Assembly: GCA_958295875.1 (NCBI GenBank)
Contig: OY282379.1
Coordinates: 2,569,046 to 2,633,045 of the forward strand
DNA from: an uncultured Pseudomonadales bacterium
GTDB taxonomy: Bacteria > Pseudomonadota > Gammaproteobacteria > Pseudomonadales > Azotimanducaceae
Length of the DNA stretch: 64,000 nt
Reading direction: 5' to 3'
Shown: one piece after another, positions 1 through 64,000 of the stretch
Numbering within the stretch: position 1 is the stretch's first letter
How the letters are laid out: every line of letters begins with the position of its first letter
Made by a program: the position numbers and the translations under genes
Notes under the pieces: generated by a model
Told to the model about the DNA's origin: nothing
The model's input: only the letters and a program-made list of their open reading frames with translations
Database searches by the model: none

Positions 1-225
1 TGCCATGCGAGCGCGATCAGCGCGGACGACTCGTTCGCGGAGTCCAAGTCGCTGCTTGTGGGGAAGTACATTGTGAGGAAGGGATCGATGACCGCCCGCG
101 AGTTCGCTTGGCGATCGACGCCAAATGGCCACCGGGCGAGCCACCATCCCTATTTTCGGTTAGGTCGCCAACCAATAGCGCCAACGTAACTAGAGTGAGA
201 GCCGAAGTCAACGCCTTGTGCGGGC

Positions 226-263
226 TTGTCAACGCAAAGCAGAGATGTCCCCTTTTTGCCGGC
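226..263 (+). repeat. Solo IS-end-like repeat (TTGTCAACGCAAAGCAGAGATGTCCCCTTTTTGCCGGC)
   Basis: Near-identical 37-38 bp copy at 21776..21812. Both resemble the reverse complement of the ISNCY-type element terminus at 3729..3781. Similarity between the two solo copies continues about 30 nt further, to ATGAAGCGCC / ATGAATGCGCC. Confidence 0.6.
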
Positions 264-1047
264 CGGCGCAGCCGATGAAGCGCCTGCGCGAACTGCTCGT
301 CTGGTCGCGTTCGGAACTGCTCCGGCAACGGGACGCCGCGCCCGAGCGGGAAGTGGAGTCGCAGTACTCGGGGTGACGGTGGCTGTGGGGTACGTATCCT
401 GCGGGTTGTACCGGCGTGGGTAGGGTCCCGTAAACGGTATGAATGCGACCTTCCAGAGCTTGCAGAGCTGCGAGACCAATTCCGAACGTCGTCAACTCGC
501 CAAGCCCGCGAACGGCCTTGGACGCGAGGGCATCGGATGCCGGCCTGTTGGGCAGCCACCTGACGGTTAACGATAGTGACCCGACGAGAGCCAATAGCCT
601 TGCGATTCCGCAAAATGGATGGCCGCGGTACTTTGGCGTCCAAAGTCGGCAGCGATCAACTGGCGGATTGCGCTAGCTGCAAAGTCCTGGCCATTGCCGA
701 ACGCTGGCTGTCGTTCTGGCGACCTTGATGACGCCGCTCAGTCCGTTCGTCCGCAGCCATCGAGCAGCGCGAAGCGGATGGCGTCGTAGAGGTCGGGCCG
801 GTGCCGAAATCCCAAAACAGCAACCAGCAAATGAGATGGTGGTGCCCAAGCCGAAGATCGGGGCGGCAGCGCCTGCCCCAATCGCGCCGAGATGCTGCAC
901 CTCGATGCCGCACTGAGATACTCGACCAATCGACGACGCGGCCCTGCGGCCCGATACGCAGGCGCACAACGACTGCAGCGATGTCGCGGGCCGAATCGGG
1001 CAAATGTCGCTAGCACCGCACACTCGCCGACGACCAAACTGGCCGGC

Positions 1048-2193
1048 ATGCACGAAGACGACATCTGTCGAACTGCATTCGCGGATGCCGACATGACGCG
1101 CGACCTGTTGGAACTGCTGCCAGAGGACGTCACGGCCGGGCTGGACCCTCGCCGACTGCGTCGTCTGCCGACCGAGCATGTCGCTTCAGGCGGGCAGCGC
1201 CGCCGCGCCGACATGGCTTGGGCGGTTGGAACCGTCGGTGGCCGGGCAGGGCGAGGGGACGAATTGCAAGGGAGCCTTCAGCCAAGGGGCGGGACGCGCC
1301 TCCCCTCGCAAGAAGAGGCTGGCGCCGCGGCCGGGTTGAAAGGGGAGGCATTGCTGGCGCTGGAGTTCCAGTCCTCGCCGGACCGCGCCATGGCGCTGCG
1401 CATGGAGATCTATGTGGCGCTGCTGCGCCAAGAGGTGGCCGCCGAGGGCGGACTGCGCGCCGGCGACCTGCTGCCGCGGGTGTTGCCGGTGGTGGTCTAC
1501 ACGGGAGGCCGGCGCTGGCGGCCAGAGACCCTCGACGAACTGACCGCGCCGACGCCAGTGGGTTGGGGCAACTGGCAGGCGCGGTTCGAGTTCCTTTGCC
1601 TTGACGCTGCGAACTTGACGGCGGAGGATGGACGCTCGAATTCAGTCGCCGCGCTGATGCGGCTGCTGGCGAGCCGGCGGGCGGAATCCGTGCCGGCGAT
1701 GGCGAAGGCGCTGTTCGAGGGGCTGCGGCCGGCCGGTTCGGGCACGGAGCGTCAGGCGTTTGCGAATAGACTGGCGCGGGCGCTGATGCAAATGCTGATC
1801 GCCCGCTTCGCCGGCGACGAGGAGAGCGACCGGCACCGACACCACATGCAGCAGGCGCTGCGTTACATGGAGGAACCCACCATGCTCGCCGAGGCAATCA
1901 CCGAATGGCGGCAGAACGCGATTGCGGAGGGTAGAACCGAGGGCAGAACTGAGGGGAGAGCCGAGGGCTTGAGGGAAGGCACGTCCGAGGGCAGGAGGAC
2001 ACTGCTACGGCGCTTGGCCGCCCGGCGCTTTGGCCTTGAGGCGGGGGACGAGTTCAGCTGGCTCCTAGCGGACGAAGAGGATGCCGATCGGCTGGCGCTT
2101 GCCGGCGACCTAGTGATCGACTGCTCAAGCGCGGAAGAATTGCTGCGCCGGGCGCGACGCTTGCTGAGGGGTGGCGACGGCGAAATGCGCTAG
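1048..2193 (+). CDS. Rpn family recombination-promoting nuclease / putative transposase (YhgA-like PD-(D/E)XK) with DUF4351-like C-terminal module, paralog type 1
   Basis: N-terminus MHEDDICRTAFADADMTRDLLELLP and core LLALEFQSSPDRAMALRM are typical of YhgA-like proteins. EGRT-type repeats are followed by LLRRLAARRFG...AEELL. The ATG at 1048 inside ORF 892..2193 was chosen from family N-terminal architecture. Confidence 0.75.
   Translation: MHEDDICRTAFADADMTRDLLELLPEDVTAGLDPRRLRRLPTEHVASGGQRRRADMAWAVGTVGGRAGRGDELQGSLQPRGGTRLPSQEEAGAAAGLKGEALLALEFQSSPDRAMALRMEIYVALLRQEVAAEGGLRAGDLLPRVLPVVVYTGGRRWRPETLDELTAPTPVGWGNWQARFEFLCLDAANLTAEDGRSNSVAALMRLLASRRAESVPAMAKALFEGLRPAGSGTERQAFANRLARALMQMLIARFAGDEESDRHRHHMQQALRYMEEPTMLAEAITEWRQNAIAEGRTEGRTEGRAEGLREGTSEGRRTLLRRLAARRFGLEAGDEFSWLLADEEDADRLALAGDLVIDCSSAEELLRRARRLLRGGDGEMR
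1869..1884 (+). promoter_or_regulatory. Internal in-frame ribosome-binding site plus ATG inside Rpn gene (candidate start of a small C-terminal Rpn protein)
   Basis: GGAGGA at 1869..1874, a 7-nt spacer, then ATG at 1882, in frame with the 1048 start. The same SD-7nt-ATG geometry recurs at 25277/25290 and 37705/37718 in the other Rpn paralogs. Confidence 0.45.
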
Positions 2194-2425
2194 TTCGCTG
2201 CACCGGCATTGCGCTGCCGCCAGCACTACGCTTGGCGCCCATGTCCCACGCAGGGCGACCGAGACGCGGAGGCGGCGGCAGCGATGGCGAAGGGCGGCAG
2301 GCTTTGCCACGAGACTGGCGCGGGCGCTGATGCAACTGCTGATCGCCCGCTTCGCCGGAGACGAGGAGAGCGACCGGCACCGACACCACATGCAGCAGGC
2401 GCTGCGCTACATGGAGGAACCCACC

Positions 2426-2734
2426 ATGCTCGCCGAGGCAATCACCGAATGGCGACAAAACGCAATCGCGGAGGGTAGAACCGAGGGCAGAACTGAGGGG
2501 AGAGCCGAGGGCTTGAGGGAAGGCACGTCCGAGGGCAGGAGGACACTGTTGCGACGCCAAGCCACCCGGCGCTTCGGCCTCGAGGCGGGGGACGAGTTCG
2601 GCCGGCTCTTGGCGGACGAAGAGGATGCCGATCGGCTGGCGCTTGCCGGCGACCTAGTGATCGACTGCTCAAGCGCGGAAGAATTGCTGAGCCGAGCGCG
2701 CCGGCTGCTGAGCGACGGATCGCTTATCGGTTGA
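2426..2734 (+). CDS. Stand-alone Rpn C-terminal (DUF4351-like) module, 102 aa
   Basis: GGAGGA at 2413..2418 with a 7-nt spacer to ATG 2426. It encodes MLAEAITEWRQNAIAEG...RRQATRRFGLEAGDEF...AEELLSRARRLL, a duplicate of the last about 103 aa of 1048..2193. Expression is unproven. Confidence 0.45.
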   Translation: MLAEAITEWRQNAIAEGRTEGRTEGRAEGLREGTSEGRRTLLRRQATRRFGLEAGDEFGRLLADEEDADRLALAGDLVIDCSSAEELLSRARRLLSDGSLIG

Positions 2735-2908
2735 CGATGGGCGTGGTCGGCCCTCTGCGGCCAAATCGGCCCGCAGCCTCAGCCCCACGCCAAGTTCAGC
2801 GCCACGAACTGCGGAGTCGTGCAATGCCGCTTGTAGTCGCGCATTGTGGTTCCGCTGGCACCCATTAGCCCGTTGGCCTACGGGAAGCTCCGCTGGCGAG
2901 TAGGTTCG

Positions 2909-3730
2909 CTAGAACAGGTAGAGCAAGTACAACAGCGGCAATGCAGCCCCATGGGGAACGAGCCGCGCGGCCTGCGCCGCCTTCGCCGCGTCCACCGGGT
3001 CCCGGACATCCTTCCCGCCAGCGACGGCAACCGCCGCCTCGCCTTCCGCCAGCACCCGGAACGCCAGCTTGCGCCCCTTGAGCAGCACCGACGCAGTGCC
3101 GTCGAAGCCCTTGCACACCGTCACCGCAGCGCCGCGGAGCCGGCGGCCCTTGCCTTCCCCGACCAGCTGGAACTCGCGCCGCTCGAACCTGAACGCCAAG
3201 TTCCTCGACAGCTTGCGGACATGGTGCTCGCAGAGGATCAGGTCCAGCTCCTCCGCGCCGTGCAGCACCACCGCGAAGCGGCGGTTGAAGTCCGCCATGA
3301 ACTCCGGCAGGCAGCTGTTCGCCGCCTCGATCCCGTCGATCCCCCGCAGCCGCATCTCCTTGACGAGCCGGTCCTGCAGCGTCAGGTTGGCGCGCTCCAC
3401 CCGCCCCTTCGCCTGAGGGGTGCTCGCGAACATCGGCCCGAAGTCCAAGTACCGCGCGCGAACCAGCGACGTCGCCGCCTGCCGAACCTCCGCGGCCAGC
3501 GCGTTGTTCGGGCGCTTGCCGCGGTGCCCCGACGCCACTCCCGCCGCGCCGCGTTCCCGGAGCCGCTTCGCCAGACGCTTCACCTGCCTCACGCTCAGGC
3601 CCAAGCGCTCCGCAGCCTCGCGCTGGCGCAGCCGCCCATCGACCACCGCCTGCGCCACCAACGCCCTGTCCGCCTCCGCCATCGTCATCGTCCCTTCGAC
3701 CTTCAATTCCCACCCCGGCGAAGTCGTCAA
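2909..3730 (-). pseudogene. ISNCY-family-like transposase, internally deleted
   Basis: The N-terminal HTH region is MTMAEADRALVAQAVVDGRLRQREAAERLGLSVRQVKRLAKRLRERGAAG...RARYLDFGP. It jumps directly to a C-terminal integrase-core tail (KGRVERANLTLQDRLVKEMRL...), so the DDE core is missing. The likely original ATG is at 3688. Confidence 0.65.
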
Positions 3731-3783
3731 AAGGGGACACTTTAGAATTGCAGGAAGGGGACATTACTGCTTTGCGCTAACAC
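2909..3783 (-). mobile_element. Degraded ISNCY-type insertion sequence, one terminus recognisable
   Basis: The terminus at 3729..3781 carries two GGGGACA boxes followed by CTGCTTTGCGCTAAC. No matching inverted copy was seen beyond the 3-prime end of the transposase ORF. Confidence 0.5.
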
Positions 3784-3905
3784 GCCTTGTGCAGGCTCAG
3801 CCGGTGGCGCGCCCAAGGAAGCCCTTGGGCGCGGCCGTTCGGTAGCCTGCGAGTTGGGAAAGGAAGCCTCGTTTGGCGGTGGCTATGGCGGCGTTGCGAA
3901 AGCAC

Positions 3906-4649
3906 CTACAGCTTCATCCGCTTGAGTATCCGTTCGGGAACGGCGCGGACGAGCAGCATGATTAGGCGCCAGACGCGGCGTATGTAAACGACGTCGCGGC
4001 GCCGATGAATCGCTGTGAGCACCGCGGCGGCGACCTCTTCGGGCGTCGCGGTTAGCTGCGCCGGCAGGTTCATCCCATCGGTCATGCGGGTGCGCACGAA
4101 GCCCGGCTTGACCGTCACCACATGGACGCCCGAGGCGGCCAGCCGGCCGCGCAGGCCGGAGAGGAACGCGGTGAACCCGGCCTTGGCGGAGCCGTAGACG
4201 TAGTTCGTGGCTCGGCCCCGTTCGCCGGCCACCGAGCTGACGCCGACGAGGACGCCGCTGCCGCGCCGCTCGAAGCGCTCGGCCAGCGCCCCCATCAGCA
4301 GCGCGGGGCCAACATAGTTGGTGCGCATCACCCGCTCGGCGGCGCCGCCGTCCCGCTGGCTTTCCGCTTGGTTGCCGAGCAGCCCGACAACGCACACTGC
4401 CACGTCGGGCAGGGGGTCGAGCGCGTCGAGCAACGAGACGCCGCCGTCCTCATCGAGCACGTCGCACGGGTGAGCGGTCACGGCGACCGCCGTGCGCACC
4501 CCGAGGTCTCGCGTCTCTCTCTCCAGCCGCCCGGCGTCGCGGGCCGCGAGCTGCAGCGCGCAGCCGTCCTGCGCCAGCGCATGCGCGATGACGCGGCCGA
4601 TGTCCGAGGTGGCGCCGATCACCAACGCTGTTTTTGGCCTGTCGTTCAC
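3906..4649 (-). CDS. SDR family oxidoreductase, DprE2-like (decaprenylphospho-erythro-pentofuranosid-2-ulose 2-reductase-like by context)
   Basis: It has a TALVIGATSDIGRVIA Rossmann motif and an SDR YGSAK catalytic motif (YxxxK). It shares an operon with DprE1-like and UbiA-like genes. Its start abuts the stop of the upstream GT-C gene. Confidence 0.75.
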   Translation of the reverse strand: MNDRPKTALVIGATSDIGRVIAHALAQDGCALQLAARDAGRLERETRDLGVRTAVAVTAHPCDVLDEDGGVSLLDALDPLPDVAVCVVGLLGNQAESQRDGGAAERVMRTNYVGPALLMGALAERFERRGSGVLVGVSSVAGERGRATNYVYGSAKAGFTAFLSGLRGRLAASGVHVVTVKPGFVRTRMTDGMNLPAQLTATPEEVAAAVLTAIHRRRDVVYIRRVWRLIMLLVRAVPERILKRMKL

Positions 4650-7351
4650 TGCGTGGCTTTCCCGTCATCCGCCGGCCCCACAACATTGAAGCGGCCCTCC
4701 CAGATGTGGCGCTCGCCGGCGTACTGGCCGGTGCGGATCTCCACGATGCCATAGTCCGGCAGTTCCCGCGTCGCCACGCAGACTCCTCCCTCGATGAAGC
4801 TGTGGTGCGCCACTGCGAAGTCGAGGTTGTCGAAGCCGTGTTGCCGGCGGTGGACGGGGAGGTCGTTCACCTCAACCGGGTCCAAGTGGAGGAAGAATGT
4901 CGGTTCGGCGTCCTCTCGGCTGCATTGGTCCTTGGCGTAGACGAGGCGGCCTTCGACGAGGTACACATCCCAGCCGGAGCGGATGACCGGCCGGTCGCCA
5001 GCCAGCGGCCCCGACGCCCAATCACCTGCTGGCATTGCCTCGAACCGAACCGGCGTGGCTCTCCCGCCATCCGCCGGCTCGACAACATTGAAACTGCCCC
5101 GCCAGATGCGGTGCTCGCCGGCGTACTGGCCGGTGCGGATCTCGGCGATGGCGTAGTCCGGCAGCTTCCGCGTCGCCATGCAGGCTCCTCCCTCGATGAA
5201 GCCGTGATCCGCGACTGCGAAGTCGAGGTTGTCGAAGCCGTGCTGCCTGCGGTGGCCGGGGAGGTCGTTCACCTCAACCGGGTCCAAGTGGAGGAAGAAT
5301 GTCGGTTCGGCGTCCTCTTGGCTGCATTGGTCCTTGGCGTAGACGAGGCGGTCTTCGACGAGGTACACATCCCAGTCGGAGCGGATGACCGGAGCGCGGT
5401 CTCCGACCAGCCTGGCCAAGTAATCGCCTGCCGGCATCATTTCAACCCCCACCGGCGGGAGCGCGTCGCGGGGCAGTATGTGCGCGGCCACGCACAGCCC
5501 CGTCTGCATTCGCGTCCAGGAATTGACGACCGTTCCATCCGACGGTCCGGGCCAGTGCCATGCGACCAGTTCATTGGGATCGCATTCTTGGCCGATGGCC
5601 TGCACCAGCCGCCCGTCGACGAGGAGCCCGACGCCGTCCGCTTGGTACTCGAAGTGCGGCGCCATCCTGTTCCAGATTCGAGTGGCGGCGTTGTCATCTT
5701 CCGGGGGCTCGATGGGCCATAGATAGAACTCTTGTCCAGATGCGCTGATTAGTGAACCTTCAAGAAGCGCCTTGCCTTTAAAGCCCACTTTCGTCAGGTT
5801 GGCGAAGTGAGTGATCCCGAGTTCTCGATAGAGGGGAATGAACTTTTCGCGCCATATGGCGTATCCGCCTCCATCCGCGTCTGTCGCGTGAAAATAGTCA
5901 TAGGAGCTGACCAGACCATCCAAGTTCACCACAGGAAAGCGTGAGAAGTACCCGATGATGCCGGCGTCCCAAGACCCGACCACGCTGTCCTCGGGGAGCG
6001 TGCGATTCATAAGCTGCGTACCGCCGTAGACGGCTGTACCGTAAGTGTCAGGTCTGGTTGAGCTGCTGCTCGCTTCAACCCCCCGGAACGGGGCGGCGAA
6101 ATCCGCCTTTGCGAACAGGAAGACCGCGCCGGCAACGACGACGCCCAGGCTCAGGGCATTGGCCGCGCGGTGCGACTTCGGCCCGATGAAACGGCGGATG
6201 AAGTGAATGGCGACATGACATCGCGCCGGAATGATCAGCGCCATCATCAGGTACGCCGGGACGAAATACCAAGGGAAGTCCCCTTGGATGGAAGGATGCA
6301 CGGTGAGGACGGTCTGCCCGAACTTGGCCAGATGGCCGGCCGCCAAGCCGGACACGCCCGCCAAGAAGGCCAGCAGAAGCCAGTCCTCCCGGTTGCGGGA
6401 CCGGCGGGCGAACCACCAGACCAGCAGCAGGTAGGCACAGACCTCCAGCGCAACCCACAGTTCAAGGTCGAAGACGTCGCTCTGCAAAACGTCCAGCAAG
6501 TTCTGCGTCAGGCTGTAACCGCCTTCCCGCTCCCATTCGGCCTGCGACCAGGCTGCCTTAGTCGCGCCACTCACCGGCAGGACGCTGCCGAAGACGAGCC
6601 AGTTGTAGGCGAAGTACACCAAAATGCTGGCGCCGGCGGCGAGAAGGGGGATGGTCGCCTTGACGGAGAGCGCTGATCGGGCCCGCTCTCCGATTGGCGC
6701 GCCGGGCGCTCGCTCCCGCCTCGACCACTCGACGAACCACAGCGCCGCTGTTGCCGCCACCGATATGGCGATGTACTCCAACCGCACCCAAGGCAGGGCG
6801 AAAGCGACCGCGGCGAGCGGCCACTTCCAACGCGCCGGGCTGCGCGCGAAGAGGCACGCGGTGAGAATGAACAGGCCCAGCATGAACAGCGCCGCCGCCG
6901 CTTCCATCCCCTGAATCAGCCCTGGCTGCTGGTAGAGCATCGGCAGGGCGGCGAACATCAGATACCACGGCATGCGCGCCAAGCGGGCGGCCGCGGCGAC
7001 GAGGGCCACGCCGCCGGCGACGAGCATCACCTCGAACGCCTTGATGGCGAACAGCGCCGCTTCCTTGTCGAGTGCCCAGTAGAACGGCGTGATGAGAAAC
7101 AGCCAGAGGGGGTGGTATCCGTTGGTGCGCGTGATGCCGCCGTCGAAGGTGGAGAACTTCCCCTCGGCGAGGTTGCTGGCGATCTCGAAGTAGTAGAAGG
7201 CGTCGTCCGCGTTCACGCCGCGGATCAGGTCGATCAAGTCGAAGCGGGCGAGCATGTGCCAAGCTAACCCGGCCCCGTAGGCTAGGACTCCCCCGATGAA
7301 CAGGACGAACAGCGCGTTGCGCAGAGTGGTCAGCTTGTCCATGTCCCTCAC
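4646..7351 (-). CDS. GT-C-like polytopic membrane glycosyltransferase (arabinosyltransferase-like by context) with two C-terminal 131-134 aa tandem repeats
   Basis: There are many predicted TM helices. An ADDAFYYFEIA motif (DD in the first extracytoplasmic loop) follows TM1. The N-terminal part, about 650 aa, is homologous to 10451..12940. The C-terminal tandem repeat is VIRS[D/G]WDVYLVE..LVYAKDQCS.EDAEPTFFLHLDPVEVNDLP. Confidence 0.8.
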   Translation of the reverse strand: MRDMDKLTTLRNALFVLFIGGVLAYGAGLAWHMLARFDLIDLIRGVNADDAFYYFEIASNLAEGKFSTFDGGITRTNGYHPLWLFLITPFYWALDKEAALFAIKAFEVMLVAGGVALVAAAARLARMPWYLMFAALPMLYQQPGLIQGMEAAAALFMLGLFILTACLFARSPARWKWPLAAVAFALPWVRLEYIAISVAATAALWFVEWSRRERAPGAPIGERARSALSVKATIPLLAAGASILVYFAYNWLVFGSVLPVSGATKAAWSQAEWEREGGYSLTQNLLDVLQSDVFDLELWVALEVCAYLLLVWWFARRSRNREDWLLLAFLAGVSGLAAGHLAKFGQTVLTVHPSIQGDFPWYFVPAYLMMALIIPARCHVAIHFIRRFIGPKSHRAANALSLGVVVAGAVFLFAKADFAAPFRGVEASSSSTRPDTYGTAVYGGTQLMNRTLPEDSVVGSWDAGIIGYFSRFPVVNLDGLVSSYDYFHATDADGGGYAIWREKFIPLYRELGITHFANLTKVGFKGKALLEGSLISASGQEFYLWPIEPPEDDNAATRIWNRMAPHFEYQADGVGLLVDGRLVQAIGQECDPNELVAWHWPGPSDGTVVNSWTRMQTGLCVAAHILPRDALPPVGVEMMPAGDYLARLVGDRAPVIRSDWDVYLVEDRLVYAKDQCSQEDAEPTFFLHLDPVEVNDLPGHRRQHGFDNLDFAVADHGFIEGGACMATRKLPDYAIAEIRTGQYAGEHRIWRGSFNVVEPADGGRATPVRFEAMPAGDWASGPLAGDRPVIRSGWDVYLVEGRLVYAKDQCSREDAEPTFFLHLDPVEVNDLPVHRRQHGFDNLDFAVAHHSFIEGGVCVATRELPDYGIVEIRTGQYAGERHIWEGRFNVVGPADDGKATQ
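4649..5443 (-). repeat. Coding tandem repeat (2 x about 400 bp) forming the C-terminal domain pair of the 901-aa GT-C-like protein
   Basis: Unit 2 is 4649..5041 (131 aa) and unit 1 is 5042..5443 (134 aa). They are near-identical at the protein level. Confidence 0.85.
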
Positions 7352-7836
7352 AACGCGAGCCGCCGCGACAGTTCGGAGACGAACCTAGGATGGCCGCCAG
7401 CCGCCTCGGCGCGAACCGCCTCAAAGGCGCCGAGGCGGGGATAGCCTTCGCGCACCCGTTCCGGCGCGCAGTGGGCATCCTTGGCAAGATAGACGCGGCC
7501 GCCGTGGCGGTGGGTGATCTCGTCGAGGCCGTCGAGCAGCGTGGCGGTGCCGCTGCGCACCGGGAAGTCGAGCGCCAGCGTGTAGCCCTCCATGGGGAAC
7601 GACATCAGCCCATCCCCGGCGGGGCCGAATAGCTTGAGCACCGCCAGGAAGGAGCCTTGCCCCGACGCGGCGGCGCACTCAAGCAGGGCGGCCACGCCGG
7701 CCGCGCTCTCGCCTTTGGGCAGCACGCACTGGTACTGGACGAACCCCCGCCGCCCGTAGAGGCGGTTCCACGCCTCGATGCGGTCGAGGGGAAAGAAGAA
7801 GCGGTCGAAATGAACCGGCCGCGCCCCGGTGCGCAC
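7348..7836 (-). pseudogene. Truncated duplicate of DprE1-like FAD oxidoreductase (C-terminal 162 codons only)
   Basis: It differs from the last 162 aa of 12937..14274 at about 6 positions. The N-terminal FAD-binding two-thirds is absent. It keeps the same 4-nt overlap with the downstream GT-C start as the intact copy. Confidence 0.8.
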
Positions 7837-7887
7837 ACGTCTCCGCCCGCGCCGAAGTTCCTCCCGCGACCTGTTCGACCCCCACGT

Positions 7888-7971
7888 TCACAGTGCGGCT
7901 TTCCCATCATCCGCCAAGCCGCCAAGATCGAAGCCGCTCCTCCAAGTGTGATCCTCGCCGGGTGTGCGCCG
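7888..7971 (-). pseudogene. Relic of the 3-prime end of a VIRSDWDVYLVE-type repeat unit
   Basis: The translation RRTPGEDHTWRSGFDLGGLADDGKAAL-stop parallels the end of the 901-aa protein (TGQYAGERHIWEGRFNVVGPADDGKATQ-stop). Confidence 0.4.
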
Positions 7972-8006
7972 GTCAGCGCCGATTGCGCCGATAGAGCGAG
8001 AAGGCA

Positions 8007-10208
8007 TTACGGTTTTTCCGACTGCAGTTGCCGCGCCAGCATGACGTGGTCGAGCATGATGTGTCCCCATCCGCCAGTTTCGTCGTCGAACAGTTCCAAC
8101 TGCAGACGCTGGCCGGCGACCTCGCGTAAGGGGTGGATGACCCGACTGAACCGTTCGGTGTTCTCGCCACGCCAGATCGCCGCTTCGTCGCCGTCGGCCA
8201 ACAGGCGCAACCCGACGCCGCCCCCGCCGCCGCCGGCTATCAGGAATACGAGATGGCCAGACTCTGCGGTGAACATCGGCGAGAGCGCCCGCCCGGTGGT
8301 TTGGTCTCCCTTGTCCGGATGGAAACTTGTCAGGAAGCCCCTGCCCGCATTGCCGCTGATCGGCTGCTGGCCTCTGTAGCGTTCATGTTGACCTTGATTC
8401 GTGATCGCTTCGCCTTCCAGAAGCCAGCCGTCAAGTCCATCTTCGAAGCGTCCGATAAACCGCACATCGTCAAAGGACAACACCCGCAAGTCTCGTCCGG
8501 CAAAACGGTCCAAGACCCACTGCCGATCCGGAGAGTCAAAGGGCATCCACAAGAGCGGGCCGACCTGTAGGGCGTATTCCGCGCGGCCAAGCGCTTGGAG
8601 TTCGCTGGTTGCGGGCGGGTGGATGATGAAGTTGACGCCCCGCTCTTCAAGGTATCCGGGTGGTGGCCAACGGTCGTGGGCAATGGCGCGCTTGTGGTTC
8701 GGTGTGCTGACAGGGTTGCGCGCCACCGTCGCGTCGGTCAAGCCGTGTAGGTCCACGACCTTCAGATCGGGAAGATGGTAGAAGCGGATTCCCAACGCAC
8801 CGCCGGCCATCAGCGCGTCCTCGGGAATCACTCCGTCCTCCTTGTTCTCGTAGGGCTTCCATGTTCGCAATTTCGAGTTGGCGTGCGCGCGGTGTTCCGT
8901 GAAAGGCGAAGCAACGGACTGGCGGGCAAGTTGGCGGCGCAGGTCGTTGGAGATGGCGACGAGCATCGGCATCCCCGGCGCAGCAAGCAGCCATCCCGCA
9001 TTGTCGTCGTCGAGTTCTATGTGGAGCTTCAAAATGTATTCGCTTATCGCGGCCCCCTTGAATAACAGGGTGCTTTGAATTGCGCTGGCGTAGAACAACA
9101 CCGGTACGAAGAGAGCGATTGCGCACGTTCGCACGTGCCGGTAGCGGGGAGGGAGTCGTCGCAACCGCCGGTGGTCGGCAAGCCGCGCGCCGAGGCACAC
9201 GATTCCCATGGACGCGGGAACCGCCAGCAGCGGCCAGTAGAAATCCAGCGGACGGTACTCGAAGTGGTCGCCTCCGATGCGCATCACATAGGCCATGTGG
9301 ACGCCGACGAGGAGCAGCACCAGCGCCCCCATGCCATCCCGGGATGCTCGCCAGCGGTTCCGCATGGCGATTGCGGCCAAGGGGATCAGCAGATACAGCC
9401 CGGTCTCCAGCGCCGCCGCCCACAGGTAGCGAAAACCGGACTCGTACCAAGGCCGTATGTGCTTGGCGTAGTAGGTGTTGGGCAGCCATTCGCCGTAGTA
9501 GGCGTAGCGCCACAGGAAGTGGGCGCCGATCAGGAAAACGAAGGGCGTTGCCAAACAGATCAACCGCCGCCAGTCCGGATTCCTAGCGCCCGTGTCCGCC
9601 ATCCGCTGCACGACGAACCAGCCGAAGCACAGCGCCGCCAACAGCGGCCCTTCGGGCCGCGTCAAGGCGGCGGCGGCTAAGCTCAACGACGCCGCCAGCA
9701 GACCCCCGCGGCTGTCCCTGTAGAGGCTCAGGCACACCACGGCCAGAACGACGAAGAAGGTGAACTGCCGCGTCTCCAGCCCGCCGGCGGACGTCCACAC
9801 CGCGAAGGTGGCGCTGGCGCACACCAGCCCGAGCGCCATCCACCCCACCAGCGCTCGGTGGAGCAGCGACGGCAGGCGCGCGACCCACCACATCATCGCC
9901 GCGATGGTGCCGGCGGTGAAGGCCACCGACAGCCACGGCGCAGCGTGCTCCGGCGCCACTCCCGATAGTCTCCATATCGCCGCGAGCTCCAGCACCCACA
10001 GGAAATTGGAATACCCCTCGACATGCTCGCCGGGGTTGAACACCAGGCCGTGGCCGTCGAGCAGGTTGCGGACGTAGCGGAAGCTGATGAACGCGTCGTC
10101 GCACAGGAACCACGCGACGGAGGAGAACCATGCCAGCAGCACCAGCCACGGCAAATGCAGCAGAATGGCTCGCGCGTTTCTGAGGGCATTCCCCTTCATC
10201 GGGATCAT
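8007..10208 (-). CDS. GT-C-like polytopic membrane glycosyltransferase (second type) with C-terminal beta-sandwich (LamG / GH32-C-like) module
   Basis: A CDDAFISFRYVRNLLDGHGLVFNPGEHVEGYSNFLW motif follows TM1, and there are multiple TM helices. The C-terminal 146 aa are shared with 10451..12940 (FEDGLDGWLLEGEAITN...GGWGHIMLDHVMLAR). Confidence 0.8.
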   Translation of the reverse strand: MIPMKGNALRNARAILLHLPWLVLLAWFSSVAWFLCDDAFISFRYVRNLLDGHGLVFNPGEHVEGYSNFLWVLELAAIWRLSGVAPEHAAPWLSVAFTAGTIAAMMWWVARLPSLLHRALVGWMALGLVCASATFAVWTSAGGLETRQFTFFVVLAVVCLSLYRDSRGGLLAASLSLAAAALTRPEGPLLAALCFGWFVVQRMADTGARNPDWRRLICLATPFVFLIGAHFLWRYAYYGEWLPNTYYAKHIRPWYESGFRYLWAAALETGLYLLIPLAAIAMRNRWRASRDGMGALVLLLVGVHMAYVMRIGGDHFEYRPLDFYWPLLAVPASMGIVCLGARLADHRRLRRLPPRYRHVRTCAIALFVPVLFYASAIQSTLLFKGAAISEYILKLHIELDDDNAGWLLAAPGMPMLVAISNDLRRQLARQSVASPFTEHRAHANSKLRTWKPYENKEDGVIPEDALMAGGALGIRFYHLPDLKVVDLHGLTDATVARNPVSTPNHKRAIAHDRWPPPGYLEERGVNFIIHPPATSELQALGRAEYALQVGPLLWMPFDSPDRQWVLDRFAGRDLRVLSFDDVRFIGRFEDGLDGWLLEGEAITNQGQHERYRGQQPISGNAGRGFLTSFHPDKGDQTTGRALSPMFTAESGHLVFLIAGGGGGGVGLRLLADGDEAAIWRGENTERFSRVIHPLREVAGQRLQLELFDDETGGWGHIMLDHVMLARQLQSEKP

Positions 10209-10352
10209 CTACGCCTTCGCCTCGACGTCGATCTCGTCCCATGTCGCGCCTCGCCGCTTCGGCTCGCGGTCAGCACGATGGTCCTTGGCGTAGACGAGGC
10301 GGTCTTCGACGAGATACACATCCCAGTCGGAGCGGATGATCGCCGAGATAGA
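10209..10352 (-). pseudogene. Relic of the 5-prime part of a VIRSDWDVYLVE-type repeat unit
   Basis: The translation ...SAIIRSDWDVYLVEDRLVYAKD... then diverges. Its stop (10209..10211) directly abuts the ATG of the 733-aa gene. Confidence 0.4.
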
Positions 10353-10450
10353 CGCGCCCGCTGCGACGGGTGGGCATCTCGCCGAAGCCGTCGAGCGGCG
10401 GTGGTGCGGGAGAGCAAGCAGGTTGTTCACAACATGGGTGCCCGATGCCA

Positions 10451-12940
10451 CTACGGCTTCTCTGGCTGCTTGTCGAATAGCAGTCGCCGTGCCAGCATCA
10501 CATGGTCGAGCATGATGTGTCCCCATCCGCCAGTTTCATCGTCGAACAGTTCCAATTGCAGACGCTGGCCGGCGATCTCGTCTAGGGAGTAGACGACCCA
10601 ATTGAACCGTTCGGTGTTCTCGCCACGCCAAGTCGCGGCTTCGTCGCCGTCCGCCAACAGGCGCAACCCGACGCCGCCGCCCGCGCCGCCGGCTATCAGG
10701 AACACGAGATGCTGGCCAGACTCTGCGGTGAACGTGGGCGAGAGTGCTTGCCCCGTGGTTTGGTCTCCCTTGTCCGGATGGAAACTTGTCAGGAAGCCCC
10801 TGCCCGCATTGCCGCTGATCGGCTGCTGCCCTCTGTAGCGTTCATGTTGACCGTGATTCGTGATCGCTTCGCCTTCCAGAAGCCAGCCGTCGAAACCGTC
10901 TTCGAAACGCGCCAACACCTGCTCGCCGAGATAGAGATGGTCACCGTCAATGATGGTAGAGGGCGCGGGCGCCGGTGTGTGGGGAGTGACAATGTCGGCC
11001 GGCACCGTTCGGATCTGAATGGGAGGTCGGGCATGATTGGGCAATTCAAAAGCGTTCACGCAAAAGCCAAGATTGTTCTTGCTCGCGTCCTCCCACGGAT
11101 GCCAAAGGCGCGAAACCGTTTCGTCCTCGTCCAAATGGGAAAACACCAGAGGTTCGCCGTGCATTTCCGCCGTTGCGCAATCTCTGATGAACGCCTGTGC
11201 CATCTGTCCGTCCACAATCAGCCCCATGTCATCCGACTGGTAATCGAAGTGCGGTTCCATCCGCTGCCAGAACCAGTCGGAATGATTGAGCCCGCCTGAT
11301 GACGTCTCTGGTGGTTCGGCGGACCAGAGCTTGAATTGACGCTCGCCCGATTGGTATCGGTATGGCGGACCTTCGAACAGCGTGGCATCTTGGATCGTGT
11401 TGACATCAAGGACATTCGCGAAGTGGCTAATCCCCCACTGTGGATAAAGCGAGACCTCGGTTCTTTCCCGTCGGGCGCGCAAGTAGTCGTATGAGTTGAC
11501 CAAGCCGTCCAAGTTCACCACGGGAAGGCGCGAGAAGTACCCGATGACGCCGGCGCTCCACGACCCGACCACGCTGCCCTCGGGAAGCAGGCGATTCGTG
11601 ACCAGCGTGCCCATGTAAGAGGTCATCTCCCATTCGCGATTGTGCTCGGACAATCCACTCATCCCGTCAACAAACCGGAACGGATTGGCGAAGTCCGCCT
11701 TTGGGAAGAGGACGGCCGCGCCGGCAACGACAACGCCTAGGCTCAGGACATTGGCCGCGCGGCGCGACTTCGGCCCGATGAAACGGCGGATGAAGTGGAT
11801 GGCGACATAGCACCTCACGGGAATGGCAAGCGCCATCATCAGGTACGCCGGGACGAAGTACCAGTTGTTGTCCCCAAAAAAGGGATGCAAGGTCAGGGCG
11901 GTCTGCCCGAACTTGGCCAGATGGCCGACGGCCAAGCCGGACACGCCCGCCAGGAAGGCCAGCAGAAGCCAGTCCTCCCGGTTGCGGGACCGGCGGGCGA
12001 ACCACCAGACCAGCAGCAGATAGGCGCAAACCTCCAGCGCAACCAACAGTTCGAGGTCGAAGACATCGATCTGCAAGGTGTCTGAGAGGTTCTGCGTCAG
12101 GCTGTACCCGCCTTCCGATTCCCATCGCTGTTGCGACCAGAGTTGCTTGGTCGCGCCGCTCACCGGCACGATGCCGCCGAAGACGAGCCGGTTGTAGGCG
12201 AAGTACACGAGGACGCCGGCGCCGGCGGCGAGAAACGGGACGAGCGCCTTGGCGGAGAGCGCTGACCGGGCTCGCTCTCCGATTGGCGCGCCGGGCGCTC
12301 GCTCCTGCCTCCACCACTCGACGAGCCACAGCGCCGCTGTCGTGGCCAGTGATATGGCGATGTACTCCAAACGCACCCAAGGCAGGGCGAAGGCGACCGC
12401 GGCAAGCGGCCACTTCCACCGCGCCGGGCTTCGCGCGAAGAGGCAGGCGGCCAGGATGAACAGGCACAGCATGAACAGCGCCGCCGCCGCTTCCAGTCCA
12501 TGAAACAGCGAGTCCCGCTGGTAGAGCATCGGCAGGGCGGCGAACAGCAGATACCACGGCATGCGCGCCAGCCGGGCGGCCGCGGCGATGAGGGCCACGC
12601 CGCCGGCGACGAGCATCACCTCGAACGCCTTGATGGCGAACAGCGCCGCTTCCTTGTCGAATGCCCAGTAGAACGGCGTGATCAGAAACAGCCAGAGGGG
12701 GTGGTATCCGTTGGTGCGCGTGATGCCGCCATCGAAGGTGGAAAACTTTCCTTCGGCCAAGTTGAAGGCGATCTGAAGATAGTAGAACGAGTCGTCCCCG
12801 TTCACGCCGCGGATCAGGTCGATCAAGTCGAAGGAGCTGAGCATGTACCAAGCGAACCCGGCCCCGTAGGCCAAGATCCCCCCGATGAACAGGACGAACA
12901 GCGCGTTGCGCAGCGTGGTCAGCTTGGCCATGTCCCTCAC
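10451..12940 (-). CDS. GT-C-like polytopic membrane glycosyltransferase, paralog of 4646..7351, with C-terminal LamG/GH32-C-like module
   Basis: The N-terminal about 400 aa are nearly identical to the 901-aa protein (MRDM.KLTTLRNALFVLFIGG...). The C-terminal 151 aa are shared with the 733-aa protein. Confidence 0.8.
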   Translation of the reverse strand: MRDMAKLTTLRNALFVLFIGGILAYGAGFAWYMLSSFDLIDLIRGVNGDDSFYYLQIAFNLAEGKFSTFDGGITRTNGYHPLWLFLITPFYWAFDKEAALFAIKAFEVMLVAGGVALIAAAARLARMPWYLLFAALPMLYQRDSLFHGLEAAAALFMLCLFILAACLFARSPARWKWPLAAVAFALPWVRLEYIAISLATTAALWLVEWWRQERAPGAPIGERARSALSAKALVPFLAAGAGVLVYFAYNRLVFGGIVPVSGATKQLWSQQRWESEGGYSLTQNLSDTLQIDVFDLELLVALEVCAYLLLVWWFARRSRNREDWLLLAFLAGVSGLAVGHLAKFGQTALTLHPFFGDNNWYFVPAYLMMALAIPVRCYVAIHFIRRFIGPKSRRAANVLSLGVVVAGAAVLFPKADFANPFRFVDGMSGLSEHNREWEMTSYMGTLVTNRLLPEGSVVGSWSAGVIGYFSRLPVVNLDGLVNSYDYLRARRERTEVSLYPQWGISHFANVLDVNTIQDATLFEGPPYRYQSGERQFKLWSAEPPETSSGGLNHSDWFWQRMEPHFDYQSDDMGLIVDGQMAQAFIRDCATAEMHGEPLVFSHLDEDETVSRLWHPWEDASKNNLGFCVNAFELPNHARPPIQIRTVPADIVTPHTPAPAPSTIIDGDHLYLGEQVLARFEDGFDGWLLEGEAITNHGQHERYRGQQPISGNAGRGFLTSFHPDKGDQTTGQALSPTFTAESGQHLVFLIAGGAGGGVGLRLLADGDEAATWRGENTERFNWVVYSLDEIAGQRLQLELFDDETGGWGHIMLDHVMLARRLLFDKQPEKP

Positions 12941-14274
12941 AACGCGAGCCGCCGCGACAGTTCGGAGACGAACCTGGGCCGGCTGCCGGCCGCCTCGGCG
13001 CGAACCGCCTCAAAGGCGCTAAGGCGGGGATAGCCTTCGCGCACCCGTTCCGGCGCGCAGTGGGCGTCCTTGGCAAGATAGACGCGGCCGCCGTGGCGGT
13101 GGGTGATCTCGTCGAGGCCGTCGAGCAGCGCGGCGGTGCCGCTGCGCACCGGAAAGTCGAGCGCCAGCGTGTAGCCTTCCATGGGAAACGACATCAGCCC
13201 GTCGCCGGCGGGGCCGAACAGCTTGAGCACCGCTAGGAAGGAGCCTTGCCCCGACGCGGCGGCGCACTCAAGCAGGGCGGCCACCCCGGCCGCGCTCCCG
13301 CCCTTGGGCAGCACGCACTGGTACTGGACGAACCCCCGCCGCCCGTAGAGGCGGTTCCACGCGTCGATGCGGTCGAGGGGAAAGAAGAAGCGGTCGAAAT
13401 GAACCGGCCGCGCCCCGGTGCGCACGCGTCTCCGCCCGCGCCGGTAGTAGAGCTCGTTGAAGAAGCCGATCGAGACCCGGTTGGGCAGGGCGGACGGCGC
13501 ATCAAAGGGAACCCGGAGCTTGCCCCGCGAAGCCGGGACAAGGGGGCTGGACGCAAGGCTCGGCGGCAGCGCCCCGGCGTCCATGAACGCGCCGCGCGTC
13601 AGCAACGAACGGCCCAGCCCTGCGCCCCGCGCCAAGCAGTCGATCCAAGCCACGCTGAAGGGCCAGTCGCGGGACGCCTCGAACAGCGCCATCGCCTCGT
13701 CGAGGTCGCGTGCGGCCAAGGTCTCCGCCATGAGGAAAGTGGTCTCGATCGGCCGCAAGCGAAAGCGCGCCGACAAGATCACCCCGGTCAGCCCCATCCC
13801 GCCGAGGGTGGCGCGGAAGAGATCGGCGTTCTCTGCGCGGCTGCAAGTCCGCATCGCGCCGTCCGCGCCCGCCAGCGTCAGCGATTCCACATGCGCGCCG
13901 AAGGTCCCGTCGGCGTGGTGGTTCTTGCCGTGTACGTCTGCCGCGATCATGCCGCCGACGGTGACGAGCTGGGTCCCAGGCACCACCGGCGGGAACCAGC
14001 CGCGTGGCGCGAAGGTTTCCAAGATGTCCGCGAGCAGCACGCCGGCCTCGCAGTCGAGCAGGCCGGTGCCGGCGTCGAACGCCCGCATTCGGTTCATCGC
14101 CAACGTCGACAGCGTGAGATTTGGGTTGAGCGCGGCGTCGCCGTAGGCCCGCCCGTTGCCGCGGGCGATCAGCGTTGTGCCGCGATGCAGCAGACCGGGG
14201 AGGTCCTCCCATCGGCGCAGGCGTTCCAGCCGGCAATCGAGAGCCGGATGCCGGCCCCAGCCTGAGAGCATCAT
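12937..14274 (-). CDS. FAD-binding oxidoreductase, DprE1-like (decaprenylphospho-beta-D-ribofuranose 2-oxidase-like)
   Basis: Diagnostic strings include GWGRHP, ARGNGRAYGDAALN, PGTQLVTVGGMIAADVHGKNHH and GAHVESLTLAGADG. The C-terminal part is VYLAKDAHCAPE. Confidence 0.85.
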   Translation of the reverse strand: MMLSGWGRHPALDCRLERLRRWEDLPGLLHRGTTLIARGNGRAYGDAALNPNLTLSTLAMNRMRAFDAGTGLLDCEAGVLLADILETFAPRGWFPPVVPGTQLVTVGGMIAADVHGKNHHADGTFGAHVESLTLAGADGAMRTCSRAENADLFRATLGGMGLTGVILSARFRLRPIETTFLMAETLAARDLDEAMALFEASRDWPFSVAWIDCLARGAGLGRSLLTRGAFMDAGALPPSLASSPLVPASRGKLRVPFDAPSALPNRVSIGFFNELYYRRGRRRVRTGARPVHFDRFFFPLDRIDAWNRLYGRRGFVQYQCVLPKGGSAAGVAALLECAAASGQGSFLAVLKLFGPAGDGLMSFPMEGYTLALDFPVRSGTAALLDGLDEITHRHGGRVYLAKDAHCAPERVREGYPRLSAFEAVRAEAAGSRPRFVSELSRRLAL

Positions 14275-14408
14275 GCGGAACTTCGCCGGAACACGCCGCC
14301 AGTTTGAGGATGTTGCGGTCTATTGAGTTGCGGCATTAGCCCCTGTGGTGGGCGTGGCAAAGGCGGCAAAGCACAAGGTTAGAGATGCGGGTGGGCACCA
14401 CGCGCATG

Positions 14409-15869
14409 CTATAGCGCTGCCGCGAACGCGGCTAGGACGCCGAGGCCAGTCAGCCAGCTCGTCCGATCCCGCAGCGCGAAGATCAGCGGGTCATCGTTCA
14501 TCCCGTAGCCGTTGAAGTTCCTCCGGCGACCTGCGAGGAGCGCCAAGCGTCCGAGCCAGTAGAGCAGCAGCGGACAGATCAGCCACAGGAACTCCGGGCT
14601 GGCATAGCGCTCTCCCGTCTCGGGGCTCTGGATGTAGAGAGTCAGAATCACCACGGAAGCGAAGCCGCTCGCAGCGCCCAGCGCCGCCAATGCCGGAAGG
14701 TCTTCGGCGAGATAGCCCCGGCCGCGGGCGGGCCGACCAGACGCCGTCAGTTCGCCTTGGCGCTTGACGATGGCCAAGGCGAGGAACAGGAACAGCGAGA
14801 AGGCGAGCAGCCAAGGCGACAGCGGCACCGACGCCGCCACCCCACCGGCGAGGACACGCACCGCATAGAGCATGGCGAGGACGGTCACGTCGACGAAAAT
14901 CCGACGCTTCAGCGACAGGGAGTAGGCGCAGGTCAGCGCCAGATACGCAAGGACCCAAAGCCCCGCTGCGGTGGATAGCCAGAACGCCAAGGCGAGCCCA
15001 CCCGCCACCAACGCGGCGCCGATGCCGATCATCGGCAGCAGCGGCACCTTTCCCGCCGCCATCGGGCGGTGGCGCTTGGCAGGGTGCCCGCGGTCGTGTG
15101 GGAGATCGAGCAGATCATTCAGAACATAGGTGCCTGATGCCACCGCCGACAGCGCCGCGAACACCCCGGCGGCCACCAGATACGTCCCTGCGTTGGTATC
15201 GTGCGCCGCGATGAGCGGCACGAACACGAGCACGTTCTTCACCCACTGGTGGGGGCGCAACGCCCGGAGCCAGTCGCGCAGCCCGCCGCCGAGCCCGGGC
15301 AGGAACCGAGCCTCGCCGTCCAGCGCTCTCAGCTTGCGCGCGAGGCGCGCTGAAAGACCGACCCCGATGGCGTGCCGGGCCCGCTTCCAGACCGCGAAGT
15401 CGCGCCGTTCGTTGCCGATGTAGTCGAACCCGCGCTCGCCGAAGCGCGCGACCAGCGCGGCGGCCTTGGCCTCGCCGGCTAGGTTGGTGCGCCCGTCCGA
15501 GGCGATGCAGCCCGCCGCCCCAACCGTCTCGGCGAGCGGCGACACGGCGCGCGCATCGGAGGCGGAGGCCAGGTACACCGAGCGTCCGGCAGCCTTTGCG
15601 GCGGCGATCTCCTCCAGCACGGCGGGGTTCAACGCCAGCGTGTCTGGCGGCAACGGAACTGCCTCCGCGATCCTGCGCTTCAGGCCGGCACGTCCCCTCA
15701 CGACGACGGCGGCGAGCCAGAACGGAAGGGCGAACAGGCTGAGCGGCGAAACGGCAAGCAGCCGGGCAATCCCTTCGATCAGTAGATCGCCGCGGATCAA
15801 TGAGCCATCGACGTCAACGACCAACGGCGGCGCCGTCGGTGCCTCGTCAGGCGCCCGCGCTGCTGTCAT
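14409..15869 (-). CDS. HAD-like phosphatase domain fused to UbiA-family prenyltransferase (decaprenyl-phosphate phosphoribosyltransferase-like)
   Basis: The N-terminal domain has HAD motif I (VVDVDGSLIRGD), VYLASASD and YIGNERRDFAVW. The C-terminal domain is polytopic, with LNDLLDLPHDRGHPAKRHRPMAAG (UbiA Asp-rich motif). ATG at 15869 was chosen to avoid overlap with the upstream gene. Confidence 0.8.
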   Translation of the reverse strand: MTAARAPDEAPTAPPLVVDVDGSLIRGDLLIEGIARLLAVSPLSLFALPFWLAAVVVRGRAGLKRRIAEAVPLPPDTLALNPAVLEEIAAAKAAGRSVYLASASDARAVSPLAETVGAAGCIASDGRTNLAGEAKAAALVARFGERGFDYIGNERRDFAVWKRARHAIGVGLSARLARKLRALDGEARFLPGLGGGLRDWLRALRPHQWVKNVLVFVPLIAAHDTNAGTYLVAAGVFAALSAVASGTYVLNDLLDLPHDRGHPAKRHRPMAAGKVPLLPMIGIGAALVAGGLALAFWLSTAAGLWVLAYLALTCAYSLSLKRRIFVDVTVLAMLYAVRVLAGGVAASVPLSPWLLAFSLFLFLALAIVKRQGELTASGRPARGRGYLAEDLPALAALGAASGFASVVILTLYIQSPETGERYASPEFLWLICPLLLYWLGRLALLAGRRRNFNGYGMNDDPLIFALRDRTSWLTGLGVLAAFAAAL

Positions 15870-15918
15870 CGCGCGCCGGCGGAGCGTTGGAGCTGCGGCA
15901 GCGGTGCTCGTCGGCGCA

Positions 15919-16653
15919 TCACGACACGGCCCGTTGCGCAAACGCCTTGAACTCAGCCGGCGTGCCCAGCGGATGAACATGCTCGGCGGGGATGTTTGAG
16001 ATGGCGATCTTGCGGTTGGCACTTATGAGCTGTGCATAGAGCGGCGCCACGTAGCGCTCCCCGCGTTGGTCCGGGGTGTCCGCCAGCGAGTGCTCGTAGG
16101 CTGCGGCGAAATCCGCCGGCCGGGCGAACCAATACAGGCCGATGGAGCAGTGCGCCGAAATGCGGCGCTTCTCCGCCACTTCCACCACCCAGCCGTCGGC
16201 GCCGGGGCGCGCGAAGCTCCAATGGTCTCCGGGCAGCCGGGCGCAGGGAATCCAACCATCTGCGCCGGGGGTGATGTGCGCCGGCGAAAGCCGCGCCGGT
16301 TCCACGTAAGTGTCGATGTTGTAGATGAGCAGGGGCAGTTGCGGGCGCCAGAGGTGCCGGCAGGCGTAGGCAGTGCTCGCTTGGCCTTCCGTCACCTGCG
16401 TGAGTTCTTTCACATGAACATCATCCGTCGGCCAGGCGGAGCGGTGCGCATCGAGCAGGGCTGTGGCGCGGTGCTCGCGCAAGCAGGCGAAGATCAGCCG
16501 TGTCCCGTCGGTGATGAAGTGCTCCAGCGACGCCATCGCCCAATCGAACAACGTGCGGCCGCGGGCTTCAACTTCATACTTCGGACATCGGAAGCCGGCA
16601 TCCCGGAAGCGCTGTCCGCGGCCGGCCATGGTGATTAAGACGTTGCAATCCAC
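15919..16653 (-). CDS. Sugar-phosphate nucleotidyltransferase-like protein
   Basis: The N-terminal motif is VLITMAGRGQRF (nucleotidyltransferase G-rich loop), with a GT-A-like fold pattern. It shares an operon with kinase and HAD phosphatase genes. It uses a GTG start. Confidence 0.65.
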   Translation of the reverse strand: MDCNVLITMAGRGQRFRDAGFRCPKYEVEARGRTLFDWAMASLEHFITDGTRLIFACLREHRATALLDAHRSAWPTDDVHVKELTQVTEGQASTAYACRHLWRPQLPLLIYNIDTYVEPARLSPAHITPGADGWIPCARLPGDHWSFARPGADGWVVEVAEKRRISAHCSIGLYWFARPADFAAAYEHSLADTPDQRGERYVAPLYAQLISANRKIAISNIPAEHVHPLGTPAEFKAFAQRAVS

Positions 16654-16665
16654 TGGCGGTGGCCG

Positions 16666-17076
16666 TCACGGCGCCTTCGGCGTCAGCAGTGCTTGAATCT
16701 CTTGTTCAGATAGACGCACGAACTCGTCTGGGCGGATGGCGCGGTCGTCGATGTAGAAACCCTTGTGCCGCGGCCACGGCTTGCCGAACAAGATCTCGTC
16801 GTAAGGCACGTCCCATTTCTCCAGCCACTGCAGCATGGTTGGCGCGGTGTGCTTGTTGATGGCGCCTAGGTTGCCGCCGTAGGTGCGCATGTTGCGGGAG
16901 GAGAAGAGGAGTATTCGGTAGCCGTTCGCATGGTACTCGCGCAGCTTGGCGATGACGTCTAGCTTCGGAGTGGCGTCCGCGTAGGACTGATCCGCGCCCT
17001 TGACTTCGCAGAGGGTGCCGTCCACGTCCACCACAAGCAGTGCGTCCGCAGTGTCCTCGCCTTCAGCCACGTTCAA
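16666..17076 (-). CDS. Small HAD-superfamily phosphatase
   Basis: It has LLVVDVDGTLC (DxDGT motif I), LFSSR (motif II) and a terminal YIDDRA motif. The start is TTG or GTG, overlapping the kinase stop. Confidence 0.65.
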   Translation of the reverse strand: MNVAEGEDTADALLVVDVDGTLCEVKGADQSYADATPKLDVIAKLREYHANGYRILLFSSRNMRTYGGNLGAINKHTAPTMLQWLEKWDVPYDEILFGKPWPRHKGFYIDDRAIRPDEFVRLSEQEIQALLTPKAP

Positions 17077-18523
17077 CCTCGTCGAGTATCTCCTTGGCGC
17101 GCAGGAGAAATGCCGTCACCTTGCTTGGATAGTCCAAGTGCAGGGGCAGCATGGAGAGGAACAAGGACGCCTCGCCGAGCCGCATTGCGCGGAAGTCATA
17201 CGGCGTCTTGTGCGCGGCTTCCTTGAAGATGCCCTGCAGCGCCGGGTGATGCGGGTAGTTCATCAGCCGCAGGGTGGGCGCGTTGTCTGCGTCCAAGGCC
17301 AAGTCGAACATGCCGCCATTGATGAAGTCGTAGTCGCCGAGCACGCTGTGAGACACCTTGCAGTAGTCATACAAGGGGTTTGTCCACAGCGCTTCGGCGT
17401 CGCATGCACCCTTCGGGTCGATCAGCATCAGCAGCTGATTGTTCTGGTCATAGAGAATGTTGGAAAGGCATGGGTCGCCGTGGCCGATCACCGCGTGGTC
17501 GAGCGTCATCTGCCGTCGGTGTTGGCCATACAGCTTGAGGTAGCGCTCCAATTGGCTGGCCGCGCCCAGCCCGGCGAGCGGCAAGTTGGCCGCTAGCGCG
17601 TTGATGCGCCGGCCGGCGTCGTCCGCTAGGAACTGCTCTATCCGCGCCGTGGGCTTCTCGACAAACAGTTCCTCGGCCATGGCGCTTGCTTGCGCGCCGT
17701 CGCAGGGGCGGCGCGGGCGCTCTGCCAAGAAGAAGAACAAGCGTTCAAGGAACGCGGCGAAGCCATCCGCATCGAACGCGCCATGCGCCCAAGGCAAGGC
17801 GGCATCCGCCATGTAGTAGCGCAGCATCCGATAGGAGGCCCTGGCGCCGTCGTCTTGGAAATCGAACGGCTGCACGAGCCACGGCCGCATCGCCTCCGGC
17901 ACCAAGGCGTAGAACCTGTGTTCCGCCGCGATCTTGTCCCGGTCCGTGGACGATTTCACGCAGTGGTACTGATCCGTCTCCAGGCGGTTGAAGTGACGCG
18001 TGGCGGTGGAGGCGGCAAAGAGCGTGAGGAATTGGTTGAAATCCCCCAAGTCTTGCCCGGTGACGGACTCGAGCCGCGCGTAGCCCCGCCAAGGTTGTTC
18101 CCAAGCGCTGAGCGGCACCTGTTCGAAGCGCTGCCACTGTTCCATCAGGCCATGGGCGTCGTGCAGGAACACGATCAGCGGCCTATACAAGCGGTCTGCA
18201 AAGTTCTCCTTCGCGTAGGGCAGGCGTTCGATGAGTTGCGCCAACGCGCTTTGATTCGGCACCGCGGCGCGGGCGCAAACGATGAGCACCGCGGCGTCGT
18301 CGCTGCCTCGCTCCAGCGTCGAGCGCAGGCTCGCGACGGATTCGGCGTCCGTCAGGCGCAGCAGCTTGCCGGTGGCCCACGCCGGCAAGGTGGCGCGGAA
18401 GTGCTCGAACACCGGCCGGCGCTGGAACACGATGTCTCCATAGCGGCGGTCTCCCACCAACCGGCGCAAGGCATCGCTGACGGGCTCGCGGTCGTCAAGG
18501 ACGATGTGGATGTGGCGGTTCAT
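17063..18523 (-). CDS. Aminoglycoside/choline-kinase-fold phosphotransferase with N-terminal extension
   Basis: It has HGDPCLSNILYD...LMLIDPKG (the HxDxxxxN ... D catalytic signature of the APH/ChoK fold). ATG at 18523 forms an ATGA overlap with the upstream stop. Confidence 0.7.
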   Translation of the reverse strand: MNRHIHIVLDDREPVSDALRRLVGDRRYGDIVFQRRPVFEHFRATLPAWATGKLLRLTDAESVASLRSTLERGSDDAAVLIVCARAAVPNQSALAQLIERLPYAKENFADRLYRPLIVFLHDAHGLMEQWQRFEQVPLSAWEQPWRGYARLESVTGQDLGDFNQFLTLFAASTATRHFNRLETDQYHCVKSSTDRDKIAAEHRFYALVPEAMRPWLVQPFDFQDDGARASYRMLRYYMADAALPWAHGAFDADGFAAFLERLFFFLAERPRRPCDGAQASAMAEELFVEKPTARIEQFLADDAGRRINALAANLPLAGLGAASQLERYLKLYGQHRRQMTLDHAVIGHGDPCLSNILYDQNNQLLMLIDPKGACDAEALWTNPLYDYCKVSHSVLGDYDFINGGMFDLALDADNAPTLRLMNYPHHPALQGIFKEAAHKTPYDFRAMRLGEASLFLSMLPLHLDYPSKVTAFLLRAKEILDEVERG

Positions 18524-19404
18524 GGCGTGGCGGCGCCGCGTCCGCGCATCCACCACAGCGGCAGTGCAGCCAGCGCGGCTAGCGCGATGAGGGTTGCTGA
18601 GCGGTGCGCTTCAAAGCTCGGCGCGAAGCCCTGCCCGTTCATGGAGAAGCCAGCCAGAAAGCCATCGGCAAACATGGCGCCAAGGCTTGTTTCCTGATGG
18701 GTGAAGGTGGCCAGCAATTGCCAGAAGGCTAGCAGTTCCAAAGCCCACACAAACACCGAGAGCAAGAGGAAGGCGACCCAGCGGCCGCGGATGGAGTTGC
18801 GCACTTCCGCTTCCAAGCCGAACAAGAACTCGCCGGCGCGCAGAATGTGCAGGTCTCGCCGTTGCCGGCGGCCGTTCAGCACTAAGTGGTGATTCAGAAA
18901 ATAGAGCAGTTTGGACAGCGCAAAGAGCGAGAACAGCGCCAACGAGATGCCAAGCACCATCACTGCGAGCACACCCTTGGATTGGGCGGCGATGTTGCCT
19001 TCCAACAGGAAGAAGCCGGCGAGCACCGCCGTCAACACCACCAGGTCGCCGAAGCGCTCCACCAGCCACACGGCCAACGCCTTGCGGCGGTAGCCAAAGA
19101 CGTGAAAGAACGCGGCGAGGCGCAGGAACTCGCCAATCTTGAATGGCAGCAGGCTGCAAGGGAAGGCGGTGAGGCCGTGGCACAAGATGAGCGGCGCCAC
19201 CCGTTCGCGCTCATCCAAGGCCAACAGGCCGAGGCGCAACATGCGCAGCGCATGGGCCGTGAGGTACAGCGCCCCGGCCGTGAGGGCCGGCAGGGCAGGG
19301 GCGAGGATGGCGGCTGCGGCCAAGTCCTCAAACCGGGGCGCCGCCCAAGCCACCACGAGGCCGGCCAGCGCCACGAGGTAGATGAGGGGAATGCGCGCCG
19401 TCAC
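18520..19404 (-). CDS. Polytopic membrane protein, flippase-like (lysyl-PG-synthase TM-region-like)
   Basis: It has about 8 hydrophobic helices. It overlaps the GT2 gene stop by 4 nt, a pairing common for polyprenyl-phosphate glycosyltransferases. Confidence 0.55.
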   Translation of the reverse strand: MTARIPLIYLVALAGLVVAWAAPRFEDLAAAAILAPALPALTAGALYLTAHALRMLRLGLLALDERERVAPLILCHGLTAFPCSLLPFKIGEFLRLAAFFHVFGYRRKALAVWLVERFGDLVVLTAVLAGFFLLEGNIAAQSKGVLAVMVLGISLALFSLFALSKLLYFLNHHLVLNGRRQRRDLHILRAGEFLFGLEAEVRNSIRGRWVAFLLLSVFVWALELLAFWQLLATFTHQETSLGAMFADGFLAGFSMNGQGFAPSFEAHRSATLIALAALAALPLWWMRGRGAATP

Positions 19405-20279
19405 GGTGCAGCGGGCGTCGCTTGCGGAGCGGCTTCAAACATCACTTCGCCAGTGTATTCTGCGATTGGCCGTTCGCGCATGTCCGTGGCGAGAAAGGTG
19501 CCGCGCCACACCATGAAGCGCAGCAGCAGGCCGAGCACGCGCGCTGCTTGGCGCACGAGCCGCACATTGGAAACCTGATCTGCCTCGCGCCAAGTGATGG
19601 GGAAGAAGGCCACGCGCTGCCGCAGGTGGCAGCTCGCCAGCAACATCACATAGTTGAAGGTGAGGTCATCTGGGAACTTGATGTAATGGCGGCTCTTGAA
19701 CGCGGCGAGGCGGTAGAGGTTCAGGCCGGACCCCAAGTCCTGCACGTGCCGCCCCACCGCGGCGCTGAAGAGCAGGTTGTAGACGCGGTTGCCGGTGGCG
19801 CGCAAATGCGAGTATCCCTCCAAGGTGCTCTGGGGCATGAAGCGGGCGCCAAGCAAGCAATCGACGCTTGCGTGGGCGCCGCGCCCGAGCGCCGCCACCA
19901 TGTCTTGAATGCAGGCTTGGTCGTCTCCATGCAGCACGATGAGGTAGTCGAAGCCGTGCTCTAGGCCATAGCCGAAGGCGACCTTGTGCGAGCCGCCCAA
20001 GCCGTAGTTTCCGGCGTTGCGCCAAGCGACGAATCGGCAGTGCTTGAGGCGTTGCCGGCCGCGCTCGATGGCGGTTTCCAAGGTGCCATCCGGCGAGCGG
20101 TTATCGACCAGCAGCACCGTGTGTATCCGCCGCTGCGTTGCATCGTCGAACTGGTCGAGCACCCGCTTTACCTGCTGCTCGCACCGATAGGCGGGAATGA
20201 AGACGAGGAGCTTTGCCTTCGGGCCAAGCGCTGCGTCGTTTCCCGCTGCGCTCTGCCGAGCCGCATGCGCTTCGCCCAT
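19401..20279 (-). CDS. Glycosyltransferase family 2 (polyprenyl-phosphate sugar synthase-like)
   Basis: It has LLVFIPAYRCEQQVKRVLDQF, VLLVDNRSPDGT and VLHGDDQ (DxD-type) motifs. Confidence 0.8.
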   Translation of the reverse strand: MGEAHAARQSAAGNDAALGPKAKLLVFIPAYRCEQQVKRVLDQFDDATQRRIHTVLLVDNRSPDGTLETAIERGRQRLKHCRFVAWRNAGNYGLGGSHKVAFGYGLEHGFDYLIVLHGDDQACIQDMVAALGRGAHASVDCLLGARFMPQSTLEGYSHLRATGNRVYNLLFSAAVGRHVQDLGSGLNLYRLAAFKSRHYIKFPDDLTFNYVMLLASCHLRQRVAFFPITWREADQVSNVRLVRQAARVLGLLLRFMVWRGTFLATDMRERPIAEYTGEVMFEAAPQATPAAP

Positions 20280-20372
20280 GCCCGCCGTTCCCCGCTTGCG
20301 GCGACTACCAAGGCTTGCATTATGCCAAGCAACGTCGCCGCCTTGGCGGCTGTGGTGAGGAAGGCCGCGGCG

Positions 20373-21692
20373 CTACAGGTCGTAGCCGCGCTCGTTGTGC
20401 AGCACGAGGTCTAGCCCCTCGGTCTCTTGCTCGTCCGTCACGCGGTTGCCGGTGAGGGCATCAACCACCTTCAAGATGACGAAGGTGGCGATGGCAGTGT
20501 AGGCGAGCGTGGCCAAGGCGCCTACCGCCTGCACGCCGAGCTGGGCGCCGATGTCGATGTCCTCTTGGCCGCTGAACACGCCAAGCGCTTTGCTGGCGAA
20601 GACGCCGGTGAGCACGGTGCCGAGCACGCCGCCGATGCCATGCACCGGGAACACGTCCAAGGAATCGTCGATGCGCAGCGTGCGCTTCATGAAGTTGGTG
20701 GCGCCGAAGCAGACGATGCCGGCCGCAAGGCCAATCACCAGCGCCCCGGCAGGCCCGACGAAACCGGATGCCGGCGTGATGGTGCCGAGGCCGGCGACCA
20801 TGCCCGTCACCGCGCCGAGCGCGCTCGGCTTGCCGAAGCGCAGCCACTCCGCCACCATCCACGCAAAGGCCCCGGCCGCGGCCGAAATGTGCGTCACGGT
20901 GATGGCCATCGCCGCGTCGCCGTTGGCGGCCAGCGCGCTGCCGCCGTTGAAGCCGAACCAGCCCACCCACAACATGCCGGCGCCGGCCACCGTCAGCGTC
21001 ATGTTGTGGGGCGCCATCATCGTTCCCGGGAAGCCGCGTCTGGAGCCGAGGGTGATGGCGGCCACCACCGCCGCGGTGCCGGCGGTGATGTGTACGACGG
21101 TGCCGCCGGCAAAGTCCATCAGGCCGAGTTCCTGCAGCCAGCCGCCGCCCCACACCCAATGGCAGATGGGCGCGTAGACCAAGAGCGACCACAGCGTGGT
21201 GAAGATGAGCACGGAGGAAAACCGCATCCGTTCCGCGAAGCCGCCGACGATCAGGGCAGGCGTGATGATGGCGAACGTCAACTGGAAGGTGGCGAAGGCG
21301 GATTCCGGGATGGTGCCGCTCAACGCATCTTCGCCGACACCAGCGAACAACGCCTTCGAGAAGCCGCCGACGAAGGCGTTGCCAGCATCGAATGCCAAGC
21401 TATAGCCGACGAGGAGCCAAAGGATGGTGACGAGGCAGCAGATGGCGAAGCACTGCATCAGCACGCTCAGCACATTGCGAGTGCGCACGAGGCCAGCGTA
21501 GAAGAGCGAGAGCCCCGGAATGGTCATGAACAAGACGAGGGCGGTGGAACTCAACACCCACGCGGTGTCGCCGCCATCAAGTGTGTCTGCGAGGGCTGCC
21601 GGAGCGGCCCCCAGCGCCAACCCTGCGGCCGCCATCCGCAGGCGGCGCAACCTGCTTGCCCGGCTGCCCGCCCCGTCGCGCTGGTTCTGCAT
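20373..21692 (-). CDS. amt: Ammonium transporter
   Basis: Amt/MEP signatures include DTAWVLSSTALVLFMTIPGLSLFYAG, DFAGGTVVHITAG and GVLGTVLTGVFA. The start is uncertain (ATG 21692 or 21635). Confidence 0.85.
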   Translation of the reverse strand: MQNQRDGAGSRASRLRRLRMAAAGLALGAAPAALADTLDGGDTAWVLSSTALVLFMTIPGLSLFYAGLVRTRNVLSVLMQCFAICCLVTILWLLVGYSLAFDAGNAFVGGFSKALFAGVGEDALSGTIPESAFATFQLTFAIITPALIVGGFAERMRFSSVLIFTTLWSLLVYAPICHWVWGGGWLQELGLMDFAGGTVVHITAGTAAVVAAITLGSRRGFPGTMMAPHNMTLTVAGAGMLWVGWFGFNGGSALAANGDAAMAITVTHISAAAGAFAWMVAEWLRFGKPSALGAVTGMVAGLGTITPASGFVGPAGALVIGLAAGIVCFGATNFMKRTLRIDDSLDVFPVHGIGGVLGTVLTGVFASKALGVFSGQEDIDIGAQLGVQAVGALATLAYTAIATFVILKVVDALTGNRVTDEQETEGLDLVLHNERGYDL

Positions 21693-21775
21693 CGTCCCCT
21701 GCACCTCGTCAAACACGCGAAAGGCGAAACTTAACGGTTTGTCACCCGGCAATCCAGTTGCGCGGGCGGGTGTCG

Positions 21776-21812
21776 TTGTCAACGCAAAGCAGAGATGTCC
21801 CCTTTTGCCGGC
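21776..21812 (+). repeat. Solo IS-end-like repeat, second copy
   Basis: The sequence is TTGTCAACGCAAAGCAGAGATGTCCCCTTTTGCCGGC. It matches 226..263 with a single T indel and lies between the amt 5-prime region and the pyrD 3-prime end. Confidence 0.6.
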
Positions 21813-21851
21813 GAACGCGGCGCATGAATGCGCCGGCGCGGATCGAGCCTT

Positions 21852-22946
21852 CTATCCCGCCGGTTCGGGTGCGCGCCCGCCGGCCCGATGTGCGCCCAAC
21901 TCGTCCTCGCCGCCGCTGGCCCGCCGGTGTGGCTGCCGCGCAGCGACGTCGCGCAACTCGCGCAAAAGCCCCGGGCCCCTGAACACCAAGCTGGTGTAAA
22001 TCTGCAGGAGGTCTGCTCCGGCATCGAACATGGCCTGCGCCGTATGGCCATCATGGATGCCGCCCACGCCGATGATGGGGAACTCGGGCCCCAAAGCGCC
22101 GCGCAACGTGCGCACGGCCTGCATCGCCAGCGGGAACAGTGGGGTGCCGCTCAAGCCACCTGCCTGCGCCGCGAAGCTGGGCTTGAGGGTGGCGGGGCGA
22201 CGGATGCTGGTGTTGGTGGCGATGACGCCATCCAAGCGCGTGTTCCGCAGCACCGCGGCGATCTCTTGCAAGCCGTTCGCGTCCAGGTCTGGCGACACCT
22301 TCGCCACCAAGGGAACGTGGCGCCCGCTTGCGGCGTCGAGCGCATCCCGCTCGCGGACGACCGCGCCGAGCAGGGTGCTGGCGGGTCTGGTCGATTGCAG
22401 CGAGCGCAGGCCGACGGTGTTCGGCGAGGAGAGGTTCAGCGTCACATAGTCTGCGTATGGATGGACGGCGCGCAGGCATGTGAGGTAATCCTGCGTCGCG
22501 CTCGCCAACGGCGTGGCTTGGTTCTTGCCGATGTTCACTCCCAGCTTGGCGGCGAGCGGCCCGCGGCGGCGCAGCCGCGCCAAGCGCGCTCGCATGGCTT
22601 CGACGCCGGCGCTGTTGAACCCCAAGCGGTTGATGAGGGCTGCATCGGCAGCGGAGCGGAACAGGCGCGGGCGAGGGTTGCCAAACTGCGGCCGAGGCGT
22701 CACGGTGCCCACTTCCACAAAGCCGAAGCCGAGGCTGGCGAAGCCGCGCGGCGCCAGCGCGTCCTTGTCGAGCCCCGCTGCGAGGCCGATGCGGTTCGAG
22801 AACGAGATGCCCATGATGTTGATGCCGCGGACGGGCGCTCGGCGTTGCGGCGCCACGCTTCCCCACGCGGCCATCGCGCTCACCGCCAATCGGTGCGCGG
22901 CCTCTGGGGGCAGCGCGAAGAGCAGTTGGCGCAGCAGCGGATACAC
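21852..22946 (-). CDS. pyrD: Dihydroorotate dehydrogenase (quinone)
   Basis: (V)YPLLRQLLFALPPEAAHRL, GLAAGLDKD, GFGFVEVGTVTP, NLSSPNT and GGLSG are class 2 DHODH motifs. GTG at 22946 is in frame within the 673-aa ORF; the upstream part of that ORF is not DHODH-like. Confidence 0.85.
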   Translation of the reverse strand: MYPLLRQLLFALPPEAAHRLAVSAMAAWGSVAPQRRAPVRGINIMGISFSNRIGLAAGLDKDALAPRGFASLGFGFVEVGTVTPRPQFGNPRPRLFRSAADAALINRLGFNSAGVEAMRARLARLRRRGPLAAKLGVNIGKNQATPLASATQDYLTCLRAVHPYADYVTLNLSSPNTVGLRSLQSTRPASTLLGAVVRERDALDAASGRHVPLVAKVSPDLDANGLQEIAAVLRNTRLDGVIATNTSIRRPATLKPSFAAQAGGLSGTPLFPLAMQAVRTLRGALGPEFPIIGVGGIHDGHTAQAMFDAGADLLQIYTSLVFRGPGLLRELRDVAARQPHRRASGGEDELGAHRAGGRAPEPAG

Positions 22947-23087
22947 GGGCGCGGCGGCGGACGCCTCGTTTTCGCAGGATGGCCGGATGATAGCCCTGAA
23001 GCCCGCGGCGGCGTCGCGCAGCGTGTCAAGATGCGTCCCGCGACCATGCGCTGAAGGCAAACGGAACCTTGGCGCGCGCGTTGGCCG

Positions 23088-24245
23088 ATGTGGTGGTTGG
23101 CGTCCCAGGGGAGGCGCGCTGCGGCCGGGCGTGGTGATGGCGGCGGTGAACCCTTGACTGCACGGCGCGTCACGTTGACGGCGAAGGCCGAGAGTTGGCC
23201 GATCGCCGGCACCTTCAACATTGCCCGCGGTGCCAAGACGCAAGCGGACGTGGTGGTGGCGACGGTGAACGACGGCGCGTTCACGGGGCAGGGCGAGTGC
23301 GTGCCTTATCCGCGTTATGGCGAGACCGTGGGCGGCGTCGTCGAGGAGATTGAAGCCTTCGCGGCAGGTTTGGTTGCGGGTGCGGAGGTGACGGATGCGG
23401 CGCGGCTGCGCGGCGCCCTGTTGCAGGCGTTGCCAGCAGGGGCCGCCCGCAACGCGGTGGACTGCGCGTTGTGGGATTTGCAAGCCAAGCAGTCTGGCAG
23501 ACCGGTGTGGGAGCTTGCTGGCGTGCCGGCGCCGCCGCCGGTCGTCACTGCCTACACGCTGAGCTTGGGCAGCCCCGCGGCGATGGGTGAGGCAGCTCGG
23601 CGCCATGCTGGGCGACGCTTGCTCAAAGTGAAGTTGGGCGGTGGCCCGCAGGACGACATCGAACGCTTGCGGGCGGTGCGGCGCGGGGCGCCGGCAGCGC
23701 GTCTCATCGTGGACGCGAACGAGGGCTGGTCCATGCGAGACCTGCGTGTCGTCGCGCCCGCCGCGGCCGAACTTGGCGTGGCGCTCATCGAGCAGCCGCT
23801 GCCCGCCGCTGCCGACGATGCCCTCATCGGCTATCAATCGCCCGTGCCGCTCGGCGCGGATGAGAGTTGCCACGGAGACTTCGGCTTAGCCGCTCGGTCG
23901 GCGGACGCGGCCGGTGGTGCGGCAGACGCGGCCGGCCGCTCGGCCGGATTGGCAACCCTGGCCGCCAAGTACGCCGTGCTCAACGTCAAGCTGGACAAGG
24001 CCGGCGGCCTCACCAGTGCGCTCGCCCTCGCCGCGCAGGCGCGTTCCCACGGCGTCGGCGTGATGATCGGGTGCATGGTCGCCACCTCGCTGGCCATGGC
24101 GCCGGCGCTCCTGTTGGCAGATGGCGCACGCTTTGTGGACCTTGACGGGCCGCTGCTCTTGGCCCAAGACCGCCCAGAAGGGCTCGTCTACGCCGGGCAA
24201 ACCGTGGCCCTGCCGCCCCGTGGGGGCTGGGGCCGGCCTGAGTAG
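23088..24245 (+). CDS. Enolase-superfamily dipeptide epimerase (L-Ala-D/L-Glu epimerase-like)
   Basis: ESWPIAGTFNIARGAKTQADVVVATV..GQGECVPYPRYGET and VNVKLDKAGGLT resemble YcjG-type epimerases. The true start is probably TTG at 23154, judged from the family N-terminus. Confidence 0.75.
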   Translation: MWWLASQGRRAAAGRGDGGGEPLTARRVTLTAKAESWPIAGTFNIARGAKTQADVVVATVNDGAFTGQGECVPYPRYGETVGGVVEEIEAFAAGLVAGAEVTDAARLRGALLQALPAGAARNAVDCALWDLQAKQSGRPVWELAGVPAPPPVVTAYTLSLGSPAAMGEAARRHAGRRLLKVKLGGGPQDDIERLRAVRRGAPAARLIVDANEGWSMRDLRVVAPAAAELGVALIEQPLPAAADDALIGYQSPVPLGADESCHGDFGLAARSADAAGGAADAAGRSAGLATLAAKYAVLNVKLDKAGGLTSALALAAQARSHGVGVMIGCMVATSLAMAPALLLADGARFVDLDGPLLLAQDRPEGLVYAGQTVALPPRGGWGRPE

Positions 24246-24539
24246 GCGTGTGCTCGGGCTCGGCCTCGCCATCTTCGTGTTCCGGGCACTGTTCCCTCGC
24301 GGCAGGACCGGCGCATGTGCGTCGCCTTGGGCACCACACACGTCGGCGAGATCGATGATTGTCCCTACGGTAGCTGGATGCGCACAGCAGCGTTCCAAAG
24401 CGAGGCCGGCCTGCTGCCTTGGCATGGCAGATGTCTTTGATTTGCGTGAGACATCCGCCCGGCGTGGCGTTTGGGCGGGAATTGGCCCGGTGGATGGCGC
24501 ACAGTTGGCACCCCGCAGCCCGACGCCGCCGGAAGACCG

Positions 24540-25607
24540 ATGCAGGCCAGCGACGCGCCGTACAAGGTGCTGTTCCAAGACCGGCGCCTCTTCGAGGAGA
24601 CCGTGCGGCTGGTCGCCCCGCGGCTGGCCGACGGGCTGGACTTCGACGCCGCCGCGTCGCTGGACAAGGAGCACCTGACGGCGCTGGCGCGCACCCGCGT
24701 GCAGGACAAGCTGCGGCGCGTCGAGCGCAAGTCGGGGAAGCTGGCGAACGGCCGCCGCCGCTACGTCCTGGCGCTGCTCGAGTTCCAGTCCGGCCACGAC
24801 GCGGACATGGCTTGGCGGATGCGGGACTACCTGCACCTGGTGGAGTCCGGCCTGCGCCAGTCGGGCACGGCGCAGGCGGAGGGGGAGGTGCCGGGGATGC
24901 TGTCGGTCGTGGTCCACAACGGCGAGCGGCCGTGGCGGGCGTCGGCGGAGTGCGCGGGCCCGCTGACCGGCGACGCTGAGCCGGCGCAGGTGCGGATGTA
25001 TGCTACGGTGGACTTGCAGGTGCTGGCGCGGGGCGCGGACGGCGCGGGCCGGCGGCTGGTTCCGGGCGGCTGCCTGGCGACCTTGGCGGAGTTGGAGTCG
25101 TCGCCGGCGGAGGCTTTGCCGAAGCTGCTGCTGGAGGCGTTCCGGCGCCACGCTGGGGCGGGTTCGTCCGAGTTCCGCCGCGGGCTGCACCTGCGGGTGG
25201 AGTCCGCGCTGGAGCGGCGCGGTGCGGCGGCGGGCCTGCCGCCGCTGGCAGACTTCGAGCGGGCGCTCACGGAGAGAGGAGGAGAGCGGATGACGGCGAT
25301 GTTGGACGCGACGCTGGCGCGATGGGAAGAATCGAAGGTCGCGCAGGGCGTGGAGCGCGGTTTGGCTCAGGGCATTGAGCGTGGCCGGGCACAGGGGGTC
25401 GAGCGTGGCCTAGCCCAAGGGCGCGTGGCCCTGCTTGGGCGGATGGCGGAGCGGCGCTTCGGCGCGGGCGTGGCGGGCCAAGTGACGGCGCTGCTGGCGG
25501 ATGAGACGGACCTGTCGCGCCTGGACGAGGCCGGCGAATGGCTGCTCGAGTGCGACACTGGCGAGGCATTGCTCTCGCGGCTCGCAGGGCGCCCGCCACG
25601 CGGCTGA
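24540..25607 (+). CDS. Rpn family recombination-promoting nuclease / putative transposase (YhgA-like), paralog type 2, copy A
   Basis: MQASDAPYKVLFQDRRLFEETVRLVAP, LALLEFQSGHDADMAWRMRDYL and an 8-aa AQG[VI]ERG[LR] repeat are followed by ALLGRMAERRFG...GEALLSRL (DUF4351-like). Confidence 0.8.
   Translation: MQASDAPYKVLFQDRRLFEETVRLVAPRLADGLDFDAAASLDKEHLTALARTRVQDKLRRVERKSGKLANGRRRYVLALLEFQSGHDADMAWRMRDYLHLVESGLRQSGTAQAEGEVPGMLSVVVHNGERPWRASAECAGPLTGDAEPAQVRMYATVDLQVLARGADGAGRRLVPGGCLATLAELESSPAEALPKLLLEAFRRHAGAGSSEFRRGLHLRVESALERRGAAAGLPPLADFERALTERGGERMTAMLDATLARWEESKVAQGVERGLAQGIERGRAQGVERGLAQGRVALLGRMAERRFGAGVAGQVTALLADETDLSRLDEAGEWLLECDTGEALLSRLAGRPPRG
25277..25292 (+). promoter_or_regulatory. 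Internal in-frame RBS plus ATG inside Rpn gene
   Basis: AGGAGG at 25277..25282, a 7-nt spacer, then ATG at 25290, in frame (codon 251). It would give a 105-aa C-terminal protein, MTAMLDATLARW.... Confidence 0.5.
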
Positions 25608-25707
25608 CGGCAAGCGCGATGGCCTGCGCCTGTGCATGGAGTCCGCGCTGAAGCGTTGGGGCTTGGCAGCGGGACCGCGGGCGCTCGCGGAGAGAGGAGG
25701 AGAGCGG

Positions 25708-26061
25708 ATGACGGCGATGTTGGACGCGACGCTGGCGCGGTGGAAAGAAGCGGAGGTCGCGCAGGGACGGGCGCAGGGCATGGAACGGGGCCTTGCACAG
25801 GGCATTGAGCGTGGCCGGGCGCAAGGCATGGAACAAGGCTTGGCGCGAGGCGTGGAACGGGGCCTAGCCCAAGGGCGGGTGGCCCTGCTTGGCCGGATGG
25901 CGGAGCGGCGCTTCGGCGCGGGCGTGGCGGGCCGTGTGACGGCGCTGTTGGCGGACGAGACGGACCTGCCGCGCCTGGATGAGGCCGGCGAATGGCTGCT
26001 CGAGTGCGACACCGGCGAGGCGCTGCTCGCGCGGCTCGCAGGGCGTCAGCCACACGGCTGA
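25708..26061 (+). CDS. Stand-alone Rpn C-terminal (DUF4351-like) module, 117 aa
   Basis: AGGAGG at 25695..25700, a 7-nt spacer, then ATG at 25708. MTAMLDATLARWKEAEVAQG... duplicates the last about 105 aa of 24540..25607 but has more 8-aa repeats. Confidence 0.5.
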   Translation: MTAMLDATLARWKEAEVAQGRAQGMERGLAQGIERGRAQGMEQGLARGVERGLAQGRVALLGRMAERRFGAGVAGRVTALLADETDLPRLDEAGEWLLECDTGEALLARLAGRQPHG

Positions 26062-26145
26062 CGGCGAGCGCCAAAGTAGAGCTGTTGGCGCTTCAGGTCC
26101 CGCTTCGGGGGATCCGAACACTCTGCATGAGTCTAAACGGGTGCC

Positions 26146-26841
26146 TCAGCACAGTTGGCGAGCCAAGTCTCGGTAATCCTCGGCGCGGATGTCGAAGGCG
26201 TCGGTGGCGCCGCGGCTTCCCGCCTCCTTGAGCTTGGGTTTGACGTACGCCGTCTTCAGCCCCGCCTTGGCAGCGGCTGCGAGATCTGGCGGATGCACGG
26301 CCACCATCATCGTCTCTTCCGGCTCGGCGCCGAGCAACCGGGCGGCGGTCTGGTACGCCGCCGCTTCCGGCTTGTAGACGCCCAAGAACTCGCAAGACAA
26401 ACACGCATCCCAATCGATGCCGGCGTGTTTGGAGCTATCCACGACAATGGACAGCGAAAGCACCGTGAGAATTGCCACGACATAACGTTCACGCAGCCGC
26501 AGCAACGCATCCGGCACATCCTCCCAAACGCCCATGCGATGCCAAGCGCGATTCAGCTGGTCGCGGTCCGCCACAGTGAGCTTCAGCACCGGGAACTGCT
26601 CGGCGAGTTCATCTAGCACAGCCCGGTGAATCTGATCCGCGTTTTGCCAAGGCCGCGCACCGGAGCGCACTTCCGCAAGCTGCTCGAACATGCGCCGCCG
26701 CCAGGTAGACGCGAACGCCGCGTCGTCCACCGCCACATTGCGCGCCTGGGCGAGCTCGCGCACGGCGCCGCGAGTGGCAGTTTGCCAATCAAAAATGCTG
26801 CCGCCGACATCGAACGTCAGCGCCTTGATGCCCTCGATCAT
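26146..26841 (-). CDS. Haloacid dehalogenase type II-like HAD hydrolase
   Basis: An ALTFDVGGSIFDW motif I-like N-terminus and a size of about 230 aa fit the family. The C-terminal part is MMVAVHPPDLAAAAKAGLKTAYV. Confidence 0.7.
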   Translation of the reverse strand: MIEGIKALTFDVGGSIFDWQTATRGAVRELAQARNVAVDDAAFASTWRRRMFEQLAEVRSGARPWQNADQIHRAVLDELAEQFPVLKLTVADRDQLNRAWHRMGVWEDVPDALLRLRERYVVAILTVLSLSIVVDSSKHAGIDWDACLSCEFLGVYKPEAAAYQTAARLLGAEPEETMMVAVHPPDLAAAAKAGLKTAYVKPKLKEAGSRGATDAFDIRAEDYRDLARQLC

Positions 26842-26856
26842 ATGTTGCCACCTCGC

Positions 26857-27129
26857 TCAAGAAACCCCGGACGCTATTTTGGAACTCGCGTAGCGACGGC
26901 GCGGCCAAGTGCGCGCGTGGCGATGAACCACCGCACGGCTGCGTGTGCTCACATCGAACAGCCGGGTCGCCGCCAGCGCCATGGCAACGTCATCGCGCCC
27001 CTCTCGAACATAGTACCAATGCAATAACTGTGCATCGTCGATCTTGCGGTGCGCGTCGGCGTCCCACGCAGACGCTCCACGCTGCTCGTCATCCACAGCG
27101 CCGTAGCCAACGTCGGCGGGCTGATTCAC
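26857..27129 (-). CDS. Hypothetical small protein
   Basis: This 90-codon ORF lies between two same-strand genes and has plausible codon usage. No recognisable motif was found. Confidence 0.25.
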   Translation of the reverse strand: MNQPADVGYGAVDDEQRGASAWDADAHRKIDDAQLLHWYYVREGRDDVAMALAATRLFDVSTRSRAVVHRHARTWPRRRYASSKIASGVS

Positions 27130-27259
27130 CGATCCGTGGTGACGAGTTAGCCCCGACGGCCACCGGCATCATCGTGGCTTAGGCGAAATGATTGGCGGTG
27201 CCGTGGGCTGTGACGCTGGCTGGCGCCACTTGCCGAGCGCAGAGCATCGAAACCGTGCC

Positions 27260-28858
27260 CTACGTCTCACCCATCGGCGCAGCGCGGGGTTTGGCGGTGA
27301 TGCTGTCTGGCGCCGGCATCGAGGAACCCGGCAACGACAACGTGCCGCGCAGGTAGGCGTCCCACTGTTCGCCCAGCCGCTCTACGCTTGCTGCGCCGAA
27401 CACCACCCGGTCTGGCTTTGCGAGCAGCGCCGGTGCGTCGCCGAGCATCCGCTTCAGCCAGCCGGATTCGTCTTGGACGCGGATCTGATCGTGTTGCGCA
27501 TTGTCGAGGCTGGCCACGCTGATGCCGGGAAATCGTGCCCGAAAGGCTTGCACCTCCGCCGCCGCGGCGTCGCCGTTGGCAAGCACGAGCAGTGGCCTGA
27601 AGCCCGCCACGTCATCAACGCGGAGTGCTCCTGCGCCGGCGACCATCGGTTCCGGCATCGGCTTGCCGGCGCTTCGGTCGTCCAACACCCCGCTTTCGAT
27701 GTAGGGCATGGATGGGAACGGCGGAGGACGTCCAGCGGCGAGGTCCGCCAGCATCTTGCGATCGCGCTCGGCGGCTTTGGCCTCGTCCGCCACGCAAACG
27801 ATCTTGCCGAGGGCGATGGCGCCGCGGGTGATGGCGGCGACATGAGGCGCCCGTTCGCCCTGCACCGTGTCAAGGAACGGAAGCGCCACGTCGCCACGCA
27901 ACACGGCGGCGAGTTTCCACGCTAAGTTGTAGGCGTCGCGCACGCCGGAGCAGAGCCCTTGGCCCATGAACGGCGGCATCTGATGCGCGGCGTCGCCGAT
28001 GAGCACGATGCGGCCTGCTCGCCACTGGCGTGCCAGCAGGCCGTGGAACTCGTAAACGGCGCTGCGCTCCAGTTGGATGCTGTCCGTGTCCACCCAAGGG
28101 GCTAGACGCGCCTTCAGCGTCTCCGCGGCGGTGGCTTCGGCGTGGTCTTCATCTGGGCGGAGCATGAACTCCCAGCGGTGGCGGCCGGGGCTGGACGGCA
28201 CCGATGTGGTCGGCTGCGCGGGGTCGCATAGCTGGGTGCTGACCTTCGCTAGCCGGCGCATGCCCCGCGGCAGTTTGACGTCCACCACCACCCACGGTTC
28301 GTCGAAGCCGAGGTCCACCATGTCGATGCCCAAGGCTTGGCGGACGAAGCTCCGCGCACCGTCGCAACCGACGGCGTAGGCGGCGCGCACTCGCTCTGTT
28401 CCACGCTGCGTCTCCACCGCCGCCACAACGCCGTCGTCATCTTGCTCGATGTTCACGGCTTTGGCGCCGAGGTCGACTTTGACGTTCTTAAGCTCCTTGA
28501 GGCGGCCCCGCAACGCGGACTCCAAACTCGGTTGGTGGAACATGTTGGTCCACGGGTATCCGGTTGGCGCGACGCCGGGCGGCGGATAGCGCGACATCAG
28601 CACTTCGCGGTCGCGGTTGACGAACTCGTAGCCCTCCCCGGCGCAGCTGTTCGCCAGCACCGCGTCCGCCACGCCGACGAAGTTCAGCAAGCGCAGCACT
28701 TCGTGATCGATCTGCACGGCGCGCGGCAGTTTGTAGATGGCGGTGTCTTTCTCGACCGCGCGCACACGCAGGCCGAGCGTCGCGCACAACGCCGCCAGCA
28801 CCGCGCCGACGGGGCCTAAGCCGACGACCAGCAGGTCACACTGTTGCGCTGTCGCCAT
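27260..28858 (-). CDS. FAD-dependent aromatic-ring monooxygenase (MhpA / 3-hydroxyphenylpropionate hydroxylase-like)
   Basis: It has DLLVVGLGPVGAVLAA (GxGxxG), CDGARSFVR and RIVLIGDAAHQMPPFMGQGLCSGVRDAYNLAWKL. Confidence 0.85.
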   Translation of the reverse strand: MATAQQCDLLVVGLGPVGAVLAALCATLGLRVRAVEKDTAIYKLPRAVQIDHEVLRLLNFVGVADAVLANSCAGEGYEFVNRDREVLMSRYPPPGVAPTGYPWTNMFHQPSLESALRGRLKELKNVKVDLGAKAVNIEQDDDGVVAAVETQRGTERVRAAYAVGCDGARSFVRQALGIDMVDLGFDEPWVVVDVKLPRGMRRLAKVSTQLCDPAQPTTSVPSSPGRHRWEFMLRPDEDHAEATAAETLKARLAPWVDTDSIQLERSAVYEFHGLLARQWRAGRIVLIGDAAHQMPPFMGQGLCSGVRDAYNLAWKLAAVLRGDVALPFLDTVQGERAPHVAAITRGAIALGKIVCVADEAKAAERDRKMLADLAAGRPPPFPSMPYIESGVLDDRSAGKPMPEPMVAGAGALRVDDVAGFRPLLVLANGDAAAAEVQAFRARFPGISVASLDNAQHDQIRVQDESGWLKRMLGDAPALLAKPDRVVFGAASVERLGEQWDAYLRGTLSLPGSSMPAPDSITAKPRAAPMGET

Positions 28859-28960
28859 GATCTAGGCTCTCGCCACCGCCCGCTCTCTCGATTTGGCCAC
28901 AATCAAATGTAGGCGCAGCGTCCCATGCAGGAACGCCATGCGGAAACGGCACCCGGCGCG

Positions 28961-29608
28961 TTAACGCGAGGGCTTCATGCCGGCGGCGGCCGCGTCCTCG
29001 CGCGCTTTGGCGGCTTGGAAGCTAGCGCGTTGCTGCACACGATCGATGAGTGGCGGGATGTTGGCGTACTGCTGCGTCGGGAAGCCGGCGGAGGCTGCCG
29101 TCGTGAGCAGCCAGCAGAGGTAGACGTCCACAATCGACCATTGCTCGCCGTACCACCACGGGTTGCCGTCCAGCCGGGAGTCGATTTGGGCGCACATGCC
29201 GTGCAAGGTCTCGCGCCCCTTGGCTTGCACGCCGCTCGGGTCGCCGTCCGTGTAGCGGATGGGCATGCGCACCTGGCGAACCGCCGGATGAACGGTGCCG
29301 GAGCACCACATGAGGTCTGAGATTTGTCCGGCCCGTGCCATCGGCGCATCGACCTCTGGCAGCAGCCGCGCCGCCGGGGCGATGTCATGGAGATACAGCA
29401 CGATGGCGGCATTCTCCGTGAGCACCCGGCCGTCCACCGCCAGCGCCGGCACCTTGCCGCCGGGATGGATGGCGAGGTACTCAGGCTGTTTCTGCTCGCC
29501 GGTGACGAGGTTGACCACTTGGTCCTCATAGTCCAAACCGGCCTCTTCGAGCGCGTTCATGGAGACCCGCGAGCAAGCGCCAGGACAGTGATAGAGCTTG
29601 AGTTTCAT
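28961..29608 (-). CDS. Glutathione S-transferase
   Basis: It has MKLKLYHCPGACSRVSMNALEEAGLDYE and GGKVPALAVDGRVLTENAAIVLYL (the GST N-terminal thioredoxin-like motif). Confidence 0.85.
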   Translation of the reverse strand: MKLKLYHCPGACSRVSMNALEEAGLDYEDQVVNLVTGEQKQPEYLAIHPGGKVPALAVDGRVLTENAAIVLYLHDIAPAARLLPEVDAPMARAGQISDLMWCSGTVHPAVRQVRMPIRYTDGDPSGVQAKGRETLHGMCAQIDSRLDGNPWWYGEQWSIVDVYLCWLLTTAASAGFPTQQYANIPPLIDRVQQRASFQAAKAREDAAAAGMKPSR

Positions 29609-29769
29609 TTGCGTTCCTCGGTTGCGATTTGGCTGGCGGTCAGCGCCAGCGCGGCATCATCTCGATGAAGAAATGGGACCATGTGGCCGACTCCGACGAA
29701 CTCGGCGACATGGGGCGAGCACCCGCAGGTGAAGTGCGGACCGAGCCAAGTGTACGGCGTATCGCCTTC
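29605..29769 (-). pseudogene. 5-prime-truncated gene remnant (possible alpha/beta-hydrolase C-terminus)
   Basis: The 54 open codons are ...VAEFVGVGHMVPFLHRDDAALALTASQIATEERK. They end in a TGA that overlaps the GST ATG (ATGA coupling). An in-frame stop lies at 29770..29772, with no start upstream, and the IS481-type element is adjacent. Confidence 0.3.
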
Positions 29770-29859
29770 TCACTTCCTTCCCGTTTACGATACCGTGCGA
29801 CGTCACCCGCCAAAGCCCCTGTTCTGGTTCAGATAGATATGGCACTGCGCCAGCCGATG

Positions 29860-31043
29860 GCGGGGTGAGGTGGCGCTGGCGACGGGAACCCGCCGCCAGC
29901 GCCGGATCGGGTAGCCTCAGTGAATGCGAAGTCACTGGTGGAGACCCGAGCCATGCGAATCGAATCGATGCGGATCAGATCGTACCGCAGTTTCAGGGTG
30001 GACGACGCCGAACTGCCGGCCGAGGCCCGCGGGCGCCTGTCGGCGATCCGCCGGTTCGATGGGCTGCGCGCCGCCGGCTGCGCCGAGCGCGCCGCCTTGA
30101 GGGAGGTCGGCGTCAGCCGCCGCACCCTGTATCGGTGGAAGGCCGCGCTGGCCGCCGGCGGCCAGCGCGGCCTCGCGCCGAAGTCCACCCGACCGCGCCG
30201 CGTCCGCCGCCCGGCGCGCAAGCCGGGCGACGTGAAGGCGGTCATGGCCATGCGCCGCAAGCACCCGTTCATGGGCAAGGCGCCCATCCAGCGCATGCTC
30301 GAACGCCAAGGCCTGCGGCTGAGCGCGTCAACCGTCGGGCGCATCCTCTCGCGCGCCATCGCGGACGGGACCGTGCCCCCCGCCAGCCTCTGCGAAGGAC
30401 GGGCCAAGCCCAAGCGCCCCCGCAAGTTCAACGGCTGGGCGCGGCGCTGGAAATACGGCGACAAGGCCGAGCGCCCGGGCCAGCTCGTCCAGATCGACCA
30501 CATGACCGTCTCCCGCGACGGCAGCTCCATCAAGGAGTTCCGCGCCATCTGCCCCGTCAGCCGGTTCATGGTCGCCCGCGCCTTCTCCCGCGCCACCGCC
30601 GCCACCGCAGCGCGCTTCCTCGCCGTCGTCGCCGAAGCCCTCCCCGTGCCGCTGGAGTCCGTCCAGGTCGACGGCGGCAGCGAGTTCATGGCCGGCTTCG
30701 AGGACGCCTGCAGGAACCTCGGCGTCGCGCTGCGCGTCCTGCCGCCGCGACGGCCGCAGTGGAACGGCTGCGTCGAGCGCGCCAACCGCACCGCCCGCAT
30801 CGAGTTCTGGAACCTCCTCGACTGCGACCTCACCGTCGAGGCCGTCTCCGAGAGGCTCCTCAAGCGCGAGTTCTTCTACAACTACATCCGACCGCACTCC
30901 GCAATCGACTACCGATCCCCCAACGAGTACCTTGTCGCCCACGAGGCTGCCCAGCCTCAGTGCCAGATGTCATGAACCGGTTCAGCCCCTTGACCTCGCG
31001 GGAGCCTTGGCGCTAGGTTGCGGTCGGCCAATTGGACTCACAG
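29860..31043 (+). mobile_element. IS481-family insertion sequence (boundaries tentative)
   Basis: It carries a single transposase ORF. Weak terminal inverted similarity exists (GGTGAGG... at the left, ...ACTCACAG at the right). A possible 5-bp direct repeat CGATG lies at 29855..29859 and 31044..31048. Confidence 0.4.
29920..30975 (+). CDS. IS481-family transposase (DDE integrase core)
   Basis: HTH region: VGVSRRTLYRWKAALAAGGQRGLAPKSTRP. DDE core: LVQIDHMTV, VQVDGGSEFM, RPQWNGCVERANRT. Confidence 0.85.
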   Translation: MNAKSLVETRAMRIESMRIRSYRSFRVDDAELPAEARGRLSAIRRFDGLRAAGCAERAALREVGVSRRTLYRWKAALAAGGQRGLAPKSTRPRRVRRPARKPGDVKAVMAMRRKHPFMGKAPIQRMLERQGLRLSASTVGRILSRAIADGTVPPASLCEGRAKPKRPRKFNGWARRWKYGDKAERPGQLVQIDHMTVSRDGSSIKEFRAICPVSRFMVARAFSRATAATAARFLAVVAEALPVPLESVQVDGGSEFMAGFEDACRNLGVALRVLPPRRPQWNGCVERANRTARIEFWNLLDCDLTVEAVSERLLKREFFYNYIRPHSAIDYRSPNEYLVAHEAAQPQCQMS

Positions 31044-31045
31044 CG

Positions 31046-32392
31046 ATGCCAGATAGCCAGCTAGATTGGCGGAAGCTCCTCTGCTCGACGCGGCGGAAGG
31101 AGATCGCACGAAAACGACACTGCGGTCAAGCCGCATCCGCCGGCACCCACGTCTGCGCCGAAGAGATTGAGCACGATTACGACAGGATCCTTTCCTCGAC
31201 CTCAACGCGTCGGCTGGCTGACAAGACGCAACTCTTCCCTCCTGACACGAATCGCTCTATTAGTACCCGTTTAACGCACTCGCTCGAGGTCAGCAACTTA
31301 GCCCGCAGCATCGGCGTTCGGCTTGCCCATGATCATCGCCACGACGTGTTTGGCGAGCTTGCCGACAAGCTGCAAGCGGAACGAACGGTTCCCGCGTTGC
31401 TAGCTGCCGCGGGCCTTGCACACGACCTCGGCACTCCACCTTTCGGCCATCCAGGCGAAAAGGCCATTCGCCTGTGGTGCAAGACCCGCGGCATCAAACT
31501 CAAGGATTTTGCCGAGTTCGACAGCAATTGCCAGACGTTCCGCCTCCTGACGCGCCTTCAGATCCTTGACGGCAATTTCGGCCTAGACCTGACGTGCGCC
31601 ACGCTCGCCACGTCGCTCAAGTACCCAGCCTTCTCCAACGACCTAAGTGGCTTCAAGAAGTTCGGGATTTTTGAACGCGAGCGCAACATAGCTCACGAAG
31701 TATGGGATCAAACCGGCCTCGCCGAGGGGGTGCGGCACCCTTTGGCCTACATCGTGGAAGCATGCGACGACATTGCTTACTCCGTAATGGACGTCGAAGA
31801 CATCGTAAGAATGGGCTACGCATCCTGCAACAACGTAATGGATTTCCTTGCGCAAAGTTCAGATGCCAAGACTAAAGCCGTGAGGAAAAGAACCCTAAAT
31901 GAGTGTAAGGTGTTTGCAAGTAAGAAGAGCCAGCGGCATTTGGATGAGCAATCTATGCTGGTGTTTAGGACCATTTCCATTTCTGAGATGATAGAATCGA
32001 TTACTAGAACGTTCGTTTCCCATATCGATCAGATACTCAAGGGAGAAGTAGATGGCGAATACAAGCTCGTTCCAAAATCCGACGTTGCGGAACTCTGTTG
32101 CCGGCTTAAGAAGTTTGGTAGACGTAGAGGATTCGAGCATCGAGATATATGTCAGCGGGCGATGAAGGACAAGAAGCAGGTCAGAGAAACGATGGATTAC
32201 CTCTGGTGTGGCATCGCGAATCCGGATCGAGGTAGCGCTTATTCGCGCCTGCCTGAGATTGACCGTCGAGCGTACGAAGTGACCTCTCGTTCTTGGTCCG
32301 ACAAGTTGCACCTGCTATGCGACACCGTTGCGAGCATGACGAATAGCGAACTGATCTCTTTACGCGACGACCTCAAAGGCATTCTGCAGTAG
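31046..32392 (+). CDS. dGTPase-family HD-domain deoxynucleoside triphosphate triphosphohydrolase-like protein
   Basis: LDWRKLLCSTRRKE is a Dgt-type N-terminus. RLTHSLEVSNLARSIG and GLAHDLGTPPFGHPGE are HD motifs, and ACDDIAYSVMDVED is also present. The GC content is visibly lower than the flanks. Confidence 0.8.
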   Translation: MPDSQLDWRKLLCSTRRKEIARKRHCGQAASAGTHVCAEEIEHDYDRILSSTSTRRLADKTQLFPPDTNRSISTRLTHSLEVSNLARSIGVRLAHDHRHDVFGELADKLQAERTVPALLAAAGLAHDLGTPPFGHPGEKAIRLWCKTRGIKLKDFAEFDSNCQTFRLLTRLQILDGNFGLDLTCATLATSLKYPAFSNDLSGFKKFGIFERERNIAHEVWDQTGLAEGVRHPLAYIVEACDDIAYSVMDVEDIVRMGYASCNNVMDFLAQSSDAKTKAVRKRTLNECKVFASKKSQRHLDEQSMLVFRTISISEMIESITRTFVSHIDQILKGEVDGEYKLVPKSDVAELCCRLKKFGRRRGFEHRDICQRAMKDKKQVRETMDYLWCGIANPDRGSAYSRLPEIDRRAYEVTSRSWSDKLHLLCDTVASMTNSELISLRDDLKGILQ

Positions 32393-32419
32393 TAGCACGT
32401 CTTGATCGCAACGAGCGTA

Positions 32420-33343
32420 TCAGGAGATCTCGCCAAGAGAGTTGCCCAAAAGAAACACTAGTACGAGTACCACCGGCAAAATAGTCCATCTCCCCCAAAT
32501 GGCATCGCGCAAAACAAGCATTAGGGCGGAAGTAGAGAGTGCGAGTGATAGAGCAATTGCCCCAATTCGGACCCAAGCGCTTAACTCAGGAATGGACTGT
32601 AGGGCATCACTTTCACGACCGACCAAAACAGCAAACAAGACTCCGAGCAATGTAATGACGAGCGTAGAGAAGTAGACCGCTTGTGACCTAACATCGTCCA
32701 CTGCCTTTGCTACTTGTTTAGCGCGTTGCTCTACTTTCGTAACCCTTTCCCCGTATTGAGACAATGCGGACTCATGTGCGCCATGGGGAGCGACGCTTTC
32801 GATGTCCCGTGGGGGTAATGATTCAAAAGGCTCGCATTGAGAGGCGGTGTAAGGAGTGCTCTTTACGAAGTCGATCAGCGCAAGCTTATCGCCCCTCTTG
32901 AGCTTTACGGATCTTCTAGAGAGATTGTAAATGGGACACGCCAGCTTCCCGATGTATCCGGGGTCAACCTGCGCTGCCCCCACCCACAGCAGCCCCTTGT
33001 ATGCTAGCTTAACCTTGATGTTCCACCTTGCAATCATGAACCTAGGGATGCAGAGATGTTCTAGAGTCTCTATAACGACTACCTCGTAGGGTTCGATTTC
33101 GAAAGTGTCAGCGTCTTGCAGTTCCTCCTTTTGCAAACCGCGGAAGTAACGATCTCCAACCCGCATCTGGTAGCCAGCTGGCTCAAGGCTGTCCCTAGAG
33201 AAGGGATGTATCATGCAATGGCTGTCGACGTAGCATTCTATCCGATTGCTGAGCAGCACGCCGTATTCGGACGGATAGGGGTCATATTCTAAGGTACGGA
33301 GGTCGACCTTAGATACGCTATTCGGGCGGACTGCGGCCATCAT
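32420..33343 (-). CDS. dCTP deaminase / dUTPase-fold protein with C-terminal coiled-coil and three TM helices
   Basis: The Dcd-like core is LLSNRIECYV...IHPF...LEPAGYQMRVG...IEPYEVVVIETLE...VDPGYIGKLACPIYN...LKRGDKLALIDF. The C-terminal TM segments are AVYFSTLVITLLGVLFAVLVG, WVRIGAIALSLALSTSALMLVL and WTILPVVLVLVFLLG. Confidence 0.7.
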   Translation of the reverse strand: MMAAVRPNSVSKVDLRTLEYDPYPSEYGVLLSNRIECYVDSHCMIHPFSRDSLEPAGYQMRVGDRYFRGLQKEELQDADTFEIEPYEVVVIETLEHLCIPRFMIARWNIKVKLAYKGLLWVGAAQVDPGYIGKLACPIYNLSRRSVKLKRGDKLALIDFVKSTPYTASQCEPFESLPPRDIESVAPHGAHESALSQYGERVTKVEQRAKQVAKAVDDVRSQAVYFSTLVITLLGVLFAVLVGRESDALQSIPELSAWVRIGAIALSLALSTSALMLVLRDAIWGRWTILPVVLVLVFLLGNSLGEIS

Positions 33344-34441
33344 TCAGACTCCAGTTAGGCTCGTCGTTTGCAGCAGTGAACGGTCATGTCTGCGTGTGTT
33401 GTTAGCGTCAATGCTCGTGCGCGTATCGAAATCTGAACGTGGCACCAGCTTGGTGGGTGACGTTCCGACCCAATCGAATGTCCTCCCGATGCTCGCTTCA
33501 AACGAGGCGACAGTGACTTCCCACGACGGGGGCAGGGTAGTGGCGGCGGCCGTCTGATCAAAGTAGTCTACATGATTAAGCACTAGGTGGGTCGCGCCGT
33601 TGGCGTCAATAGCCTCCTTAACGATGGCTGGATCGAATCGTGCCACGCGGCGGACGCACTTGGTCACCGATGAAAGCTCGGATAGGTGCGCGCGACCACA
33701 ATTGATGCCGATAGTGCGCCAGTCGGTCTCGAATGGCAGCGGGCCGGAGTTGCCGCTCACTCGGATCGGGAAGGCCCGCGCAACGAGGACAATGCAGTCA
33801 ACCTCAACAGGGCTAAGTCCGGCTTCGGCGACGAACGCGGCGGCAGTGGTATTGCGGCTCGTAACGTAGGGGTAATGGCTCGATAGAAGGTTGGAGAGCC
33901 CGAAGCCTTGTGTGCCCTCGATTAGAACACGCTCTCCGCGATCCAAGGCGGCCCGGATCAGCGGGCGGGTGGGCCGAACGAAACGGGCGATATAGCTATC
34001 GTCGGAAGCCCAATGCACGGCGTTGGAACGTGAGACTCGATCCATTACTGCTGCGCCCGTGCCGCTAGCGGTCGATCCGATCCGAGCCCTAAGCGCTGAG
34101 CTTCTCTCCTTGCTCTTATGCTCGTCGGTGATGACCATCGCACGTGGATCTATCACCAGCCTGTCTCGAGGGAGGTCGATGCGCTCCACGTCTTGCCGCA
34201 GCGCTTCGGCGTCAATGTAGGAGCCGGGGCCGAGCACGCATAGGGTATCTTGAAGGAGCGCGGCTGTTGGGAGGTGGCGGAAAACATGCCGGCGACCATC
34301 GCTGCCGTAGGCCGTATGGCCAGAGTTTGAGCCGCCCACGCGGATAACAATCGTGGCCTGTTGGTGCTGCGCCAAGAACAGCGCGACCTTGCCCTTGCCC
34401 TCAGAGCCAAACTGGGCGCCGGCTACCACGGTTACGGGCAT
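33344..34441 (-). CDS. Adenylosuccinate synthetase (PurA) family protein, divergent, PurZ-like active-site substitutions
   Basis: By-eye alignment to E. coli PurA gives these matches: FGSEGKGK vs PurA GDEGKGK; GGSNSGHT vs GGHNAGHT; IGSTASGTG vs IGTTGRGIG; EGTQGFGL...YPYVTS vs EGAQG...YPYVTS. ATG at 34441 overlaps the upstream stop by 10 nt. Its stop abuts the next ATG. Confidence 0.75.
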   Translation of the reverse strand: MPVTVVAGAQFGSEGKGKVALFLAQHQQATIVIRVGGSNSGHTAYGSDGRRHVFRHLPTAALLQDTLCVLGPGSYIDAEALRQDVERIDLPRDRLVIDPRAMVITDEHKSKERSSALRARIGSTASGTGAAVMDRVSRSNAVHWASDDSYIARFVRPTRPLIRAALDRGERVLIEGTQGFGLSNLLSSHYPYVTSRNTTAAAFVAEAGLSPVEVDCIVLVARAFPIRVSGNSGPLPFETDWRTIGINCGRAHLSELSSVTKCVRRVARFDPAIVKEAIDANGATHLVLNHVDYFDQTAAATTLPPSWEVTVASFEASIGRTFDWVGTSPTKLVPRSDFDTRTSIDANNTRRHDRSLLQTTSLTGV

Positions 34442-36552
34442 TGGCCGTCTCTGCGAAGATGTGTCGTCACGATCTCGTCGCAGACACAAAGAGCGTGATG
34501 TTCTCCCTCGTTAGGGAGGATTTGATCCGCTAGCTGCCGCAGCTTTTCGACCCCCTGCTCAACATCATGGTGGCTTGTGTCGTCGAAGTCGGCATGAGGC
34601 CCGTTTCGCTGAACAAACCGCTGTCGTCGGACATCGGCGGACACATCAAGATGGACATGGGTGAACGCTGGGCCATAGCGCTCTAGCCAGAAAGCGCGGT
34701 CTTCCGGCCATCGCAGGCCATCCACAACGAACATCTGCCTGCTGTCGCCGTAACGGGCAAGCAGCTGGCGGTTGAGCCATCGTTGCCCTAACTCAACGTG
34801 GATACTCTGGCCGACCTCTTGGAGCGTCTGCCTAGTAGTGCCCCTGCCTTGCCTCACTGCCTCGTCTGCCACCACTTGGCTATAGCGACCATAAGTGAGG
34901 CCCCGCTTCTCCAACCCATGTGCGACGGTTGTCTTGCCCGAAGAAATCGGGCCACTGACGCCGACTACGAGCCGGCCGTGCCACTGCGTCTCCCGGCCCT
35001 CGTCGGAAACTCTCGGAATGATCAAGTAGTCTTCATCCTCGTTCCCTAGCGCCTCAAATCGGCCTGACCAGAAGAACAGCCCAACAATGGCGGACGTGAT
35101 GGCATCGAGCTCGTCGTGTTTGGGGTTGGCGTCCGGTGAAACCGAGCGTCCTTCAAGGCCAAAGCGGCGGAGACCCTCCTTCAATTGCACAAGGCTCGCC
35201 CGTTTTCGCGGGATGTCCATGATGTCTTGGGCGGCGCCGGGATAACTCTCTATCACCGGGATGCCCAAAGCCCGGATTTTGGCCGCTAAGCCCATGCCAC
35301 GATCAGTGAGTTTTTGCATGCTGGGGATCAAGCAGGGGTACACGTTGATGCCCCGGCGTTTCAACATACGCTCACACACCCGCATGATGCCAAATTCGGC
35401 GCGACCGGGGTCGTCGTCATCAACACGGATGCGGCCTCGCGGCAGCGAAAGTGGCGAGTCGATCGACACGAGCTGGGGTTTGATGGCGGCTATGGCCTCT
35501 AGCATCTCCGCGTCCGTTCTAACCATGCGCGTTTCGACGCGGCGGCCCTTGAGCTCGCACCATCCGGATGGTCGGTGCTCCGAGCCGGTGAGGTCGATGC
35601 CGATCACAGTAATGGCATCACCACGAATGTAGTCCACTAAGTCCTCGTAGGTCGCCTTGGGGCCAGTTCGGCCTCGGAACTGCGGCACGTCAATGACGTT
35701 GATGCCTTTGGCGCCACGCTTGAAACATACCGACGCCCTAGCAGACGCGAATGGAGCGGGCGGATTAAGTCGCTGATTCTCGCCGAGGCGCCGGATGGTC
35801 TCGTCGAGGATGGCCTTCATGCCTTCCACATCTGAATGGTTGTATTGGACCAAATCGTGGCCAGCGCGTAAGTCGCCATTCCTGTACTCGTACCAGAGCC
35901 GCACGGCATCCGCACCAGTGGCATCGCTGATTTGCTCGGGACGTTCAAAGCGCAACTCGCGCTCGATCTTCTTTTGGCCGCCCTTCAATTGCGCCCGCCG
36001 GGCGAAGTAGCGTAGGTCAACATGTGCGCGAGGCAGGTTTGCGCCGCTTTCTAGCCTCGCCAGAAACTTCAAATCGAAAGCTGTGCCGTTAAACGTAACG
36101 AGACACTTGGCGTCGTTCAACAGATCATGCCAGACGCCTGCGGACGTATCTGGGAACCAACAGGCGTAGCGCTTGCCCCTCGATAGGCCGATCAGCGTGA
36201 TTTCGTCGTAGTAGAGGCTCAGGCCGGTCGTCTCGATGTCCAAGAACACGGTGTCGTCTGGGAAGGTTGTGGCTATTCTGTAGTGCTCTCGAGATGGGAG
36301 CCTAGCGGCGAAGTAGTCCGCGTCCTTGTCGGAGAGCGCATATCGGGAAGCTTCGATGGCAGCCAAGCAGTCGTCGCGAGCGGGAGCGAACAGATCGGCT
36401 GGCGGCCGGCGGGCTTCTTCGAGATCAGACCAAGTTAGGATGCCCTCTCCCCACAAGCGCCTCTCCGTGCGCAGGCCGATCCTAGGGAGGTGGATGAACG
36501 TATGTTCGAGCGGGCAGCGGTTCAACTCCACGTCATCCTCGTCTTGCCCCAA
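34432..36552 (-). CDS. Three-domain fusion: YprB-like RNase H-fold 3-5 exonuclease, DUF429-like RNase H-fold domain, and P-loop nucleotide kinase-like domain
   Basis: Exonuclease domain: VFLDIETTGLSLYYDEITLIG, LVTFNGTAFDLKFL and YNHSDVEGM (DEDD-like). DUF429-like domain: VIGIDLTGSE...HDELDAITSAIVG. Kinase-like domain: VVGVSGPISSGKTTVA...VVDGLRWPED. The start is TTG at 36552. Confidence 0.75.
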   Translation of the reverse strand: MGQDEDDVELNRCPLEHTFIHLPRIGLRTERRLWGEGILTWSDLEEARRPPADLFAPARDDCLAAIEASRYALSDKDADYFAARLPSREHYRIATTFPDDTVFLDIETTGLSLYYDEITLIGLSRGKRYACWFPDTSAGVWHDLLNDAKCLVTFNGTAFDLKFLARLESGANLPRAHVDLRYFARRAQLKGGQKKIERELRFERPEQISDATGADAVRLWYEYRNGDLRAGHDLVQYNHSDVEGMKAILDETIRRLGENQRLNPPAPFASARASVCFKRGAKGINVIDVPQFRGRTGPKATYEDLVDYIRGDAITVIGIDLTGSEHRPSGWCELKGRRVETRMVRTDAEMLEAIAAIKPQLVSIDSPLSLPRGRIRVDDDDPGRAEFGIMRVCERMLKRRGINVYPCLIPSMQKLTDRGMGLAAKIRALGIPVIESYPGAAQDIMDIPRKRASLVQLKEGLRRFGLEGRSVSPDANPKHDELDAITSAIVGLFFWSGRFEALGNEDEDYLIIPRVSDEGRETQWHGRLVVGVSGPISSGKTTVAHGLEKRGLTYGRYSQVVADEAVRQGRGTTRQTLQEVGQSIHVELGQRWLNRQLLARYGDSRQMFVVDGLRWPEDRAFWLERYGPAFTHVHLDVSADVRRQRFVQRNGPHADFDDTSHHDVEQGVEKLRQLADQILPNEGEHHALCVCDEIVTTHLRRDGQCP

Positions 36553-36637
36553 AGGATGCCTCGTTCCGTTGTTGCACCATTTGTATCACGTTGATGCTGA
36601 TGAACGCAGCTCCGCAACGAAGCGGACGACCAGAAGT

Positions 36638-36727
36638 TGGCGGAGAGGCAGGGATTCGAACCCTGGGTGCCCAAAGGACACACCTGATTTCGAGTCAGGC
36701 CCGTTCGACCAACTCCGGCACCTCTCC
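36638..36727 (-). tRNA. tRNA-Ser (anticodon CGA), CCA encoded
   Basis: A 90-nt cloverleaf was folded by hand. Acceptor: GGAGAGG/CCTCTCC. Anticodon arm: CCTGA-CTCGAAA-TCAGG. Long variable arm: GTGTCC-TTT-GGGCAC. T arm: CAGGG-TTCGAAT-CCCTG. Confidence 0.9.
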
Positions 36728-36967
36728 GAGGCGCATTCTGCGCCAAGCTGCCACATGAGCGCAACGAGCCAGCGATGGGGGGCGGGGGCGAAGCGGGGTG
36801 GCGTCCGTGGGCGTGGGTATGGATCACGGAGGCCGGTCCGCTGCCTTGGCATGGCAGATGTCTTTGATTTGCGTGAGACATCCGCCCGGCGTGGCGTTTG
36901 AGCGGGAATTGGCCCGCCGGATGGCGCACAGTTGGCACCCCCGCAACCCCGACGACGCCCGAACCCG

Positions 36968-38119
36968 ATGCAGGCCAGCGACGCGCCGTACAAGGTGCTG
37001 TTCCAAGACCGGCGCCTCTTCGAGGAGACCGTGCGGCTCGTCGCCCCGCGGCTGGCCGACGGGCTGGACTTCGGCGCCGCCGCGTCGCTGGACAAGGAGC
37101 ACCTGACGGCGCTGTCGCGCACCCGCGTGCAGGACAAGCTGCGGCGCGTCGAGCGCAAGTCGGGGAAACTGGCGAACGGCCGCCGCCGCTACGTCCTGGC
37201 GCTGCTCGAGTTCCAGTCCGGCCACGACGCGGACATGGCTTGGCGGATGCGGGACTACCTGCACCTGGTGGAGTCCGGGCTGCGGCAGTCGGGCACGGCG
37301 CGGGCGGAGGGGGAGGTGCCGGGGATGCTGTCGGTCGTGGTCCACAACGGCGAGCGGCCGTGGCGGGCGTCGGCGGAGTGCGCCGGCCCGCTGACCGGCG
37401 ACGCTGAGCCGGCGCAGGTGCGGATGTATGCTACGGTGGACTTGCAGGTGCTGGCGCGGGGCGCGGACGGCGCGGGCCGGCGGCTGGTTCCGGGCGGCTG
37501 CCTGGCGACCTTGGCGGAGTTGGAGTCGTCGCCGGCGGAGGCCTTGCCGAAGCTGCTGCTGGAGGCGTTCCGGCGCCACGCTGGGGCGGGTTCGTCGGAG
37601 TTCCGCCGCGGGCTGCACCTGCGGGTGGAGTCCGCGCTGGAGCGGCGCGGTGTGGCGGCGGGCCTGCCGTCGCTGGCAGATTTCGAGCGGGCGCTCACGG
37701 AGAGAGGAGGAGAGCGGATGACGGCGATGTTGGACGCGACGCTGGCGCGGTGGAAAGAAGCAGAGGTCGCGCAGGGCGTGGAGCGGGGCTTGGCTCAGGG
37801 CATTGAGCGCGGCCGGGCGCAAGGCATGGAACAAGGCTTGGAGCGCGGTTTGGCCCAAGGCGTGGAGCGCGGTTTGGCTCAGGGCATTGAGCGTGGTCGG
37901 GCACAGGGCGTTGAGCGTGGCCTAGCCCAAGGGCGCGTGGCCCTGCTTGGGCGGATGGCCGAGCGGCGCTTCGGCGCGGGCGTGGCGGGCCGTGTGGCGG
38001 CGCTGTTGGCGGACGAGACGGACCTGTCGCGCTTGGACGAGGCCGGCGAATGGCTGCTCGAGTGCGAGACTGGCGAAGCGCTGCTCGTGCGGCTCCGAGG
38101 GCGTCCGCCCCAAGGCTGA
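36968..38119 (+). CDS. Rpn family recombination-promoting nuclease / putative transposase (YhgA-like), paralog type 2, copy B
   Basis: It is near-identical to 24540..25607 over the first 250 codons, then carries a longer AQG[VIM]E[RQ]G[LR] repeat tract before the DUF4351-like end. Confidence 0.8.
   Translation: MQASDAPYKVLFQDRRLFEETVRLVAPRLADGLDFGAAASLDKEHLTALSRTRVQDKLRRVERKSGKLANGRRRYVLALLEFQSGHDADMAWRMRDYLHLVESGLRQSGTARAEGEVPGMLSVVVHNGERPWRASAECAGPLTGDAEPAQVRMYATVDLQVLARGADGAGRRLVPGGCLATLAELESSPAEALPKLLLEAFRRHAGAGSSEFRRGLHLRVESALERRGVAAGLPSLADFERALTERGGERMTAMLDATLARWKEAEVAQGVERGLAQGIERGRAQGMEQGLERGLAQGVERGLAQGIERGRAQGVERGLAQGRVALLGRMAERRFGAGVAGRVAALLADETDLSRLDEAGEWLLECETGEALLVRLRGRPPQG
37705..37720 (+). 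promoter_or_regulatory. Internal in-frame RBS plus ATG inside Rpn gene
   Basis: AGGAGG at 37705..37710, a 7-nt spacer, then ATG at 37718, in frame (codon 251). Confidence 0.5.
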
Positions 38120-38215
38120 CGGCAAGCGCCATGGCCTGCGCCTGGAGTCCGCGCTGAAGCGTGGGGCTTGGCAGCGGGGCTACCGCGGGCGCTCGCGGAG
38201 AGAGGAGAAGAGCGG

Positions 38216-38509
38216 ATGACGGCGATGTTGGACGCGACGCTGGCGCGATGGAAAGAAGCGGAGGTCGCGCGGGGCGTGGAGCGTGGCTTGGCCCAGGGCG
38301 TTGAGCGTGGCCTAGCCCAAGGGCGCGTGGCCCTGCTTGGCCGGATGGCGGAGCGGCGCTTCGGCGCGGGCGTGGCGGGCCGTGTGACGGCGCTGTTGGC
38401 GGACGAGACGGACCTGTCGCGCTTGGACGAGGCCGGCGAGTGGCTGCTTGAGTGCGACACTGGCGAAGCGCTGCTTGCGCGGCTCGGAGGGCCTCCACCG
38501 TGCGGCTGA
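38216..38509 (+). CDS. Stand-alone Rpn C-terminal (DUF4351-like) module, 97 aa
   Basis: AGGAGA at 38203..38208, a 7-nt spacer, then ATG at 38216. It encodes MTAMLDATLARWKEAEVARG...LLGRMAERRFG...GEALLARL. Confidence 0.5.
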   Translation: MTAMLDATLARWKEAEVARGVERGLAQGVERGLAQGRVALLGRMAERRFGAGVAGRVTALLADETDLSRLDEAGEWLLECDTGEALLARLGGPPPCG

Positions 38510-38814
38510 CGGTGAGCGCTGTGGGCTGCGCTTGCGGGTGGAGCCCTTGCGACGAGAACCATGTCCCTGGGCGAGCGTCGGCGCTGGACAGCACCCCCCG
38601 CTTGACAAACCGTCGAACCCTCAAGACCCCTACGTCAAAGCCCACGGCCGCTGCCCGTCACAGCGGCCCCAGCTGACAAAAACGGTCGCACCTTGCCGCT
38701 GCAAAGAACCGCGCCAATCGAGCGCAACCATCCCACCCCGTGGTTTGACTCGCGGTGCCAAACGTCGCCTAATGCCCGCATTGAGCCACGAGCCGCGAGC
38801 TAGGGAGCGGGCGC

Positions 38815-39306
38815 ATGTCTAGGGTGCAATTGGCCATTGATGTGCCGGAGTTGAACGAAGCCATCCACTTCTACCGCCGCCTGTTGCGCACGGAGCCCCA
38901 CAAGGTGCGGCCCGGCTACGCGAACTTTGAAGTGGCAGACCCACCGCTCAAGCTGGTGTTGGTGGAAAACGGGCGTGGCGGCGCACTGAACCATTTGGGC
39001 ATTGAGGTGGGCGAGGCCGCGGAAGTCGCAAGCGAGACGCGGCGGTTGGCGGCGGCCGGCTTGGCGAACGAGGTGGAGAGCCAAGTGGTGTGCTGCCACG
39101 CCGAGCAGGACAAGGTGTGGGTGCGGGATCCCGGCGGCATTCGCTGGGAGGTCTATGCCATCACGGATGACAACCCGGACATGTTGGCGGCACCGGTGCC
39201 CGATGCTGTGCCGACGGATGCCGCCGCGGCGTCATCGGAGCCACGCGAGGCACCCGCAGCGGTGAGTCGCGAAGCGACGCAAGCGGTCTGCTGCGCGTCC
39301 GGCTGA
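38815..39306 (+). CDS. ArsI/CadI-family VOC metalloenzyme
   Basis: MSRVQLAIDVPELNEAIHFYRRLLRTEPHKVRPGYANFEVADPPLKLVLVEN, HLGIEV and the vicinal-Cys motif VVCCHAEQDKVWVRDPGG are typical of CadI/ArsI. Confidence 0.8.
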   Translation: MSRVQLAIDVPELNEAIHFYRRLLRTEPHKVRPGYANFEVADPPLKLVLVENGRGGALNHLGIEVGEAAEVASETRRLAAAGLANEVESQVVCCHAEQDKVWVRDPGGIRWEVYAITDDNPDMLAAPVPDAVPTDAAAASSEPREAPAAVSREATQAVCCASG

Positions 39307-39364
39307 CGCGCCATCGCGCAAGCGCTTGCCCAGACAAGGATTCGCCTAGAGGAGCACGAGAGAC

Positions 39365-40213
39365 ATGGCCGAAGCGGCATTGCAGAGCGAACTCGAAGTC
39401 TTCCCGCTCACGCCGAGCATCGGTGCCGAGATCCACGGCGTCGATTTGCGGCGCACGCCGGATGCGGCGCTCACCAACGCGCTGCGCCGCCTGCTCGTGG
39501 AGCACAAGGTGTTGTTCTTCCGCGATCAACCCCTCACGCGGGAACAGCATCTCGCACTCGGCCGCTGCTTCGGCGAACTGGAACTCTTCCCGTTCAGCAA
39601 GGCCCCGGAGGGTTATCCGGAGATCCTTGTGCTGGAGAACGATGAAAAGCGGCCTCCCTTCATCAACCGCTGGCACTCGGACGTGACGTGGCGGCGCGAG
39701 CCCTCGCTCGGTTCGCTGCTGCTCTGCCACGAGGCGCCGGCGGTGGGTGGCGACACCCTGTTCGCGGACATGGAAGCCGCGTACGACAACTTGGATGACG
39801 ACACCAAGGCTGAAATCGACGGCCGCTTTGCGCTGCACGATCATCATCCGTTCCGCGCGGGCATGAGGCGACACGGCGTGCCGGAGGAAGTGATTGAGGC
39901 AACCCGCGCGAAGTATCCGGTGGCGCGGCATCCGGTCGTGCGCACGCATCCGGAGTCTGGCCGCAAGTCGCTGTATGTGAACACGAACTTCACCACTGCC
40001 ATCGAGGGGATGGCGAAGGCAGCGTCAGACGCGCTGCTTGAGCGGCTCTATCGCCAAGCGGCCATTCCGGAGCACCAGTGTCGCTTCCGCTGGCGGCAGC
40101 ACTCGCTTGCCTTTTGGGATAATCGCGCCACGCAGCACTACGCCGTGGCGGACTACTTCCCCCACCGGCGGCGGATGGAGCGCGTCACCGTGGCGGGAGA
40201 CGCGCCCTTCTAA
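39365..40213 (+). CDS. TauD/TfdA-family Fe(II)/2-oxoglutarate dioxygenase
   Basis: It has GAEIHGVDL, WHSDVTW (HxD facial triad), GGDTLFADM and a C-terminal WDNRATQHYA. Confidence 0.85.
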   Translation: MAEAALQSELEVFPLTPSIGAEIHGVDLRRTPDAALTNALRRLLVEHKVLFFRDQPLTREQHLALGRCFGELELFPFSKAPEGYPEILVLENDEKRPPFINRWHSDVTWRREPSLGSLLLCHEAPAVGGDTLFADMEAAYDNLDDDTKAEIDGRFALHDHHPFRAGMRRHGVPEEVIEATRAKYPVARHPVVRTHPESGRKSLYVNTNFTTAIEGMAKAASDALLERLYRQAAIPEHQCRFRWRQHSLAFWDNRATQHYAVADYFPHRRRMERVTVAGDAPF

Positions 40214-40450
40214 GCCCAGCCCCTAAGCCCGCCCCCCTGCCAACGCCCTAGGCAGCGCCACATGCGTTGGTCTGTTGGCCGATGCCGCCAGATGCCAAAC
40301 AGGGTCTGGTGCCGAAGCCCGCCAACGCTCTGAGCAGCACAACGCCGGCCGAGCCGCGCACCGATCTCCTTGTGCGCCGTTGGCGATGAACGGGCCCAGC
40401 GCCAGACGCAGCGCGACGCCGCCGGCGCCACGCCACGAGCACTGCGGAAA

Positions 40451-41086
40451 CTAAGCCGCCGCGCTTGGTCGCGCAGCAACTTCCCCGTGCCAGCGCTTGA
40501 TGTTGGCGCACTCGTCCGGCACCGCCACCCGGGCGGCGCCGGTGGCGAAGTCCACCGAGCAGAGCGCGGTGATGTCGGCGATGCTGAACGTGTCTCCGGC
40601 CACAAAGCGCGAGTTGGCGAGGTCTGCATCGAGCTTTGCGTAGAAGCGGCTCACGGACGCCTTGCCACGTTCCACCAAGGCGGGAATGGCGTCTATCGGC
40701 CCGGCGTTGCCCGTCAGGCCGCGGTGCTTGAAGCCGGGAAAGGAGTTGCGAAACGCCTCCGCCGCCGCCAACAGCCCGTCGAACTCCATGTGGCGCTGGC
40801 GAGCCTCCACCTGCGCCTTGCTCACCGCATCCGTGCCCAACAGCGGCGGCTCTGGGTGAATCTCTTCAAGGTAGCGGCAGATGGCGACGGATTCATCGAG
40901 CACCGTGCCGTCGTCCAGCACCAGCGTTGGCACGAGCCCGCGCGGATTCACGGCGAGGAACGCCGCGTCGAGGTTCTCGCCCTTGATGATGTCCACCGGA
41001 ACGGTCTCGCAGGTCACGCCCTTTTCGGCCATGAACATGCGCACCCGGCGGGGGTTCGGCGCGAGCTTGCTGTCGTAAAGCTTCAT
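40451..41086 (-). CDS. Glutathione S-transferase
   Basis: It has MKLYDSKLAPNPRRVRMFMAEKGV and GLVPTLVLDDGTVLDESVAICRYLEE. ATG at 41086 lies inside the longer ORF. Confidence 0.85.
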   Translation of the reverse strand: MKLYDSKLAPNPRRVRMFMAEKGVTCETVPVDIIKGENLDAAFLAVNPRGLVPTLVLDDGTVLDESVAICRYLEEIHPEPPLLGTDAVSKAQVEARQRHMEFDGLLAAAEAFRNSFPGFKHRGLTGNAGPIDAIPALVERGKASVSRFYAKLDADLANSRFVAGDTFSIADITALCSVDFATGAARVAVPDECANIKRWHGEVAARPSAAA

Positions 41087-41179
41087 CGTTGCTCCTTTGA
41101 AGTGAGTGATTCCTTTGCGGGATGGCCAAGCAGGCGGGGCAGGGGCTGCAGGCACCGGCCCGCAACCCCTCGGGAGGCA

Positions 41180-42616
41180 TCAGCCGGCGGCGGCGTTGTA
41201 CCCCATGATGGCCTTCACCTCGAGGAACTCATCCAAGCCATAGGCGCCCCACTCGCGGCCATTGCCAGACTGCTTGTAGCCGCCGAATGGCGCCGATGGA
41301 TCCACGGGCGCGCCGTTCAGATGGATGTTGCCGGTGCGGATGCGCAGCGCCAAGGCTTTGGCGCGCTCCGGGTCGCCGGAGGAGATGTAGCCAGACAGGC
41401 CGTAGATGGTGTCGTTGGCGATGCGCACGGCGTCCTCGTCGTTCTCATAGCCAATCAGAGACAGCACCGGGCCGAAGATTTCCTCTTGGGCGATGGTCAT
41501 CTCGTTGGTGACGTGCGAGAACACCGTCGGCTTCACGTAGTAGCCGCGATTCAAGCCGTCTGGCCGCCCGACGCCGCCCGTCTCGAGCTTTGCGCCTTCC
41601 TCGATGCCCTTGTCGATGAGGCCTTGGATCTTGTTGTACTGCACCTCCGAGACGACGGGGCCGATGGTGGTGTCCTGGGCGTTTGGATCGCCCACTTTCA
41701 CCTGTTCCGCGGCGGCCTTGGCGATGGCGGCCGCCTCGTCCATGCGCGACTGCGGCACCAGCATCCGCGTCGGCGCGTTGCAGGATTGGCCGGAATTCAT
41801 GCACATGCCGAACACGTCCCGGGAGATGGCCTTGCCGAAGTCTGCATCGTCCAAGATGATGTTCGCAGACTTGCCGCCGAGCTCCTGCGCCACGCGCTTC
41901 ACCGTGGGCGCGGCGTTCTTGGCCACGTCGATGCCGGCGCGGGTGGAGCCGGTGAAGGACATCATGTCGACGTCTGGATGCGCGGCAAGCGCCGCCCCAA
42001 CCGTCGGCCCGTCGCCGTTGACGAGGTTGAACACCCCCGGCGGCACGCCGGCGGCGTCTAGGATTTCCGCGAAGATGATGGCGTTGAAGGGCGCCACTTC
42101 CGAGGGCTTGAGCACCATGGTGCAGCCGGCGGCGAGGGCTGGGGCCACCTTGCAGCAGATCTGGTTGATGGGCCAGTTCCACGGCGTGATGAAGCCGCAC
42201 ACGCCGGCTGGTTCCTTCACCACCCGCGAGGTGCCGATGTCTTCCTCGAACTCGTAGTTGCGCAGGATGTTCAGCGTCGTCATGAAGTGCCCGAGGCCAG
42301 CCGGCGCTTGGGCGCCGTTGGCCAGCGACATCGGTGCGCCCATCTCTGCGCTGATGGTGCCGGCGAGGTCGCCCAAGCGCGCTTGGAAGCACTGGATGAT
42401 CCTCTCGAGCAGCGCAACGCGCTCCTCGCGGCTGGTCTTGGAGAACGTCTCGAACGCGGCCTTGGCGGCGGCGACGGCAGCGTCCACGTCCGCCGCCGAG
42501 CCGAGGGCGATGGCGTCAATCGGCTCTTCGGTGGCGGGATTGATGACGTTCAACGTGTCGTCGGTGGATGGCGCCACCCACTCCCCGTTGATGTAGAACT
42601 GTTGGCGATTGCTCAC
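41180..42616 (-). CDS. NAD(P)-dependent aldehyde dehydrogenase
   Basis: It has FYINGEWV, FTGSTRAG, ELGGKS and NSGQSCNAPTR (catalytic Cys). GTG at 42616 is preceded by GGGAGG 6 nt upstream. Confidence 0.85.
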   Translation of the reverse strand: MSNRQQFYINGEWVAPSTDDTLNVINPATEEPIDAIALGSAADVDAAVAAAKAAFETFSKTSREERVALLERIIQCFQARLGDLAGTISAEMGAPMSLANGAQAPAGLGHFMTTLNILRNYEFEEDIGTSRVVKEPAGVCGFITPWNWPINQICCKVAPALAAGCTMVLKPSEVAPFNAIIFAEILDAAGVPPGVFNLVNGDGPTVGAALAAHPDVDMMSFTGSTRAGIDVAKNAAPTVKRVAQELGGKSANIILDDADFGKAISRDVFGMCMNSGQSCNAPTRMLVPQSRMDEAAAIAKAAAEQVKVGDPNAQDTTIGPVVSEVQYNKIQGLIDKGIEEGAKLETGGVGRPDGLNRGYYVKPTVFSHVTNEMTIAQEEIFGPVLSLIGYENDEDAVRIANDTIYGLSGYISSGDPERAKALALRIRTGNIHLNGAPVDPSAPFGGYKQSGNGREWGAYGLDEFLEVKAIMGYNAAAG

Positions 42617-42914
42617 GGTTGGCCTCCCTGGTCGGCAATTCCGAAGACGATGGTGATGGCCCGGCGCGTTGCCGCGTCCCCCCAAGCCAAGCTGGGTATT
42701 CTCTACGCAACGACGCTCGGATGCCACCACTCGCGGCAATCGTGGCCCTTGCCGGTGACGCGCTTGCGGGTGCGAAGAACGCCCCACGGTCCAAAGTGCC
42801 CCGGCTGGCCGCAAGATGGCTGCCGGCACGGTCGCCGGCGTCAGCGCAAAGCCGCTCCCCCTCAGCGCAGCGCCGTCAGCCCGCTTCGCTTCGCGTCAGC
42901 CCCATCGCTTGGCG

Positions 42915-44084
42915 TCAGCCAGCCAAGGATGCGTACACCGCCTCGCCCAAGCCGAAGCCGCGTGCGTCGCCGAGAACGCCGTCGCCCATCTTGTTCATCA
43001 CATACGAGAAGCAGACGCGGGCGTCGAAGTCCACGACGATGGACGAGCCGCCGTAGCCGCCCCAATAGCAGATGTTCGGGTTTGGCCCCATCGGCAACTC
43101 GTCGCTGGTGAGGCCGTAGCCGAGGCCGAAGCGCAGCGGCACTTCGATCACCAAGTCCTTGCCGTTGGTCTGCTCCTGCATCACCGCGGTGCATCCTGCG
43201 GAGGACATCAGCGTCTTGCCGAACGCCGTGCCGTGATTGGCCAACAGCGTTTGCGCGCGCACCACGGAGCGGGCGTTGCCGTGGCCATTTGCCGCCGGGA
43301 TCTCGGCTTGGCGCCACGCTGCGGTCTTGGTGTCGCCAACCTCGACCGGCGGGTTGCCAATGGTGCGGGCGGGAATGGAACCGGGCGTCGTGTCGAGGGC
43401 GATGTTGCCCGAGGGCGGCACCAACTCCGCGATGCGGTCGAAGTGTTTGGGATCCACGCCGATGTGGAAGTCCGCGCCGAGGGGCTCGGCGATTTCTTGG
43501 TGGAAGAACGTGCCCAAGGAGACGCCGCTGATGCGTCGAACAACCTCGCCGATGAGATACCCCTGCGTGAATGCGTGGTAGCCGCTGGCCGTGCCGGGCG
43601 CCCACCACGGCGCCTGCGCCGCGAGCAGCGCGGTGGCTTTCTCCCAGTCGCAAATGTCCAGCATGGAAACGGGCTGCTCCCAGCCGGGGAGCCCGGCGCT
43701 GTGGCTCATCAGGTGCCGCACGGCCACGGCTTCTTTGCCGTTTTGCGCGAACTCCGGCCAGTACTTGGCCACCGGCGCGTCGAAGTCCAGCTCGCCGCGG
43801 TCCGCGAGGAGCAGCGCCGCCAAGGCTGTCATCGTCTTGGTGGTGGAATAGACGTTGACGATGGTGTCTTCCTGCCACGGCTCGCTCATTGCGGCGTCTC
43901 GGCAGCCGGCCCAAAGGTCAACCACGAACTCGCCTTCCACGGTCACGGCGAAGCAGGCGCCGATGTCTCCATGTTCGGTGAAGTTGCGCTCGAAGCACTC
44001 CCGCACCGGGCCGAAGCGCTCGTCGCACAGGCCATGAATTTCCAAGATAATCACTCCGTCGGCGTCGTCGCGGCAACATATCAC
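42915..44084 (-). CDS. Serine hydrolase, class C beta-lactamase / esterase family
   Basis: It has an SxxK motif (YSTTKTMTALAALLLADRG) and the SHSAGL region. Confidence 0.8.
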   Translation of the reverse strand: MICCRDDADGVIILEIHGLCDERFGPVRECFERNFTEHGDIGACFAVTVEGEFVVDLWAGCRDAAMSEPWQEDTIVNVYSTTKTMTALAALLLADRGELDFDAPVAKYWPEFAQNGKEAVAVRHLMSHSAGLPGWEQPVSMLDICDWEKATALLAAQAPWWAPGTASGYHAFTQGYLIGEVVRRISGVSLGTFFHQEIAEPLGADFHIGVDPKHFDRIAELVPPSGNIALDTTPGSIPARTIGNPPVEVGDTKTAAWRQAEIPAANGHGNARSVVRAQTLLANHGTAFGKTLMSSAGCTAVMQEQTNGKDLVIEVPLRFGLGYGLTSDELPMGPNPNICYWGGYGGSSIVVDFDARVCFSYVMNKMGDGVLGDARGFGLGEAVYASLAG

Positions 44085-44101
44085 AGGCTTAAGGGGCAGA
44101 C

Positions 44102-45097
44102 ATGGCGAACGTGCATCGCGTCATCGGTTCGGAGGAATCTCCCTATTCGGTGAAGGTGAGGGCGTACTTCCGGTACAAGGGCATCGAGCATGAGTGGTTG
44201 GGCCGCGCGCAGGCGGGCAGCCTCTTCGAGCGCCACGCGCGGTTGCCGTTGGTGCCCTTGGTGGTGACGCCAGACGATCGCGGCATGCAGGATTCCACCC
44301 CCATCATCGAGGCGTTGGAGCCGCTTTTCCCGACGCCTTCCATCCATCCGGACGAGCCGCTGGCGGCCTTCGTGTCGGCGCTTCTCGAAGAGTTTGGCGA
44401 CGAGTGGGGCAACAAGTGGATGTTCCACTTCCGCTGGGCGCGGCCCGTGGATCAAATCGGCTGCGCGAAGCGGTTGGTGGGCGCCAACCGGCCGGATTTG
44501 GCCGGCGAAGCCTTGGAGGAAGCCGCCGCGACGCTGCGCGAGCGCATGGTCAACCGCGTCTGGTTCGTCGGCTCGAATGCCGCCACCGCGCCGCAGATCG
44601 AACAGTCCTACACGGACGCGCTGGCGCGTTTGGACGCCCATTTGGCGCACCGGCCCTACCTCTTTGGCGGCCGCCCGGCGTTCGCGGATTTCGGCCTGTG
44701 GGGGCAGCTTTACAACTGTCGGCGGGACGCAACGCCGCGTGCCTTGATGGAATCCGGCGCCCCGAACGTCGTCGCGTGGGTGGAGCGCATGCTGCAGCCA
44801 ACGAACGAAGGGGCGTTTGAGCCGTGGCCGGCGCTGGCGGAGACGCTGAAGCCCCTGCTCGCGGAGCAGGTGGGTGCGCTGTTCTTGCCGTGGAGCTTGG
44901 CCAACGCTCAGGCCATCGGCGGCGGCGATGAAGAGTTCACCGTCGCCTTGCGTGGCCAAGCGTGGACGCAGAAACCGCAGAAGTACCACGCCCGTTCTCT
45001 CCAGGCGCTGCAGGCTAGATACGCCGCGGCACAAGGCGTTCCCGGGCTGGACGAGCTATTGGCCGAGGTAGGGTGTCTGGAAGGGTTGCGTGGCTGA
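44102..45097 (+). CDS. GST-like protein (thioredoxin-like N-terminal domain)
   Basis: SPYSVKVRAYFRYKGIEHEW and PLVVTPDDRGMQDSTPIIEAL resemble GST N-terminal/glutaredoxin-like folds. Confidence 0.7.
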   Translation: MANVHRVIGSEESPYSVKVRAYFRYKGIEHEWLGRAQAGSLFERHARLPLVPLVVTPDDRGMQDSTPIIEALEPLFPTPSIHPDEPLAAFVSALLEEFGDEWGNKWMFHFRWARPVDQIGCAKRLVGANRPDLAGEALEEAAATLRERMVNRVWFVGSNAATAPQIEQSYTDALARLDAHLAHRPYLFGGRPAFADFGLWGQLYNCRRDATPRALMESGAPNVVAWVERMLQPTNEGAFEPWPALAETLKPLLAEQVGALFLPWSLANAQAIGGGDEEFTVALRGQAWTQKPQKYHARSLQALQARYAAAQGVPGLDELLAEVGCLEGLRG

Positions 45098-45212
45098 GGC
45101 GCAGAGCGCGCGCCAGTTCGAGCGCGGCTTCCCCGGCTGAACCGCCCACGGAGGTCATCGCCGAATTGCGAAGATGCCGCACGCCGGCTTGGGCTCGCCC
45201 GGCCGCTTGGCT

Positions 45213-45860
45213 TTAGCTTGGCGCGTTCACCGCGAGCTTCGCCTTCGCCCGTTCGATGAACTGCGCCATCGTCGCTGAATCCTGCGCTCCCGGCAGCATG
45301 AATCCGCCGCCGAGCAGGAAGCACGGCACGCCGGCCACGCCGCGCGCCAAGGCGCCTTGCATCTGCTCGCGCACGGCCGCCTCGCCACCGTCGCTGCGCA
45401 GCCAAGCGCCGGCAGCGGCAGCGTCCATGCCGGCTTCTTCGGCGGCTTCGCACAGCGTTTCCGTGTCGCCGACGTCTCTTCCGGCGCAAAAGTGGAAGCG
45501 AAACAGCGTCTCTGCCAAGGCGTGTTGGTTGCCTTCGGTTTGCGCGTAGTGGAGCAGGCGATGCGCGGCGAGGGTGTTGGGCATCCGGCGCATGGCGTCG
45601 AAGTTGAAGTGGATGCCGGCGTCCAAGCCCTCGGCGACGATGCGTCGCGGCGCGCGGGCGCGCTCTGCGGCTTCGCCGTACCGGTGCGCCAGATAGTCCT
45701 CGCGGTCCAGCCCCGCCGGCGGCAGGTTGGGATGCAACTGATAGGGCCGCCACACCACCTCGACGCCGTTGCCGGCTGGCGTCTGCAGCGCGGCGTCCAG
45801 CCGCCGCTTGCCGATGAAGCACCACGGGCAGGCGATGTCCGAATAGATTTCAATGCGCAT
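45213..45860 (-). CDS. DsbA-family oxidoreductase (FrnE / HCCA isomerase-like)
   Basis: It has MRIEIYSDIACPWCFIGKRRLD (CPWC motif) and GVAGVPCFLLGG. Confidence 0.85.
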   Translation of the reverse strand: MRIEIYSDIACPWCFIGKRRLDAALQTPAGNGVEVVWRPYQLHPNLPPAGLDREDYLAHRYGEAAERARAPRRIVAEGLDAGIHFNFDAMRRMPNTLAAHRLLHYAQTEGNQHALAETLFRFHFCAGRDVGDTETLCEAAEEAGMDAAAAGAWLRSDGGEAAVREQMQGALARGVAGVPCFLLGGGFMLPGAQDSATMAQFIERAKAKLAVNAPS

Positions 45861-45965
45861 GGTGGAACATCATAGCGCGGTGGGGCGGCTGAAGAGTTGC
45901 CGGCTGAAGAGGCGCGGCCCTGAGAGCGGCCCGAAACAAAACGCATAGAGAGACAAGGAGCCAAC

Positions 45966-46742
45966 ATGACCATCCAACTTCGCCAAATCTGCTTGGTCGC
46001 CCGGCGGCTGCAGCCCGTCATCGACGACTTGTGCGCCGTGTTCGGCATCAAACCCTGCTTCGTGGATCCCGGCGTGGGCGTGTTCGGGCTGGAGAACACG
46101 CTGATGCCGGTGGGGCGCAACTTCTTGGAGGTGGTGGCGCCGGTGCAGGAGCACACCGCCGGCGGCCGCTACCTAGACCGTCGGGGCGGCGATGGCGGCT
46201 ACATGGTGATCTGCCAAGCCAGCAGCAAGGACGCGCAACAAGCCGTGCGCCAGCGCGGGCTGGACGCCGGGGTGCGCGTCGCCCACGAGTCCGACCGCGA
46301 GACGTGGAACATCTGCCAACTCCACCCGCGCGACATGGTCGCTGCGTTCCTCGAAATCGATTGGGACGTGAACAACGACTTCAACGGCAACTGGCATCCT
46401 GCCGGTGGCACGGGCTGGGAAGGCGCCGTGACCCAAGCCGTCACGCAGGATTACCGCGGCGTGGAACTGCAAGGGGAAGACCCGGTGGGCATGGCAGAAC
46501 TCTGGGGCCGCGTCACCGGGCTGCCGGTCGAACGCGATGGCGCGGCGCTCAACATCGCCCTCAACAACGTGACGTTGCGCTTCGTGGAGGCAACCGATGG
46601 ACGCGGCCCGGGTTTGGGCGGCATCGATTTGGCGGTGCGCGATCGCACCCACATCCTTGAAGCGGCGCGGGCGCGGGGTGGCTACGTCTCCGATGATCGC
46701 GTGGACGTCTGCGGCACGCGCTGGTATCTGCAGGACGCCTGA
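45966..46742 (+). CDS. VOC/glyoxalase-like domain protein
   Basis: LRQICLVARRLQPVIDDLCAVFG...NFLEVVAPV fits a glyoxalase-like domain. Codon bias is good. Confidence 0.6.
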   Translation: MTIQLRQICLVARRLQPVIDDLCAVFGIKPCFVDPGVGVFGLENTLMPVGRNFLEVVAPVQEHTAGGRYLDRRGGDGGYMVICQASSKDAQQAVRQRGLDAGVRVAHESDRETWNICQLHPRDMVAAFLEIDWDVNNDFNGNWHPAGGTGWEGAVTQAVTQDYRGVELQGEDPVGMAELWGRVTGLPVERDGAALNIALNNVTLRFVEATDGRGPGLGGIDLAVRDRTHILEAARARGGYVSDDRVDVCGTRWYLQDA

Positions 46743-46828
46743 TCGCGCTGTCGCCCGCGGGCGGTGCGGGCCGGTCGGGCTGCCTTGGGCTAGGCCGAGC
46801 CGGCCTGCTGAGGAGAGTTGCCGCGGCC

Positions 46829-48622
<1,794 letters not shown>

Positions 48623-48739
48623 TTGGAGCTTTACCGGGCGGTCGCTAGGGGCTGCCAGCGTGTAGTGGCGCGAGAATATTGGGGCCATGCTGGCGGCACT
48701 CTAAGCAGCCAGCATCGGCGCGCGGCGGTGAAGGGTGCG

Positions 48740-49162
48740 CTATCCGGTGGGCAGGCGCACTTTGGCGGTGCCGAAGACGCGGGTTTCCTGCGCGGCGTTC
48801 GTGATGGTGATGTCGATCTCCGCGGTGCCGGTGTCTTCGTCCACGTCTGTCACCACGCCCACGACCGAGTGCGGTTGATCGACGAGCACGGGTGCCCGAA
48901 ACACCGTATCGATTTCCACGATCTCTGCCGCCGGCGCCCAGCGGTGGATCATCGCGCCCAAGTAGCCTTGGCTCATCACGCCCGGCACCAAGGCGGCGGG
49001 GAAGCCCTCCTTGCGCGCCGCCTCGTGGTCGGTGAAGCGGGGGCTGTCCCAGCCGACGTGCTTGCCGAAGCGCTTCACGTTGTCGAGGCCGGTGTCTGGC
49101 TGGAACGCCGGCAGCTCGGCGCCGAACTCGACGTCGGCGATGGTCTTCACAAGGTCACTCAC
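48740..49162 (-). CDS. MaoC-like (R)-hydratase hotdog-fold protein
   Basis: It has FTDHEAARKEGFPAALVPGVMSQGYLG. GTG at 49162 is preceded by GGGAG and overlaps the upstream stop by 8 nt. Confidence 0.7.
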   Translation of the reverse strand: MSDLVKTIADVEFGAELPAFQPDTGLDNVKRFGKHVGWDSPRFTDHEAARKEGFPAALVPGVMSQGYLGAMIHRWAPAAEIVEIDTVFRAPVLVDQPHSVVGVVTDVDEDTGTAEIDITITNAAQETRVFGTAKVRLPTG

Positions 49163-49601
49163 TGGGCCGCTCCCGGATGACTGTGCGCGTGTCGGCGTTG
49201 GCGACGTGGGTGCCATGCTCGTCGTAGAGCTCCATGCGGGCGACCAAGAAGATCATCCGCCCCGAGCGCCCCGTCTTGACGTAGATGTCGTGCAGGTGGG
49301 ATTTGCCCGTGAGCGTGGCACCGTCGCGGATCGGCGCCATCCACTGCACGCCCTTGCCGGCATCCATGCCGACGCCGGACAGTTGCGGAAAGCCGTCTGG
49401 CCGCGAGCGCCCGCCGATGAGGGTGGACACATAGGTCGGCGGCGCCTGGAAATCCGGATGCGCCGCATCCGTGAAGCGCGGGTCCTGCTCGCCGCAGGCG
49501 CGGGCATACTCCGAGAAGCGCCCGCCGTCGATGGCGAAGGTGATCTCATCGAACTCGCGGCCCAAGTACTCCTCGCGCAAGGCCAAGATGTCGTCGTCCA
49601 A
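49155..49601 (-). CDS. MaoC N-terminal-like hotdog-fold protein (partner subunit)
   Basis: It has FAIDGGRFSEYARACGEQDPRFTD...GRMIFLVARMELYDEHG. A tentative TTG start at 49601 follows GGGGAG. The rest of the 470-aa ORF is not credible. Confidence 0.55.
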   Translation of the reverse strand: MDDDILALREEYLGREFDEITFAIDGGRFSEYARACGEQDPRFTDAAHPDFQAPPTYVSTLIGGRSRPDGFPQLSGVGMDAGKGVQWMAPIRDGATLTGKSHLHDIYVKTGRSGRMIFLVARMELYDEHGTHVANADTRTVIRERPSE

Positions 49602-49706
49602 GCTGCTCCCCGGTTGAAGGTTGCCGTCGCAAACGGCTATGTTGGCCTTGAACGCCCGCTTGTTCAATACTAAAGGTCTTGCGAAGTCCTCGGAGGAACG
49701 CAGCAC

Positions 49707-50612
49707 ATGGCCGAACTCAGCGTCGAACACACGCCGGCGACGCTCGGCGCCGTCGTCACCGGCGCGCGCCTGCCGGACCTCACGGAGGCGCAATGGCGGC
49801 GCGTGGAGACGGCCTTCAACAACCGCGCCGTGCTCATCTTTCCGGGCCAGTGGCTGAGCGTGGCCGAGCAGATGGATTTCGGGCGGCGCTTCGGCGAGTT
49901 GTCCATCGCCGCGCAGCCCCTCGGCAACGAGCGCGAAGACGGCGCCTTGCGCGAACCGGATGATCCGGTGATGCGGCTGTTGCGCGGCAATGAGGATTGG
50001 CATACGGACAGCTCGTTTCGGCGGCTCTCTGCGAAGGCGTCCATCCTCTCCGCCAGCAAAGTGCCAGAGCGCGGCGGCGAGACGGAGTGGGCGGACATGG
50101 CCGCCGCGTACGATGCGCTCTCGCCGGCGCTGCGCTCCCGCATCGACGGCTTGTGCGCCTATCACTCGCTGCGGCAGTCGCAGGCGCGCGTGGGGCAGGC
50201 CGCCCAAGACGTGATAGACGCCCTCGTCCAGCTCAGGGCCGCGGCGCCAGGTGGCACCGACACAGCCAATGGCGACCCCGGCCCGGACGGCCAAGGCGAC
50301 GGCAAGCCGCCGCTGCGGCCGCTGGTGAAGACGCATCCCGTCACCGGGCGGCGCGCCCTGTTCGTTGGTCGCCACGCCTGTGGCATCCCCGGCCTTGCCG
50401 CGGAAGAGTCCGCCGGGCTGCTGGCCGACCTCATGGACTTCGCGTGCCGCCCGCCGCGGGTCCTCGCGCACCGTTGGCAACCCGGCGACACTGTGATCTG
50501 GGACAACCGCCGGGTGCTGCATCGCAGCCGCCCGTGGCCCCCTGCGGAGCGCCGCGTGATGTGCCACACCCGCGTCGATGGCGACGCGGCCACAGAATTG
50601 GCAGCGGCATGA
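49707..50612 (+). CDS. TauD/TfdA-family Fe(II)/2-oxoglutarate dioxygenase
   Basis: It has GAVVTGARL, WHTDSSF (HxD), ETEWADM and VIWDNRRVLHR. Confidence 0.8.
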   Translation: MAELSVEHTPATLGAVVTGARLPDLTEAQWRRVETAFNNRAVLIFPGQWLSVAEQMDFGRRFGELSIAAQPLGNEREDGALREPDDPVMRLLRGNEDWHTDSSFRRLSAKASILSASKVPERGGETEWADMAAAYDALSPALRSRIDGLCAYHSLRQSQARVGQAAQDVIDALVQLRAAAPGGTDTANGDPGPDGQGDGKPPLRPLVKTHPVTGRRALFVGRHACGIPGLAAEESAGLLADLMDFACRPPRVLAHRWQPGDTVIWDNRRVLHRSRPWPPAERRVMCHTRVDGDAATELAAA

Positions 50613-51772
50613 GCTTCCGCACTGAAACCCGCGCTTGGCTGGAAGCGAACTGCCCGGAAGGCTGCCGCGGCCCCGGCGAGGCGCCCGGTGGCGGCACCAA
50701 GGCGCCGATGACGGCAGATCAGCGCTTATGGCTCGAACGCGCGGCGGAACGCGGCTTCACGGTGCCGGCATGGCCAGCGGAGTACGGCGGCGCTGGCCTC
50801 GAACGCGAGGAGCACCTCATCTTGCTGGAAGAGATGCGCCGCATCCAAGCGCCAGCACCGGTGGCCGGCATGGGCACTGCGATGATTGGGCCGACCCTGT
50901 TGGAGTTCGGCACCGCAGAGCAGAAGGCGCGGCATCTGCCGAAGATCGCGCGTGGCGAGGTGTGGTGGTGCCAAGGCTATTCGGAGCCGAGCGCCGGTTC
51001 CGACCTTGCCAGCCTGCGCACCCGCGCCACCGACAAGGGCGACCATTTCGTCATCGACGGCCAGAAGATCTGGACGACCGGCGCGCAATTCGCGGATTGG
51101 ATCTTCTGTCTGGTGCGCACGGATGCGGAAGCGCCGAAGCATCAAGGCATCAGCTTCGTGCTCTTCTCCATGCACCAAAGCGGCGTCACGGTGAAGCCCA
51201 TCCGCCTCATCTCCGGGGCATCGCCCTTCTGCGAGACGTTCCTGGACGGCGCCGTTGCCCGCAAGGATGACCTGATCGGCGGCTTGAACAAGGGCTGGAC
51301 GGTCGCGAAGCGCCTGCTGCAGCACGAACGTTCCGGCATCGGCGCGCTGATCGCCGGCGGCAACCGCGAGGTGGGGCCAGACCCGACGGAACTGGCGAAG
51401 GCGCATGTGGGCGAACGCGAAGGCCGCATCAGTGACCCGTGGTTGCGCGACGACGTGGCCCGCCAGCGTATGGATACCCATGCCTTCCGGCTGACGCAGC
51501 GCCGCGTCGCGGAGGAATCCGCAGCCGGCACGCCCGGCGCCGCCACCTCGATCTTCAAGTACTACGGCGCCAGCCTCGCCAAGCGGCGCAGCGAACTGCA
51601 GGTGTCGATCTTGGGGACGCGGGGGGTGGCCGGCGAGGACGCATGGGTTGATGCCGGCACCGCGGACATGACCCGCGCGTGGCTCGCCGGCAAGGCGCGC
51701 TCCATCGCCGGTGGCAGCAACGAAGTGCAGCTCAACATCATCGCGAAGCGCGTGCTCGGCTTGCCAGACTGA
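50609..51772 (+). CDS. Acyl-CoA dehydrogenase family protein
   Basis: It has WCQGYSEPSAGSDLASLRT, GQKIWTTGA and a C-terminal IAGGSNEVQLNIIAKRVLGLP. ATG at 50609 forms an ATGA overlap with the upstream stop. Confidence 0.85.
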   Translation: MSFRTETRAWLEANCPEGCRGPGEAPGGGTKAPMTADQRLWLERAAERGFTVPAWPAEYGGAGLEREEHLILLEEMRRIQAPAPVAGMGTAMIGPTLLEFGTAEQKARHLPKIARGEVWWCQGYSEPSAGSDLASLRTRATDKGDHFVIDGQKIWTTGAQFADWIFCLVRTDAEAPKHQGISFVLFSMHQSGVTVKPIRLISGASPFCETFLDGAVARKDDLIGGLNKGWTVAKRLLQHERSGIGALIAGGNREVGPDPTELAKAHVGEREGRISDPWLRDDVARQRMDTHAFRLTQRRVAEESAAGTPGAATSIFKYYGASLAKRRSELQVSILGTRGVAGEDAWVDAGTADMTRAWLAGKARSIAGGSNEVQLNIIAKRVLGLPD

Positions 51773-51904
51773 CGCCGTGACCGGCATGACCCAGCCCCAC
51801 CCGCCGTCGTTCGGCAACGCCGGCGCTCGGCACGGCTTGGCCGCGGCGCGCCGGCGAGTTGGGGCTGTGCCCTTGGGCCGCAGCCCCCGCTAGCGGCGCG
51901 ATCG

Positions 51905-52525
51905 GTGGAGGCCGCAAGCGCCGTCTGGCACGGCTGGCTCGTCGCCGACGAGTGGGTGGGCTTGGCCCTCGGCACGCTCGCGGTGTGGTTCCTCGTGCGC
52001 GAAAACGCCCTCGCTTGGCCGGTGGGCGTGGTGTATGTGCTGGTCTCTATCACCGTGCTGTGGGAGGCGCGCCTCTACGCCAACCTGCTGCTGCATCTCG
52101 TCGGCTTCCTCACCCTCAACCTCTATGGCTGGTACTACTGGCTGTTCGGTGGCGATGCCCGCGACGAGCTGCCGGTGACGCGGGCCAGCCCGCGCACGCT
52201 GGCGGCAGTCATGGCGCTGTGCGCGGTCGGCGCGGCCGGCCTCGGCGCATGGTTCCACACGCAAACGGACGCCGCGTTCCCACTGTGGGACAGCGCGATA
52301 CTGGCCCTCAGCTTGGCGGCCTTCTGGCTGACGGCGCGCAAGAAGATCGAGAACTGGATCATCTGGTTCGTGGTGAACGTGATTTCCGTGGCCGTGTACT
52401 TCGCGCAGGAGTTGGCGCTGTACGCAGTGCTCTACGTCATCTACTTGGGCCTCGCGGTGATGGGATACCGGGAGTGGTCGCGTTCCATGGCGCAGAGCGC
52501 GGTGGCGGCAACCGCCGCGCGTTGA
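51905..52525 (+). CDS. pnuC: Nicotinamide riboside transporter PnuC
   Basis: It has LVRENALAWPVGVV, NLYGWYYW, ARKKIENWIIW and VNVISVAVYF. It uses a GTG start. Confidence 0.8.
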   Translation: MEAASAVWHGWLVADEWVGLALGTLAVWFLVRENALAWPVGVVYVLVSITVLWEARLYANLLLHLVGFLTLNLYGWYYWLFGGDARDELPVTRASPRTLAAVMALCAVGAAGLGAWFHTQTDAAFPLWDSAILALSLAAFWLTARKKIENWIIWFVVNVISVAVYFAQELALYAVLYVIYLGLAVMGYREWSRSMAQSAVAATAAR

Positions 52526-52540
52526 GAAAGGTGCGCCCCT

Positions 52541-53794
52541 CTAGAACTTGACGGTTGCCATCAACCAGAACTTGGTGATGTCGCTGGCGAACTCGTCGGC
52601 GCTGTACTGCGCAGCCTTGAACTGCAAATCCAAATGGTCGTTCGGTGCCCACACCGCAGAAAAGCCGATCTCGTCGCCATAGTCCATGCCGCCTTCATCC
52701 GCGCTGAAGCGGTGCCATGCGGCCAAGACGTTGATGTCGCCCACCTCGCCGCCCAACGTGAAGTAGACGTCCCGAACGCCGTTGGCGGGGGTGCCGAGAA
52801 AGCGGTCTGTCCAGCCTTGGAACTTGTGCAGGGTGGCCAGCGGCATGCGGAAACCCGCCTGTCCGTCGTCGCTGCCGAGCACCTCGTAGCCCACCGTGAA
52901 CGTGGCCGCCGGCAGTTGCCAAGCGCCTTGCGCCATGTAGTAGGTGGCGTCGTAGGAGAGCGGGCTGTCGGCCCAATCGGCTTGTCGCGCCACCGATGCG
53001 CTGAGCGTCAGCGGCCCGAACGCGCCCGTGTAGTCGATGCCGTAGCTGCGGTTGGAATTCGGCGGGCCGTTGTCGTTCGACAGGTCGATGAAGTAGGCGA
53101 AGCCGGCAAGCGTCTGTCCTTCGGCCGGCTGCACCGTGCCGTAGATGGCGTGGGTGTCCCCGTACCAGTCCCCAGGCTGCGCGCCGTCGCCGGGCCCGAA
53201 GATGCGGTTGACGTTGTGGATGTAGCTGTAGTCGATGGCGGCGCGCCCGCGTTCAAACTGCATGCGCAGGGCATCGTAGGTCTGCTCGTTTTGGCGAAAG
53301 GCGACGCCGCCGAGGAAGCGCTGCGAGCCGTGCAGGATGCGCTGCCGCCCGGCGGTGATCGTGGCGCCGCCACGCTGATGTCGCACAAAGGCTTGGTTCA
53401 GGTCGAACCCCTGTGGGTCCGCGACGATGGGAAACTCGGTCTTGCCGTTGTCCGTGGAGTTGAAGTCTTCAATGGCGACCACGAAGGCATAGTCTGCTTC
53501 GATGCCGAAACTGGTGTGGCCGAAGTCTCCGGAAGCCCAAGTGAACCGGGCCCTCGCGGTGGAAGCGGTGGCGCGCTCGTCGAAGCCGTCTTGATTCACC
53601 CGCTCCAAGCGGTAGCGCAGGCTCAAATCCACATCGCCTTGCGCAACGGCTTGGGCGAGTTCCGACGCGCCTGCGGTCGCAGCGCTCAAGGCCGTGGCCA
53701 GCGCCGCGGCGAGGCTGGTCAGGCAGACACGGCCGAGTCCCTGGATTTGCAAGGTTGCGACGTTCAAGACGACCTCCCAAACGCATGGCACCAT
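52541..53794 (-). CDS. Outer-membrane beta-barrel, alginate-export (AlgE-like) family
   Basis: It has a signal-peptide-like N-terminus and alternating beta-strand pattern. It also has YRLERVNQDGFDE and a terminal aromatic (..MATVKF). The start is uncertain. Confidence 0.65.
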   Translation of the reverse strand: MVPCVWEVVLNVATLQIQGLGRVCLTSLAAALATALSAATAGASELAQAVAQGDVDLSLRYRLERVNQDGFDERATASTARARFTWASGDFGHTSFGIEADYAFVVAIEDFNSTDNGKTEFPIVADPQGFDLNQAFVRHQRGGATITAGRQRILHGSQRFLGGVAFRQNEQTYDALRMQFERGRAAIDYSYIHNVNRIFGPGDGAQPGDWYGDTHAIYGTVQPAEGQTLAGFAYFIDLSNDNGPPNSNRSYGIDYTGAFGPLTLSASVARQADWADSPLSYDATYYMAQGAWQLPAATFTVGYEVLGSDDGQAGFRMPLATLHKFQGWTDRFLGTPANGVRDVYFTLGGEVGDINVLAAWHRFSADEGGMDYGDEIGFSAVWAPNDHLDLQFKAAQYSADEFASDITKFWLMATVKF

Positions 53795-53893
53795 TTCGCC
53801 GAAGCATATCTTACTTCGTGCCGCCGCCGTGCGTGCGCGAGCGGATGGCGGATGCCTGACGAGGGTTTGCTTGGCAGGTCGCTGCCGGCAGCG

Positions 53894-54775
53894 TCACACG
53901 CCATCCGAAACGCCGCGCACGAAGAGCGGCGCCATGTCCAGCGCTGCAGCGTCTTCGCGCAACAGCTGCTCATCGGGCACAACGGCCGCCTCGCTCGCCG
54001 CCTCGAGCGTGGGGCGCAACAGGCTGGCGTCGCTGGAGGTGTTCAGAAACGCATGCGGACGCGCCAAGGTGAAGTGGACGGCGCGCCGCAGCGCGCCGGG
54101 CTCGCGGATGGGTCGATACCAGCTATAGCGTGGCTCCGTTTCATCCTGCTTCCAGCGGCGGCTGGCGATGCTCTTGATCGTTTGGAACGCCACGCCGCGT
54201 TCGACGCAGGTAGCGTACAGGCGCTCGAAATCGCGCGCATAGTCGCGTTGCGACAGCATGGCAAAGTTGCAGGGTGCCAGCACCGCGTCGAACGGGAAGC
54301 GCTCGAGGCTCGAAAGGTGCATCAGCGGCGCGAACGTGCCATGCCCGGTCACCCCGATGAAGCGGGCGAGGCCCTCTTCCCGCGCCTGCACCAAGGCTTC
54401 GAGGGCGCCGTTCGGCGCGAAGGCGGTTCTCCAACCCCGCTCTGCCACCAAGTTGTGTAGCTGAATCATGTCCACCTGTTCGACGCCGAGGCGCGTGAGC
54501 GAGCGTTCCAAGCTGGCGCGCGCCTCGGATGCCGTGCGGGCGCCGGTCTTCGTGGCGAGGAAGAAGCGCTTGCGGTGGTCTTGCAGCCACGGCGCGATGC
54601 GCAGTTCCGAATCGCCATACGAGGCTGCGGTGTCGATGTGGTTGACGCCGAACTCCAGCAACGTGTCGAGGAGGGCATCGGCCTTGTCGTGGCGCATCCT
54701 GCCGAGCGCCGCGGCGCCGAACAACGCGCGCGAGCTCAGGTGGCCGGTGCTGCCGAAGGGGATGCGTTCGATCAT
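53894..54775 (-). CDS. Aldo/keto reductase
   Basis: It has GVNHIDTAASYGDSE, FLATKTG and IQLHN. ATG at 54775 lies inside the longer ORF. Confidence 0.8.
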   Translation of the reverse strand: MIERIPFGSTGHLSSRALFGAAALGRMRHDKADALLDTLLEFGVNHIDTAASYGDSELRIAPWLQDHRKRFFLATKTGARTASEARASLERSLTRLGVEQVDMIQLHNLVAERGWRTAFAPNGALEALVQAREEGLARFIGVTGHGTFAPLMHLSSLERFPFDAVLAPCNFAMLSQRDYARDFERLYATCVERGVAFQTIKSIASRRWKQDETEPRYSWYRPIREPGALRRAVHFTLARPHAFLNTSSDASLLRPTLEAASEAAVVPDEQLLREDAAALDMAPLFVRGVSDGV

Positions 54776-54953
54776 GCCGCCGCTGCTTGCCGAAGAACCC
54801 ACGATCATAACGCGGCGCTGGCCGTGGCTGCGCCGTTCCGTGGAATTGGGCGGATTGTGGAGGGTGCGTGGACTCGCCTTGGGGTTTACCGTGGTTTGCG
54901 CATTGCGCATCATGGCCGCCACAAGGGACAGCCGGGAGCGAGGAAAGTCCACG

Positions 54954-55220
54954 ATGTGCCGCAACATCCGCACGCTTTACAACTTCGAGCCGCCGGCCAC
55001 CGAGGTGGAAGTCCACGCCGCCGCGTTGCAGTTCGTCCGCAAGCTGAGCGGCTTCAATCGCCCGTCCAAGGCGAACGCAGCGGCCTTCGATCGTGGTGTG
55101 CAGGAAGTGTCGGCGGCGGCGCAGCGATTGCTCGCCGGCCTCGTCACCGCGGCGCCGGTGAAAGACCGGCAGGCGGAGGCGGCCAAGGCCCGCGCTCGCG
55201 CCGCCAAGCGCTTCGCCTGA
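54954..55220 (+). CDS. DUF2277-like small protein
   Basis: The MCRNIRTLYNFEPPATEVEV N-terminus is characteristic of this family as I recall it. Confidence 0.65.
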   Translation: MCRNIRTLYNFEPPATEVEVHAAALQFVRKLSGFNRPSKANAAAFDRGVQEVSAAAQRLLAGLVTAAPVKDRQAEAAKARARAAKRFA

Positions 55221-55328
55221 GCCGCCGCCCGTCAAACCGCTCTGAACCGCCACACCCGGCTAACCCCTCGCGTCGCCGCCGCCGTGTTACGGTAGCCATT
55301 GTGCAGCAGAGCAGATTAGGAGGCAGCA

Positions 55329-55775
55329 ATGTCTTTTCCGCGTCCCGAAGGCCACCACGTCATCACGCCGGGCGCCAGCGTGCCCAACGCGGCGGCGGTG
55401 CTTGAGTTCGTTGCGCGGGCGTTCGGCGGCGTCGTCACCGAACGCCACGACAATCCGAACGGCTCCATCGCCCACGCGGAGATCCGCATTGGCGATTCGG
55501 TGGTGATGATCGGCGACCCAATGGAGGGCGATAAGCCGATGCCGGCCTCGCTGTCGTTCTATGTGGATGACGCGGCAGCGGTGGACGCGACGTTCCAAGG
55601 AGCGCTCGATGCCGGCGCCGTGTCGCTGGCCGAGCCGGTGGACCAGTTTTACGGTTATCGTTCGGGCACCGTGCGCGATGTCGGCGGCAACCGCTGGACG
55701 ATTTGCGCGGTGGTGGAACAGCTCACGCCAGAAGACATTGACGAGCGCGTCGCCAAGATGGCGGAAGCGGGGTAG
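55329..55775 (+). CDS. VOC-family (glyoxalase/PhnB-like) protein
   Basis: AGGAGG lies upstream of the ATG. It has IAHAEIRIGDSVVMIGD and VDQFYGYRSGTVRDVGGNRW. Confidence 0.75.
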   Translation: MSFPRPEGHHVITPGASVPNAAAVLEFVARAFGGVVTERHDNPNGSIAHAEIRIGDSVVMIGDPMEGDKPMPASLSFYVDDAAAVDATFQGALDAGAVSLAEPVDQFYGYRSGTVRDVGGNRWTICAVVEQLTPEDIDERVAKMAEAG

Positions 55776-55881
55776 GCCGGGCCGCAATCTCGCGGCCAAC
55801 CCGCCCACGGTCTGCTCGAGCGGGTTGGGCAGGCGGCGAAGGGGGCCGTTTTGGGCGCAAGTCGCGTTAACATGCCCGCCC

Positions 55882-56658
55882 ATGCCGCCGCGCCGCGTCA
55901 AACTCGTCCACACCTCGGACGTCCACCTCGATGGCCGCTTCAGCAGTGAAGCGCCGGACGGCTTCCGCAATCCGGCGGAACGGGCGTTCGCGGCCGTGGT
56001 GGACGTGGCCTTGGAAGAGGCCGCAGATCTGCTGCTCATCGCCGGCGACCTGTTCGACAACAATCGGGTGCGCGAGGAGGACTTCGCCTTTGTAGCCGCG
56101 CAGCTCGCCCGCGTTGCCTGCCCCGTCATCGCGCTGCCGGGGAACCACGACGTGCATGACGGTCAATCCGTATGGCGCCGCATCACCGCCTTGGACGCGG
56201 CCAACCATGTGCATCTGCTGCTCGACGTGGCCGGTGCCAGCATCGAGTTTCCCGAACTGGGCGTCACCGCTTGGGGCCGGGCGATGGAGGCGCACACGCC
56301 AGAGAACGAACCGCTTGACGGCACCCCGGTGCGCCGCCAAGGCGTCTGGAACATCGGCTTGGCGCACGGCTTGGTGGTGGAGGAACGCGCCGGCATTGGT
56401 TCCTCGCAGATCACCCGGCGCGAAATCCGCGATTCCGGGTTCGACTATCTGGCCTTGGGCCATGTGCATGTGTGGTCGGACATGAGTGAGGGGCCAACCA
56501 CCGCGTTCTACCCGGGTTCGCCCGTCGCCGGCTACGCGAGCGATCCTGGCGGTCACGTGGCCATCGCCACGCTGTGTCCGCAGCAGGGCGTCGGAGTGTC
56601 GCGGCGGCTGGTGGACGCCAGGGAGGCCGAGGCGCCACGCGCCGTGGGCTTCCTCTAA
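55882..56658 (+). CDS. Calcineurin-like metallophosphoesterase (SbcD-like)
   Basis: It has LVHTSDVHLD, IAGDLFD, LPGNHD and ALGHVH motifs. Confidence 0.75.
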   Translation: MPPRRVKLVHTSDVHLDGRFSSEAPDGFRNPAERAFAAVVDVALEEAADLLLIAGDLFDNNRVREEDFAFVAAQLARVACPVIALPGNHDVHDGQSVWRRITALDAANHVHLLLDVAGASIEFPELGVTAWGRAMEAHTPENEPLDGTPVRRQGVWNIGLAHGLVVEERAGIGSSQITRREIRDSGFDYLALGHVHVWSDMSEGPTTAFYPGSPVAGYASDPGGHVAIATLCPQQGVGVSRRLVDAREAEAPRAVGFL

Positions 56659-58125
56659 TTGGCGCAGCCGCGGCCGCGGCATTGGGAGCGCAATCTCGTC
56701 AATCCCGTGAAGAAGCCAAACATCCTGTTCTTGATGACGGATCAACAGCGCTGGGATGCGTTGGGCTGCGCCGCCGGCTGGGTGCGCACGCCGAACCTGG
56801 ATCGCATCGCCGCCGAAGGCGTGCGGTTCAGCTACTGCGTCACCACCACGCCGATTTGCATTCCGGCCCGGGTGACGCTGGCCACCGGGCGCTATCCGCA
56901 CAACAACGCCGTGTGGAAGAACATCGAGTACACCCTCCCGCCGGACGCGCCGACTTGGATGCGCGCCGTGCGCGACGCCGGCTATCGCACCAGCGTGTTC
57001 GGCAAGACGCACCTGCATCCCCACGAGGGCGACCTGCGCGAGCGTGAGGATCTGCTACACGCTTGGGGCTTGGATGACGTGGACGAGATCGGCGGCCCCC
57101 GCGCCAGCGCCACGGTGATGAGCCACATGACCGCCATGTGGGAGGCGAAGGGGCTGCTGGAGGCGTATCGGGAAGACTACCGGGAGCGCTTCGCCAACAA
57201 GCCGCATGTGGCCAGAGCGTCGACGCTGCCGTTGGCAGACTATGCGGATGTCTACATTGGCCAGCGCGCGAAGCGCTACTTGGCCGAGTACCGGCGCGAC
57301 GAGCCGTGGTGCTGCTGGGTGAGCTTTGGCGGCCCGCACGAGCCGTGGGATGCGCCGGAACCCTACGCGAGCATGTACGACCCGGCGGACATGCCGCCGC
57401 CGGTGCCGCGCCCGCGCGATGACCACCCGCGCCCGCGCGGCTGGCTGGATTACTACATGGAACGCGGCACGCCGCGCTTCGACCCTGGCGACCAAGCCGC
57501 CATGCGCGCCAACTATGCCGGCAACGTCACCCTCATCGACGATCAAATCGGTGAAATCTTGGCCGTGATCGAGGCGCGGGGTGAACTGGACAACACGGTC
57601 ATCGCGTTCACCTCAGACCACGGCGAGATGAACGGCGATTGGGACCTCATCTACAAGATGAACTTCTTGGATGGCGCCTTGCGGGTGCCGCTGATCGTGC
57701 GCACGCCGGAAACCGCAGCCGGCGCCGGCGGTTGGGTGAACGACAGCCCCGCCGAGAACTCCGATGTGGGGCCAACGTTGGCGGAACTCGCCGGCGCGGA
57801 GCTGAACCATCGGCAGTTCGCTAAGTCGTTGGCGCCAGCGCTGGCCCAGCGGGACACGCGCCACCGCGAAGACGCCGTCTCCGAGTTCCGCCAAGAGTTC
57901 GCGCTGACCGATGGCAAGTGGAAGCTCGCCACGAACCGGGAAGGGGAGGCATACCTCCTGTTTGACTTGCGCGAGGATCCGGCTGAGACGCGCAACTTGG
58001 CCGGCTCGGCGGAGCATCGGGACATCGCGGACGCCATGCGTCTGCGTCTGTTTGAGCGCATCGCCGCCACGCAGCTTGAAGCGCCTTCTGAAGACGCCGC
58101 GGAGTGGACGCCAAAGGTCGGCTAG
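56659..58125 (+). CDS. Sulfatase (formylglycine-dependent)
   Basis: It has PNILFLMTDQQRWD, a CIPAR (CxPxR) motif, FGKTH and TSDHGEM. The start codon is uncertain (TTG 56659 or GTG about 56707). Confidence 0.85.
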   Translation: MAQPRPRHWERNLVNPVKKPNILFLMTDQQRWDALGCAAGWVRTPNLDRIAAEGVRFSYCVTTTPICIPARVTLATGRYPHNNAVWKNIEYTLPPDAPTWMRAVRDAGYRTSVFGKTHLHPHEGDLREREDLLHAWGLDDVDEIGGPRASATVMSHMTAMWEAKGLLEAYREDYRERFANKPHVARASTLPLADYADVYIGQRAKRYLAEYRRDEPWCCWVSFGGPHEPWDAPEPYASMYDPADMPPPVPRPRDDHPRPRGWLDYYMERGTPRFDPGDQAAMRANYAGNVTLIDDQIGEILAVIEARGELDNTVIAFTSDHGEMNGDWDLIYKMNFLDGALRVPLIVRTPETAAGAGGWVNDSPAENSDVGPTLAELAGAELNHRQFAKSLAPALAQRDTRHREDAVSEFRQEFALTDGKWKLATNREGEAYLLFDLREDPAETRNLAGSAEHRDIADAMRLRLFERIAATQLEAPSEDAAEWTPKVG

Positions 58126-58280
58126 CCGCTTTTGCCGGTTCGGAAGAGCGAAGCGCGGTGTGTGGCCTAGCCGCTCCCCGCGTTTGGGCGGAGCGCTGTC
58201 GCCTTGACGCTCCGCGCTGCGCTTTTGCCGGCGCGGTTTGCTGGTGTAGAGTCAGCCGCATCACCCATCGGAAGGTGTCC

Positions 58281-61115
58281 ATGCTGCTTTCCCGGTGCAG
58301 AAACGCCATTCGCGGCGACGTGCCGCGGCGAGTGAAGCTCGTGCCTTGGCGGCGCGCGGCAACGTTGCTCGCTGCGCTGGCCATCTGCCCTGCGGCCGCC
58401 GCCGAAGAGCGCCAGCTAGGCAGCGCCGTGCGCCCAGCGGCGCAGGCCGCGGCGCAGCCGGAGCAGCGTCGCCGCACGCGGCTGGACTATGCGGCCGTTC
58501 AGCCTGGGCTTCGCATTGCCCTCGCGGCGCCGGTGCCGGGCCGCCTCGAGGCGCCACGAGCCAGGGGTGGCCCAGTGCGCATCGGGTTGCATCGCGCGCT
58601 GCCGGCGCGCTTCCAGGGCGACTTGGCCCGGCGCTTCGAGTGGACGGCGGTGGCTGGCGGCGGCGTGGTCGCTTCGCTCACCATCGCTTCGCCCGGCGCG
58701 GCAGCCATCCGGGCGGCACTGTTGGCACAGCTGCCCCCGCGGGGCGAGATTCGCTTCTTCCGCCCGGCGGAACCGGAGCGGGCTTTCCGCGTCACCGCCG
58801 CAGGGGATTTCCACATTCGGCCAGATGGAGAGATGGAGCCGCTGTGGTCTCCGGTGATCCAAGGCGATGCCATCGGCATCGAGGTGACCTTGCCCTCCCG
58901 CGCCGCCATCGCCGGCTTCTCGCTGCGCCTTCCCAAGATCTCCCATCGGTACGCTCGCGGCCCCGGGTCTCCGCCCCCGCAGATCGCGCAATGCCCGGGC
59001 CAGCTTGATGTGCAGTGCCGCATCGACAGGATTCCGGACGGGCTGCAAGACGCGGTGGTGAGAGTCGAGTTCGAGGAGGATGGGCAAACCCTCTACTGCT
59101 CGGCCACCTTGTTGAACAACCAATTGGAGGACTTTGCGCCGTACCTGCTCACGGCTAACCACTGCGTCTCGACGCCGGCGGCGGCGCGCTCCATCATCGC
59201 GACCTGGTTCTTTGAGCGCCCGAGCTGCAATTCCACGGCGCCCGCGGAGCGCGGTGCAACGACGATCGGCAGTGCCCAACTCTTGGCCACGTCCGTGGAT
59301 CAGGATGCGACGCTGTTGCGGCTCGGCCACCGTGTGCCCATCCGCGCCACCTATTCGGGCTGGACTTCCACCCCGCTATCGCACCGAACGGCGGTCTTTG
59401 GCATCCACCACCCGCAGGGGGATTACAAGAAGTACTCGGCTGGCGCGACCACAGGCAACATCAATGTGGAGCTTGTCGATGCCACCCCGCCGCAGGTGAC
59501 CCTGAACGCCATTGAAGTTGAGTGGGTGGAGGGCCTGACCGAGACGGGCAGCAGCGGCTCGGGGCTTTTTGAACGCGATCACCTCGTTGGCGTCTTGTCC
59601 GCCGGTGATGAAGGGTGCGGCGGTTCTGACACATACGGCAACTTCGCGGACTTCCATCCTAAGGCGTGTCCGTGGCTTACCCCGGATGATGCCTGCGCCG
59701 GCCGTGCCATCCCCCTCTTCCTGTCCGCCTCGCACTCGCGTCGGCAGGGGTTTGCCCGCATCGTCAATCACTCGGATTGGGATGGCGACGTGCAGATCAC
59801 TGCCATCGACGACGTGGGCGAGCGGTTCGGCCCCGTCACCCTCGCGCTGCGGGCGGGGCGCACCGTCCACTTCAACTCGGATGACTTGGAGCTGGGCAAC
59901 CGCGCCAAGGGCCTGCCGCGCGGGGTGGGGTCGGGCCAAGGCGATTGGCGCTTGGAACTTGCGACGTCCCTCAACATCGAGGCGCTGGCGTATGTGCGCA
60001 CCGCGGATGGCTTCGTCACCACCATGCATGACGTGGTGCCAAGGGTCGCCACCGAATCCGAGCACACCTATCTGGTGCCGTTCTTCAACCCCGGCAGCAA
60101 CGCGCGGCAGGTGAGCAAGCTGCGCCTCGTGAATCTAGGTGACAGTGCAGCCAACGTGCGGATCATGGGTCGGGACGACGCGGGCTTCCAGCCAGCGGCC
60201 GTGCGGCTCTCGCTGCCGCCAGGCACGGCGCGGATGCTCACGGCGCGCCAGTTGGAGCAGGGCGAGGGGTTGAACCGCGGCTTCGGCGACCGCGCCGGCA
60301 AGTGGTCGCTCACGGTGGCTTCAGACCGCGCCATCCAAGTGATGAATCTGCTTGAGGCGCCCACTGGCAACCTCGCCAACCTGTCCTCGCTCGGCGCCGG
60401 TGACGCCGTTGACGGCACCTTGTGGTTCCCGCTGTTTCTGCCGGCGTCCAGCCCCGGTCGGCACGGCTTCGCCAGGGTAAGCAACCGCACCGGCGAACGG
60501 GGCACCGTGACGATCCAGGCCGCGGACGACACCGGGCGCGTGTTCGGCCCGGCCGAGCTCACGCTCGGGCCGTGGCAGACGGCCCACTTCAACTCGATGG
60601 ATCTGGAACGGGGCAATGCGGCGAAGGGCCTCATCGGCGGGCTCGGCGCCGGCGTTGGCGATTGGCAGCTCATCTTGACGACGAATCTGGAATCGGTGCA
60701 GGGGCACGCCTACGTGCGCACCGCGGGCGGATTTGTCACCAGCATGGCCGATTTCGTCCGCTACGCGGACGGGCGACACACCGTGCCGACGTTCAATCCC
60801 GGCAGCAACCGCGACCAGCAAAGCCGCTTGCGTCTCATCAACCCCGGCGCGGGGGCCGTCAGGGTGACCATCGCCGCTGTTGACGACGCCGGGGCGCCGG
60901 GCGGAGAGGTGCGCTTGACGCTGGGCCCGGCGCGTTCCCGCACCCTGACCGCGCAGGAGTTGGAGGTGGGGCACGCCACCCTTGCCGGCCGCCTCGGCGA
61001 CGGCGCCGGCAAGTGGCGCCTGACCGTGACGGCAGACCAGCCGATATTCGTGTTGAGCCTGCTGGACAGCCCCACCGGCAATTTGGCCAATCTTTCCACT
61101 AGGACGGCGCCATGA
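58281..61115 (+). CDS. Secreted trypsin-fold (S1) serine protease with four C-terminal tandem beta-rich domains
   Basis: It has a signal-like AATLLAALAICPAAAAEE. The catalytic residues are His in LLTANHCV, Asp in DATLLRL and Ser in TETGSSGSGLF. Four homologous units of about 110-115 aa follow. Confidence 0.75.
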   Translation: MLLSRCRNAIRGDVPRRVKLVPWRRAATLLAALAICPAAAAEERQLGSAVRPAAQAAAQPEQRRRTRLDYAAVQPGLRIALAAPVPGRLEAPRARGGPVRIGLHRALPARFQGDLARRFEWTAVAGGGVVASLTIASPGAAAIRAALLAQLPPRGEIRFFRPAEPERAFRVTAAGDFHIRPDGEMEPLWSPVIQGDAIGIEVTLPSRAAIAGFSLRLPKISHRYARGPGSPPPQIAQCPGQLDVQCRIDRIPDGLQDAVVRVEFEEDGQTLYCSATLLNNQLEDFAPYLLTANHCVSTPAAARSIIATWFFERPSCNSTAPAERGATTIGSAQLLATSVDQDATLLRLGHRVPIRATYSGWTSTPLSHRTAVFGIHHPQGDYKKYSAGATTGNINVELVDATPPQVTLNAIEVEWVEGLTETGSSGSGLFERDHLVGVLSAGDEGCGGSDTYGNFADFHPKACPWLTPDDACAGRAIPLFLSASHSRRQGFARIVNHSDWDGDVQITAIDDVGERFGPVTLALRAGRTVHFNSDDLELGNRAKGLPRGVGSGQGDWRLELATSLNIEALAYVRTADGFVTTMHDVVPRVATESEHTYLVPFFNPGSNARQVSKLRLVNLGDSAANVRIMGRDDAGFQPAAVRLSLPPGTARMLTARQLEQGEGLNRGFGDRAGKWSLTVASDRAIQVMNLLEAPTGNLANLSSLGAGDAVDGTLWFPLFLPASSPGRHGFARVSNRTGERGTVTIQAADDTGRVFGPAELTLGPWQTAHFNSMDLERGNAAKGLIGGLGAGVGDWQLILTTNLESVQGHAYVRTAGGFVTSMADFVRYADGRHTVPTFNPGSNRDQQSRLRLINPGAGAVRVTIAAVDDAGAPGGEVRLTLGPARSRTLTAQELEVGHATLAGRLGDGAGKWRLTVTADQPIFVLSLLDSPTGNLANLSTRTAP
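59690..61100 (+). repeat. Four tandem coding domain repeats (A1-B1-A2-B2) in the protease C-terminal half
   Basis: A units: PLFL.AS....GFAR..N......V.I.A.DD.G..FGP..L.L......HFNS.DLE.GN.AKGL..G.G.G.GDW.L. B units: VP.FNPGSN..Q.S.LRL.N.G......I...DDAG...LT..QLE.G......G.GAGKW.LTV.....I.V..LL..PTGNLANLS. Confidence 0.8.
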
Positions 61116-61149
61116 GGTTGCCGCGCTGGCCTGCGCTTAAGGAGTTGAA

Positions 61150-62715
61150 ATGAGTGACGCCGCCCTCGCCCCTGCAAGGGATGTCCTCGGCCATCCGCGT
61201 GGCCTTGTCGTGTTGTTCTTCGCCGAGATGTGGGAGCGCTTCAGCTTCTACGGCATGCGCGCGCTGCTCATCTTCTATCTGACGCAGCACTTCCTGTTCG
61301 ACGATGCGATGTCGGCCGGCATCTACGCCACCTACGGCTCGATGGTGTACCTGATGCCCGTCATCGGCGGCATGGTGGCAGACCGCTTTCTGGGCTTCCG
61401 CAAGGCCGTGATCGTGGGCGCGGTGCTGTTGTGCGTCGGGCACTTCGGCATGGCCTTCGAGGGCACGCCAGCGCAGATGGTGGACGGCGCGGCGTTGCGG
61501 GACGATGTCGGGCTGCAGATCTTCTACCTGTCGCTGGCCTTCATCGTCATCGGCGTGGGGTTCTTGAAGTCCAGCATCTCGAACATGGTGGGGGAGCTGT
61601 ACGGGCCGGAGGACAGCCGCCGGGACAGCGGCTTCACGCTCTTCTACATGGGCATCAATGTCGGCGCCGCCGCGGCCGGGCTGCTGTGCGGATACTTGGG
61701 GCAGACGTTTGGCTGGCGCTATGGCTTCGGGTTGGCCGGCATTGGCATGTTGGCGGGGCTCGTCACCTTCCTGCGCGGTCGCCGCCATCTGTTGGGCGCC
61801 GGGGAACCCCCGGCCGGCGGAGAGCTCGACAAGCCTCTCTTCGGCCCGCTGAGCCGGGAACGGGTCATCCAATTGGCCGCCTTGGTCGGCGTCTTGTTCA
61901 CTTGGCAACTCATTCAATACCAGCGCGTGGTCGGCGGCCTCCTCTTGGCCGGCGGCGTCGCCGTGGTGGTGGGCGTGGTGTGGTTCTCGGTTGCCCGCTG
62001 CACCGCGGTGGAGCGCGGCCGCATGCTGGTGCTGCTCACGCTCACCGCGTTCTCGGTGGTGTTCTGGGCGCTGTTCGAGCAGGCCGGCAGTTCCATGAGC
62101 CTGTTTGCGGACCGCAACTTGGATCGGGAAGTGGTGGGCGTCACCGTGCAAGCCTCGCAGTTCCAGTCCTTGAATCCGCTCTTCATCATCTTCTTGGCGC
62201 CGTGCTTTGCCATGCTGTGGCCGTGGTTGGCGCGCCGCGGCGCTGAGCCGAGCGTGCCGGCGAAGTTCGGCCTTGGCATCGTGCAGGTGGGGCTTGGCTT
62301 CGGGGCGCTCGTGTATGGCGCGGCCTTGGCCGGGGAAGATCAGCTCGTGGCCGCGGGTTGGTTGGCCCTCGCTTATCTCCTGCACACCACCGGCGAGCTA
62401 TGCCTCTCCCCAGTGGGGCTGTCGATGGTGACGAAGCTGTCGGTGGCGCGGGTCGCCGGCATGATGATGGGAGTGTGGTTCCTGTCCTCCGCCTTCTCGC
62501 ACTATGTGGCGGGCTGGATCGCCGCCGGCGCGAGCGTGGACACCAGCGAGGGGCTGGACCGTGCCGCCGCGCTGGCCATCTACGCCGACACCTTCCAATA
62601 CCTGATGATCGTGGCGCTGGCGGTGGGTTTCGTCTTGCTTGCGTTAGCGCCTTGGCTGCGCCGGCACATGTACTTGGGGGCTGCCGACGAACCGAGCCCG
62701 CCGCCGCAGCCCTGA
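61150..62715 (+). CDS. POT/PTR2-family peptide:proton symporter
   Basis: It has GHPRGLVVLFFAEMWERFSFYGMRALLIFYL and GGMVADRFLGFRKAV, the canonical POT signatures. Confidence 0.9.
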   Translation: MSDAALAPARDVLGHPRGLVVLFFAEMWERFSFYGMRALLIFYLTQHFLFDDAMSAGIYATYGSMVYLMPVIGGMVADRFLGFRKAVIVGAVLLCVGHFGMAFEGTPAQMVDGAALRDDVGLQIFYLSLAFIVIGVGFLKSSISNMVGELYGPEDSRRDSGFTLFYMGINVGAAAAGLLCGYLGQTFGWRYGFGLAGIGMLAGLVTFLRGRRHLLGAGEPPAGGELDKPLFGPLSRERVIQLAALVGVLFTWQLIQYQRVVGGLLLAGGVAVVVGVVWFSVARCTAVERGRMLVLLTLTAFSVVFWALFEQAGSSMSLFADRNLDREVVGVTVQASQFQSLNPLFIIFLAPCFAMLWPWLARRGAEPSVPAKFGLGIVQVGLGFGALVYGAALAGEDQLVAAGWLALAYLLHTTGELCLSPVGLSMVTKLSVARVAGMMMGVWFLSSAFSHYVAGWIAAGASVDTSEGLDRAAALAIYADTFQYLMIVALAVGFVLLALAPWLRRHMYLGAADEPSPPPQP

Positions 62716-62751
62716 AGGCCACGGCGGGGGCCGGCCGTCATCGGGTGGAGA

Positions 62752-63885
62752 CTACTCCATCAACCCCGTCAGCCGTTCGGCGGAATCCGCGAAGTCTTCC
62801 ATGAAGTCGTAGACCACTTGGCGGGCGGAGATGGTGGCGTTCATCAAGCCGACTCCCTGGCCCACGAAGTAGGTCGCCAATTGCCGGGCGCCGGCGTGGC
62901 CGCCCTCTGCCAGCTTGCTGATGCGGCCCAGCGCCGGCTCGCTCACCAACTGCTGCAACGGCATCGGCAGCGGGTCTGGGCTGTCTGGGTCATGCCAGGC
63001 GTCGGTCCAAGCGGAACGCAGTTGCCGCGTGTACTTGCCCGTGCGGCTGCGCGAACGCACCGTCTGGCGCGAGCTGGCGGCCAGCATCTTCTCCTTCACG
63101 GCCGGCGCCGTTTCAGCTTCCGCGGTGGTGAGCCACACGGAACCGCACCAAGCGCCGGCGGCGCCCATCGCCATCACCGCCGCCATTTGCCGGCCCGTGA
63201 CGATGCCGCCGGCGGCCAGCACGGGGATGTCCCCATACGGCTTGAGGGCATCCAGCACTTCCGGAATCAACACCATCGTCGACACTTCGCCGCAGTGGCC
63301 GCCGGCTTCGGTGCCGGAAACGATGAGCACATCCGTGCCGGCTTCAGCGTGCTTGACGGCGTGTTCCTTGGCGCCGGTGAGCGCGCCGACCGGAACGCCC
63401 GCCGAACGGGCGCGCTGCAGCATGAAGGGCGGCGGCACGCCGAGCGCGTTGACGACGAACTTCACCGGATGGTCGAAGGCGGCATCCAGCACCACCGAGG
63501 CGCCTTTCTCGCGCAGGTGGTCGCCGAAGTTGTCGCTGAGTTGGCGGTCCCACAGCCCCTTGGTGTCGATGCCGTGGCGGGCGAGGATGGATTCCACATG
63601 CGCCTTGTGCTGCGGGGGAATGCGCGCCTCGATCTCCGCGGCGGAGAGGGCTTCCTCCTTGCTGTCGAGGCTGGTGGGCACGAGCAGGTCCACGCCGTAG
63701 GGCTTGCCGTTGACATGGTCGTCTAGCCAGCTCAACTCGATGTCCAAGGATTCGGGTGTGTGGCCCACGGCGCCGAGCACGCCCATGCCGCCGGCGTTGC
63801 TCACCGCGGCGATCACGTCGCGGCAGTGGCTGAACGCGAACAACGGGAACTCGATGCCGAACATGTCGCAGACCGGGCTCTTCAT
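62752..63885 (-). CDS. Nitronate monooxygenase (NMO) family FMN oxidoreductase
   Basis: It has FGIEFPLFAFSHCRDVIAAVSNAGGMGVLG, GTEAGGH and PVLAAGGI. ATG at 63885 is preceded by GGAAGGA. Confidence 0.85.
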   Translation of the reverse strand: MKSPVCDMFGIEFPLFAFSHCRDVIAAVSNAGGMGVLGAVGHTPESLDIELSWLDDHVNGKPYGVDLLVPTSLDSKEEALSAAEIEARIPPQHKAHVESILARHGIDTKGLWDRQLSDNFGDHLREKGASVVLDAAFDHPVKFVVNALGVPPPFMLQRARSAGVPVGALTGAKEHAVKHAEAGTDVLIVSGTEAGGHCGEVSTMVLIPEVLDALKPYGDIPVLAAGGIVTGRQMAAVMAMGAAGAWCGSVWLTTAEAETAPAVKEKMLAASSRQTVRSRSRTGKYTRQLRSAWTDAWHDPDSPDPLPMPLQQLVSEPALGRISKLAEGGHAGARQLATYFVGQGVGLMNATISARQVVYDFMEDFADSAERLTGLME

Positions 63886-64000
63886 GTTTCCTTCCTGTCC
63901 AAATGATTGCGAGAGACTAACAAACTCCGCGCCAAGTCGCGCCATGCGAGGCATCGCCGCGCTTTGACTCCGGCGTGCCAGCAGGCATCATCGCCCGATG

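Follow-up and report, generated by a model that had tools for sequence, protein, structure and literature searches.

The window, by which we mean the whole 64-kb stretch of DNA that was analyzed, contains exactly three rpn genes and three extra C-terminal modules, as determined by a tblastn search of the three proteins against it. PF04754 (Transposase_31, YhgA-like) matches rpnL1, rpnL2, and rpnL3 above its gathering score of 21 (38.4, 25.7, and 25.2 bits, with E values of 1.3e-9, 1e-5, and 1.5e-5, respectively), and NCBIfam TIGR01784 gives a weak match to rpnL1 that falls below its cut-off. Residues D57, E82, and Q84 ('LEFQS' block) are invariant in an alignment of 31 sequences and are present in all three window proteins. 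This D...LEFQS block corresponds to the conserved acidic/ExQ motif of the PD-(D/E)XK type, and the three proteins are predicted nucleases.

The first gene, rpnL1 (1048..2193, + strand), represents paralogue type 1 of the Rpn/YhgA-like nucleases and carries the EFQS catalytic-motif block. Its reading frame is open from 892, and the gene callers used for its relatives start at the equivalent of 1093; the ATG at 1048 is the likely start. Paralogue type 2 comprises rpnL2 (24537..25607, +; 356 aa from MQASD, in a frame open from 24471), which has homologues at 89–94% in related metagenome-assembled genomes (MAGs), and rpnL3 (36965..38119, +; 384 aa). The type 1 gene shares ∼30% identity with the type 2 genes, and the N-terminal parts of rpnL2 and rpnL3 are 96% identical in DNA. 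As rpnL2 and rpnL3 are close paralogues, the three loci amount to two independent paralogue types. Paralogy between rpnL2 and rpnL3 begins ∼135 nt 5' of the start codons (24402-24537 versus 36829-36965), so that a shared upstream, possibly promoter-bearing, region was duplicated along with the gene. A tRNA-Ser(cga) gene (36638-36727, − strand) lies ∼240 nt upstream of rpnL3. Scanning 24300–26300 for sigma-70 promoters and terminators returned none between rpnL2 and its downstream module, a result that is uninformative for a high-GC uncultured host.

Downstream of every rpn gene, on the same strand, lies a diverged direct copy of that gene's 3' end, ∼0.4 kb long and 83–93% identical in DNA, with BLAST E values (1e-99 to 1e-179) far beyond chance. 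The direct repeats and the tblastn matches agree with the first-pass annotation, made from the sequence alone, that every Rpn gene here precedes a copy of its own C-terminal module, and the ORFs it assigned to the copies (2426..2734, 25708..26061, and 38216..38509) exist and are intact. The layout likewise occurs, as it had reported, in two divergent paralogue types, type 1 at locus 1 and type 2 at loci 2 and 3. At locus 1 the repeat pairs 1749-2168 with 2294-2712 (92.9% over 420 nt, E 2e-179). The core of the locus 2 repeat pairs 25259-25617 with 25677-26071 (82.5% over 395 nt), with alignment gaps confined to the region of four-amino-acid repeats (tetrads) and weaker homology reaching back to 25182/25621, and the locus 3 repeat pairs 37618-38144 with 38135-38534 (80–90%). 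The type 1 module is 93% identical in amino acids to its own gene versus ∼40% to the type 2 modules. The repeats had been described as lying immediately downstream of the stop codon; this holds at loci 2 and 3, whose second unit begins 13 nt past the rpn stop and adjoins the first without a gap (first unit 25182-25620, second 25621..26073, +, at locus 2; first unit 37604-38127, second 38128..38516, +, at locus 3), but not at locus 1, where ∼100 nt of poorly conserved, non-aligning spacer separate the copies. An orthologue of locus 1 in a related genome shows an original unit of ∼600 nt that begins at the equivalent of 1668, and the locus 1 spacer is therefore read as the decayed 5' part of a longer unit.

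The downstream ATGs (2426, 25708, and 38216) are duplicates of in-frame ATGs within the genes (1882, 25290, and 37718). A GGAGGA or AGGAGG hexamer occupies positions −13 to −8, leaving a 7-nt spacer, at all six starts (three internal and three downstream), which bears out the earlier observation that the copies retain the internal Shine–Dalgarno (SD) and ATG with identical spacing. An internal translation start has been demonstrated for E. coli RpnS (PMC10400941), and by analogy 1882 is the predicted internal start of RpnS1 (1882..2193, +; five tetrads), with GGAGGA at 1869-1874, 7 nt before the ATG. The in-gene RpnS2 frame (25290..25607, +; 105 aa, six tetrads) has AGGAGG 7 nt upstream, and the in-gene RpnS3 frame (37718..38119, +; 133 aa, 13 tetrads) lies inside rpnL3. 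The stand-alone modules are rpnSs1 (2426..2734, +; 102 aa, five tetrads), rpnSs2 (25708..26061, +; 117 aa, nine tetrads), which sits inside the second unit of locus 2, and rpnSs3 (38216..38509, +; 97 aa, four tetrads), for which a public collection calls the same protein as a gene (P0126). The last module of locus 3 is followed by ∼30 nt (38517..38546, +; GGGCTGCGCTTGCGGGTGGAG) that match the start of the repeat unit.

An AF2 model of the module (pLDDT 90) is all-helical, with one long helix (residues 2-69) and three short helices. The tetrads start at residue ∼17-20 of the small protein, within the long first helix. The fold reference was the crystal structure of RpnA-S, a helical bundle with a long first helix. 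A Foldseek search of the PDB with the AF2 model found no match at E ≤ 0.001, nor any below E 1, the very long first helix probably defeating the search, and PDB searches with one module or with a 43-sequence profile returned only a low-complexity match to a rhoptry protein and a marginal match to FlgN/FliJ, neither of them relevant. Aligning the module profile to the single YpaA sequence with hhalign gave a non-significant E value of 0.12, with the expected 'LL.RM.E..F' motif aligned. The tetrad regions of 25708-26061 and 2426-2734 also draw sub-threshold matches to FliH (NCBIfam) and Yae1_N (Pfam), which are spurious; FliH-like matches of the modules in NCBIfam and PADLOC were rejected as products of the repeat region, and such matches account for the naming of some public homologues as 'flagellar biosynthesis protein FliH'.

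The C-terminal end had also been called DUF4351-like. PF14261 (DUF4351) matched none of the window ORF proteins at E ≤ 1 and none of the modules alone at E ≤ 0.01 (Pfam). A phmmer search with a module as query identified P0213 (E 8e-8) and P0214 (E 5e-7), which themselves match PF14261 at up to 6.5e-10. The label can thus be kept in the sense of a shared motif and transitive homology, but not as a direct PF14261 match: the distant stand-alone homologues P0213, P0214, and P0256 carry PF14261, whereas the window modules do not reach the model. According to Zhong et al., some species have their stand-alone RpnS genes labeled DUF4351 (PMC10400941).

Purifying selection on the downstream ORFs

Nei–Gojobori estimates were obtained for copies separated by a dS of 0.13-0.26. 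The in-gene and downstream modules of locus 1 differ with a dN/dS of 0.09 at a dS of 0.26, and dN/dS is about 0.22-0.34 among the four type 2 modules. For the two stand-alone type 2 copies dN/dS is 0.22, falling to 0.08 when a variable tail of eight codons is left aside. The DNA duplicated upstream of the SD-ATG presents another picture: both type 2 downstream copies of the window have a deletion of 18–19 nt there, the downstream copy of an orthologous locus (L003) has a frameshift there, and homology in this region is lost at locus 1. Decay confined to the duplicated DNA 5' of the SD-ATG argues that selection acts on the small ORF itself. On these codon comparisons the small ORFs are kept by purifying selection and are not decaying pseudogenes.

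Intact downstream ORFs are present at all three window loci and at eight related ones, among them L003, L082, and L083 in close relatives. Searches of public proteins with the modules returned ∼95 clusters for type 2 and ∼40 clusters for type 1, and the matching proteins are predominantly stand-alone, of ∼75–190 aa. The start Met (MTAMLD) is common to all 43 aligned type 2 modules (39 stand-alone homologues and the window's four).

Recurrence and module number in related genomes

We surveyed 79 related loci from species-representative genomes, 74 of which have an intact gene. A self-derived module was found within 200 nt downstream at five of the 74 (L002, L003, L009, L045, and L055), and L081, L082, and L083 were added through searches with the small proteins. 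Loci with a downstream copy span Rpn lineages that are 30–90% identical to rpnL2. In every case the copy is similar to the gene that it follows, so that the duplication must have recurred independently. The layout proposed for a wider survey does therefore recur, in independent Rpn lineages.

Orthologues of the window loci allow module number to be compared directly. L003 (OY282519.1) is syntenic with window positions 21894–29057 at ∼89.5% identity and has an rpn gene with a downstream module. The left end of the window is matched in gene order by L083 (contig s944.ptg001127c), where the flanks are 97–99% identical and the rpn gene is followed by one module. The locus 1 orthologue L082 (OY282519.1, 2288-4632) has two downstream modules, with seven, six, and nine tetrads across its three modules; the tail of the first downstream module is of the in-gene type and that of the second is of the downstream type. 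The total number of modules at locus 1 is thus two in the window, two in L083, and three in L082. At L004, the orthologue of window locus 3, a single chimeric module takes the place of the two found in the window. The 5' portion of this module matches the in-gene type, down to an 18-nt segment missing from the downstream copies, and the 3' portion, like the flank, matches the downstream type. Unequal crossing-over between tandem copies is expected to yield just such reciprocal products, fusions with one module and arrays with three.

We considered the ∼30-nt motif after the last module of locus 3 as an ancestral flanking repeat that predisposes the gene to duplication. This was rejected, as blastn-short detects a unit start ∼30 nt long after the last module only at locus 3 (38517-38546) and at its orthologue L004 (4029-4058). 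Given this confinement, the simpler reading is that 38517-38546 probably represents the stump left by an earlier third unit.

A phylogeny places the four type 2 modules at similar distances from one another (9–13%), with mosaic sequences, and the tree therefore gives no order for the duplications relative to the split of rpnL2 and rpnL3. Between these two genes dS is 0.039 in the nuclease domain (24537-25286 versus 36965-37714) and ∼0.20, five-fold higher, in the C-terminal module (25290-25607 versus 37718-38119). This mosaic points to either module exchange or a gene conversion limited to the N-terminal part.

The duplications could in principle be artefacts of repeat expansion during assembly, a concern raised at the outset and one that the metagenome-assembled source makes natural. 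This reading was rejected and has next to no probability: the copies show 7–17% divergence and differences in repeat number, the layout is present at orthologues in two other independently assembled genomes (L003, L082, and L083), and finished E. coli genomes have the same layout.

Relation to rpnSs genes and the mismatch in repeat number

[quoted passage not shown] Downstream of rpnE lies ypaA, a second copy of RpnE-S ('rpnESs'), the product of which was detected by SPA tagging in E. coli, and some strains have rpnCSs downstream of rpnC (PMC10400941). The rpnSs copies cluster with their own upstream genes, indicating independent origins, and can disappear, either through deletion or when the N-terminal domain becomes fused to the rpnSs region (PMC10400941); a commentary by Koonin echoes the description (PMC10400984). 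The first-pass annotation was unaware of any account of this arrangement, which had in fact been published in 2023 as rpnSs (Zhong et al., PMC10400941). In our own comparison, the 3' end of K-12 rpnE and ypaA form a tandem repeat of 179 nt (83.8%) that includes the SD, and ypaA has one tetrad more than rpnE. RefSeq flags ypaA and its equivalents mostly as pseudogenes ('incomplete; missing N-terminus'), and newer RefSeq records name ypaA-type genes 'Rpn/YhgA-type helix-turn-helix domain-containing protein'.

The window loci resemble rpnE-ypaA and rpnC-rpnCSs in having a same-strand small gene that copies the gene's own C-terminal module, internal SD-ATG included. As at rpnE-ypaA, the copy clusters with its own gene, the four-amino-acid repeats vary, and a fusion form exists (L089 in E. 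coli, L004 here). They share with RpnL/RpnS a PF04754 domain joined to a C-terminal helical module, with tetrads 14-20 residues after an SD-preceded internal Met; in the reference system the repeats begin 8-20 residues after the Met of the small protein. The differences are that the window host belongs to an uncultured, high-GC gammaproteobacterial MAG lineage with distantly related Rpn proteins, that the duplicated unit is longer (0.45-0.6 kb versus ∼0.18 kb) and includes, 5' of the ATG, ∼90-180 nt that were once coding, that all three rpn genes of the 64-kb window carry a copy, and that the orthologous locus L082 carries two downstream copies. Toxicity, internal initiation, and phage defense are, for the window genes, putative properties.

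At the level of gene layout and motifs, the window loci have every feature that characterizes rpn–rpnSs, and the downstream genes are very likely rpnSs genes. The architecture is already in the literature, and the window loci are further examples of it, now outside E. coli in a distant gammaproteobacterial lineage that is uncultured; they show that it arises repeatedly, is kept by selection, and varies between one and three copies among closely related genomes.

We consider it highly probable that each locus is an rpnL/rpnS phage-defense toxin-antitoxin gene followed by an rpnSs gene, as in E. coli rpnE-ypaA. On the alignments given above, the copies originated by tandem duplication of the rpn 3' end. 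The final 0.45-0.6 kb of the gene was duplicated, and since the C-terminal module was copied along with its internal ribosome-binding site and ATG, the copy became a free-standing small gene. The small ORF is kept by purifying selection and the duplicated DNA 5' of its SD-ATG decays; between strains, the number of modules (one, two, or three) and of four-amino-acid repeats in the long first helix changes, the copy-number variants presumably arising by unequal homologous recombination between the copies. By analogy with E. coli, we infer a translated small protein made up of a long helix and a small helical bundle; the long helix would pair with the identical domain in RpnL or RpnS and thereby modulate the toxic nuclease.

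Tetrads were counted between fixed anchors in 12 pairs of in-gene and downstream modules, drawn from the window, the related MAG loci, and K-12. The counts differ in 11 of the 12, the sole match being window locus 1 (5/5, in-gene versus downstream, compared with 6/9 at locus 2 and 13/4 at locus 3). Differences in module length are always multiples of four amino acids, with three to 13 tetrads across modules. At the E. coli rpnE-ypaA loci sampled (L080 and L084-L089), the counts for rpnE and ypaA are 0/1, 5/1, 5/2, 8/4, 8/6, and 5/2, and so differ in all six genomes that have both copies (K-12 and five from a similarity search); the seventh, L089, has a fused single module. The overall mismatch is 17 of 18 pairs (11/12 and 6/6, with K-12 listed in both groups). 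None of the downstream modules of the window equals the in-gene count of another window locus.

A mismatch of one repeat abolishes neutralization for RpnC (Zhong et al. 2023, PMC10400941). Taken with the tetrad counts, this rule predicts that the downstream copies at loci 2 and 3 would not neutralize the adjacent RpnL, and if it applies to all Rpn proteins, a spare cognate antitoxin is not what rpnSs can be. Even so, the mismatched RpnSs is conserved as a protein. The first-pass annotation had suggested an extra, separately expressed antitoxin-like copy; this accords with the published reading of rpnSs and fits the purifying selection and the conserved SD-ATG, but that the downstream copy neutralizes its own upstream RpnL is in our view doubtful. 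With a downstream copy, the small protein is no longer bound to the co-variation that is obligatory for RpnL and RpnS. Zhong et al. state in their main text that RpnSs proteins vary in repeats, and we found no mention there of a systematic mismatch between in-gene and downstream copies (PMC10400941); with respect to that main text, the mismatch may go beyond what has been published. Solving this puzzle would clarify the role of the decoupled small protein.

Alternative readings and neighboring genes

The mismatch prompts two related proposals. If the RpnC rule is general, the tandem array may hold alternative lengths of the dimerization helix, to be exchanged by recombination with the 3' end of the gene (compare the fusions L004 and L089 and the triplication L082) or to act on a partner other than the adjacent RpnL; either would add a layer of diversification or cross-regulation atop the published gene-within-gene system, a reading that we regard as unlikely. 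A narrower version, also of low probability, treats the downstream modules as a reservoir of C-terminal modules with different helix lengths, recombination of which would swap the 3' end of rpnL and with it toxin/antitoxin specificity, making them a cassette-type device for diversification in place of an additional antitoxin. The latter draws on the mismatch in nearly all pairs, on the one-module fusion of in-gene and downstream sequence at L004 and the similar fusion in E. coli L089, on the three modules of L082, and on the contrast in dS between the modules and the N-terminal domains of rpnL2 and rpnL3. Fusions and triplications are, however, ordinary unequal crossing-over products of any tandem repeat, and fusions were already noted by Zhong et al. 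(PMC10400941); moreover, a silent store needs neither a conserved SD-ATG nor purifying selection on the protein, and YpaA is made in E. coli (PMC10400941). The mismatch and the dS contrast are compatible with a reservoir or exchange role, without demonstrating one. The notion of a recombination cassette or footprint in the first-pass annotation has some support: copy-number variants and a fusion do exist at orthologues, although generic unequal crossing-over would yield these too.

Recombination may instead have been promoted by RpnL itself, independently of RecA, the duplications then being its footprints and not those of ordinary unequal crossing-over. Zhong et al. raised the possibility that RpnL initiates the recombination that creates rpnSs copies (PMC10400941), and the event recurs independently in many Rpn lineages. 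The junctions do not require such a mechanism: at loci 2 and 3 one unit runs straight into the next, and the 30-nt motif is specific to locus 3 and best read as a third-unit stump; sequence alone does not tell the two mechanisms apart, and we hold RpnL-promoted recombination to be rather improbable. That the copies are non-functional leftovers of tandem duplication, as the RefSeq labeling of ypaA and its equivalents implies, would suit their patchy occurrence (about five of 74 related loci) and the loss of the second module at L004. It is nevertheless very unlikely in view of the intact downstream ORFs at every locus examined in the window and the eight related loci, a dN/dS well below 1 at a dS of 0.13-0.26, decay limited to the DNA upstream of the SD-ATG, and a start Met conserved in 43 aligned modules. 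An rpnSs gene maintained downstream of a gene-within-gene rpnL/rpnS remains the reading that we favor.

Just downstream of rpnSs1, an ORF on the opposite strand (2909-3730, −) encodes a transposase-type HTH (HTH_29/28/23). L082 has a related HTH gene upstream of its orthologous rpn, and L083 lacks a counterpart to part of the HTH stretch (about 3172-3763), which suggests that a mobile element adjoins locus 1. Directly upstream of the tRNA-Ser gene and Rpn locus 3, a nucleotide-metabolism-like cluster (30932-36552) looks like a defense island. It has a dGTPase (PADLOC E 1.5e-65), a dCTP-deaminase-like gene, a short adenylosuccinate-synthetase/PurZ-like gene (NCBIfam PurZ 239 bits, against a cut-off of 300), and a 706-aa protein with RNase_H_2 and AAA_33. 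At least the right-hand part of the cluster (from 33965) is conserved in OY282519.1.

Follow-up and report, generated by a model that had tools for sequence, protein, structure and literature searches.

The closest described relatives of the locus analysed here are the Z-clusters of phages, in which PurZ0 is found with DutZ and DmtZ, or PurZ with DatZ and MazZ. PurZ0 is always accompanied by the Dut-like DutZ, and PurZ by the HD enzyme DatZ (PMC12884076); a Z-cluster expressed in E. coli is toxic, and Z enters the DNA (PMC8342488). At position 13, four archaeal sequences reported as basal to PurZ carry Ser or Gly; they have been termed archaeal PurZ-like (Tong et al. 2023, PMC12884076). The deoxynucleotide pool is also the target of nucleotide-depletion defences, such as the anti-phage dGTPase and dCTP deaminase (Tal et al.), and N6-modified dAMP can trigger immunity (preprint 10.64898/2026.01.15.699771).

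The window, by which we mean the whole stretch of 64,000 nucleotides that was analysed, contains a low-G+C island that we read as a horizontally mobile three-gene operon together with a lineage-specific dGTPase (Table 1). Because the central enzyme of the operon shares a branch with the phage 2-aminoadenine enzyme, the operon looks to us like a system for converting deoxynucleotides, so far undescribed and probably antiviral. The parallel with the PurZ, DatZ and MazZ set that the sequence-only reading had drawn is apt. The central enzymes fall in the same clade, both are paired with a dUTPase-fold protein, and an HD dNTP triphosphohydrolase is a partner in the Z-clusters and in the window. Yet the trio is cellular and has no Z-specific polymerase, and is virtually missing from collections of 2.9 million viral contigs and 50,697 phage genomes. 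The partners are not orthologous: the HD protein of the window is of the Dgt type and confined to this lineage, while gene 3 is anchored in the membrane and has lost dUTPase motif II, unlike the phage Dut. The nuclease-DUF429-kinase protein has no counterpart in the Z-clusters, and the third gene of the trio may be an AAA+ ATPase.

Table 1. Features of the island and its edges, with positions in the window.
Feature	Position	Strand	Basis
IS element, 1163 bp, at island edge	29821..30983	+	Context only; absent from sister assembly L001
rve-type transposase ORF within IS	29920-30975	+	ORF list
Dgt-type HD dNTP triphosphohydrolase, 448 aa	31046..32392	+	PADLOC dGTPase 1.2e-65
Gene 3, 307 aa, dUTPase/Dcd-fold with C-terminal membrane helices	32420..33343	-	Pfam, Foldseek, hydropathy
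Gene 3, long helix and three hydrophobic helices, residues 193-306	32426-32767	-	Hydropathy scan and model
Gene 3, dUTPase/Dcd-fold domain, about residues 20-165	32849-33286	-	N-terminal part of gene 3
Gene 2, 365 aa, PurZ-clade adenylosuccinate-synthetase homologue	33344..34441	-	Signature residues, tree
Gene 1, 706 aa, HhH-like N-terminus, DEDDh 3'-5' exonuclease, DUF429 and NMP kinase	34432..36552	-	Pfam, homologue alignment, AlphaFold
Gene 1, P-loop NMP kinase, adenylate-kinase-like, residues 527-700	34453..34974	-	Alignment and Foldseek
Gene 1, DUF429, RNase H-like fold of RuvC/YqgF clade, residues 313-515	35008..35616	-	Pfam DUF429
Gene 1, DEDDh 3'-5' exonuclease, PolB-exonuclease/YprB type (PF13482), residues 98-257	35782..36261	-	Alignment and Foldseek
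Gene 1, HhH-like helical N-terminal region, residues 1-97	36262..36552	-	Alignment conservation; helical in model
tRNA-Ser(CGA)	36638..36727	-	ARAGORN; Rfam tRNA match 58 bits

The island genes have a G+C content of 0.571 compared with 0.665 and 0.676 for the flanks, and at third codon positions the values are 0.57-0.69 for the island and 0.81-0.82 for the flanking genes. The sequence-only reading had noticed the difference from hand counts of 29/60 (32401..32460) and 48/60 (37021..37080) G+C, both of which are exact, and its four open reading frames and the tight coupling of the three on the minus strand hold as well. The operon runs in the order gene 1, gene 2, gene 3, with the Dgt-type gene convergent on the plus strand. 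The TAA stop of the fusion gene (34432-34434) lies within a 10-nt overlap (34432..34441) with gene 2, whose ATG is at 34441, and the TGA stop of gene 2 (33344-33346) directly abuts the gene 3 ATG at 33343. The tRNA gene is upstream of the operon, with a gap of 85 nt between its 3′ end (36638) and the operon start (36552); a direct repeat of this 3′ end marking the island boundary was looked for and not found. Rpn-like genes and the IS element flank the block, as had been described, and the IS-free junction in the sister assembly has a 7-bp overlap with 99.4-99.9% identity on both sides. It is supported that the block is foreign DNA lying in an IS- and Rpn-rich spot.

Judged by its signature residues and its position in the tree, gene 2 is a PurZ-clade enzyme. 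An ordinary second copy of PurA, beside unrelated nucleotide genes, is the least probable of the readings we have weighed. It would explain the match to the adenylosuccinate synthetase family (Pfam PF00709, Adenylsucc_synt, 2e-48), and an archaeal short PurA is indeed the top PDB match by score; the short architecture of about 340-370 aa is shared with the P. horikoshii enzyme (PDB 2D7U/5K7X). However, gene 2 scores below every NCBIfam PurA cutoff (PRK04293, 245 against 368; TIGR00184, 184 against 396), the genes of the operon keep the same order in different phyla and their reading frames overlap, and the catalytic Asp13, 99% conserved in true PurA (PMC12884076), is found in none of the 66 family members. 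The sequence-only reading had seen altered catalytic residues, and the replacement is Ser in 63 and Gly in three, including the archaeal L064. The P-loop of gene 2 reads GSEGKGK in place of the GDEGKGK of PurA. True archaeal PurA retains both Asp13 and the GRRR loop, unlike the gene 2 family. The position-13 pattern matches that of the four archaeal PurZ-like sequences; the present family is mostly bacterial and lies in an operon, a context for which we found no description. Gene 2 also falls below the NCBIfam amino_Aden_PurZ cutoff, with 239 bits against 300.

The remaining substitutions in the family are W11 to Phe or Tyr, T128 to Ser, T271 to Ile and G298 to Thr. R303 is not conserved, being Lys, Arg, Thr, Asn or Ala within a K[KR][LVI]R loop; in PurA this arginine of the GRRR loop contacts the IMP 2′-OH and aspartate (PMC8342488). 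H41, K16, N38, Q224, R143 and R305 are conserved. With the Z-cluster enzymes gene 2 shares Ser at 13, a PurZ0-type insertion after V273 and the TTVT(K/N)xxRR aspartate loop, its own PurZ0-type loops reading PIRV[AGS]G[ND]SG and TTVTKxxRRV, and it retains D333, common to the GTP-using phage PurZ0. The Ser at 13, the active-site substitutions and the insertion after V273 recur in PurZ0 of phages Archimedes, Sapo and Nubia, and in PurZ of phage JSF33. Ser13, R303 and the V273 loop have been tied to dGMP and deoxy specificity (PMC8342488; PMC12884076). From the signature residues we infer the same dGMP specificity for gene 2, with a predicted reaction of dGMP, aspartate and GTP to N6-succino-2-amino-dAMP.

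The family forms one clade with PurZ and PurZ0 (bootstrap 99/100), with P. horikoshii and bacterial PurA outside, in a tree built by neighbour-joining only, with few outgroups and a single archaeal PurA; how the clade branches internally is not settled by it. The closest phage matches of gene 2 are PurZ0 proteins, at no more than 41% identity. These relationships bear on whether the island could be the remnant of a Z-genome prophage, or a phage Z-cluster captured by the chromosome, which would account for the company of a PurZ-clade enzyme, an HD triphosphohydrolase and a dUTPase-fold protein at a tRNA gene. We consider this highly improbable, as the cellular family is about as diverse as PurZ and PurZ0 combined and is nested inside neither. 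Moreover the HD protein is a 448-aa Dgt type and not a small DatZ, and the ORF list of the island holds no structural, polymerase or integrase genes, the first two of which had already been noted as missing. The operon is absent from the viral contigs, and the fusion protein finds no match in the phage genomes and only one weak match, to its exonuclease domain, in the 2.9 million viral contigs.

The assignment of gene 1 as a fusion of exonuclease, DUF429 and P-loop kinase is borne out by profile matches (RNase_H_2, 7.5e-27; DUF429, 4.6e-5; AAA_33/CoaE), with the kinase now refined to the NMP (adenylate) type. There are more than 2790 homologues with full-length conservation, falling at E<=1e-30 into 933 clusters at 50% identity, and the AlphaFold model has a pLDDT of 86 and a pTM of 0.82. 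The N-terminal region carries the helix-hairpin-helix-like motif LPxIGxRTExxLWxxGIxTWxDL and is presumed to bind DNA; a Pfam search of residues 1-97 gave no HhH match, so that the assignment is a reading of the motif. A variant architecture has a PolX HHH_8 module instead of this region. In the exonuclease D105, E107, N155, D160 and D241 are invariant in the family alignment, as are Y237 and N238 of the conserved YNHxD motif, and Foldseek matches the domain to NrnC and to PolB editing domains. DUF429 has been placed in the RuvC/YqgF clade (PMC3985635); its invariant residues are D320, D365, H479, D480, E481 and D483, and a PDB search found no sequence relative. Within the kinase the Walker A residues G534, G539, K540 and T541 and a D611-G612-x-R614 motif are invariant. 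Its top Foldseek match is an AMP-bound Sulfolobus adenylate-kinase-related protein (target TM-score 0.86), and the L060 homologue matches Pfam ADK at 1e-11. The catalytic motifs of the two nucleases, of the kinase and of the PurZ-like enzyme are intact in the sequence alignments.

Gene 3 had been described as a dCTP-deaminase/dUTPase-fold protein with three transmembrane helices. The fold is clear (PF22769, 1e-14; Foldseek to Thermococcus dUTPase, TM-score 0.86), and there are three hydrophobic helices within residues 220-300. The closest structural relatives are archaeal dUTPases, and dCTP deaminase activity was rejected since the key residues are missing: in E. coli Dcd numbering Glu138 is Pro in 63 of 64 homologues, Ser111 is Ile or Val and R115 is His or Tyr across the family, and the score against TIGR02274 is 61 for a cutoff of 93. 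The dUTPase motif II (RSS) has become [KRQ][IV]x. The motif III aspartate (D128) is kept, so gene 3 could still be an enzyme. Across loci the third gene encodes a three-helix form, a one-helix form, or an AAA+ ATPase that replaces the membrane protein.

In a possible, though rather unlikely, reading, defence works by conversion or poisoning of the pool without signalling. Once activated, the nucleases, kinases and PurZ-like enzyme would drain deoxyguanosine nucleotides into dSMP and dZ nucleotides, starving or poisoning phage DNA synthesis; gene 3 would act as an enzyme in the manner of DutZ or MazZ, converting dGTP or dATP to the monophosphate, or else a membrane anchor or regulator, and a dGTPase or deoxynucleoside kinase (dNK) would tune the flux. 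The gene set parallels the phage Z-clusters, whose toxicity in E. coli is consistent with such poisoning; the accessories work on deoxynucleoside or dGTP pools; and both the NMP kinase motifs and the motif III aspartate are preserved. Against this, nearly all gene 3 members have lost motif II as well as Glu138 and Ser111 of Dcd, the resemblance to the phage Dut-like protein is one of generic fold only, and neither the membrane helices nor the replacement by an AAA+ ATPase is explained.

The operon also differs from the nucleotide-depletion defences, although the deoxynucleotide pool would be targeted in both. The HD gene of the window matches the PADLOC dGTPase model and passes TIGR01353 (247 bits, cutoff 152), confirming its earlier description as Dgt-like, and scores 167 bits against a cutoff of 400 with the antiphage_dGTPase model NF041026. 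The depletion defences are single-gene systems, whereas the operon is multi-gene and the dGTPase is dispensable. The defence dCTP deaminase is zinc-dependent and of a different fold family from gene 3, which lacks the deaminase residues; the kinase of the fusion weakly resembles its kinase domain. The PADLOC run proposed in the sequence-only reading recognises the dGTPase and not the operon: no profile of PADLOC-DB v2.0.0 matches genes 2 and 3, and gene 1 has weak partial matches (dCTPase kinase part, 1.5e-8; PDC-S44, 2e-8; DEDDh, 3e-4), which weakens a reading as defence.

How general is the operon? The trio occurs in at least 435 of 185,579 species-representative genomes, spread patchily over at least 12 bacterial phyla and five archaeal orders. 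In the best 80 species-representative loci the fusion and PurA-like genes are paired in 62, of which 56 also have the DCD-fold membrane protein; a dNK gene is added in 21, and an AAA+ ATPase stands in for the membrane protein in two. The trio is seen too in L002-L004, L098-L100, L102 and L103. The four-gene module of the sequence-only reading is accordingly reduced to a conserved unit of three genes. The dGTPase is a lineage-specific accessory outside this core: among the loci examined it adjoins the trio only in L001, L006 (fragmented) and L102, and is absent from L103 and all more distant ones. The L102 protein is 69% identical and lies in another chromosomal setting, so that two such settings are seen for the unit of four genes. 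In other lineages dNK occupies the dGTPase slot.

The operon genes are strongly co-conserved neighbours, a point that the sequence-only reading had proposed to test, with defence neighbours at some loci and metabolic ones at others. Restriction-modification (type I and type IIG), McrBC, TIR, DruA (Druantia), integrases and transposases are often found nearby, and DUF1156/DUF499 with a methylase, RmuC and IrrE also occur. About 10% of neighbours are PADLOC-positive, a figure without a baseline for comparison. At several loci the surroundings are ordinary metabolic genes and no defence neighbour can be recognised, which weakens the case for defence and fits a role outside immunity. We regard it as unlikely, all the same, that the operon serves cellular deoxynucleotide salvage, or the making or use of 2-aminoadenine or related purine deoxynucleotides, whether to recycle DNA imported or damaged at the membrane, to modify or repair DNA patch-wise, or to make a nucleoside metabolite. 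Such a role would suit an assembly made up wholly of nucleic-acid and nucleotide enzymes, with a core free of known defence-specific domains, in which a repair-type PolX-PHP can replace the N-terminal nuclease module of the fusion and, in two archaeal contigs, the nuclease gene adjoins a PurB-like lyase. It fits poorly with so sparse a distribution, with islands of atypical composition bearing IS elements, tRNA genes and integrases, with the recurrence of restriction-modification, McrBC, TIR and Druantia as neighbours, and with an exchangeable third gene. Pseudogenised copies (L011, L046, L048 and L053) also speak against it, and because of them we suggest that turnover of the trio is rapid.

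CBASS, Pycsar and Panoptes/Panoptoo have membrane effectors gated by small nucleotides, and Kongming signals with dITP. Like these, the operon combines a nucleotide-converting enzyme with an exchangeable, often membrane-spanning output, and like Kongming it has deoxynucleotide kinases. It has no cyclase, TIR, SIR2 or SAVED/CARF domain, and the signal, presumably an N6-succino or 2-amino purine deoxynucleotide, would come from a ligase of the PurA family. We favour, tentatively, the view that the trio is a conflict system not described before, in which dGMP derived from DNA is turned into nucleotides of the 2-aminoadenine pathway and these are sensed by a membrane or AAA+ output protein. The HhH region of gene 1 would bind DNA ends, and its DEDDh exonuclease and RuvC-like DUF429 nuclease would degrade the DNA to dNMPs. 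The PurZ-type enzyme would join dGMP to aspartate with GTP, host PurB could convert the resulting N6-succino-2-amino-dAMP to dZMP, and the fused NMP kinase would phosphorylate the product to the diphosphate. A deoxynucleoside kinase, in loci that have one, may supply dG, or a dGTPase may reshape the dG pool. Gene 3, with motif II and the deaminase residues lost and a deoxynucleotide pocket kept, would be the output; presumably trimeric like dUTPases, it might bind the unusual deoxynucleotide and disturb the membrane, bringing the infected cell to arrest or death. The AAA+ ATPase would fill this role in other genomes. The abortive-infection and non-canonical purine readings, offered earlier as alternatives, may on this scheme be one mechanism.

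Such a conflict system, built on deoxyguanylate chemistry, would most likely be anti-phage. The third gene is exchangeable, as is typical of conflict systems; the trio is non-viral and widely co-conserved; and the low-GC island with its tRNA and IS, the restriction, TIR and Druantia neighbours and the patchy spread all favour conflict. We infer from the sequences which substrates are used, that the role is defence, which way information flows, and that gene 3 is a sensor or effector. The signalling element is weakened by its elaborateness, as we know of no signalling defence that requires a path of nuclease, synthetase, kinase and possibly host PurB, and, given dNK and dGTPase as accessories, bulk conversion of the pool fits as well or better.

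A literature search found no paper describing the trio. The preprint on N6-modified dAMP gives one sentence to an operon for "synthesis of modified bases" with an adenylosuccinate synthetase (10.64898/2026.01.15.699771). A related arrangement occurs beside a PUA-like-calcineurin(-HAD) system. The L104 operon, which consists of a kinase-PurZ-like protein and DUF7002, has neither the exonuclease-DUF429 part nor the dUTPase-fold membrane protein of the trio. It lies on a Rhizobium conjugative plasmid beside PUA-calcineurin and adenosine-deaminase proteins, and in it a Ser-type PurZ-like enzyme is fused directly to a P-loop kinase of the same kind as in gene 1, thereby linking the kinase to the PurZ-like enzyme.

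The four-gene block that the sequence-only reading had described beside the tRNA-Ser gene is reproduced by the ORF listing, the tRNA search and the composition profile. Both gene junctions are exact, one being a 10-nt overlap at 34432-34441 and the other an abutting stop and start at 33344/33343, and the hand counts of G+C (29/60 and 48/60) are recovered exactly on recounting. The island is compositionally foreign, as seen in the G+C content of its genes (0.57, against 0.665 and 0.676 in the flanks) and in their third-position G+C (0.57-0.69, against 0.81-0.82). No direct repeat of the 3′ end of the tRNA was found that could mark the island boundary, the tRNA was the sole match in a search for riboswitches and other RNA elements, and scans for promoters and terminators gave nothing informative. 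The insertion sequence next to the dGTPase gene is absent from L001, a sister assembly of the same organism that is 99.4-99.9% identical, and a 7-bp overlap at the junction in this comparison suggests a target-site duplication. Diverged copies of Rpn/Transposase_31-like genes lie on both sides of the island, and hold tandem 12- and 24-nt repeats that correspond to peptide repeats of the GLAQGVERG type.

Features of the island and of related loci. Rows with an L number refer to comparison loci in other genomes.
Feature	Position	Strand	Basis or remark
dGTPase (HD) gene	31046-32392	+	ORF listing
DCD-fold gene	32420-33343	-	ORF listing
PurA-like gene	33344-34441	-	ORF listing
Fusion protein gene	34432-36552	-	ORF listing
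tRNA-Ser(cga)	36638-36727	-	tRNA search; 85 nt upstream of last island gene
IS, 1163 bp	29821-30983		rve-type transposase ORF 29920-30975; between GST gene and dGTPase gene
Rpn/Transposase_31-like genes	36932-38119, ~38168-38509, ~25000-26100
PolX (HHH_8 + thumb)-PHP variants			in front of DUF429 + kinase; proteins P0463, P0469, P0474, P0486
L101 variant locus, ORFs	882-3899, 3903-4613, 4610-6925, 6687-7823	+, +, -, -
Split dGTPase homologue, L006	14127-15481
~240-aa protein, L005	6078-6770
~240-aa protein, L013	8190-8882
~240-aa protein, L036	6036-6761
~240-aa protein, L037	13856-14590
Locus with reduced PurZ-like protein, L046	11571-12692		Nitrospiraceae
Locus with reduced PurZ-like protein, L048	11571-12949		Nitrospiraceae
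Kinase-PurZ-like locus, L104	2546-10760		Rhizobium leguminosarum conjugative plasmid pRLN3
Exonuclease-DUF429 and PurB-like genes, L052	4351-7537		archaeal
Exonuclease-DUF429 and PurB-like genes, L053	536-3925		archaeal
Locus with stand-alone DUF429 protein, L105	4459-6621		Dyadobacter chenhuakuii plasmid

Three of the four genes form a conserved operon. Homologues of the PurA-like and fusion proteins co-occur on the same contigs, and a scan of one genome per species gave at least 435 loci in which a protein related to the fusion protein is encoded. The best 80 of these were kept, and their six-frame ORFs searched for partner genes. The PurA-like gene is found in 62 of these 80 best loci and almost always follows the fusion gene directly; 56 of the 62 also encode a DCD-fold protein with membrane helices. 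Seven of the 18 loci lacking the PurA-like gene end at a contig edge, while the others are distant, kinase-less relatives. Within the same 80, a deoxynucleoside kinase (dNK, PF01712) is added in 21 loci, in nearly all immediately after the DCD-fold gene, and an AAA+ ATPase of ~700 aa replaces the membrane protein in two. Among the loci examined the dGTPase was seen only in the source genome, in L006 (where it is fragmented) and in L102, a close relative in which it is 69% identical and in the same convergent position, in another chromosomal neighbourhood with an integrase nearby. A locus with a fusion protein that is 75% identical has no dGTPase. Thus the proposed four-gene module holds for the trio, which is co-conserved across genomes, but not as a universal unit of four genes, which we reject; the dGTPase does not extend beyond the closest clade, and only there do the four genes move together.

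The bacterial hosts are spread over Proteobacteria, Desulfobacterota, Acidobacteriota, Nitrospirota, Bacteroidota, Bacillota, Verrucomicrobiota, Chloroflexota, Actinomycetota, NC10 and Latescibacterota, and the archaeal hosts include Archaeoglobaceae and Thermoplasmatales. Cultured carriers include Devosia sp. Root635, Lacibacter sp. MH-610, Rhizobium wenxiniae DSM 100734, Mariprofundus erugo P3 and Methylobacterium mesophilicum R14E. No phage genome yielded a match to the fusion protein, and a single weak match to the exonuclease domain came from 2.9 million viral contigs; the operon is essentially absent from viruses. Given this, and an island devoid of phage genes, the possibility of a prophage remnant is rejected.

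Some loci depart from the common arrangement. In L006, where the operon is 96% identical, the adjoining dGTPase homologue is broken into three ORFs, reflecting either a pseudogene or frameshift errors of a long-read metagenome assembly. A ~240-aa protein with no Pfam match adjoins the system in six loci, both AAA+ ATPase variants among them, and may be a further accessory gene. In L046 and L048 the PurZ-like protein is reduced to its first ~50 residues, and in L048 what remains is joined to a NUDIX-like domain, with a zinc-ribbon-PilZ protein following. These two copies look decayed or rearranged.

The identity of the second protein is central to any interpretation. Pfam and NCBIfam confirm its assignment to the PurA family, and the altered catalytic residues noted from the sequence are borne out by the replacement of Asp13 across the family. 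Its score is nearly the same with the model for archaeal short PurA (245 bits) as with that for PurZ (239 bits), in both cases below the curated cutoff. We aligned 68 operon-linked sequences with PurA of E. coli and P. horikoshii, PurZ0 of Gordonia phage Archimedes and PurZ of Vibrio phage JSF33. Position 13 is Ser in 63/66 sequences and Gly in 3/66. Asp13 is 99% conserved in PurA, while serine is present in 147/147 phage PurZ and PurZ0 sequences examined (PMC12884076). Further substitutions are Trp11 to Phe or Tyr, Thr128 to Ser, Thr271 to Ile and Gly298 to Thr; the GRRR aspartate loop of PurA becomes K[KR][LVI]R, and a PurZ0-type insertion, PIRV[AGS]G[ND]SG, follows Val273. The catalytic residues Lys16, Asn38, His41, Arg143, Gln224 and Arg305 are kept, as is the GTP-specifying Asp333. 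According to published work, ribonucleotides are excluded by a displaced equivalent of Arg303 and a deformed Val273 loop (PMC8342488). The best phage matches are PurZ0 proteins, at up to 41% identity. In a neighbour-joining tree with few outgroups, which gives no resolved branching order within the group, the cellular family joins PurZ0 and PurZ in 99/100 bootstraps, with archaeal and bacterial PurA outside. Four archaeal sequences with Ser or Gly at position 13 were previously placed at the base of the PurZ/PurZ0 clade (PMC12884076). The protein therefore has both the PurZ/PurZ0 signature and the clade placement, and judged by its sequence it is a PurZ-clade enzyme, with dGMP, aspartate and GTP as predicted substrates. 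A housekeeping PurA paralogue is rejected on the basis of the replaced Asp13 and scores below the NCBIfam PurA cutoffs.

The domains assigned to the fusion protein are confirmed by Pfam, NCBIfam and PADLOC. Across 26 diverse homologues there is no variation in the DEDDh motifs, in the acidic and His residues of DUF429, in the Walker A motif or in a DGxR motif like that of adenylate kinase, so that the protein looks catalytically competent throughout. The structural model is confident (pLDDT 86); its kinase domain overlays an adenylate-kinase-related protein with bound AMP, and its exonuclease domain overlays NrnC and the editing domains of PolB. Within the RNase H-like superfamily DUF429 falls in the RuvC/YqgF clade, and it is known fused to NUDIX or RelA/SpoT domains (PMC3985635). 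A sequence search found no relative of it in the PDB, and kinase and exonuclease matches dominate a Foldseek search with the whole model. Searched with a profile, 1.84 billion representative proteins gave 933 clusters (50% identity) at E<=1e-30. Some variants of 920-1006 aa carry a PolX-PHP module instead of the N-terminal exonuclease; the one such locus recovered, L101, still combines a PurZ-like gene of the Ser type with a dNK gene and an AAA+ ATPase.

The third protein had been read as a dCTP-deaminase/dUTPase fold joined to membrane helices. Profile searches bear out the DCD fold, and the helices are present, but the deaminase residues are lost. The equivalent of Dcd Glu138 is Pro in 63/64 family members, Ser111 is Ile or Val, and Arg115 is His or Tyr; with these catalytic residues replaced, a functional dCTP deaminase is rejected. 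The same 64 members retain the aspartate of motif III (VDPG[FY]). The model (pLDDT 84) has a β-barrel domain at residues 20-165, which best matches Thermococcus dUTPases (TM-score 0.86), followed by a 54-residue helix and two further helices. In every family member the domain is joined to either one or three hydrophobic helices. Kinship with the Dut-like proteins of a PurZ0 phage (DutZ) was tested, and generic fold similarity alone was found.

How does the operon relate to known systems? The trio matches no PADLOC system. PADLOC recognizes the HD protein alone (dGTPase model, 1.2e-65), with zero matches for the PurA-like and DCD-fold proteins and weak partial matches for the fusion protein. 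A search of the literature linking adenylosuccinate, PurZ, PurA-like proteins or DUF429 with defence found no description of this operon; the sole related remark to emerge is a single preprint sentence that links PUA-calcineurin genes to an operon with adenylosuccinate synthetase (10.64898/2026.01.15.699771), and PDC-S44 is not mentioned in the main text of PMC10250203. The operon proteins are not members of PurA, Dcd or the phage Z-cluster, as a defining feature tested for each was not found. We therefore rate the trio an undescribed system, nearest in chemistry to the phage Z pathway and in logic to nucleotide-based defences. Nearby genes that recur encode restriction-modification systems of types I and IIG, RmuC, integrases, transposases and IrrE/HTH proteins, and single loci adjoin DUF1156/DUF499 with a methylase, or TIR with McrBC and DruA. 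The association with defence is suggestive, the PADLOC rate among neighbours being known without a baseline. In other loci the operon forms a small insert surrounded by metabolic genes. A non-immune role in salvage or modification seems unlikely; if that were the role, some cells would still make, or handle, Z-pathway nucleotides.

The operon is mobile and widely distributed, its nuclease, kinase and PurZ-type active sites are intact, and its third and fourth genes are exchangeable. In the pathway that we propose, DNA breakdown would supply dGMP, from which the PurZ-type enzyme would make N6-succino-2-amino-dAMP. Host PurB could convert this to dZMP, as it does for phages (PMC12884076, PMC8342488). 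The fused kinase would phosphorylate the PurZ-type product, and the membrane protein or AAA+ ATPase would be the output, responding to the unusual deoxynucleotide. Taken together, we tentatively suggest that bacteria and archaea might own a PurZ-type immunity pathway converting DNA-derived dGMP into N6-succino-2-amino-dAMP and/or Z deoxynucleotides; that the product might serve as a new kind of second messenger, detected by a trimeric membrane pore with a dUTPase fold or by an AAA+ effector, or as a replication poison; and that phage PurZ0 and PurZ might descend from, or share an ancestor with, the cassette. The main rival keeps the defence role and makes the pathway one of bulk pool conversion or poisoning. 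Expression of a Z-cluster is toxic in E. coli (PMC8342488), which is in its favour, and we consider it a doubtful alternative.

PurZ chemistry, in which 2-aminoadenine replaces adenine in DNA, has been described until now from phages; a few archaeal sequences resembling PurZ have been pointed out as possible ancestors. With this operon, a large and varied PurZ-clade family is located in cells, consistently in the same operon setting and essentially outside viruses; it spans at least 435 species, with a partner nuclease protein of 933 clusters. The origin of Z-genomes would become directly testable. If the role is defence, a purine C6 ligase acting on dGMP would be new enzyme chemistry for bacterial immunity, and a dUTPase fold with membrane helices possibly a new type of effector.

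PurZ-like domains occur in other settings. In L104 the link is direct: a P-loop kinase of the same type as that in the fusion protein and a Ser-type PurZ-like domain make up one protein (533 aa), which ties the kinase to the pathway of the synthetase. A DUF7002 protein follows, and the flanks encode a PUA-like-calcineurin phosphoesterase and an 844-aa adenosine-deaminase protein, possibly like RdrB of RADAR. The locus may hold another PurZ-like conflict operon, distinct from the trio. In the archaeal loci L052 and L053 a kinase-less exonuclease-DUF429 gene adjoins a gene for a PurB-like adenylosuccinate lyase; of the PurZ-like gene expected between the two, L052 has nothing and L053 only 127 aa. 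With that gene missing or short, and a lyase that may be the housekeeping purB, we record these loci as an observation and not as evidence for a complete Z pathway. Finally, in L105 a free-standing DUF429 protein, which shares 52% identity with the DUF429 of the fusion protein, is encoded immediately behind a diadenylate cyclase that carries DACNG and DACNH sensor domains. This arrangement hints that DUF429 nucleases pair with nucleotide-signal enzymes.

Follow-up and report, generated by a model that had tools for sequence, protein, structure and literature searches.

A membrane-anchored DCD/dUTPase-fold protein encoded beside a PurZ-like synthetase: a candidate nucleotide-gated effector

Introduction

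CBASS Cap15, Pycsar PycTM and type III CRISPR Cam1 are nucleotide-gated transmembrane (TM) effectors of signalling defence systems. To our knowledge, neither a DCD/dUTPase fold as sensor nor a PurZ-like enzyme as signal synthase has been described in such systems, and the PurZ-type enzymes known to us so far come from phages with 2-aminoadenine in place of adenine. In phages, the pairing of a Dut-fold enzyme with PurZ0 has been documented (PMC12884076). Moreover, defence effectors that sense modified dNMPs have been reported, and conflict-system operons in which an adenylosuccinate synthetase serves a modified base have been linked to modified-dNMP sensors (PMC12871103).

Here we analyse a bacterial gene, named DCD-TM, that combines a nucleotide-binding-type fold with TM helices and adjoins a gene for a nucleotide-modifying enzyme, and we compare it with its homologues and with the systems above.

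Results

DCD-TM and its neighbouring genes

The window, that is the whole stretch of 64,000 nucleotides that was analysed, holds the DCD-TM gene in an island of low GC content (54% at 32-34 kb vs about 67% in the flanks), with the following features:

29920..30975, plus strand: IS481-type transposase (Pfam HTH_32, rve_3, LZ_Tnp_IS481), at one edge of the island
31046..32392, plus strand: Dgt-family dNTP triphosphohydrolase, dGTPase-like (PADLOC dGTPase 1.5e-65; TIGR01353 246 bits, cut-off 152)
32420..33343, minus strand: DCD-TM gene, 307 aa, ATG-ATG start; DCD domain about residues 28-161, linker or 'arm' 162-192, stalk helix 193-222, three TM helices 223-303
33344..34441, minus strand: PurZ-like adenylosuccinate-synthetase homologue, P-loop motif FGSEGKGK
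34432..36552, minus strand: fusion of 706 aa comprising RNase_H_2 (YprB/MrfB-type DEDDh exonuclease), DUF429 and a P-loop nucleotide-kinase-like domain
36638..36727, minus strand: tRNA-Ser(CGA) (ARAGORN), at the other edge of the island

The TGA stop of the PurZ-like gene abuts the ATG of DCD-TM, and its first 10 nt lie within the exonuclease-DUF429-kinase gene. The 706-aa product of this last gene matches PF13482 (7.5e-27), PF04250 (4.6e-5) and AAA_33/AAA_18/CoaE in Pfam, and the PADLOC models for the kinase part of dCTPase (1.5e-8) and for PDC-S44 (2e-8). The dGTPase-like gene is convergent with DCD-TM across a gap of 27 nt; present beside the cassette in only 4 of 87 loci, those of the four closest relatives, it was ruled out as a core component and is considered accessory. 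A prophage Z-cluster was also ruled out, phage genes flanking the cassette neither in the window nor in seven inspected loci; around these cassettes no DpoZ, DatZ or phage structural genes were seen, and unrelated chromosomal host genes lie on either side.

Substitution rates mark the ORF at 32420-33343 as a genuine gene under selection, with a dN/dS of about 0.23 against three homologues, 0.11-0.18 for the DCD domain and 0.11-0.32 over every region of the protein. As for expression data, its sequence was found only in the source sample, which does not resemble an RNA run.

The N-terminal domain and its pocket

The preliminary description had assigned the N-terminal part to the Dcd/dUTPase fold from a by-eye alignment of VDPGYIGKLACPIYN with IDPGWSGCIVLEFYN of E. 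coli Dcd, and profile, sequence and structure comparisons agree with this. Pfam PF22769 'DCD' matches residues 32-160 (E 1.2e-14) and phmmer against the PDB retrieves 9LN0 (E 4.9e-16), while the score for TIGR02274 (dCTP deaminase), 60.6 bits, lies below the family cut-off of 92.8. An AlphaFold2 model of the single chain, built with a 117-sequence alignment (pLDDT 86.5), has as its top Foldseek match the T. pacificus dUTPase 8Y1W (E 4e-13, rmsd 1.6 Å, target-normalised TM-score 0.85); structures of Dcd and DCD-DUT enzymes come next (1XS1, 2QLP, 1PKH; E about 1e-11). Furthermore, hhalign against E. coli Dcd (probability 91%) reproduces the by-eye alignment. By sequence match and predicted structure, the N-terminal domain of DCD-TM is a DCD/dUTPase β-fold.

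Pro137 is placed by hhalign opposite the deaminase residue Glu138 of E. coli Dcd, as had been noticed before, and is found in 117/117 homologues and in a second, divergent clade. Ser111 is replaced by Val111 (Val in 99% of the 117 homologues), Arg115 by Tyr115 (Tyr in 100%) and Arg126 by Gln. In these alignments the entire deaminase triad (Ser111, Arg115, Glu138) is substituted throughout the DCD-TM family. The earlier observation stands as regards the fold, the proline and the C-terminal helices; its reading of the GRSS loop as ARWN does not, being four residues off. Both hhalign and phmmer set GRSS of E. coli Dcd, or IRSS of the archaeal dUTPases, opposite I109-K110-V111-K112, so that a basic residue is retained (K or R at position 110 in 97% of homologues).

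The catalytic Asp of dUTPases has its counterpart in the motif-III Asp127 (VDPG) of DCD-TM, which is invariant among the 117 homologues. Motif II, the Arg-Ser-Ser phosphate loop of dUTPases, whose Ser contacts phosphate, reads K/R110-V111-x112; across both clades the Ser has become Val or Ile, and Arg115 has become Tyr or His. The pocket is remodelled rather than decayed, since seven residues (R106, Y115, D127, P137, N140, D158 and F159) are 100% conserved in the 117 sequences, among which 26 residues are invariant. The second clade, 24-35% identical, also retains R106, N108, D127, P137, N140, [DE]158 and S192. In the arm, position 173 is aromatic in 89% of homologues and position 179 basic in 83%, close in the alignment to Y171 and K178 of E. 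coli Dcd, and in the AlphaFold2 model the arm runs on into the stalk helix.

The membrane part

A coiled coil followed by hydrophobic helices had been proposed for the C-terminal part. The proposed coiled coil falls within a long modelled helix (193-242), followed by helices 252-280 and 285-306, and the Kyte-Doolittle profile has three peaks, at 223-241, 260-278 and 281/288-303. At least two TM segments are predicted in 106 of the 109 scorable homologues, the mode being three, which bears out the suggested TM helices; by clade, clade 1 has three and the second clade one. Among distant homologues the DCD domain is 56% identical, and identity falls to 16-19% in the linker, the stalk and the TM regions.

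The PurZ-like partner

The PurZ-like protein matches PF00709 (E 2e-48) and scores 239 bits for NF038379 (PurZ; cut-off 300) and 244 bits for NF003295 (archaeal PurA), without a match to any PADLOC model. In the PDB its matches are an archaeal PurA (171 bits), 7VF6 (164 bits) and phiVC8 PurZ (120 bits), and its top phage matches are PurZ0 proteins of Ghobes-like phages, at about 40% identity. The position of Asp13 is occupied by Ser or Gly in 69/69 partners. This partner, the decisive context of the gene, was overlooked in the preliminary description. No known signal synthase (CD-NTase, cyclase, Cas10 or TIR) was found in the operon, the partner being the PurZ-like synthetase.

Distribution and variants of the cassette

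DCD-TM lies directly downstream of a PurZ-like homologue in 81 of 87 genomic loci; conversely, of the 66 PurZ-like loci that extend far enough downstream, 57 have a DCD-like gene next. The exonuclease-DUF429-kinase gene is syntenic in 61-62 of the 87 loci, usually upstream. The kinase domain is part of the exonuclease protein at some loci and of the PurZ-like protein itself at others (as in locus L081), which speaks for a functional link with the kinase. The same gene layout is found in the second clade, with its single TM segment. One variant locus carries a PolX-PHP-kinase fusion, and some loci carry a dNK gene.

At a few loci without DCD-TM, its position is taken by a protein of 726-836 aa with a helical domain and an AAA+ domain similar to IetA, a pattern expected of an exchangeable terminal module; a DCD domain hidden inside this alternative partner was ruled out (hhalign probability 0.2%). 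A stand-alone 231-aa 'dCTP deaminase' on an Acuticoccus plasmid, 28% identical to DCD-TM, has no PurZ-like neighbour and was set aside as belonging to a different context.

The distribution of the cassette is patchy, sporadic and cross-domain: its hosts belong to Pseudomonadota, Acidobacteriota, Chloroflexota, Binatia, Clostridia and four archaeal lineages, and the family comprises 386 clusters at 50% identity among 1.84 billion representative sequences. Elsewhere it is inserted between housekeeping genes. Neighbours of defence type occur at some loci (dGTPase, MADS, Cas1, a DarT-like DUF7002 protein), but in a scan of 115 flanking ORFs the enrichment in defence islands was modest, the neighbours being mostly housekeeping genes. 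In literature searches on PurZ/adenylosuccinate synthetase, dCTP deaminase and DUF429 we found no description of the cassette, the DUF429 matches being mostly to DUF4291.

Discussion

There is good support for the earlier conclusion that the protein is something other than a metabolic Dcd: its deaminase triad is substituted throughout the family, a low-GC island beside a tRNA gene holds the gene, and the operon to which it belongs is sporadic and centred on a PurZ-like gene. Moreover, since DCD-TM almost always directly follows that gene, the locus points to an undescribed nucleotide-based cassette, probably anti-phage; most likely it takes part in conflicts with phages or with mobile DNA of other kinds. 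The low-GC island with its tRNA gene and IS element, the insertion among housekeeping genes and the wide spread over phyla are signs of a conflict system, and we propose horizontal transfer of the cassette across bacterial and archaeal hosts.

The reading that we favour, at a probability of roughly 0.4, is that DCD-TM is a nucleotide-gated membrane effector, the terminal component of an exonuclease-DUF429-kinase / PurZ-like / DCD-TM cassette. The 'sensor plus membrane effector' role suggested in the preliminary description would fit the architecture of the protein, a fold domain far better conserved than the remainder (56% vs 16-19%) and the replacement of DCD-TM by an AAA+ protein in variant loci. 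Its DCD domain, presumably trimeric, would have kept the nucleotide-binding DCD/dUTPase fold and a strictly conserved pocket while losing deamination. The PurZ-like enzyme and the kinase would produce an unusual purine (deoxy)nucleotide, for which the exonuclease may supply dNMPs, and the DCD domain would bind this nucleotide at inter-subunit sites. Binding would order the C-terminal arm (162-192), which leads straight into the stalk helix, and the change would reach the TM helices and compromise the membrane, possibly as abortive infection. A fuller version, which we put forward only tentatively, is that the cellular PurZ-like enzyme makes a modified purine serving as signal or poison, and that a retired trimeric DCD domain reads the nucleotide and gates the membrane effector via the arm; the product may be, for example, an N6-succino or 2-amino-adenine derivative. 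If this so far unrecognised immune pathway is real, the phage Z-genome enzymes (PurZ0 and its Dut-fold helpers) and the cassette would share an origin.

Several observations weigh against the effector reading: defence-island enrichment is modest with mostly housekeeping neighbours, no PADLOC model matches DCD-TM, the single TM helix of the sister clade could be a mere anchor, and the invariant Asp127, the basic residue 110 and the partly kept arm residues would suit a working phosphohydrolase equally well. In the main rival reading, DCD-TM might be an active dUTPase-type dNTP pyrophosphatase tethered to the membrane by TM helices that only localise it, hydrolysing for instance dGTP or dATP to a dNMP that feeds the PurZ-like enzyme, or clearing a competing dNTP, as DutZ and MazZ do in Z-genome phages. 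The archaeal and rudiviral dUTPases, to which DCD-TM is closest in both sequence and fold, likewise lack the Glu; with the invariant Asp127, the partly retained arm residues and the PurZ0 phages as best phage matches of the partner (about 40% identity), they speak for this alternative. We rate it somewhat below the effector reading. Against it speak the substitutions of the motif-II Ser (by Val or Ile in both clades), of Arg115 (by Tyr or His) and of Arg126 (by Gln); the supply step would be redundant because the operon exonuclease already yields dNMPs, we know of no reason for such an enzyme to carry 1-3 TM helices in every member, and the cassettes come without DpoZ and phage genes.

The PurZ-type signature of the partner and the mostly housekeeping flanking genes would also suit a non-defence role in DNA salvage or in cellular purine-base modification (a Z-like base in host or plasmid DNA), with DCD-TM as a membrane-associated accessory enzyme. 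This is improbable in view of the patchy cross-domain spread of only 386 clusters at 50% identity, the island at a tRNA gene with an IS element that holds the window copy, the modular, exchangeable partners (IetA-like AAA+ and DarT-like DUF7002 proteins among them) and the absence of a dedicated DNA polymerase from most loci. We find it slightly more improbable still that DCD-TM is a self-protection ('house-cleaning') enzyme or gatekeeper that hydrolyses or sequesters a toxic anti-phage purine dNTP analogue made by the cassette. The operon kinases (the NMP-kinase-like domain, and dNK in some loci) and the PolX-PHP-kinase fusion of one variant do suggest that triphosphates are made and used on DNA, and the DCD fold is a dNTP-binding fold; yet membrane tethering is left unexplained, toxin-antitoxin-like evidence was not found, and the catalytic-residue objections to a pyrophosphatase apply here as well. 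If DCD-TM were a Dcd/Dut paralogue in decay or without function, joined by accident to hydrophobic sequence, the loss of the canonical catalytic residues would be accounted for, but this extremely improbable reading is contradicted by the signs of selection and by the conservation: a dN/dS of 0.11-0.32 in each region, 26 invariant residues in 117 sequences and an architecture kept in two deep clades and two domains of life.

A conserved cellular cassette of PurZ-like enzyme and DCD-TM would add a sensor/effector fold to prokaryotic immunity, and maybe a new signal chemistry, besides giving a lead on the source of the Z-base pathway of phages. Even if DCD-TM were a tethered pyrophosphatase, about 400 sequence clusters annotated as 'dCTP deaminase' would be mis-named. 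With only three genes, the cassette is directly testable by cloning.

Comparison with known systems

The best matches of DCD-TM are the archaeal and rudiviral DCD-type dUTPases (8Y1W, 'P45' 9LN0/9LN3, S. tokodaii 2ZDC and the SIRV dUTPase; 28-33% identity), with which it shares the DCD β-fold, VDPG[WY]xG with its Asp, the xYN motif and the lack of the deaminase Glu. These are soluble proteins of about 155 aa with motif II R-S-S-L-A-R, whereas DCD-TM has K/R-V-x-L-A-Y and, in addition, the invariant R106-W107-N108, C136-P137 and D158-F159, the stalk and three TM helices. E. coli Dcd and the DCD-DUT enzymes of M. jannaschii and M. tuberculosis have in common with it the fold, the Asp128 equivalent and part of the C-terminal arm; unlike them, DCD-TM shows S111V, R115Y, R126Q and E138P, is membrane-anchored and lies in an accessory island. 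The anti-phage dCTP deaminase, a kinase plus zinc deaminase (PADLOC dCTPase, NF041025), gave no match to DCD-TM, and only the kinase domain of the 706-aa neighbour matches that model, weakly.

In Z-genome phages (PurZ, PurZ0), DutZ/MazZ/DUF550 provide, as does DCD-TM, a Dut-superfamily gene beside a PurZ-type synthetase, and the Asp13-to-Ser signature is common to the partner and phage PurZ/PurZ0. DutZ, encoded in a phage genome together with DpoZ, is a soluble Dut of the classical type, whereas DCD-TM is of the DCD branch, has TM helices and no motif-II Ser, and resides in cellular cassettes of 3-4 genes that include the exonuclease-DUF429-kinase gene and no phage genes. The PUA-Calcineurin-HAD defence system uses a PUA-like sensor and a dNTP-depleting filament effector and has no DCD-TM protein, but it senses m6-dAMP and is thus a precedent for modified dNMPs as danger signals (PMC12871103). 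Finally, DCD-TM resembles the nucleotide-gated TM effectors in its predicted layout, a cytoplasmic nucleotide-binding domain followed by 1-3 TM helices, encoded after the gene for a nucleotide-modifying enzyme.

Results

The gene in question, DCD-TM, encodes a DCD/dUTPase-fold domain followed by a stalk helix and transmembrane (TM) helices, and lies directly downstream of an adenylosuccinate-synthetase homologue (PurZ-like):
31046-32392, + strand: Dgt-family dGTPase (PADLOC dGTPase, 1.5e-65), convergent with DCD-TM, 27 nt between the two genes
32420-33343, - strand: DCD-TM, 307 aa
33344-34441, - strand: PurZ-like
36638-36727: tRNA-Ser(CGA)

Several lines of evidence from sequence and model assign residues 28-161 to the DCD/dUTPase fold. 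Pfam PF22769 (DCD) matches residues 32-160 (E 1.2e-14), the score against the dCTP deaminase family of NCBIfam (TIGR02274, 60.6 bits) falls below the cut-off of 92.8, and phmmer against PDB sequences retrieves 9LN0 (E 4.9e-16) and 8Y1W (E 2e-13). The AlphaFold2 model, built from an alignment of 117 homologues (pLDDT 86.5, pTM 0.70), comprises a beta-domain (28-161), a lower-confidence linker, a long helix (193-242) followed by two more (252-280 and 285-306). Its top PDB match by Foldseek is the archaeal dUTPase 8Y1W (E 4e-13; TM-score 0.85 on the target, rmsd 1.6 Å), and the archaeal dUTPases 8Y1W, 9LN0 and 9LN3 rank ahead of Dcd and bifunctional DCD-DUT enzymes. Kyte-Doolittle analysis gives three hydrophobic segments (223-241, 260-278 and 281/288-303); at least two TM segments follow the fold domain in 106 of 109 scorable homologues, the mode being three. 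The combination of fold and membrane part noted in the preliminary description is real, apart from one alignment error.

That error concerns the substrate loop. Profile alignment with E. coli Dcd as reference again paired VDPGY... with IDPGW... and placed Pro137 opposite the deaminase Glu138, as had been claimed. The loop GRSS, previously read as ARWN, belongs elsewhere: G-R-S-S-L-A-R aligns with I109-K110-V111-K112-L-A-Y115, and phmmer alignments to archaeal dUTPases also place motif II at 109-115. Among 117 homologues, position 110 is Lys or Arg in 97%, 111 Val in 99%, 115 Tyr in 100%, 125 (E. coli Arg126) Gln in 99% and 136-137 Cys-Pro in 100%. These homologues have thus lost all three deaminase residues, along with the dUTPase motif-II Ser. 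The motif-III Asp is kept (position 127, E. coli Asp128; 100%), and the C-terminal arm appears partly kept, with an aromatic residue at 173 in 89%, a basic one at 179 in 83% and Ser192 in 99%. R106, W107, Y115, W120, D158 and F159 are invariant residues new to these homologues, and the pocket looks remodelled under constraint, not decayed. Against three homologues, the fold domain has a dN/dS of 0.11-0.18 and the TM part one of 0.25-0.32; among distant homologues identity is 56% in the fold domain and 16-19% in linker, stalk and TM part.

DCD-TM sits within a 54%-GC block bounded by the tRNA gene and an IS481-type transposase, in a region of otherwise 65-70% GC, and no phage structural genes occur near it in the window. 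The gene is mosaic relative to its closest relative (L010:8001-8891, coordinates within a fetched locus): dS reaches 1.41 for the DCD domain against 0.12 for the TM part, with 87-98% protein identity in the genes upstream. By this comparison the sequences point to a recombination breakpoint within the gene, with the nucleotide-binding domain swapped.

The TGA stop of PurZ-like, on the same strand, directly adjoins the DCD-TM ATG, with GGAG 9 nt upstream. The gene before PurZ-like encodes a 706-aa protein in which an RNase_H_2 domain (exonuclease of the YprB/MrfB type) is fused to DUF429 and to a P-loop kinase; the three genes form a cassette. PurZ-like best matches archaeal PurA in the PDB (171 bits), then 7VF6 (164 bits), a "PurA-like adenylosuccinate synthetase" with the motif QFGSEAKG, and the PurZ of phiVC8 (120) and S-2L (97); the best phage matches are Ghobes-type, at about 40% identity. 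The position of the PurA catalytic Asp13 is Ser in 57, Gly in 12 and Asp in none of 69 cassette partners, and the P-loop is intact. His41 is Ser in the window enzyme; since this position is Thr in archaeal PurA and Pro in 7VF6, only the Asp13 change is diagnostic.

All seven contigs retrieved by exact protein carry the order exonuclease(-DUF429)(-kinase), PurA-like, DCD-TM, and the genes around the insertions are unrelated (infC and rpmI on either side in one case, dnaA nearby in another). Over 87 loci, 80 from a one-genome-per-species scan and seven from contig look-ups, DCD-TM neighbours PurZ-like in 81, DUF429 in 62, RNase_H_2 in 61 and a kinase in 51; of the six that lack PurZ-like, at least three are contig ends. 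Hosts include Pseudomonadota, Acidobacteriota, Binatia, Chloroflexota, Eremiobacterota and Clostridia, as well as the archaeal Archaeoglobaceae, Halobacteria, Methanosarcinales and a Promethearchaeota MAG. Only the four closest relatives (4/87) have the dGTPase beside the cassette; it is probably either an independent defence gene that shares the island or an accessory comparable to DatZ. A protein of about 262 aa (P0121; L061:8916-9704, N-terminus YVGDLGDFGKFGLLR) adjoins DCD-TM, its type recurring in 19/87 genome and 16/80 metagenome loci; it has no match in Pfam, NCBIfam, PADLOC or PDB sequences and is absent from the window.

In the reverse view, where a PurZ-like profile was run against metagenomes, a DCD-like gene lies immediately 3' of PurZ-like in 57 of 80 loci; of the other 23, 14 have less than 1.3 kb downstream and nine have room but none. 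A second clade (loci L090-L169) takes in most of these DCD-like genes; its members are 24-35% identical to the query and encode 300-390 aa with one predicted TM segment (for example L094:6983-8035 and L095:7070-8074, directly after PurZ-like). Both clades share R106, N108, G117-L-L, D127-P-G, P137, N140-L-[ST], [DE]158, K161 and S192, which indicates that a Glu-less DCD fold with a membrane anchor after PurZ-like is an old, conserved arrangement. A search of 5.8 billion proteins found 245 DCD-TM homologues, all with PF22769; those that bear a name are called "hypothetical" or "deoxycytidine triphosphate deaminase". A profile search over 1.84 billion representatives retrieved 386 clusters (E <= 1e-30), which marks the family as genuine though rare. 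A 28%-identical, stand-alone "dCTP deaminase" of 231 aa on an Acuticoccus plasmid (NZ_CP133481.1 5167-5862) lies with a MazG-domain protein, a uracil-DNA glycosylase and a thermonuclease, without a PurZ-like gene, and is a different nucleotide-centred context.

Parts of the cassette are exchanged in several loci:
L120:5898-8408, L166:2198-4558, L162:6950-9130, L141:5920-7656: AAA+ protein after PurZ-like
L162:2981-5983: 1000-aa PolX (HHH_8, thumb)-PHP-DUF429-like-kinase fusion upstream of PurZ-like
L081:3790-5454: kinase-PurZ-like fusion, 554 aa
L081:5461-6123, L003:4232-4918, L001:3926-4612: DUF7002 (PF22531)

The AAA+ proteins (726-836 aa) stand where DCD-TM is absent, often beside a deoxynucleoside kinase, and pair an AAA+ domain of Cdc48 type (PADLOC IetA, 1e-14 to 1e-16) with a helical N-terminal domain that is conserved and carries the motifs GWNSGG and SGIWPKYFP; they may be an alternative terminal module. 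Comparison ruled out a DCD-like N-terminal domain in them. The PolX fusion occupies the place of the RNase_H_2-DUF429-kinase protein. L081 and L086 share the kinase-PurZ-like fusion, with a DUF7002 protein (3e-61) and a 299-aa protein of no known family ahead of DCD-TM; DUF7002 is also upstream of the cassette in L001 and L003. Its FFW motif matches, and suggests membership of, the "Lmac_3114" DarT-like ADP-ribosyltransferase family, whose members are reported to have adenylosuccinate-synthetase domains next to them in 60% of cases (PMC12522546).

Discussion

The weightier result of this work is the obligate DCD-TM/PurZ-like pairing in cellular genomes, within a cassette that is compact, widely scattered and apparently undescribed. 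No description of it was found in the literature, where subscription journals lay mostly outside the search and absence is not proof. With the deaminase triad lost and PurZ-like as partner, there is good support for the claim that DCD-TM does not act as a metabolic Dcd.

"Sensor plus membrane effector", the earlier proposal, is the best-fitting reading, and we tentatively favour a nucleotide-gated membrane effector (probability about 0.4). Nucleotide binding in Dut and Dcd enzymes is accompanied by ordering of the C-terminal arm over the ligand. In the DCD-TM model this arm (162-192, pLDDT ~77-83) physically joins the fold domain to the stalk and TM helices, which offers a simple route to the membrane: ligand binding would order the arm, and the change would pass through the stalk to the TM helices.

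The main rival, a tethered dNTP pyrophosphatase, seems somewhat less likely; it has a biochemical precedent for Dut-superfamily/PurZ pairing in PurZ0 phages, whose Dut-fold DutZ enzymes hydrolyse dATP and dGTP to dNMPs (PMC12884076), and Ghobes carries two dUTPase genes near PurZ0. That the protein serves salvage or base modification instead of defence is improbable, and a house-cleaning or immunity enzyme slightly more so. The cassette's distribution, its island setting, its modularity and some of its neighbours lead us to infer a defence role, the enrichment of defence genes nearby being modest only (115 flanking ORFs).

For the favoured membrane effector, known conflict systems offer parallels. 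Modified dNMPs have a precedent as danger signals, and the same paper mentions conflict operons carrying an adenylosuccinate synthetase for a modified base (PMC12871103). The part exchanges seen here leave the DCD-TM position open to other presumptive effectors and are typical of modular conflict systems.
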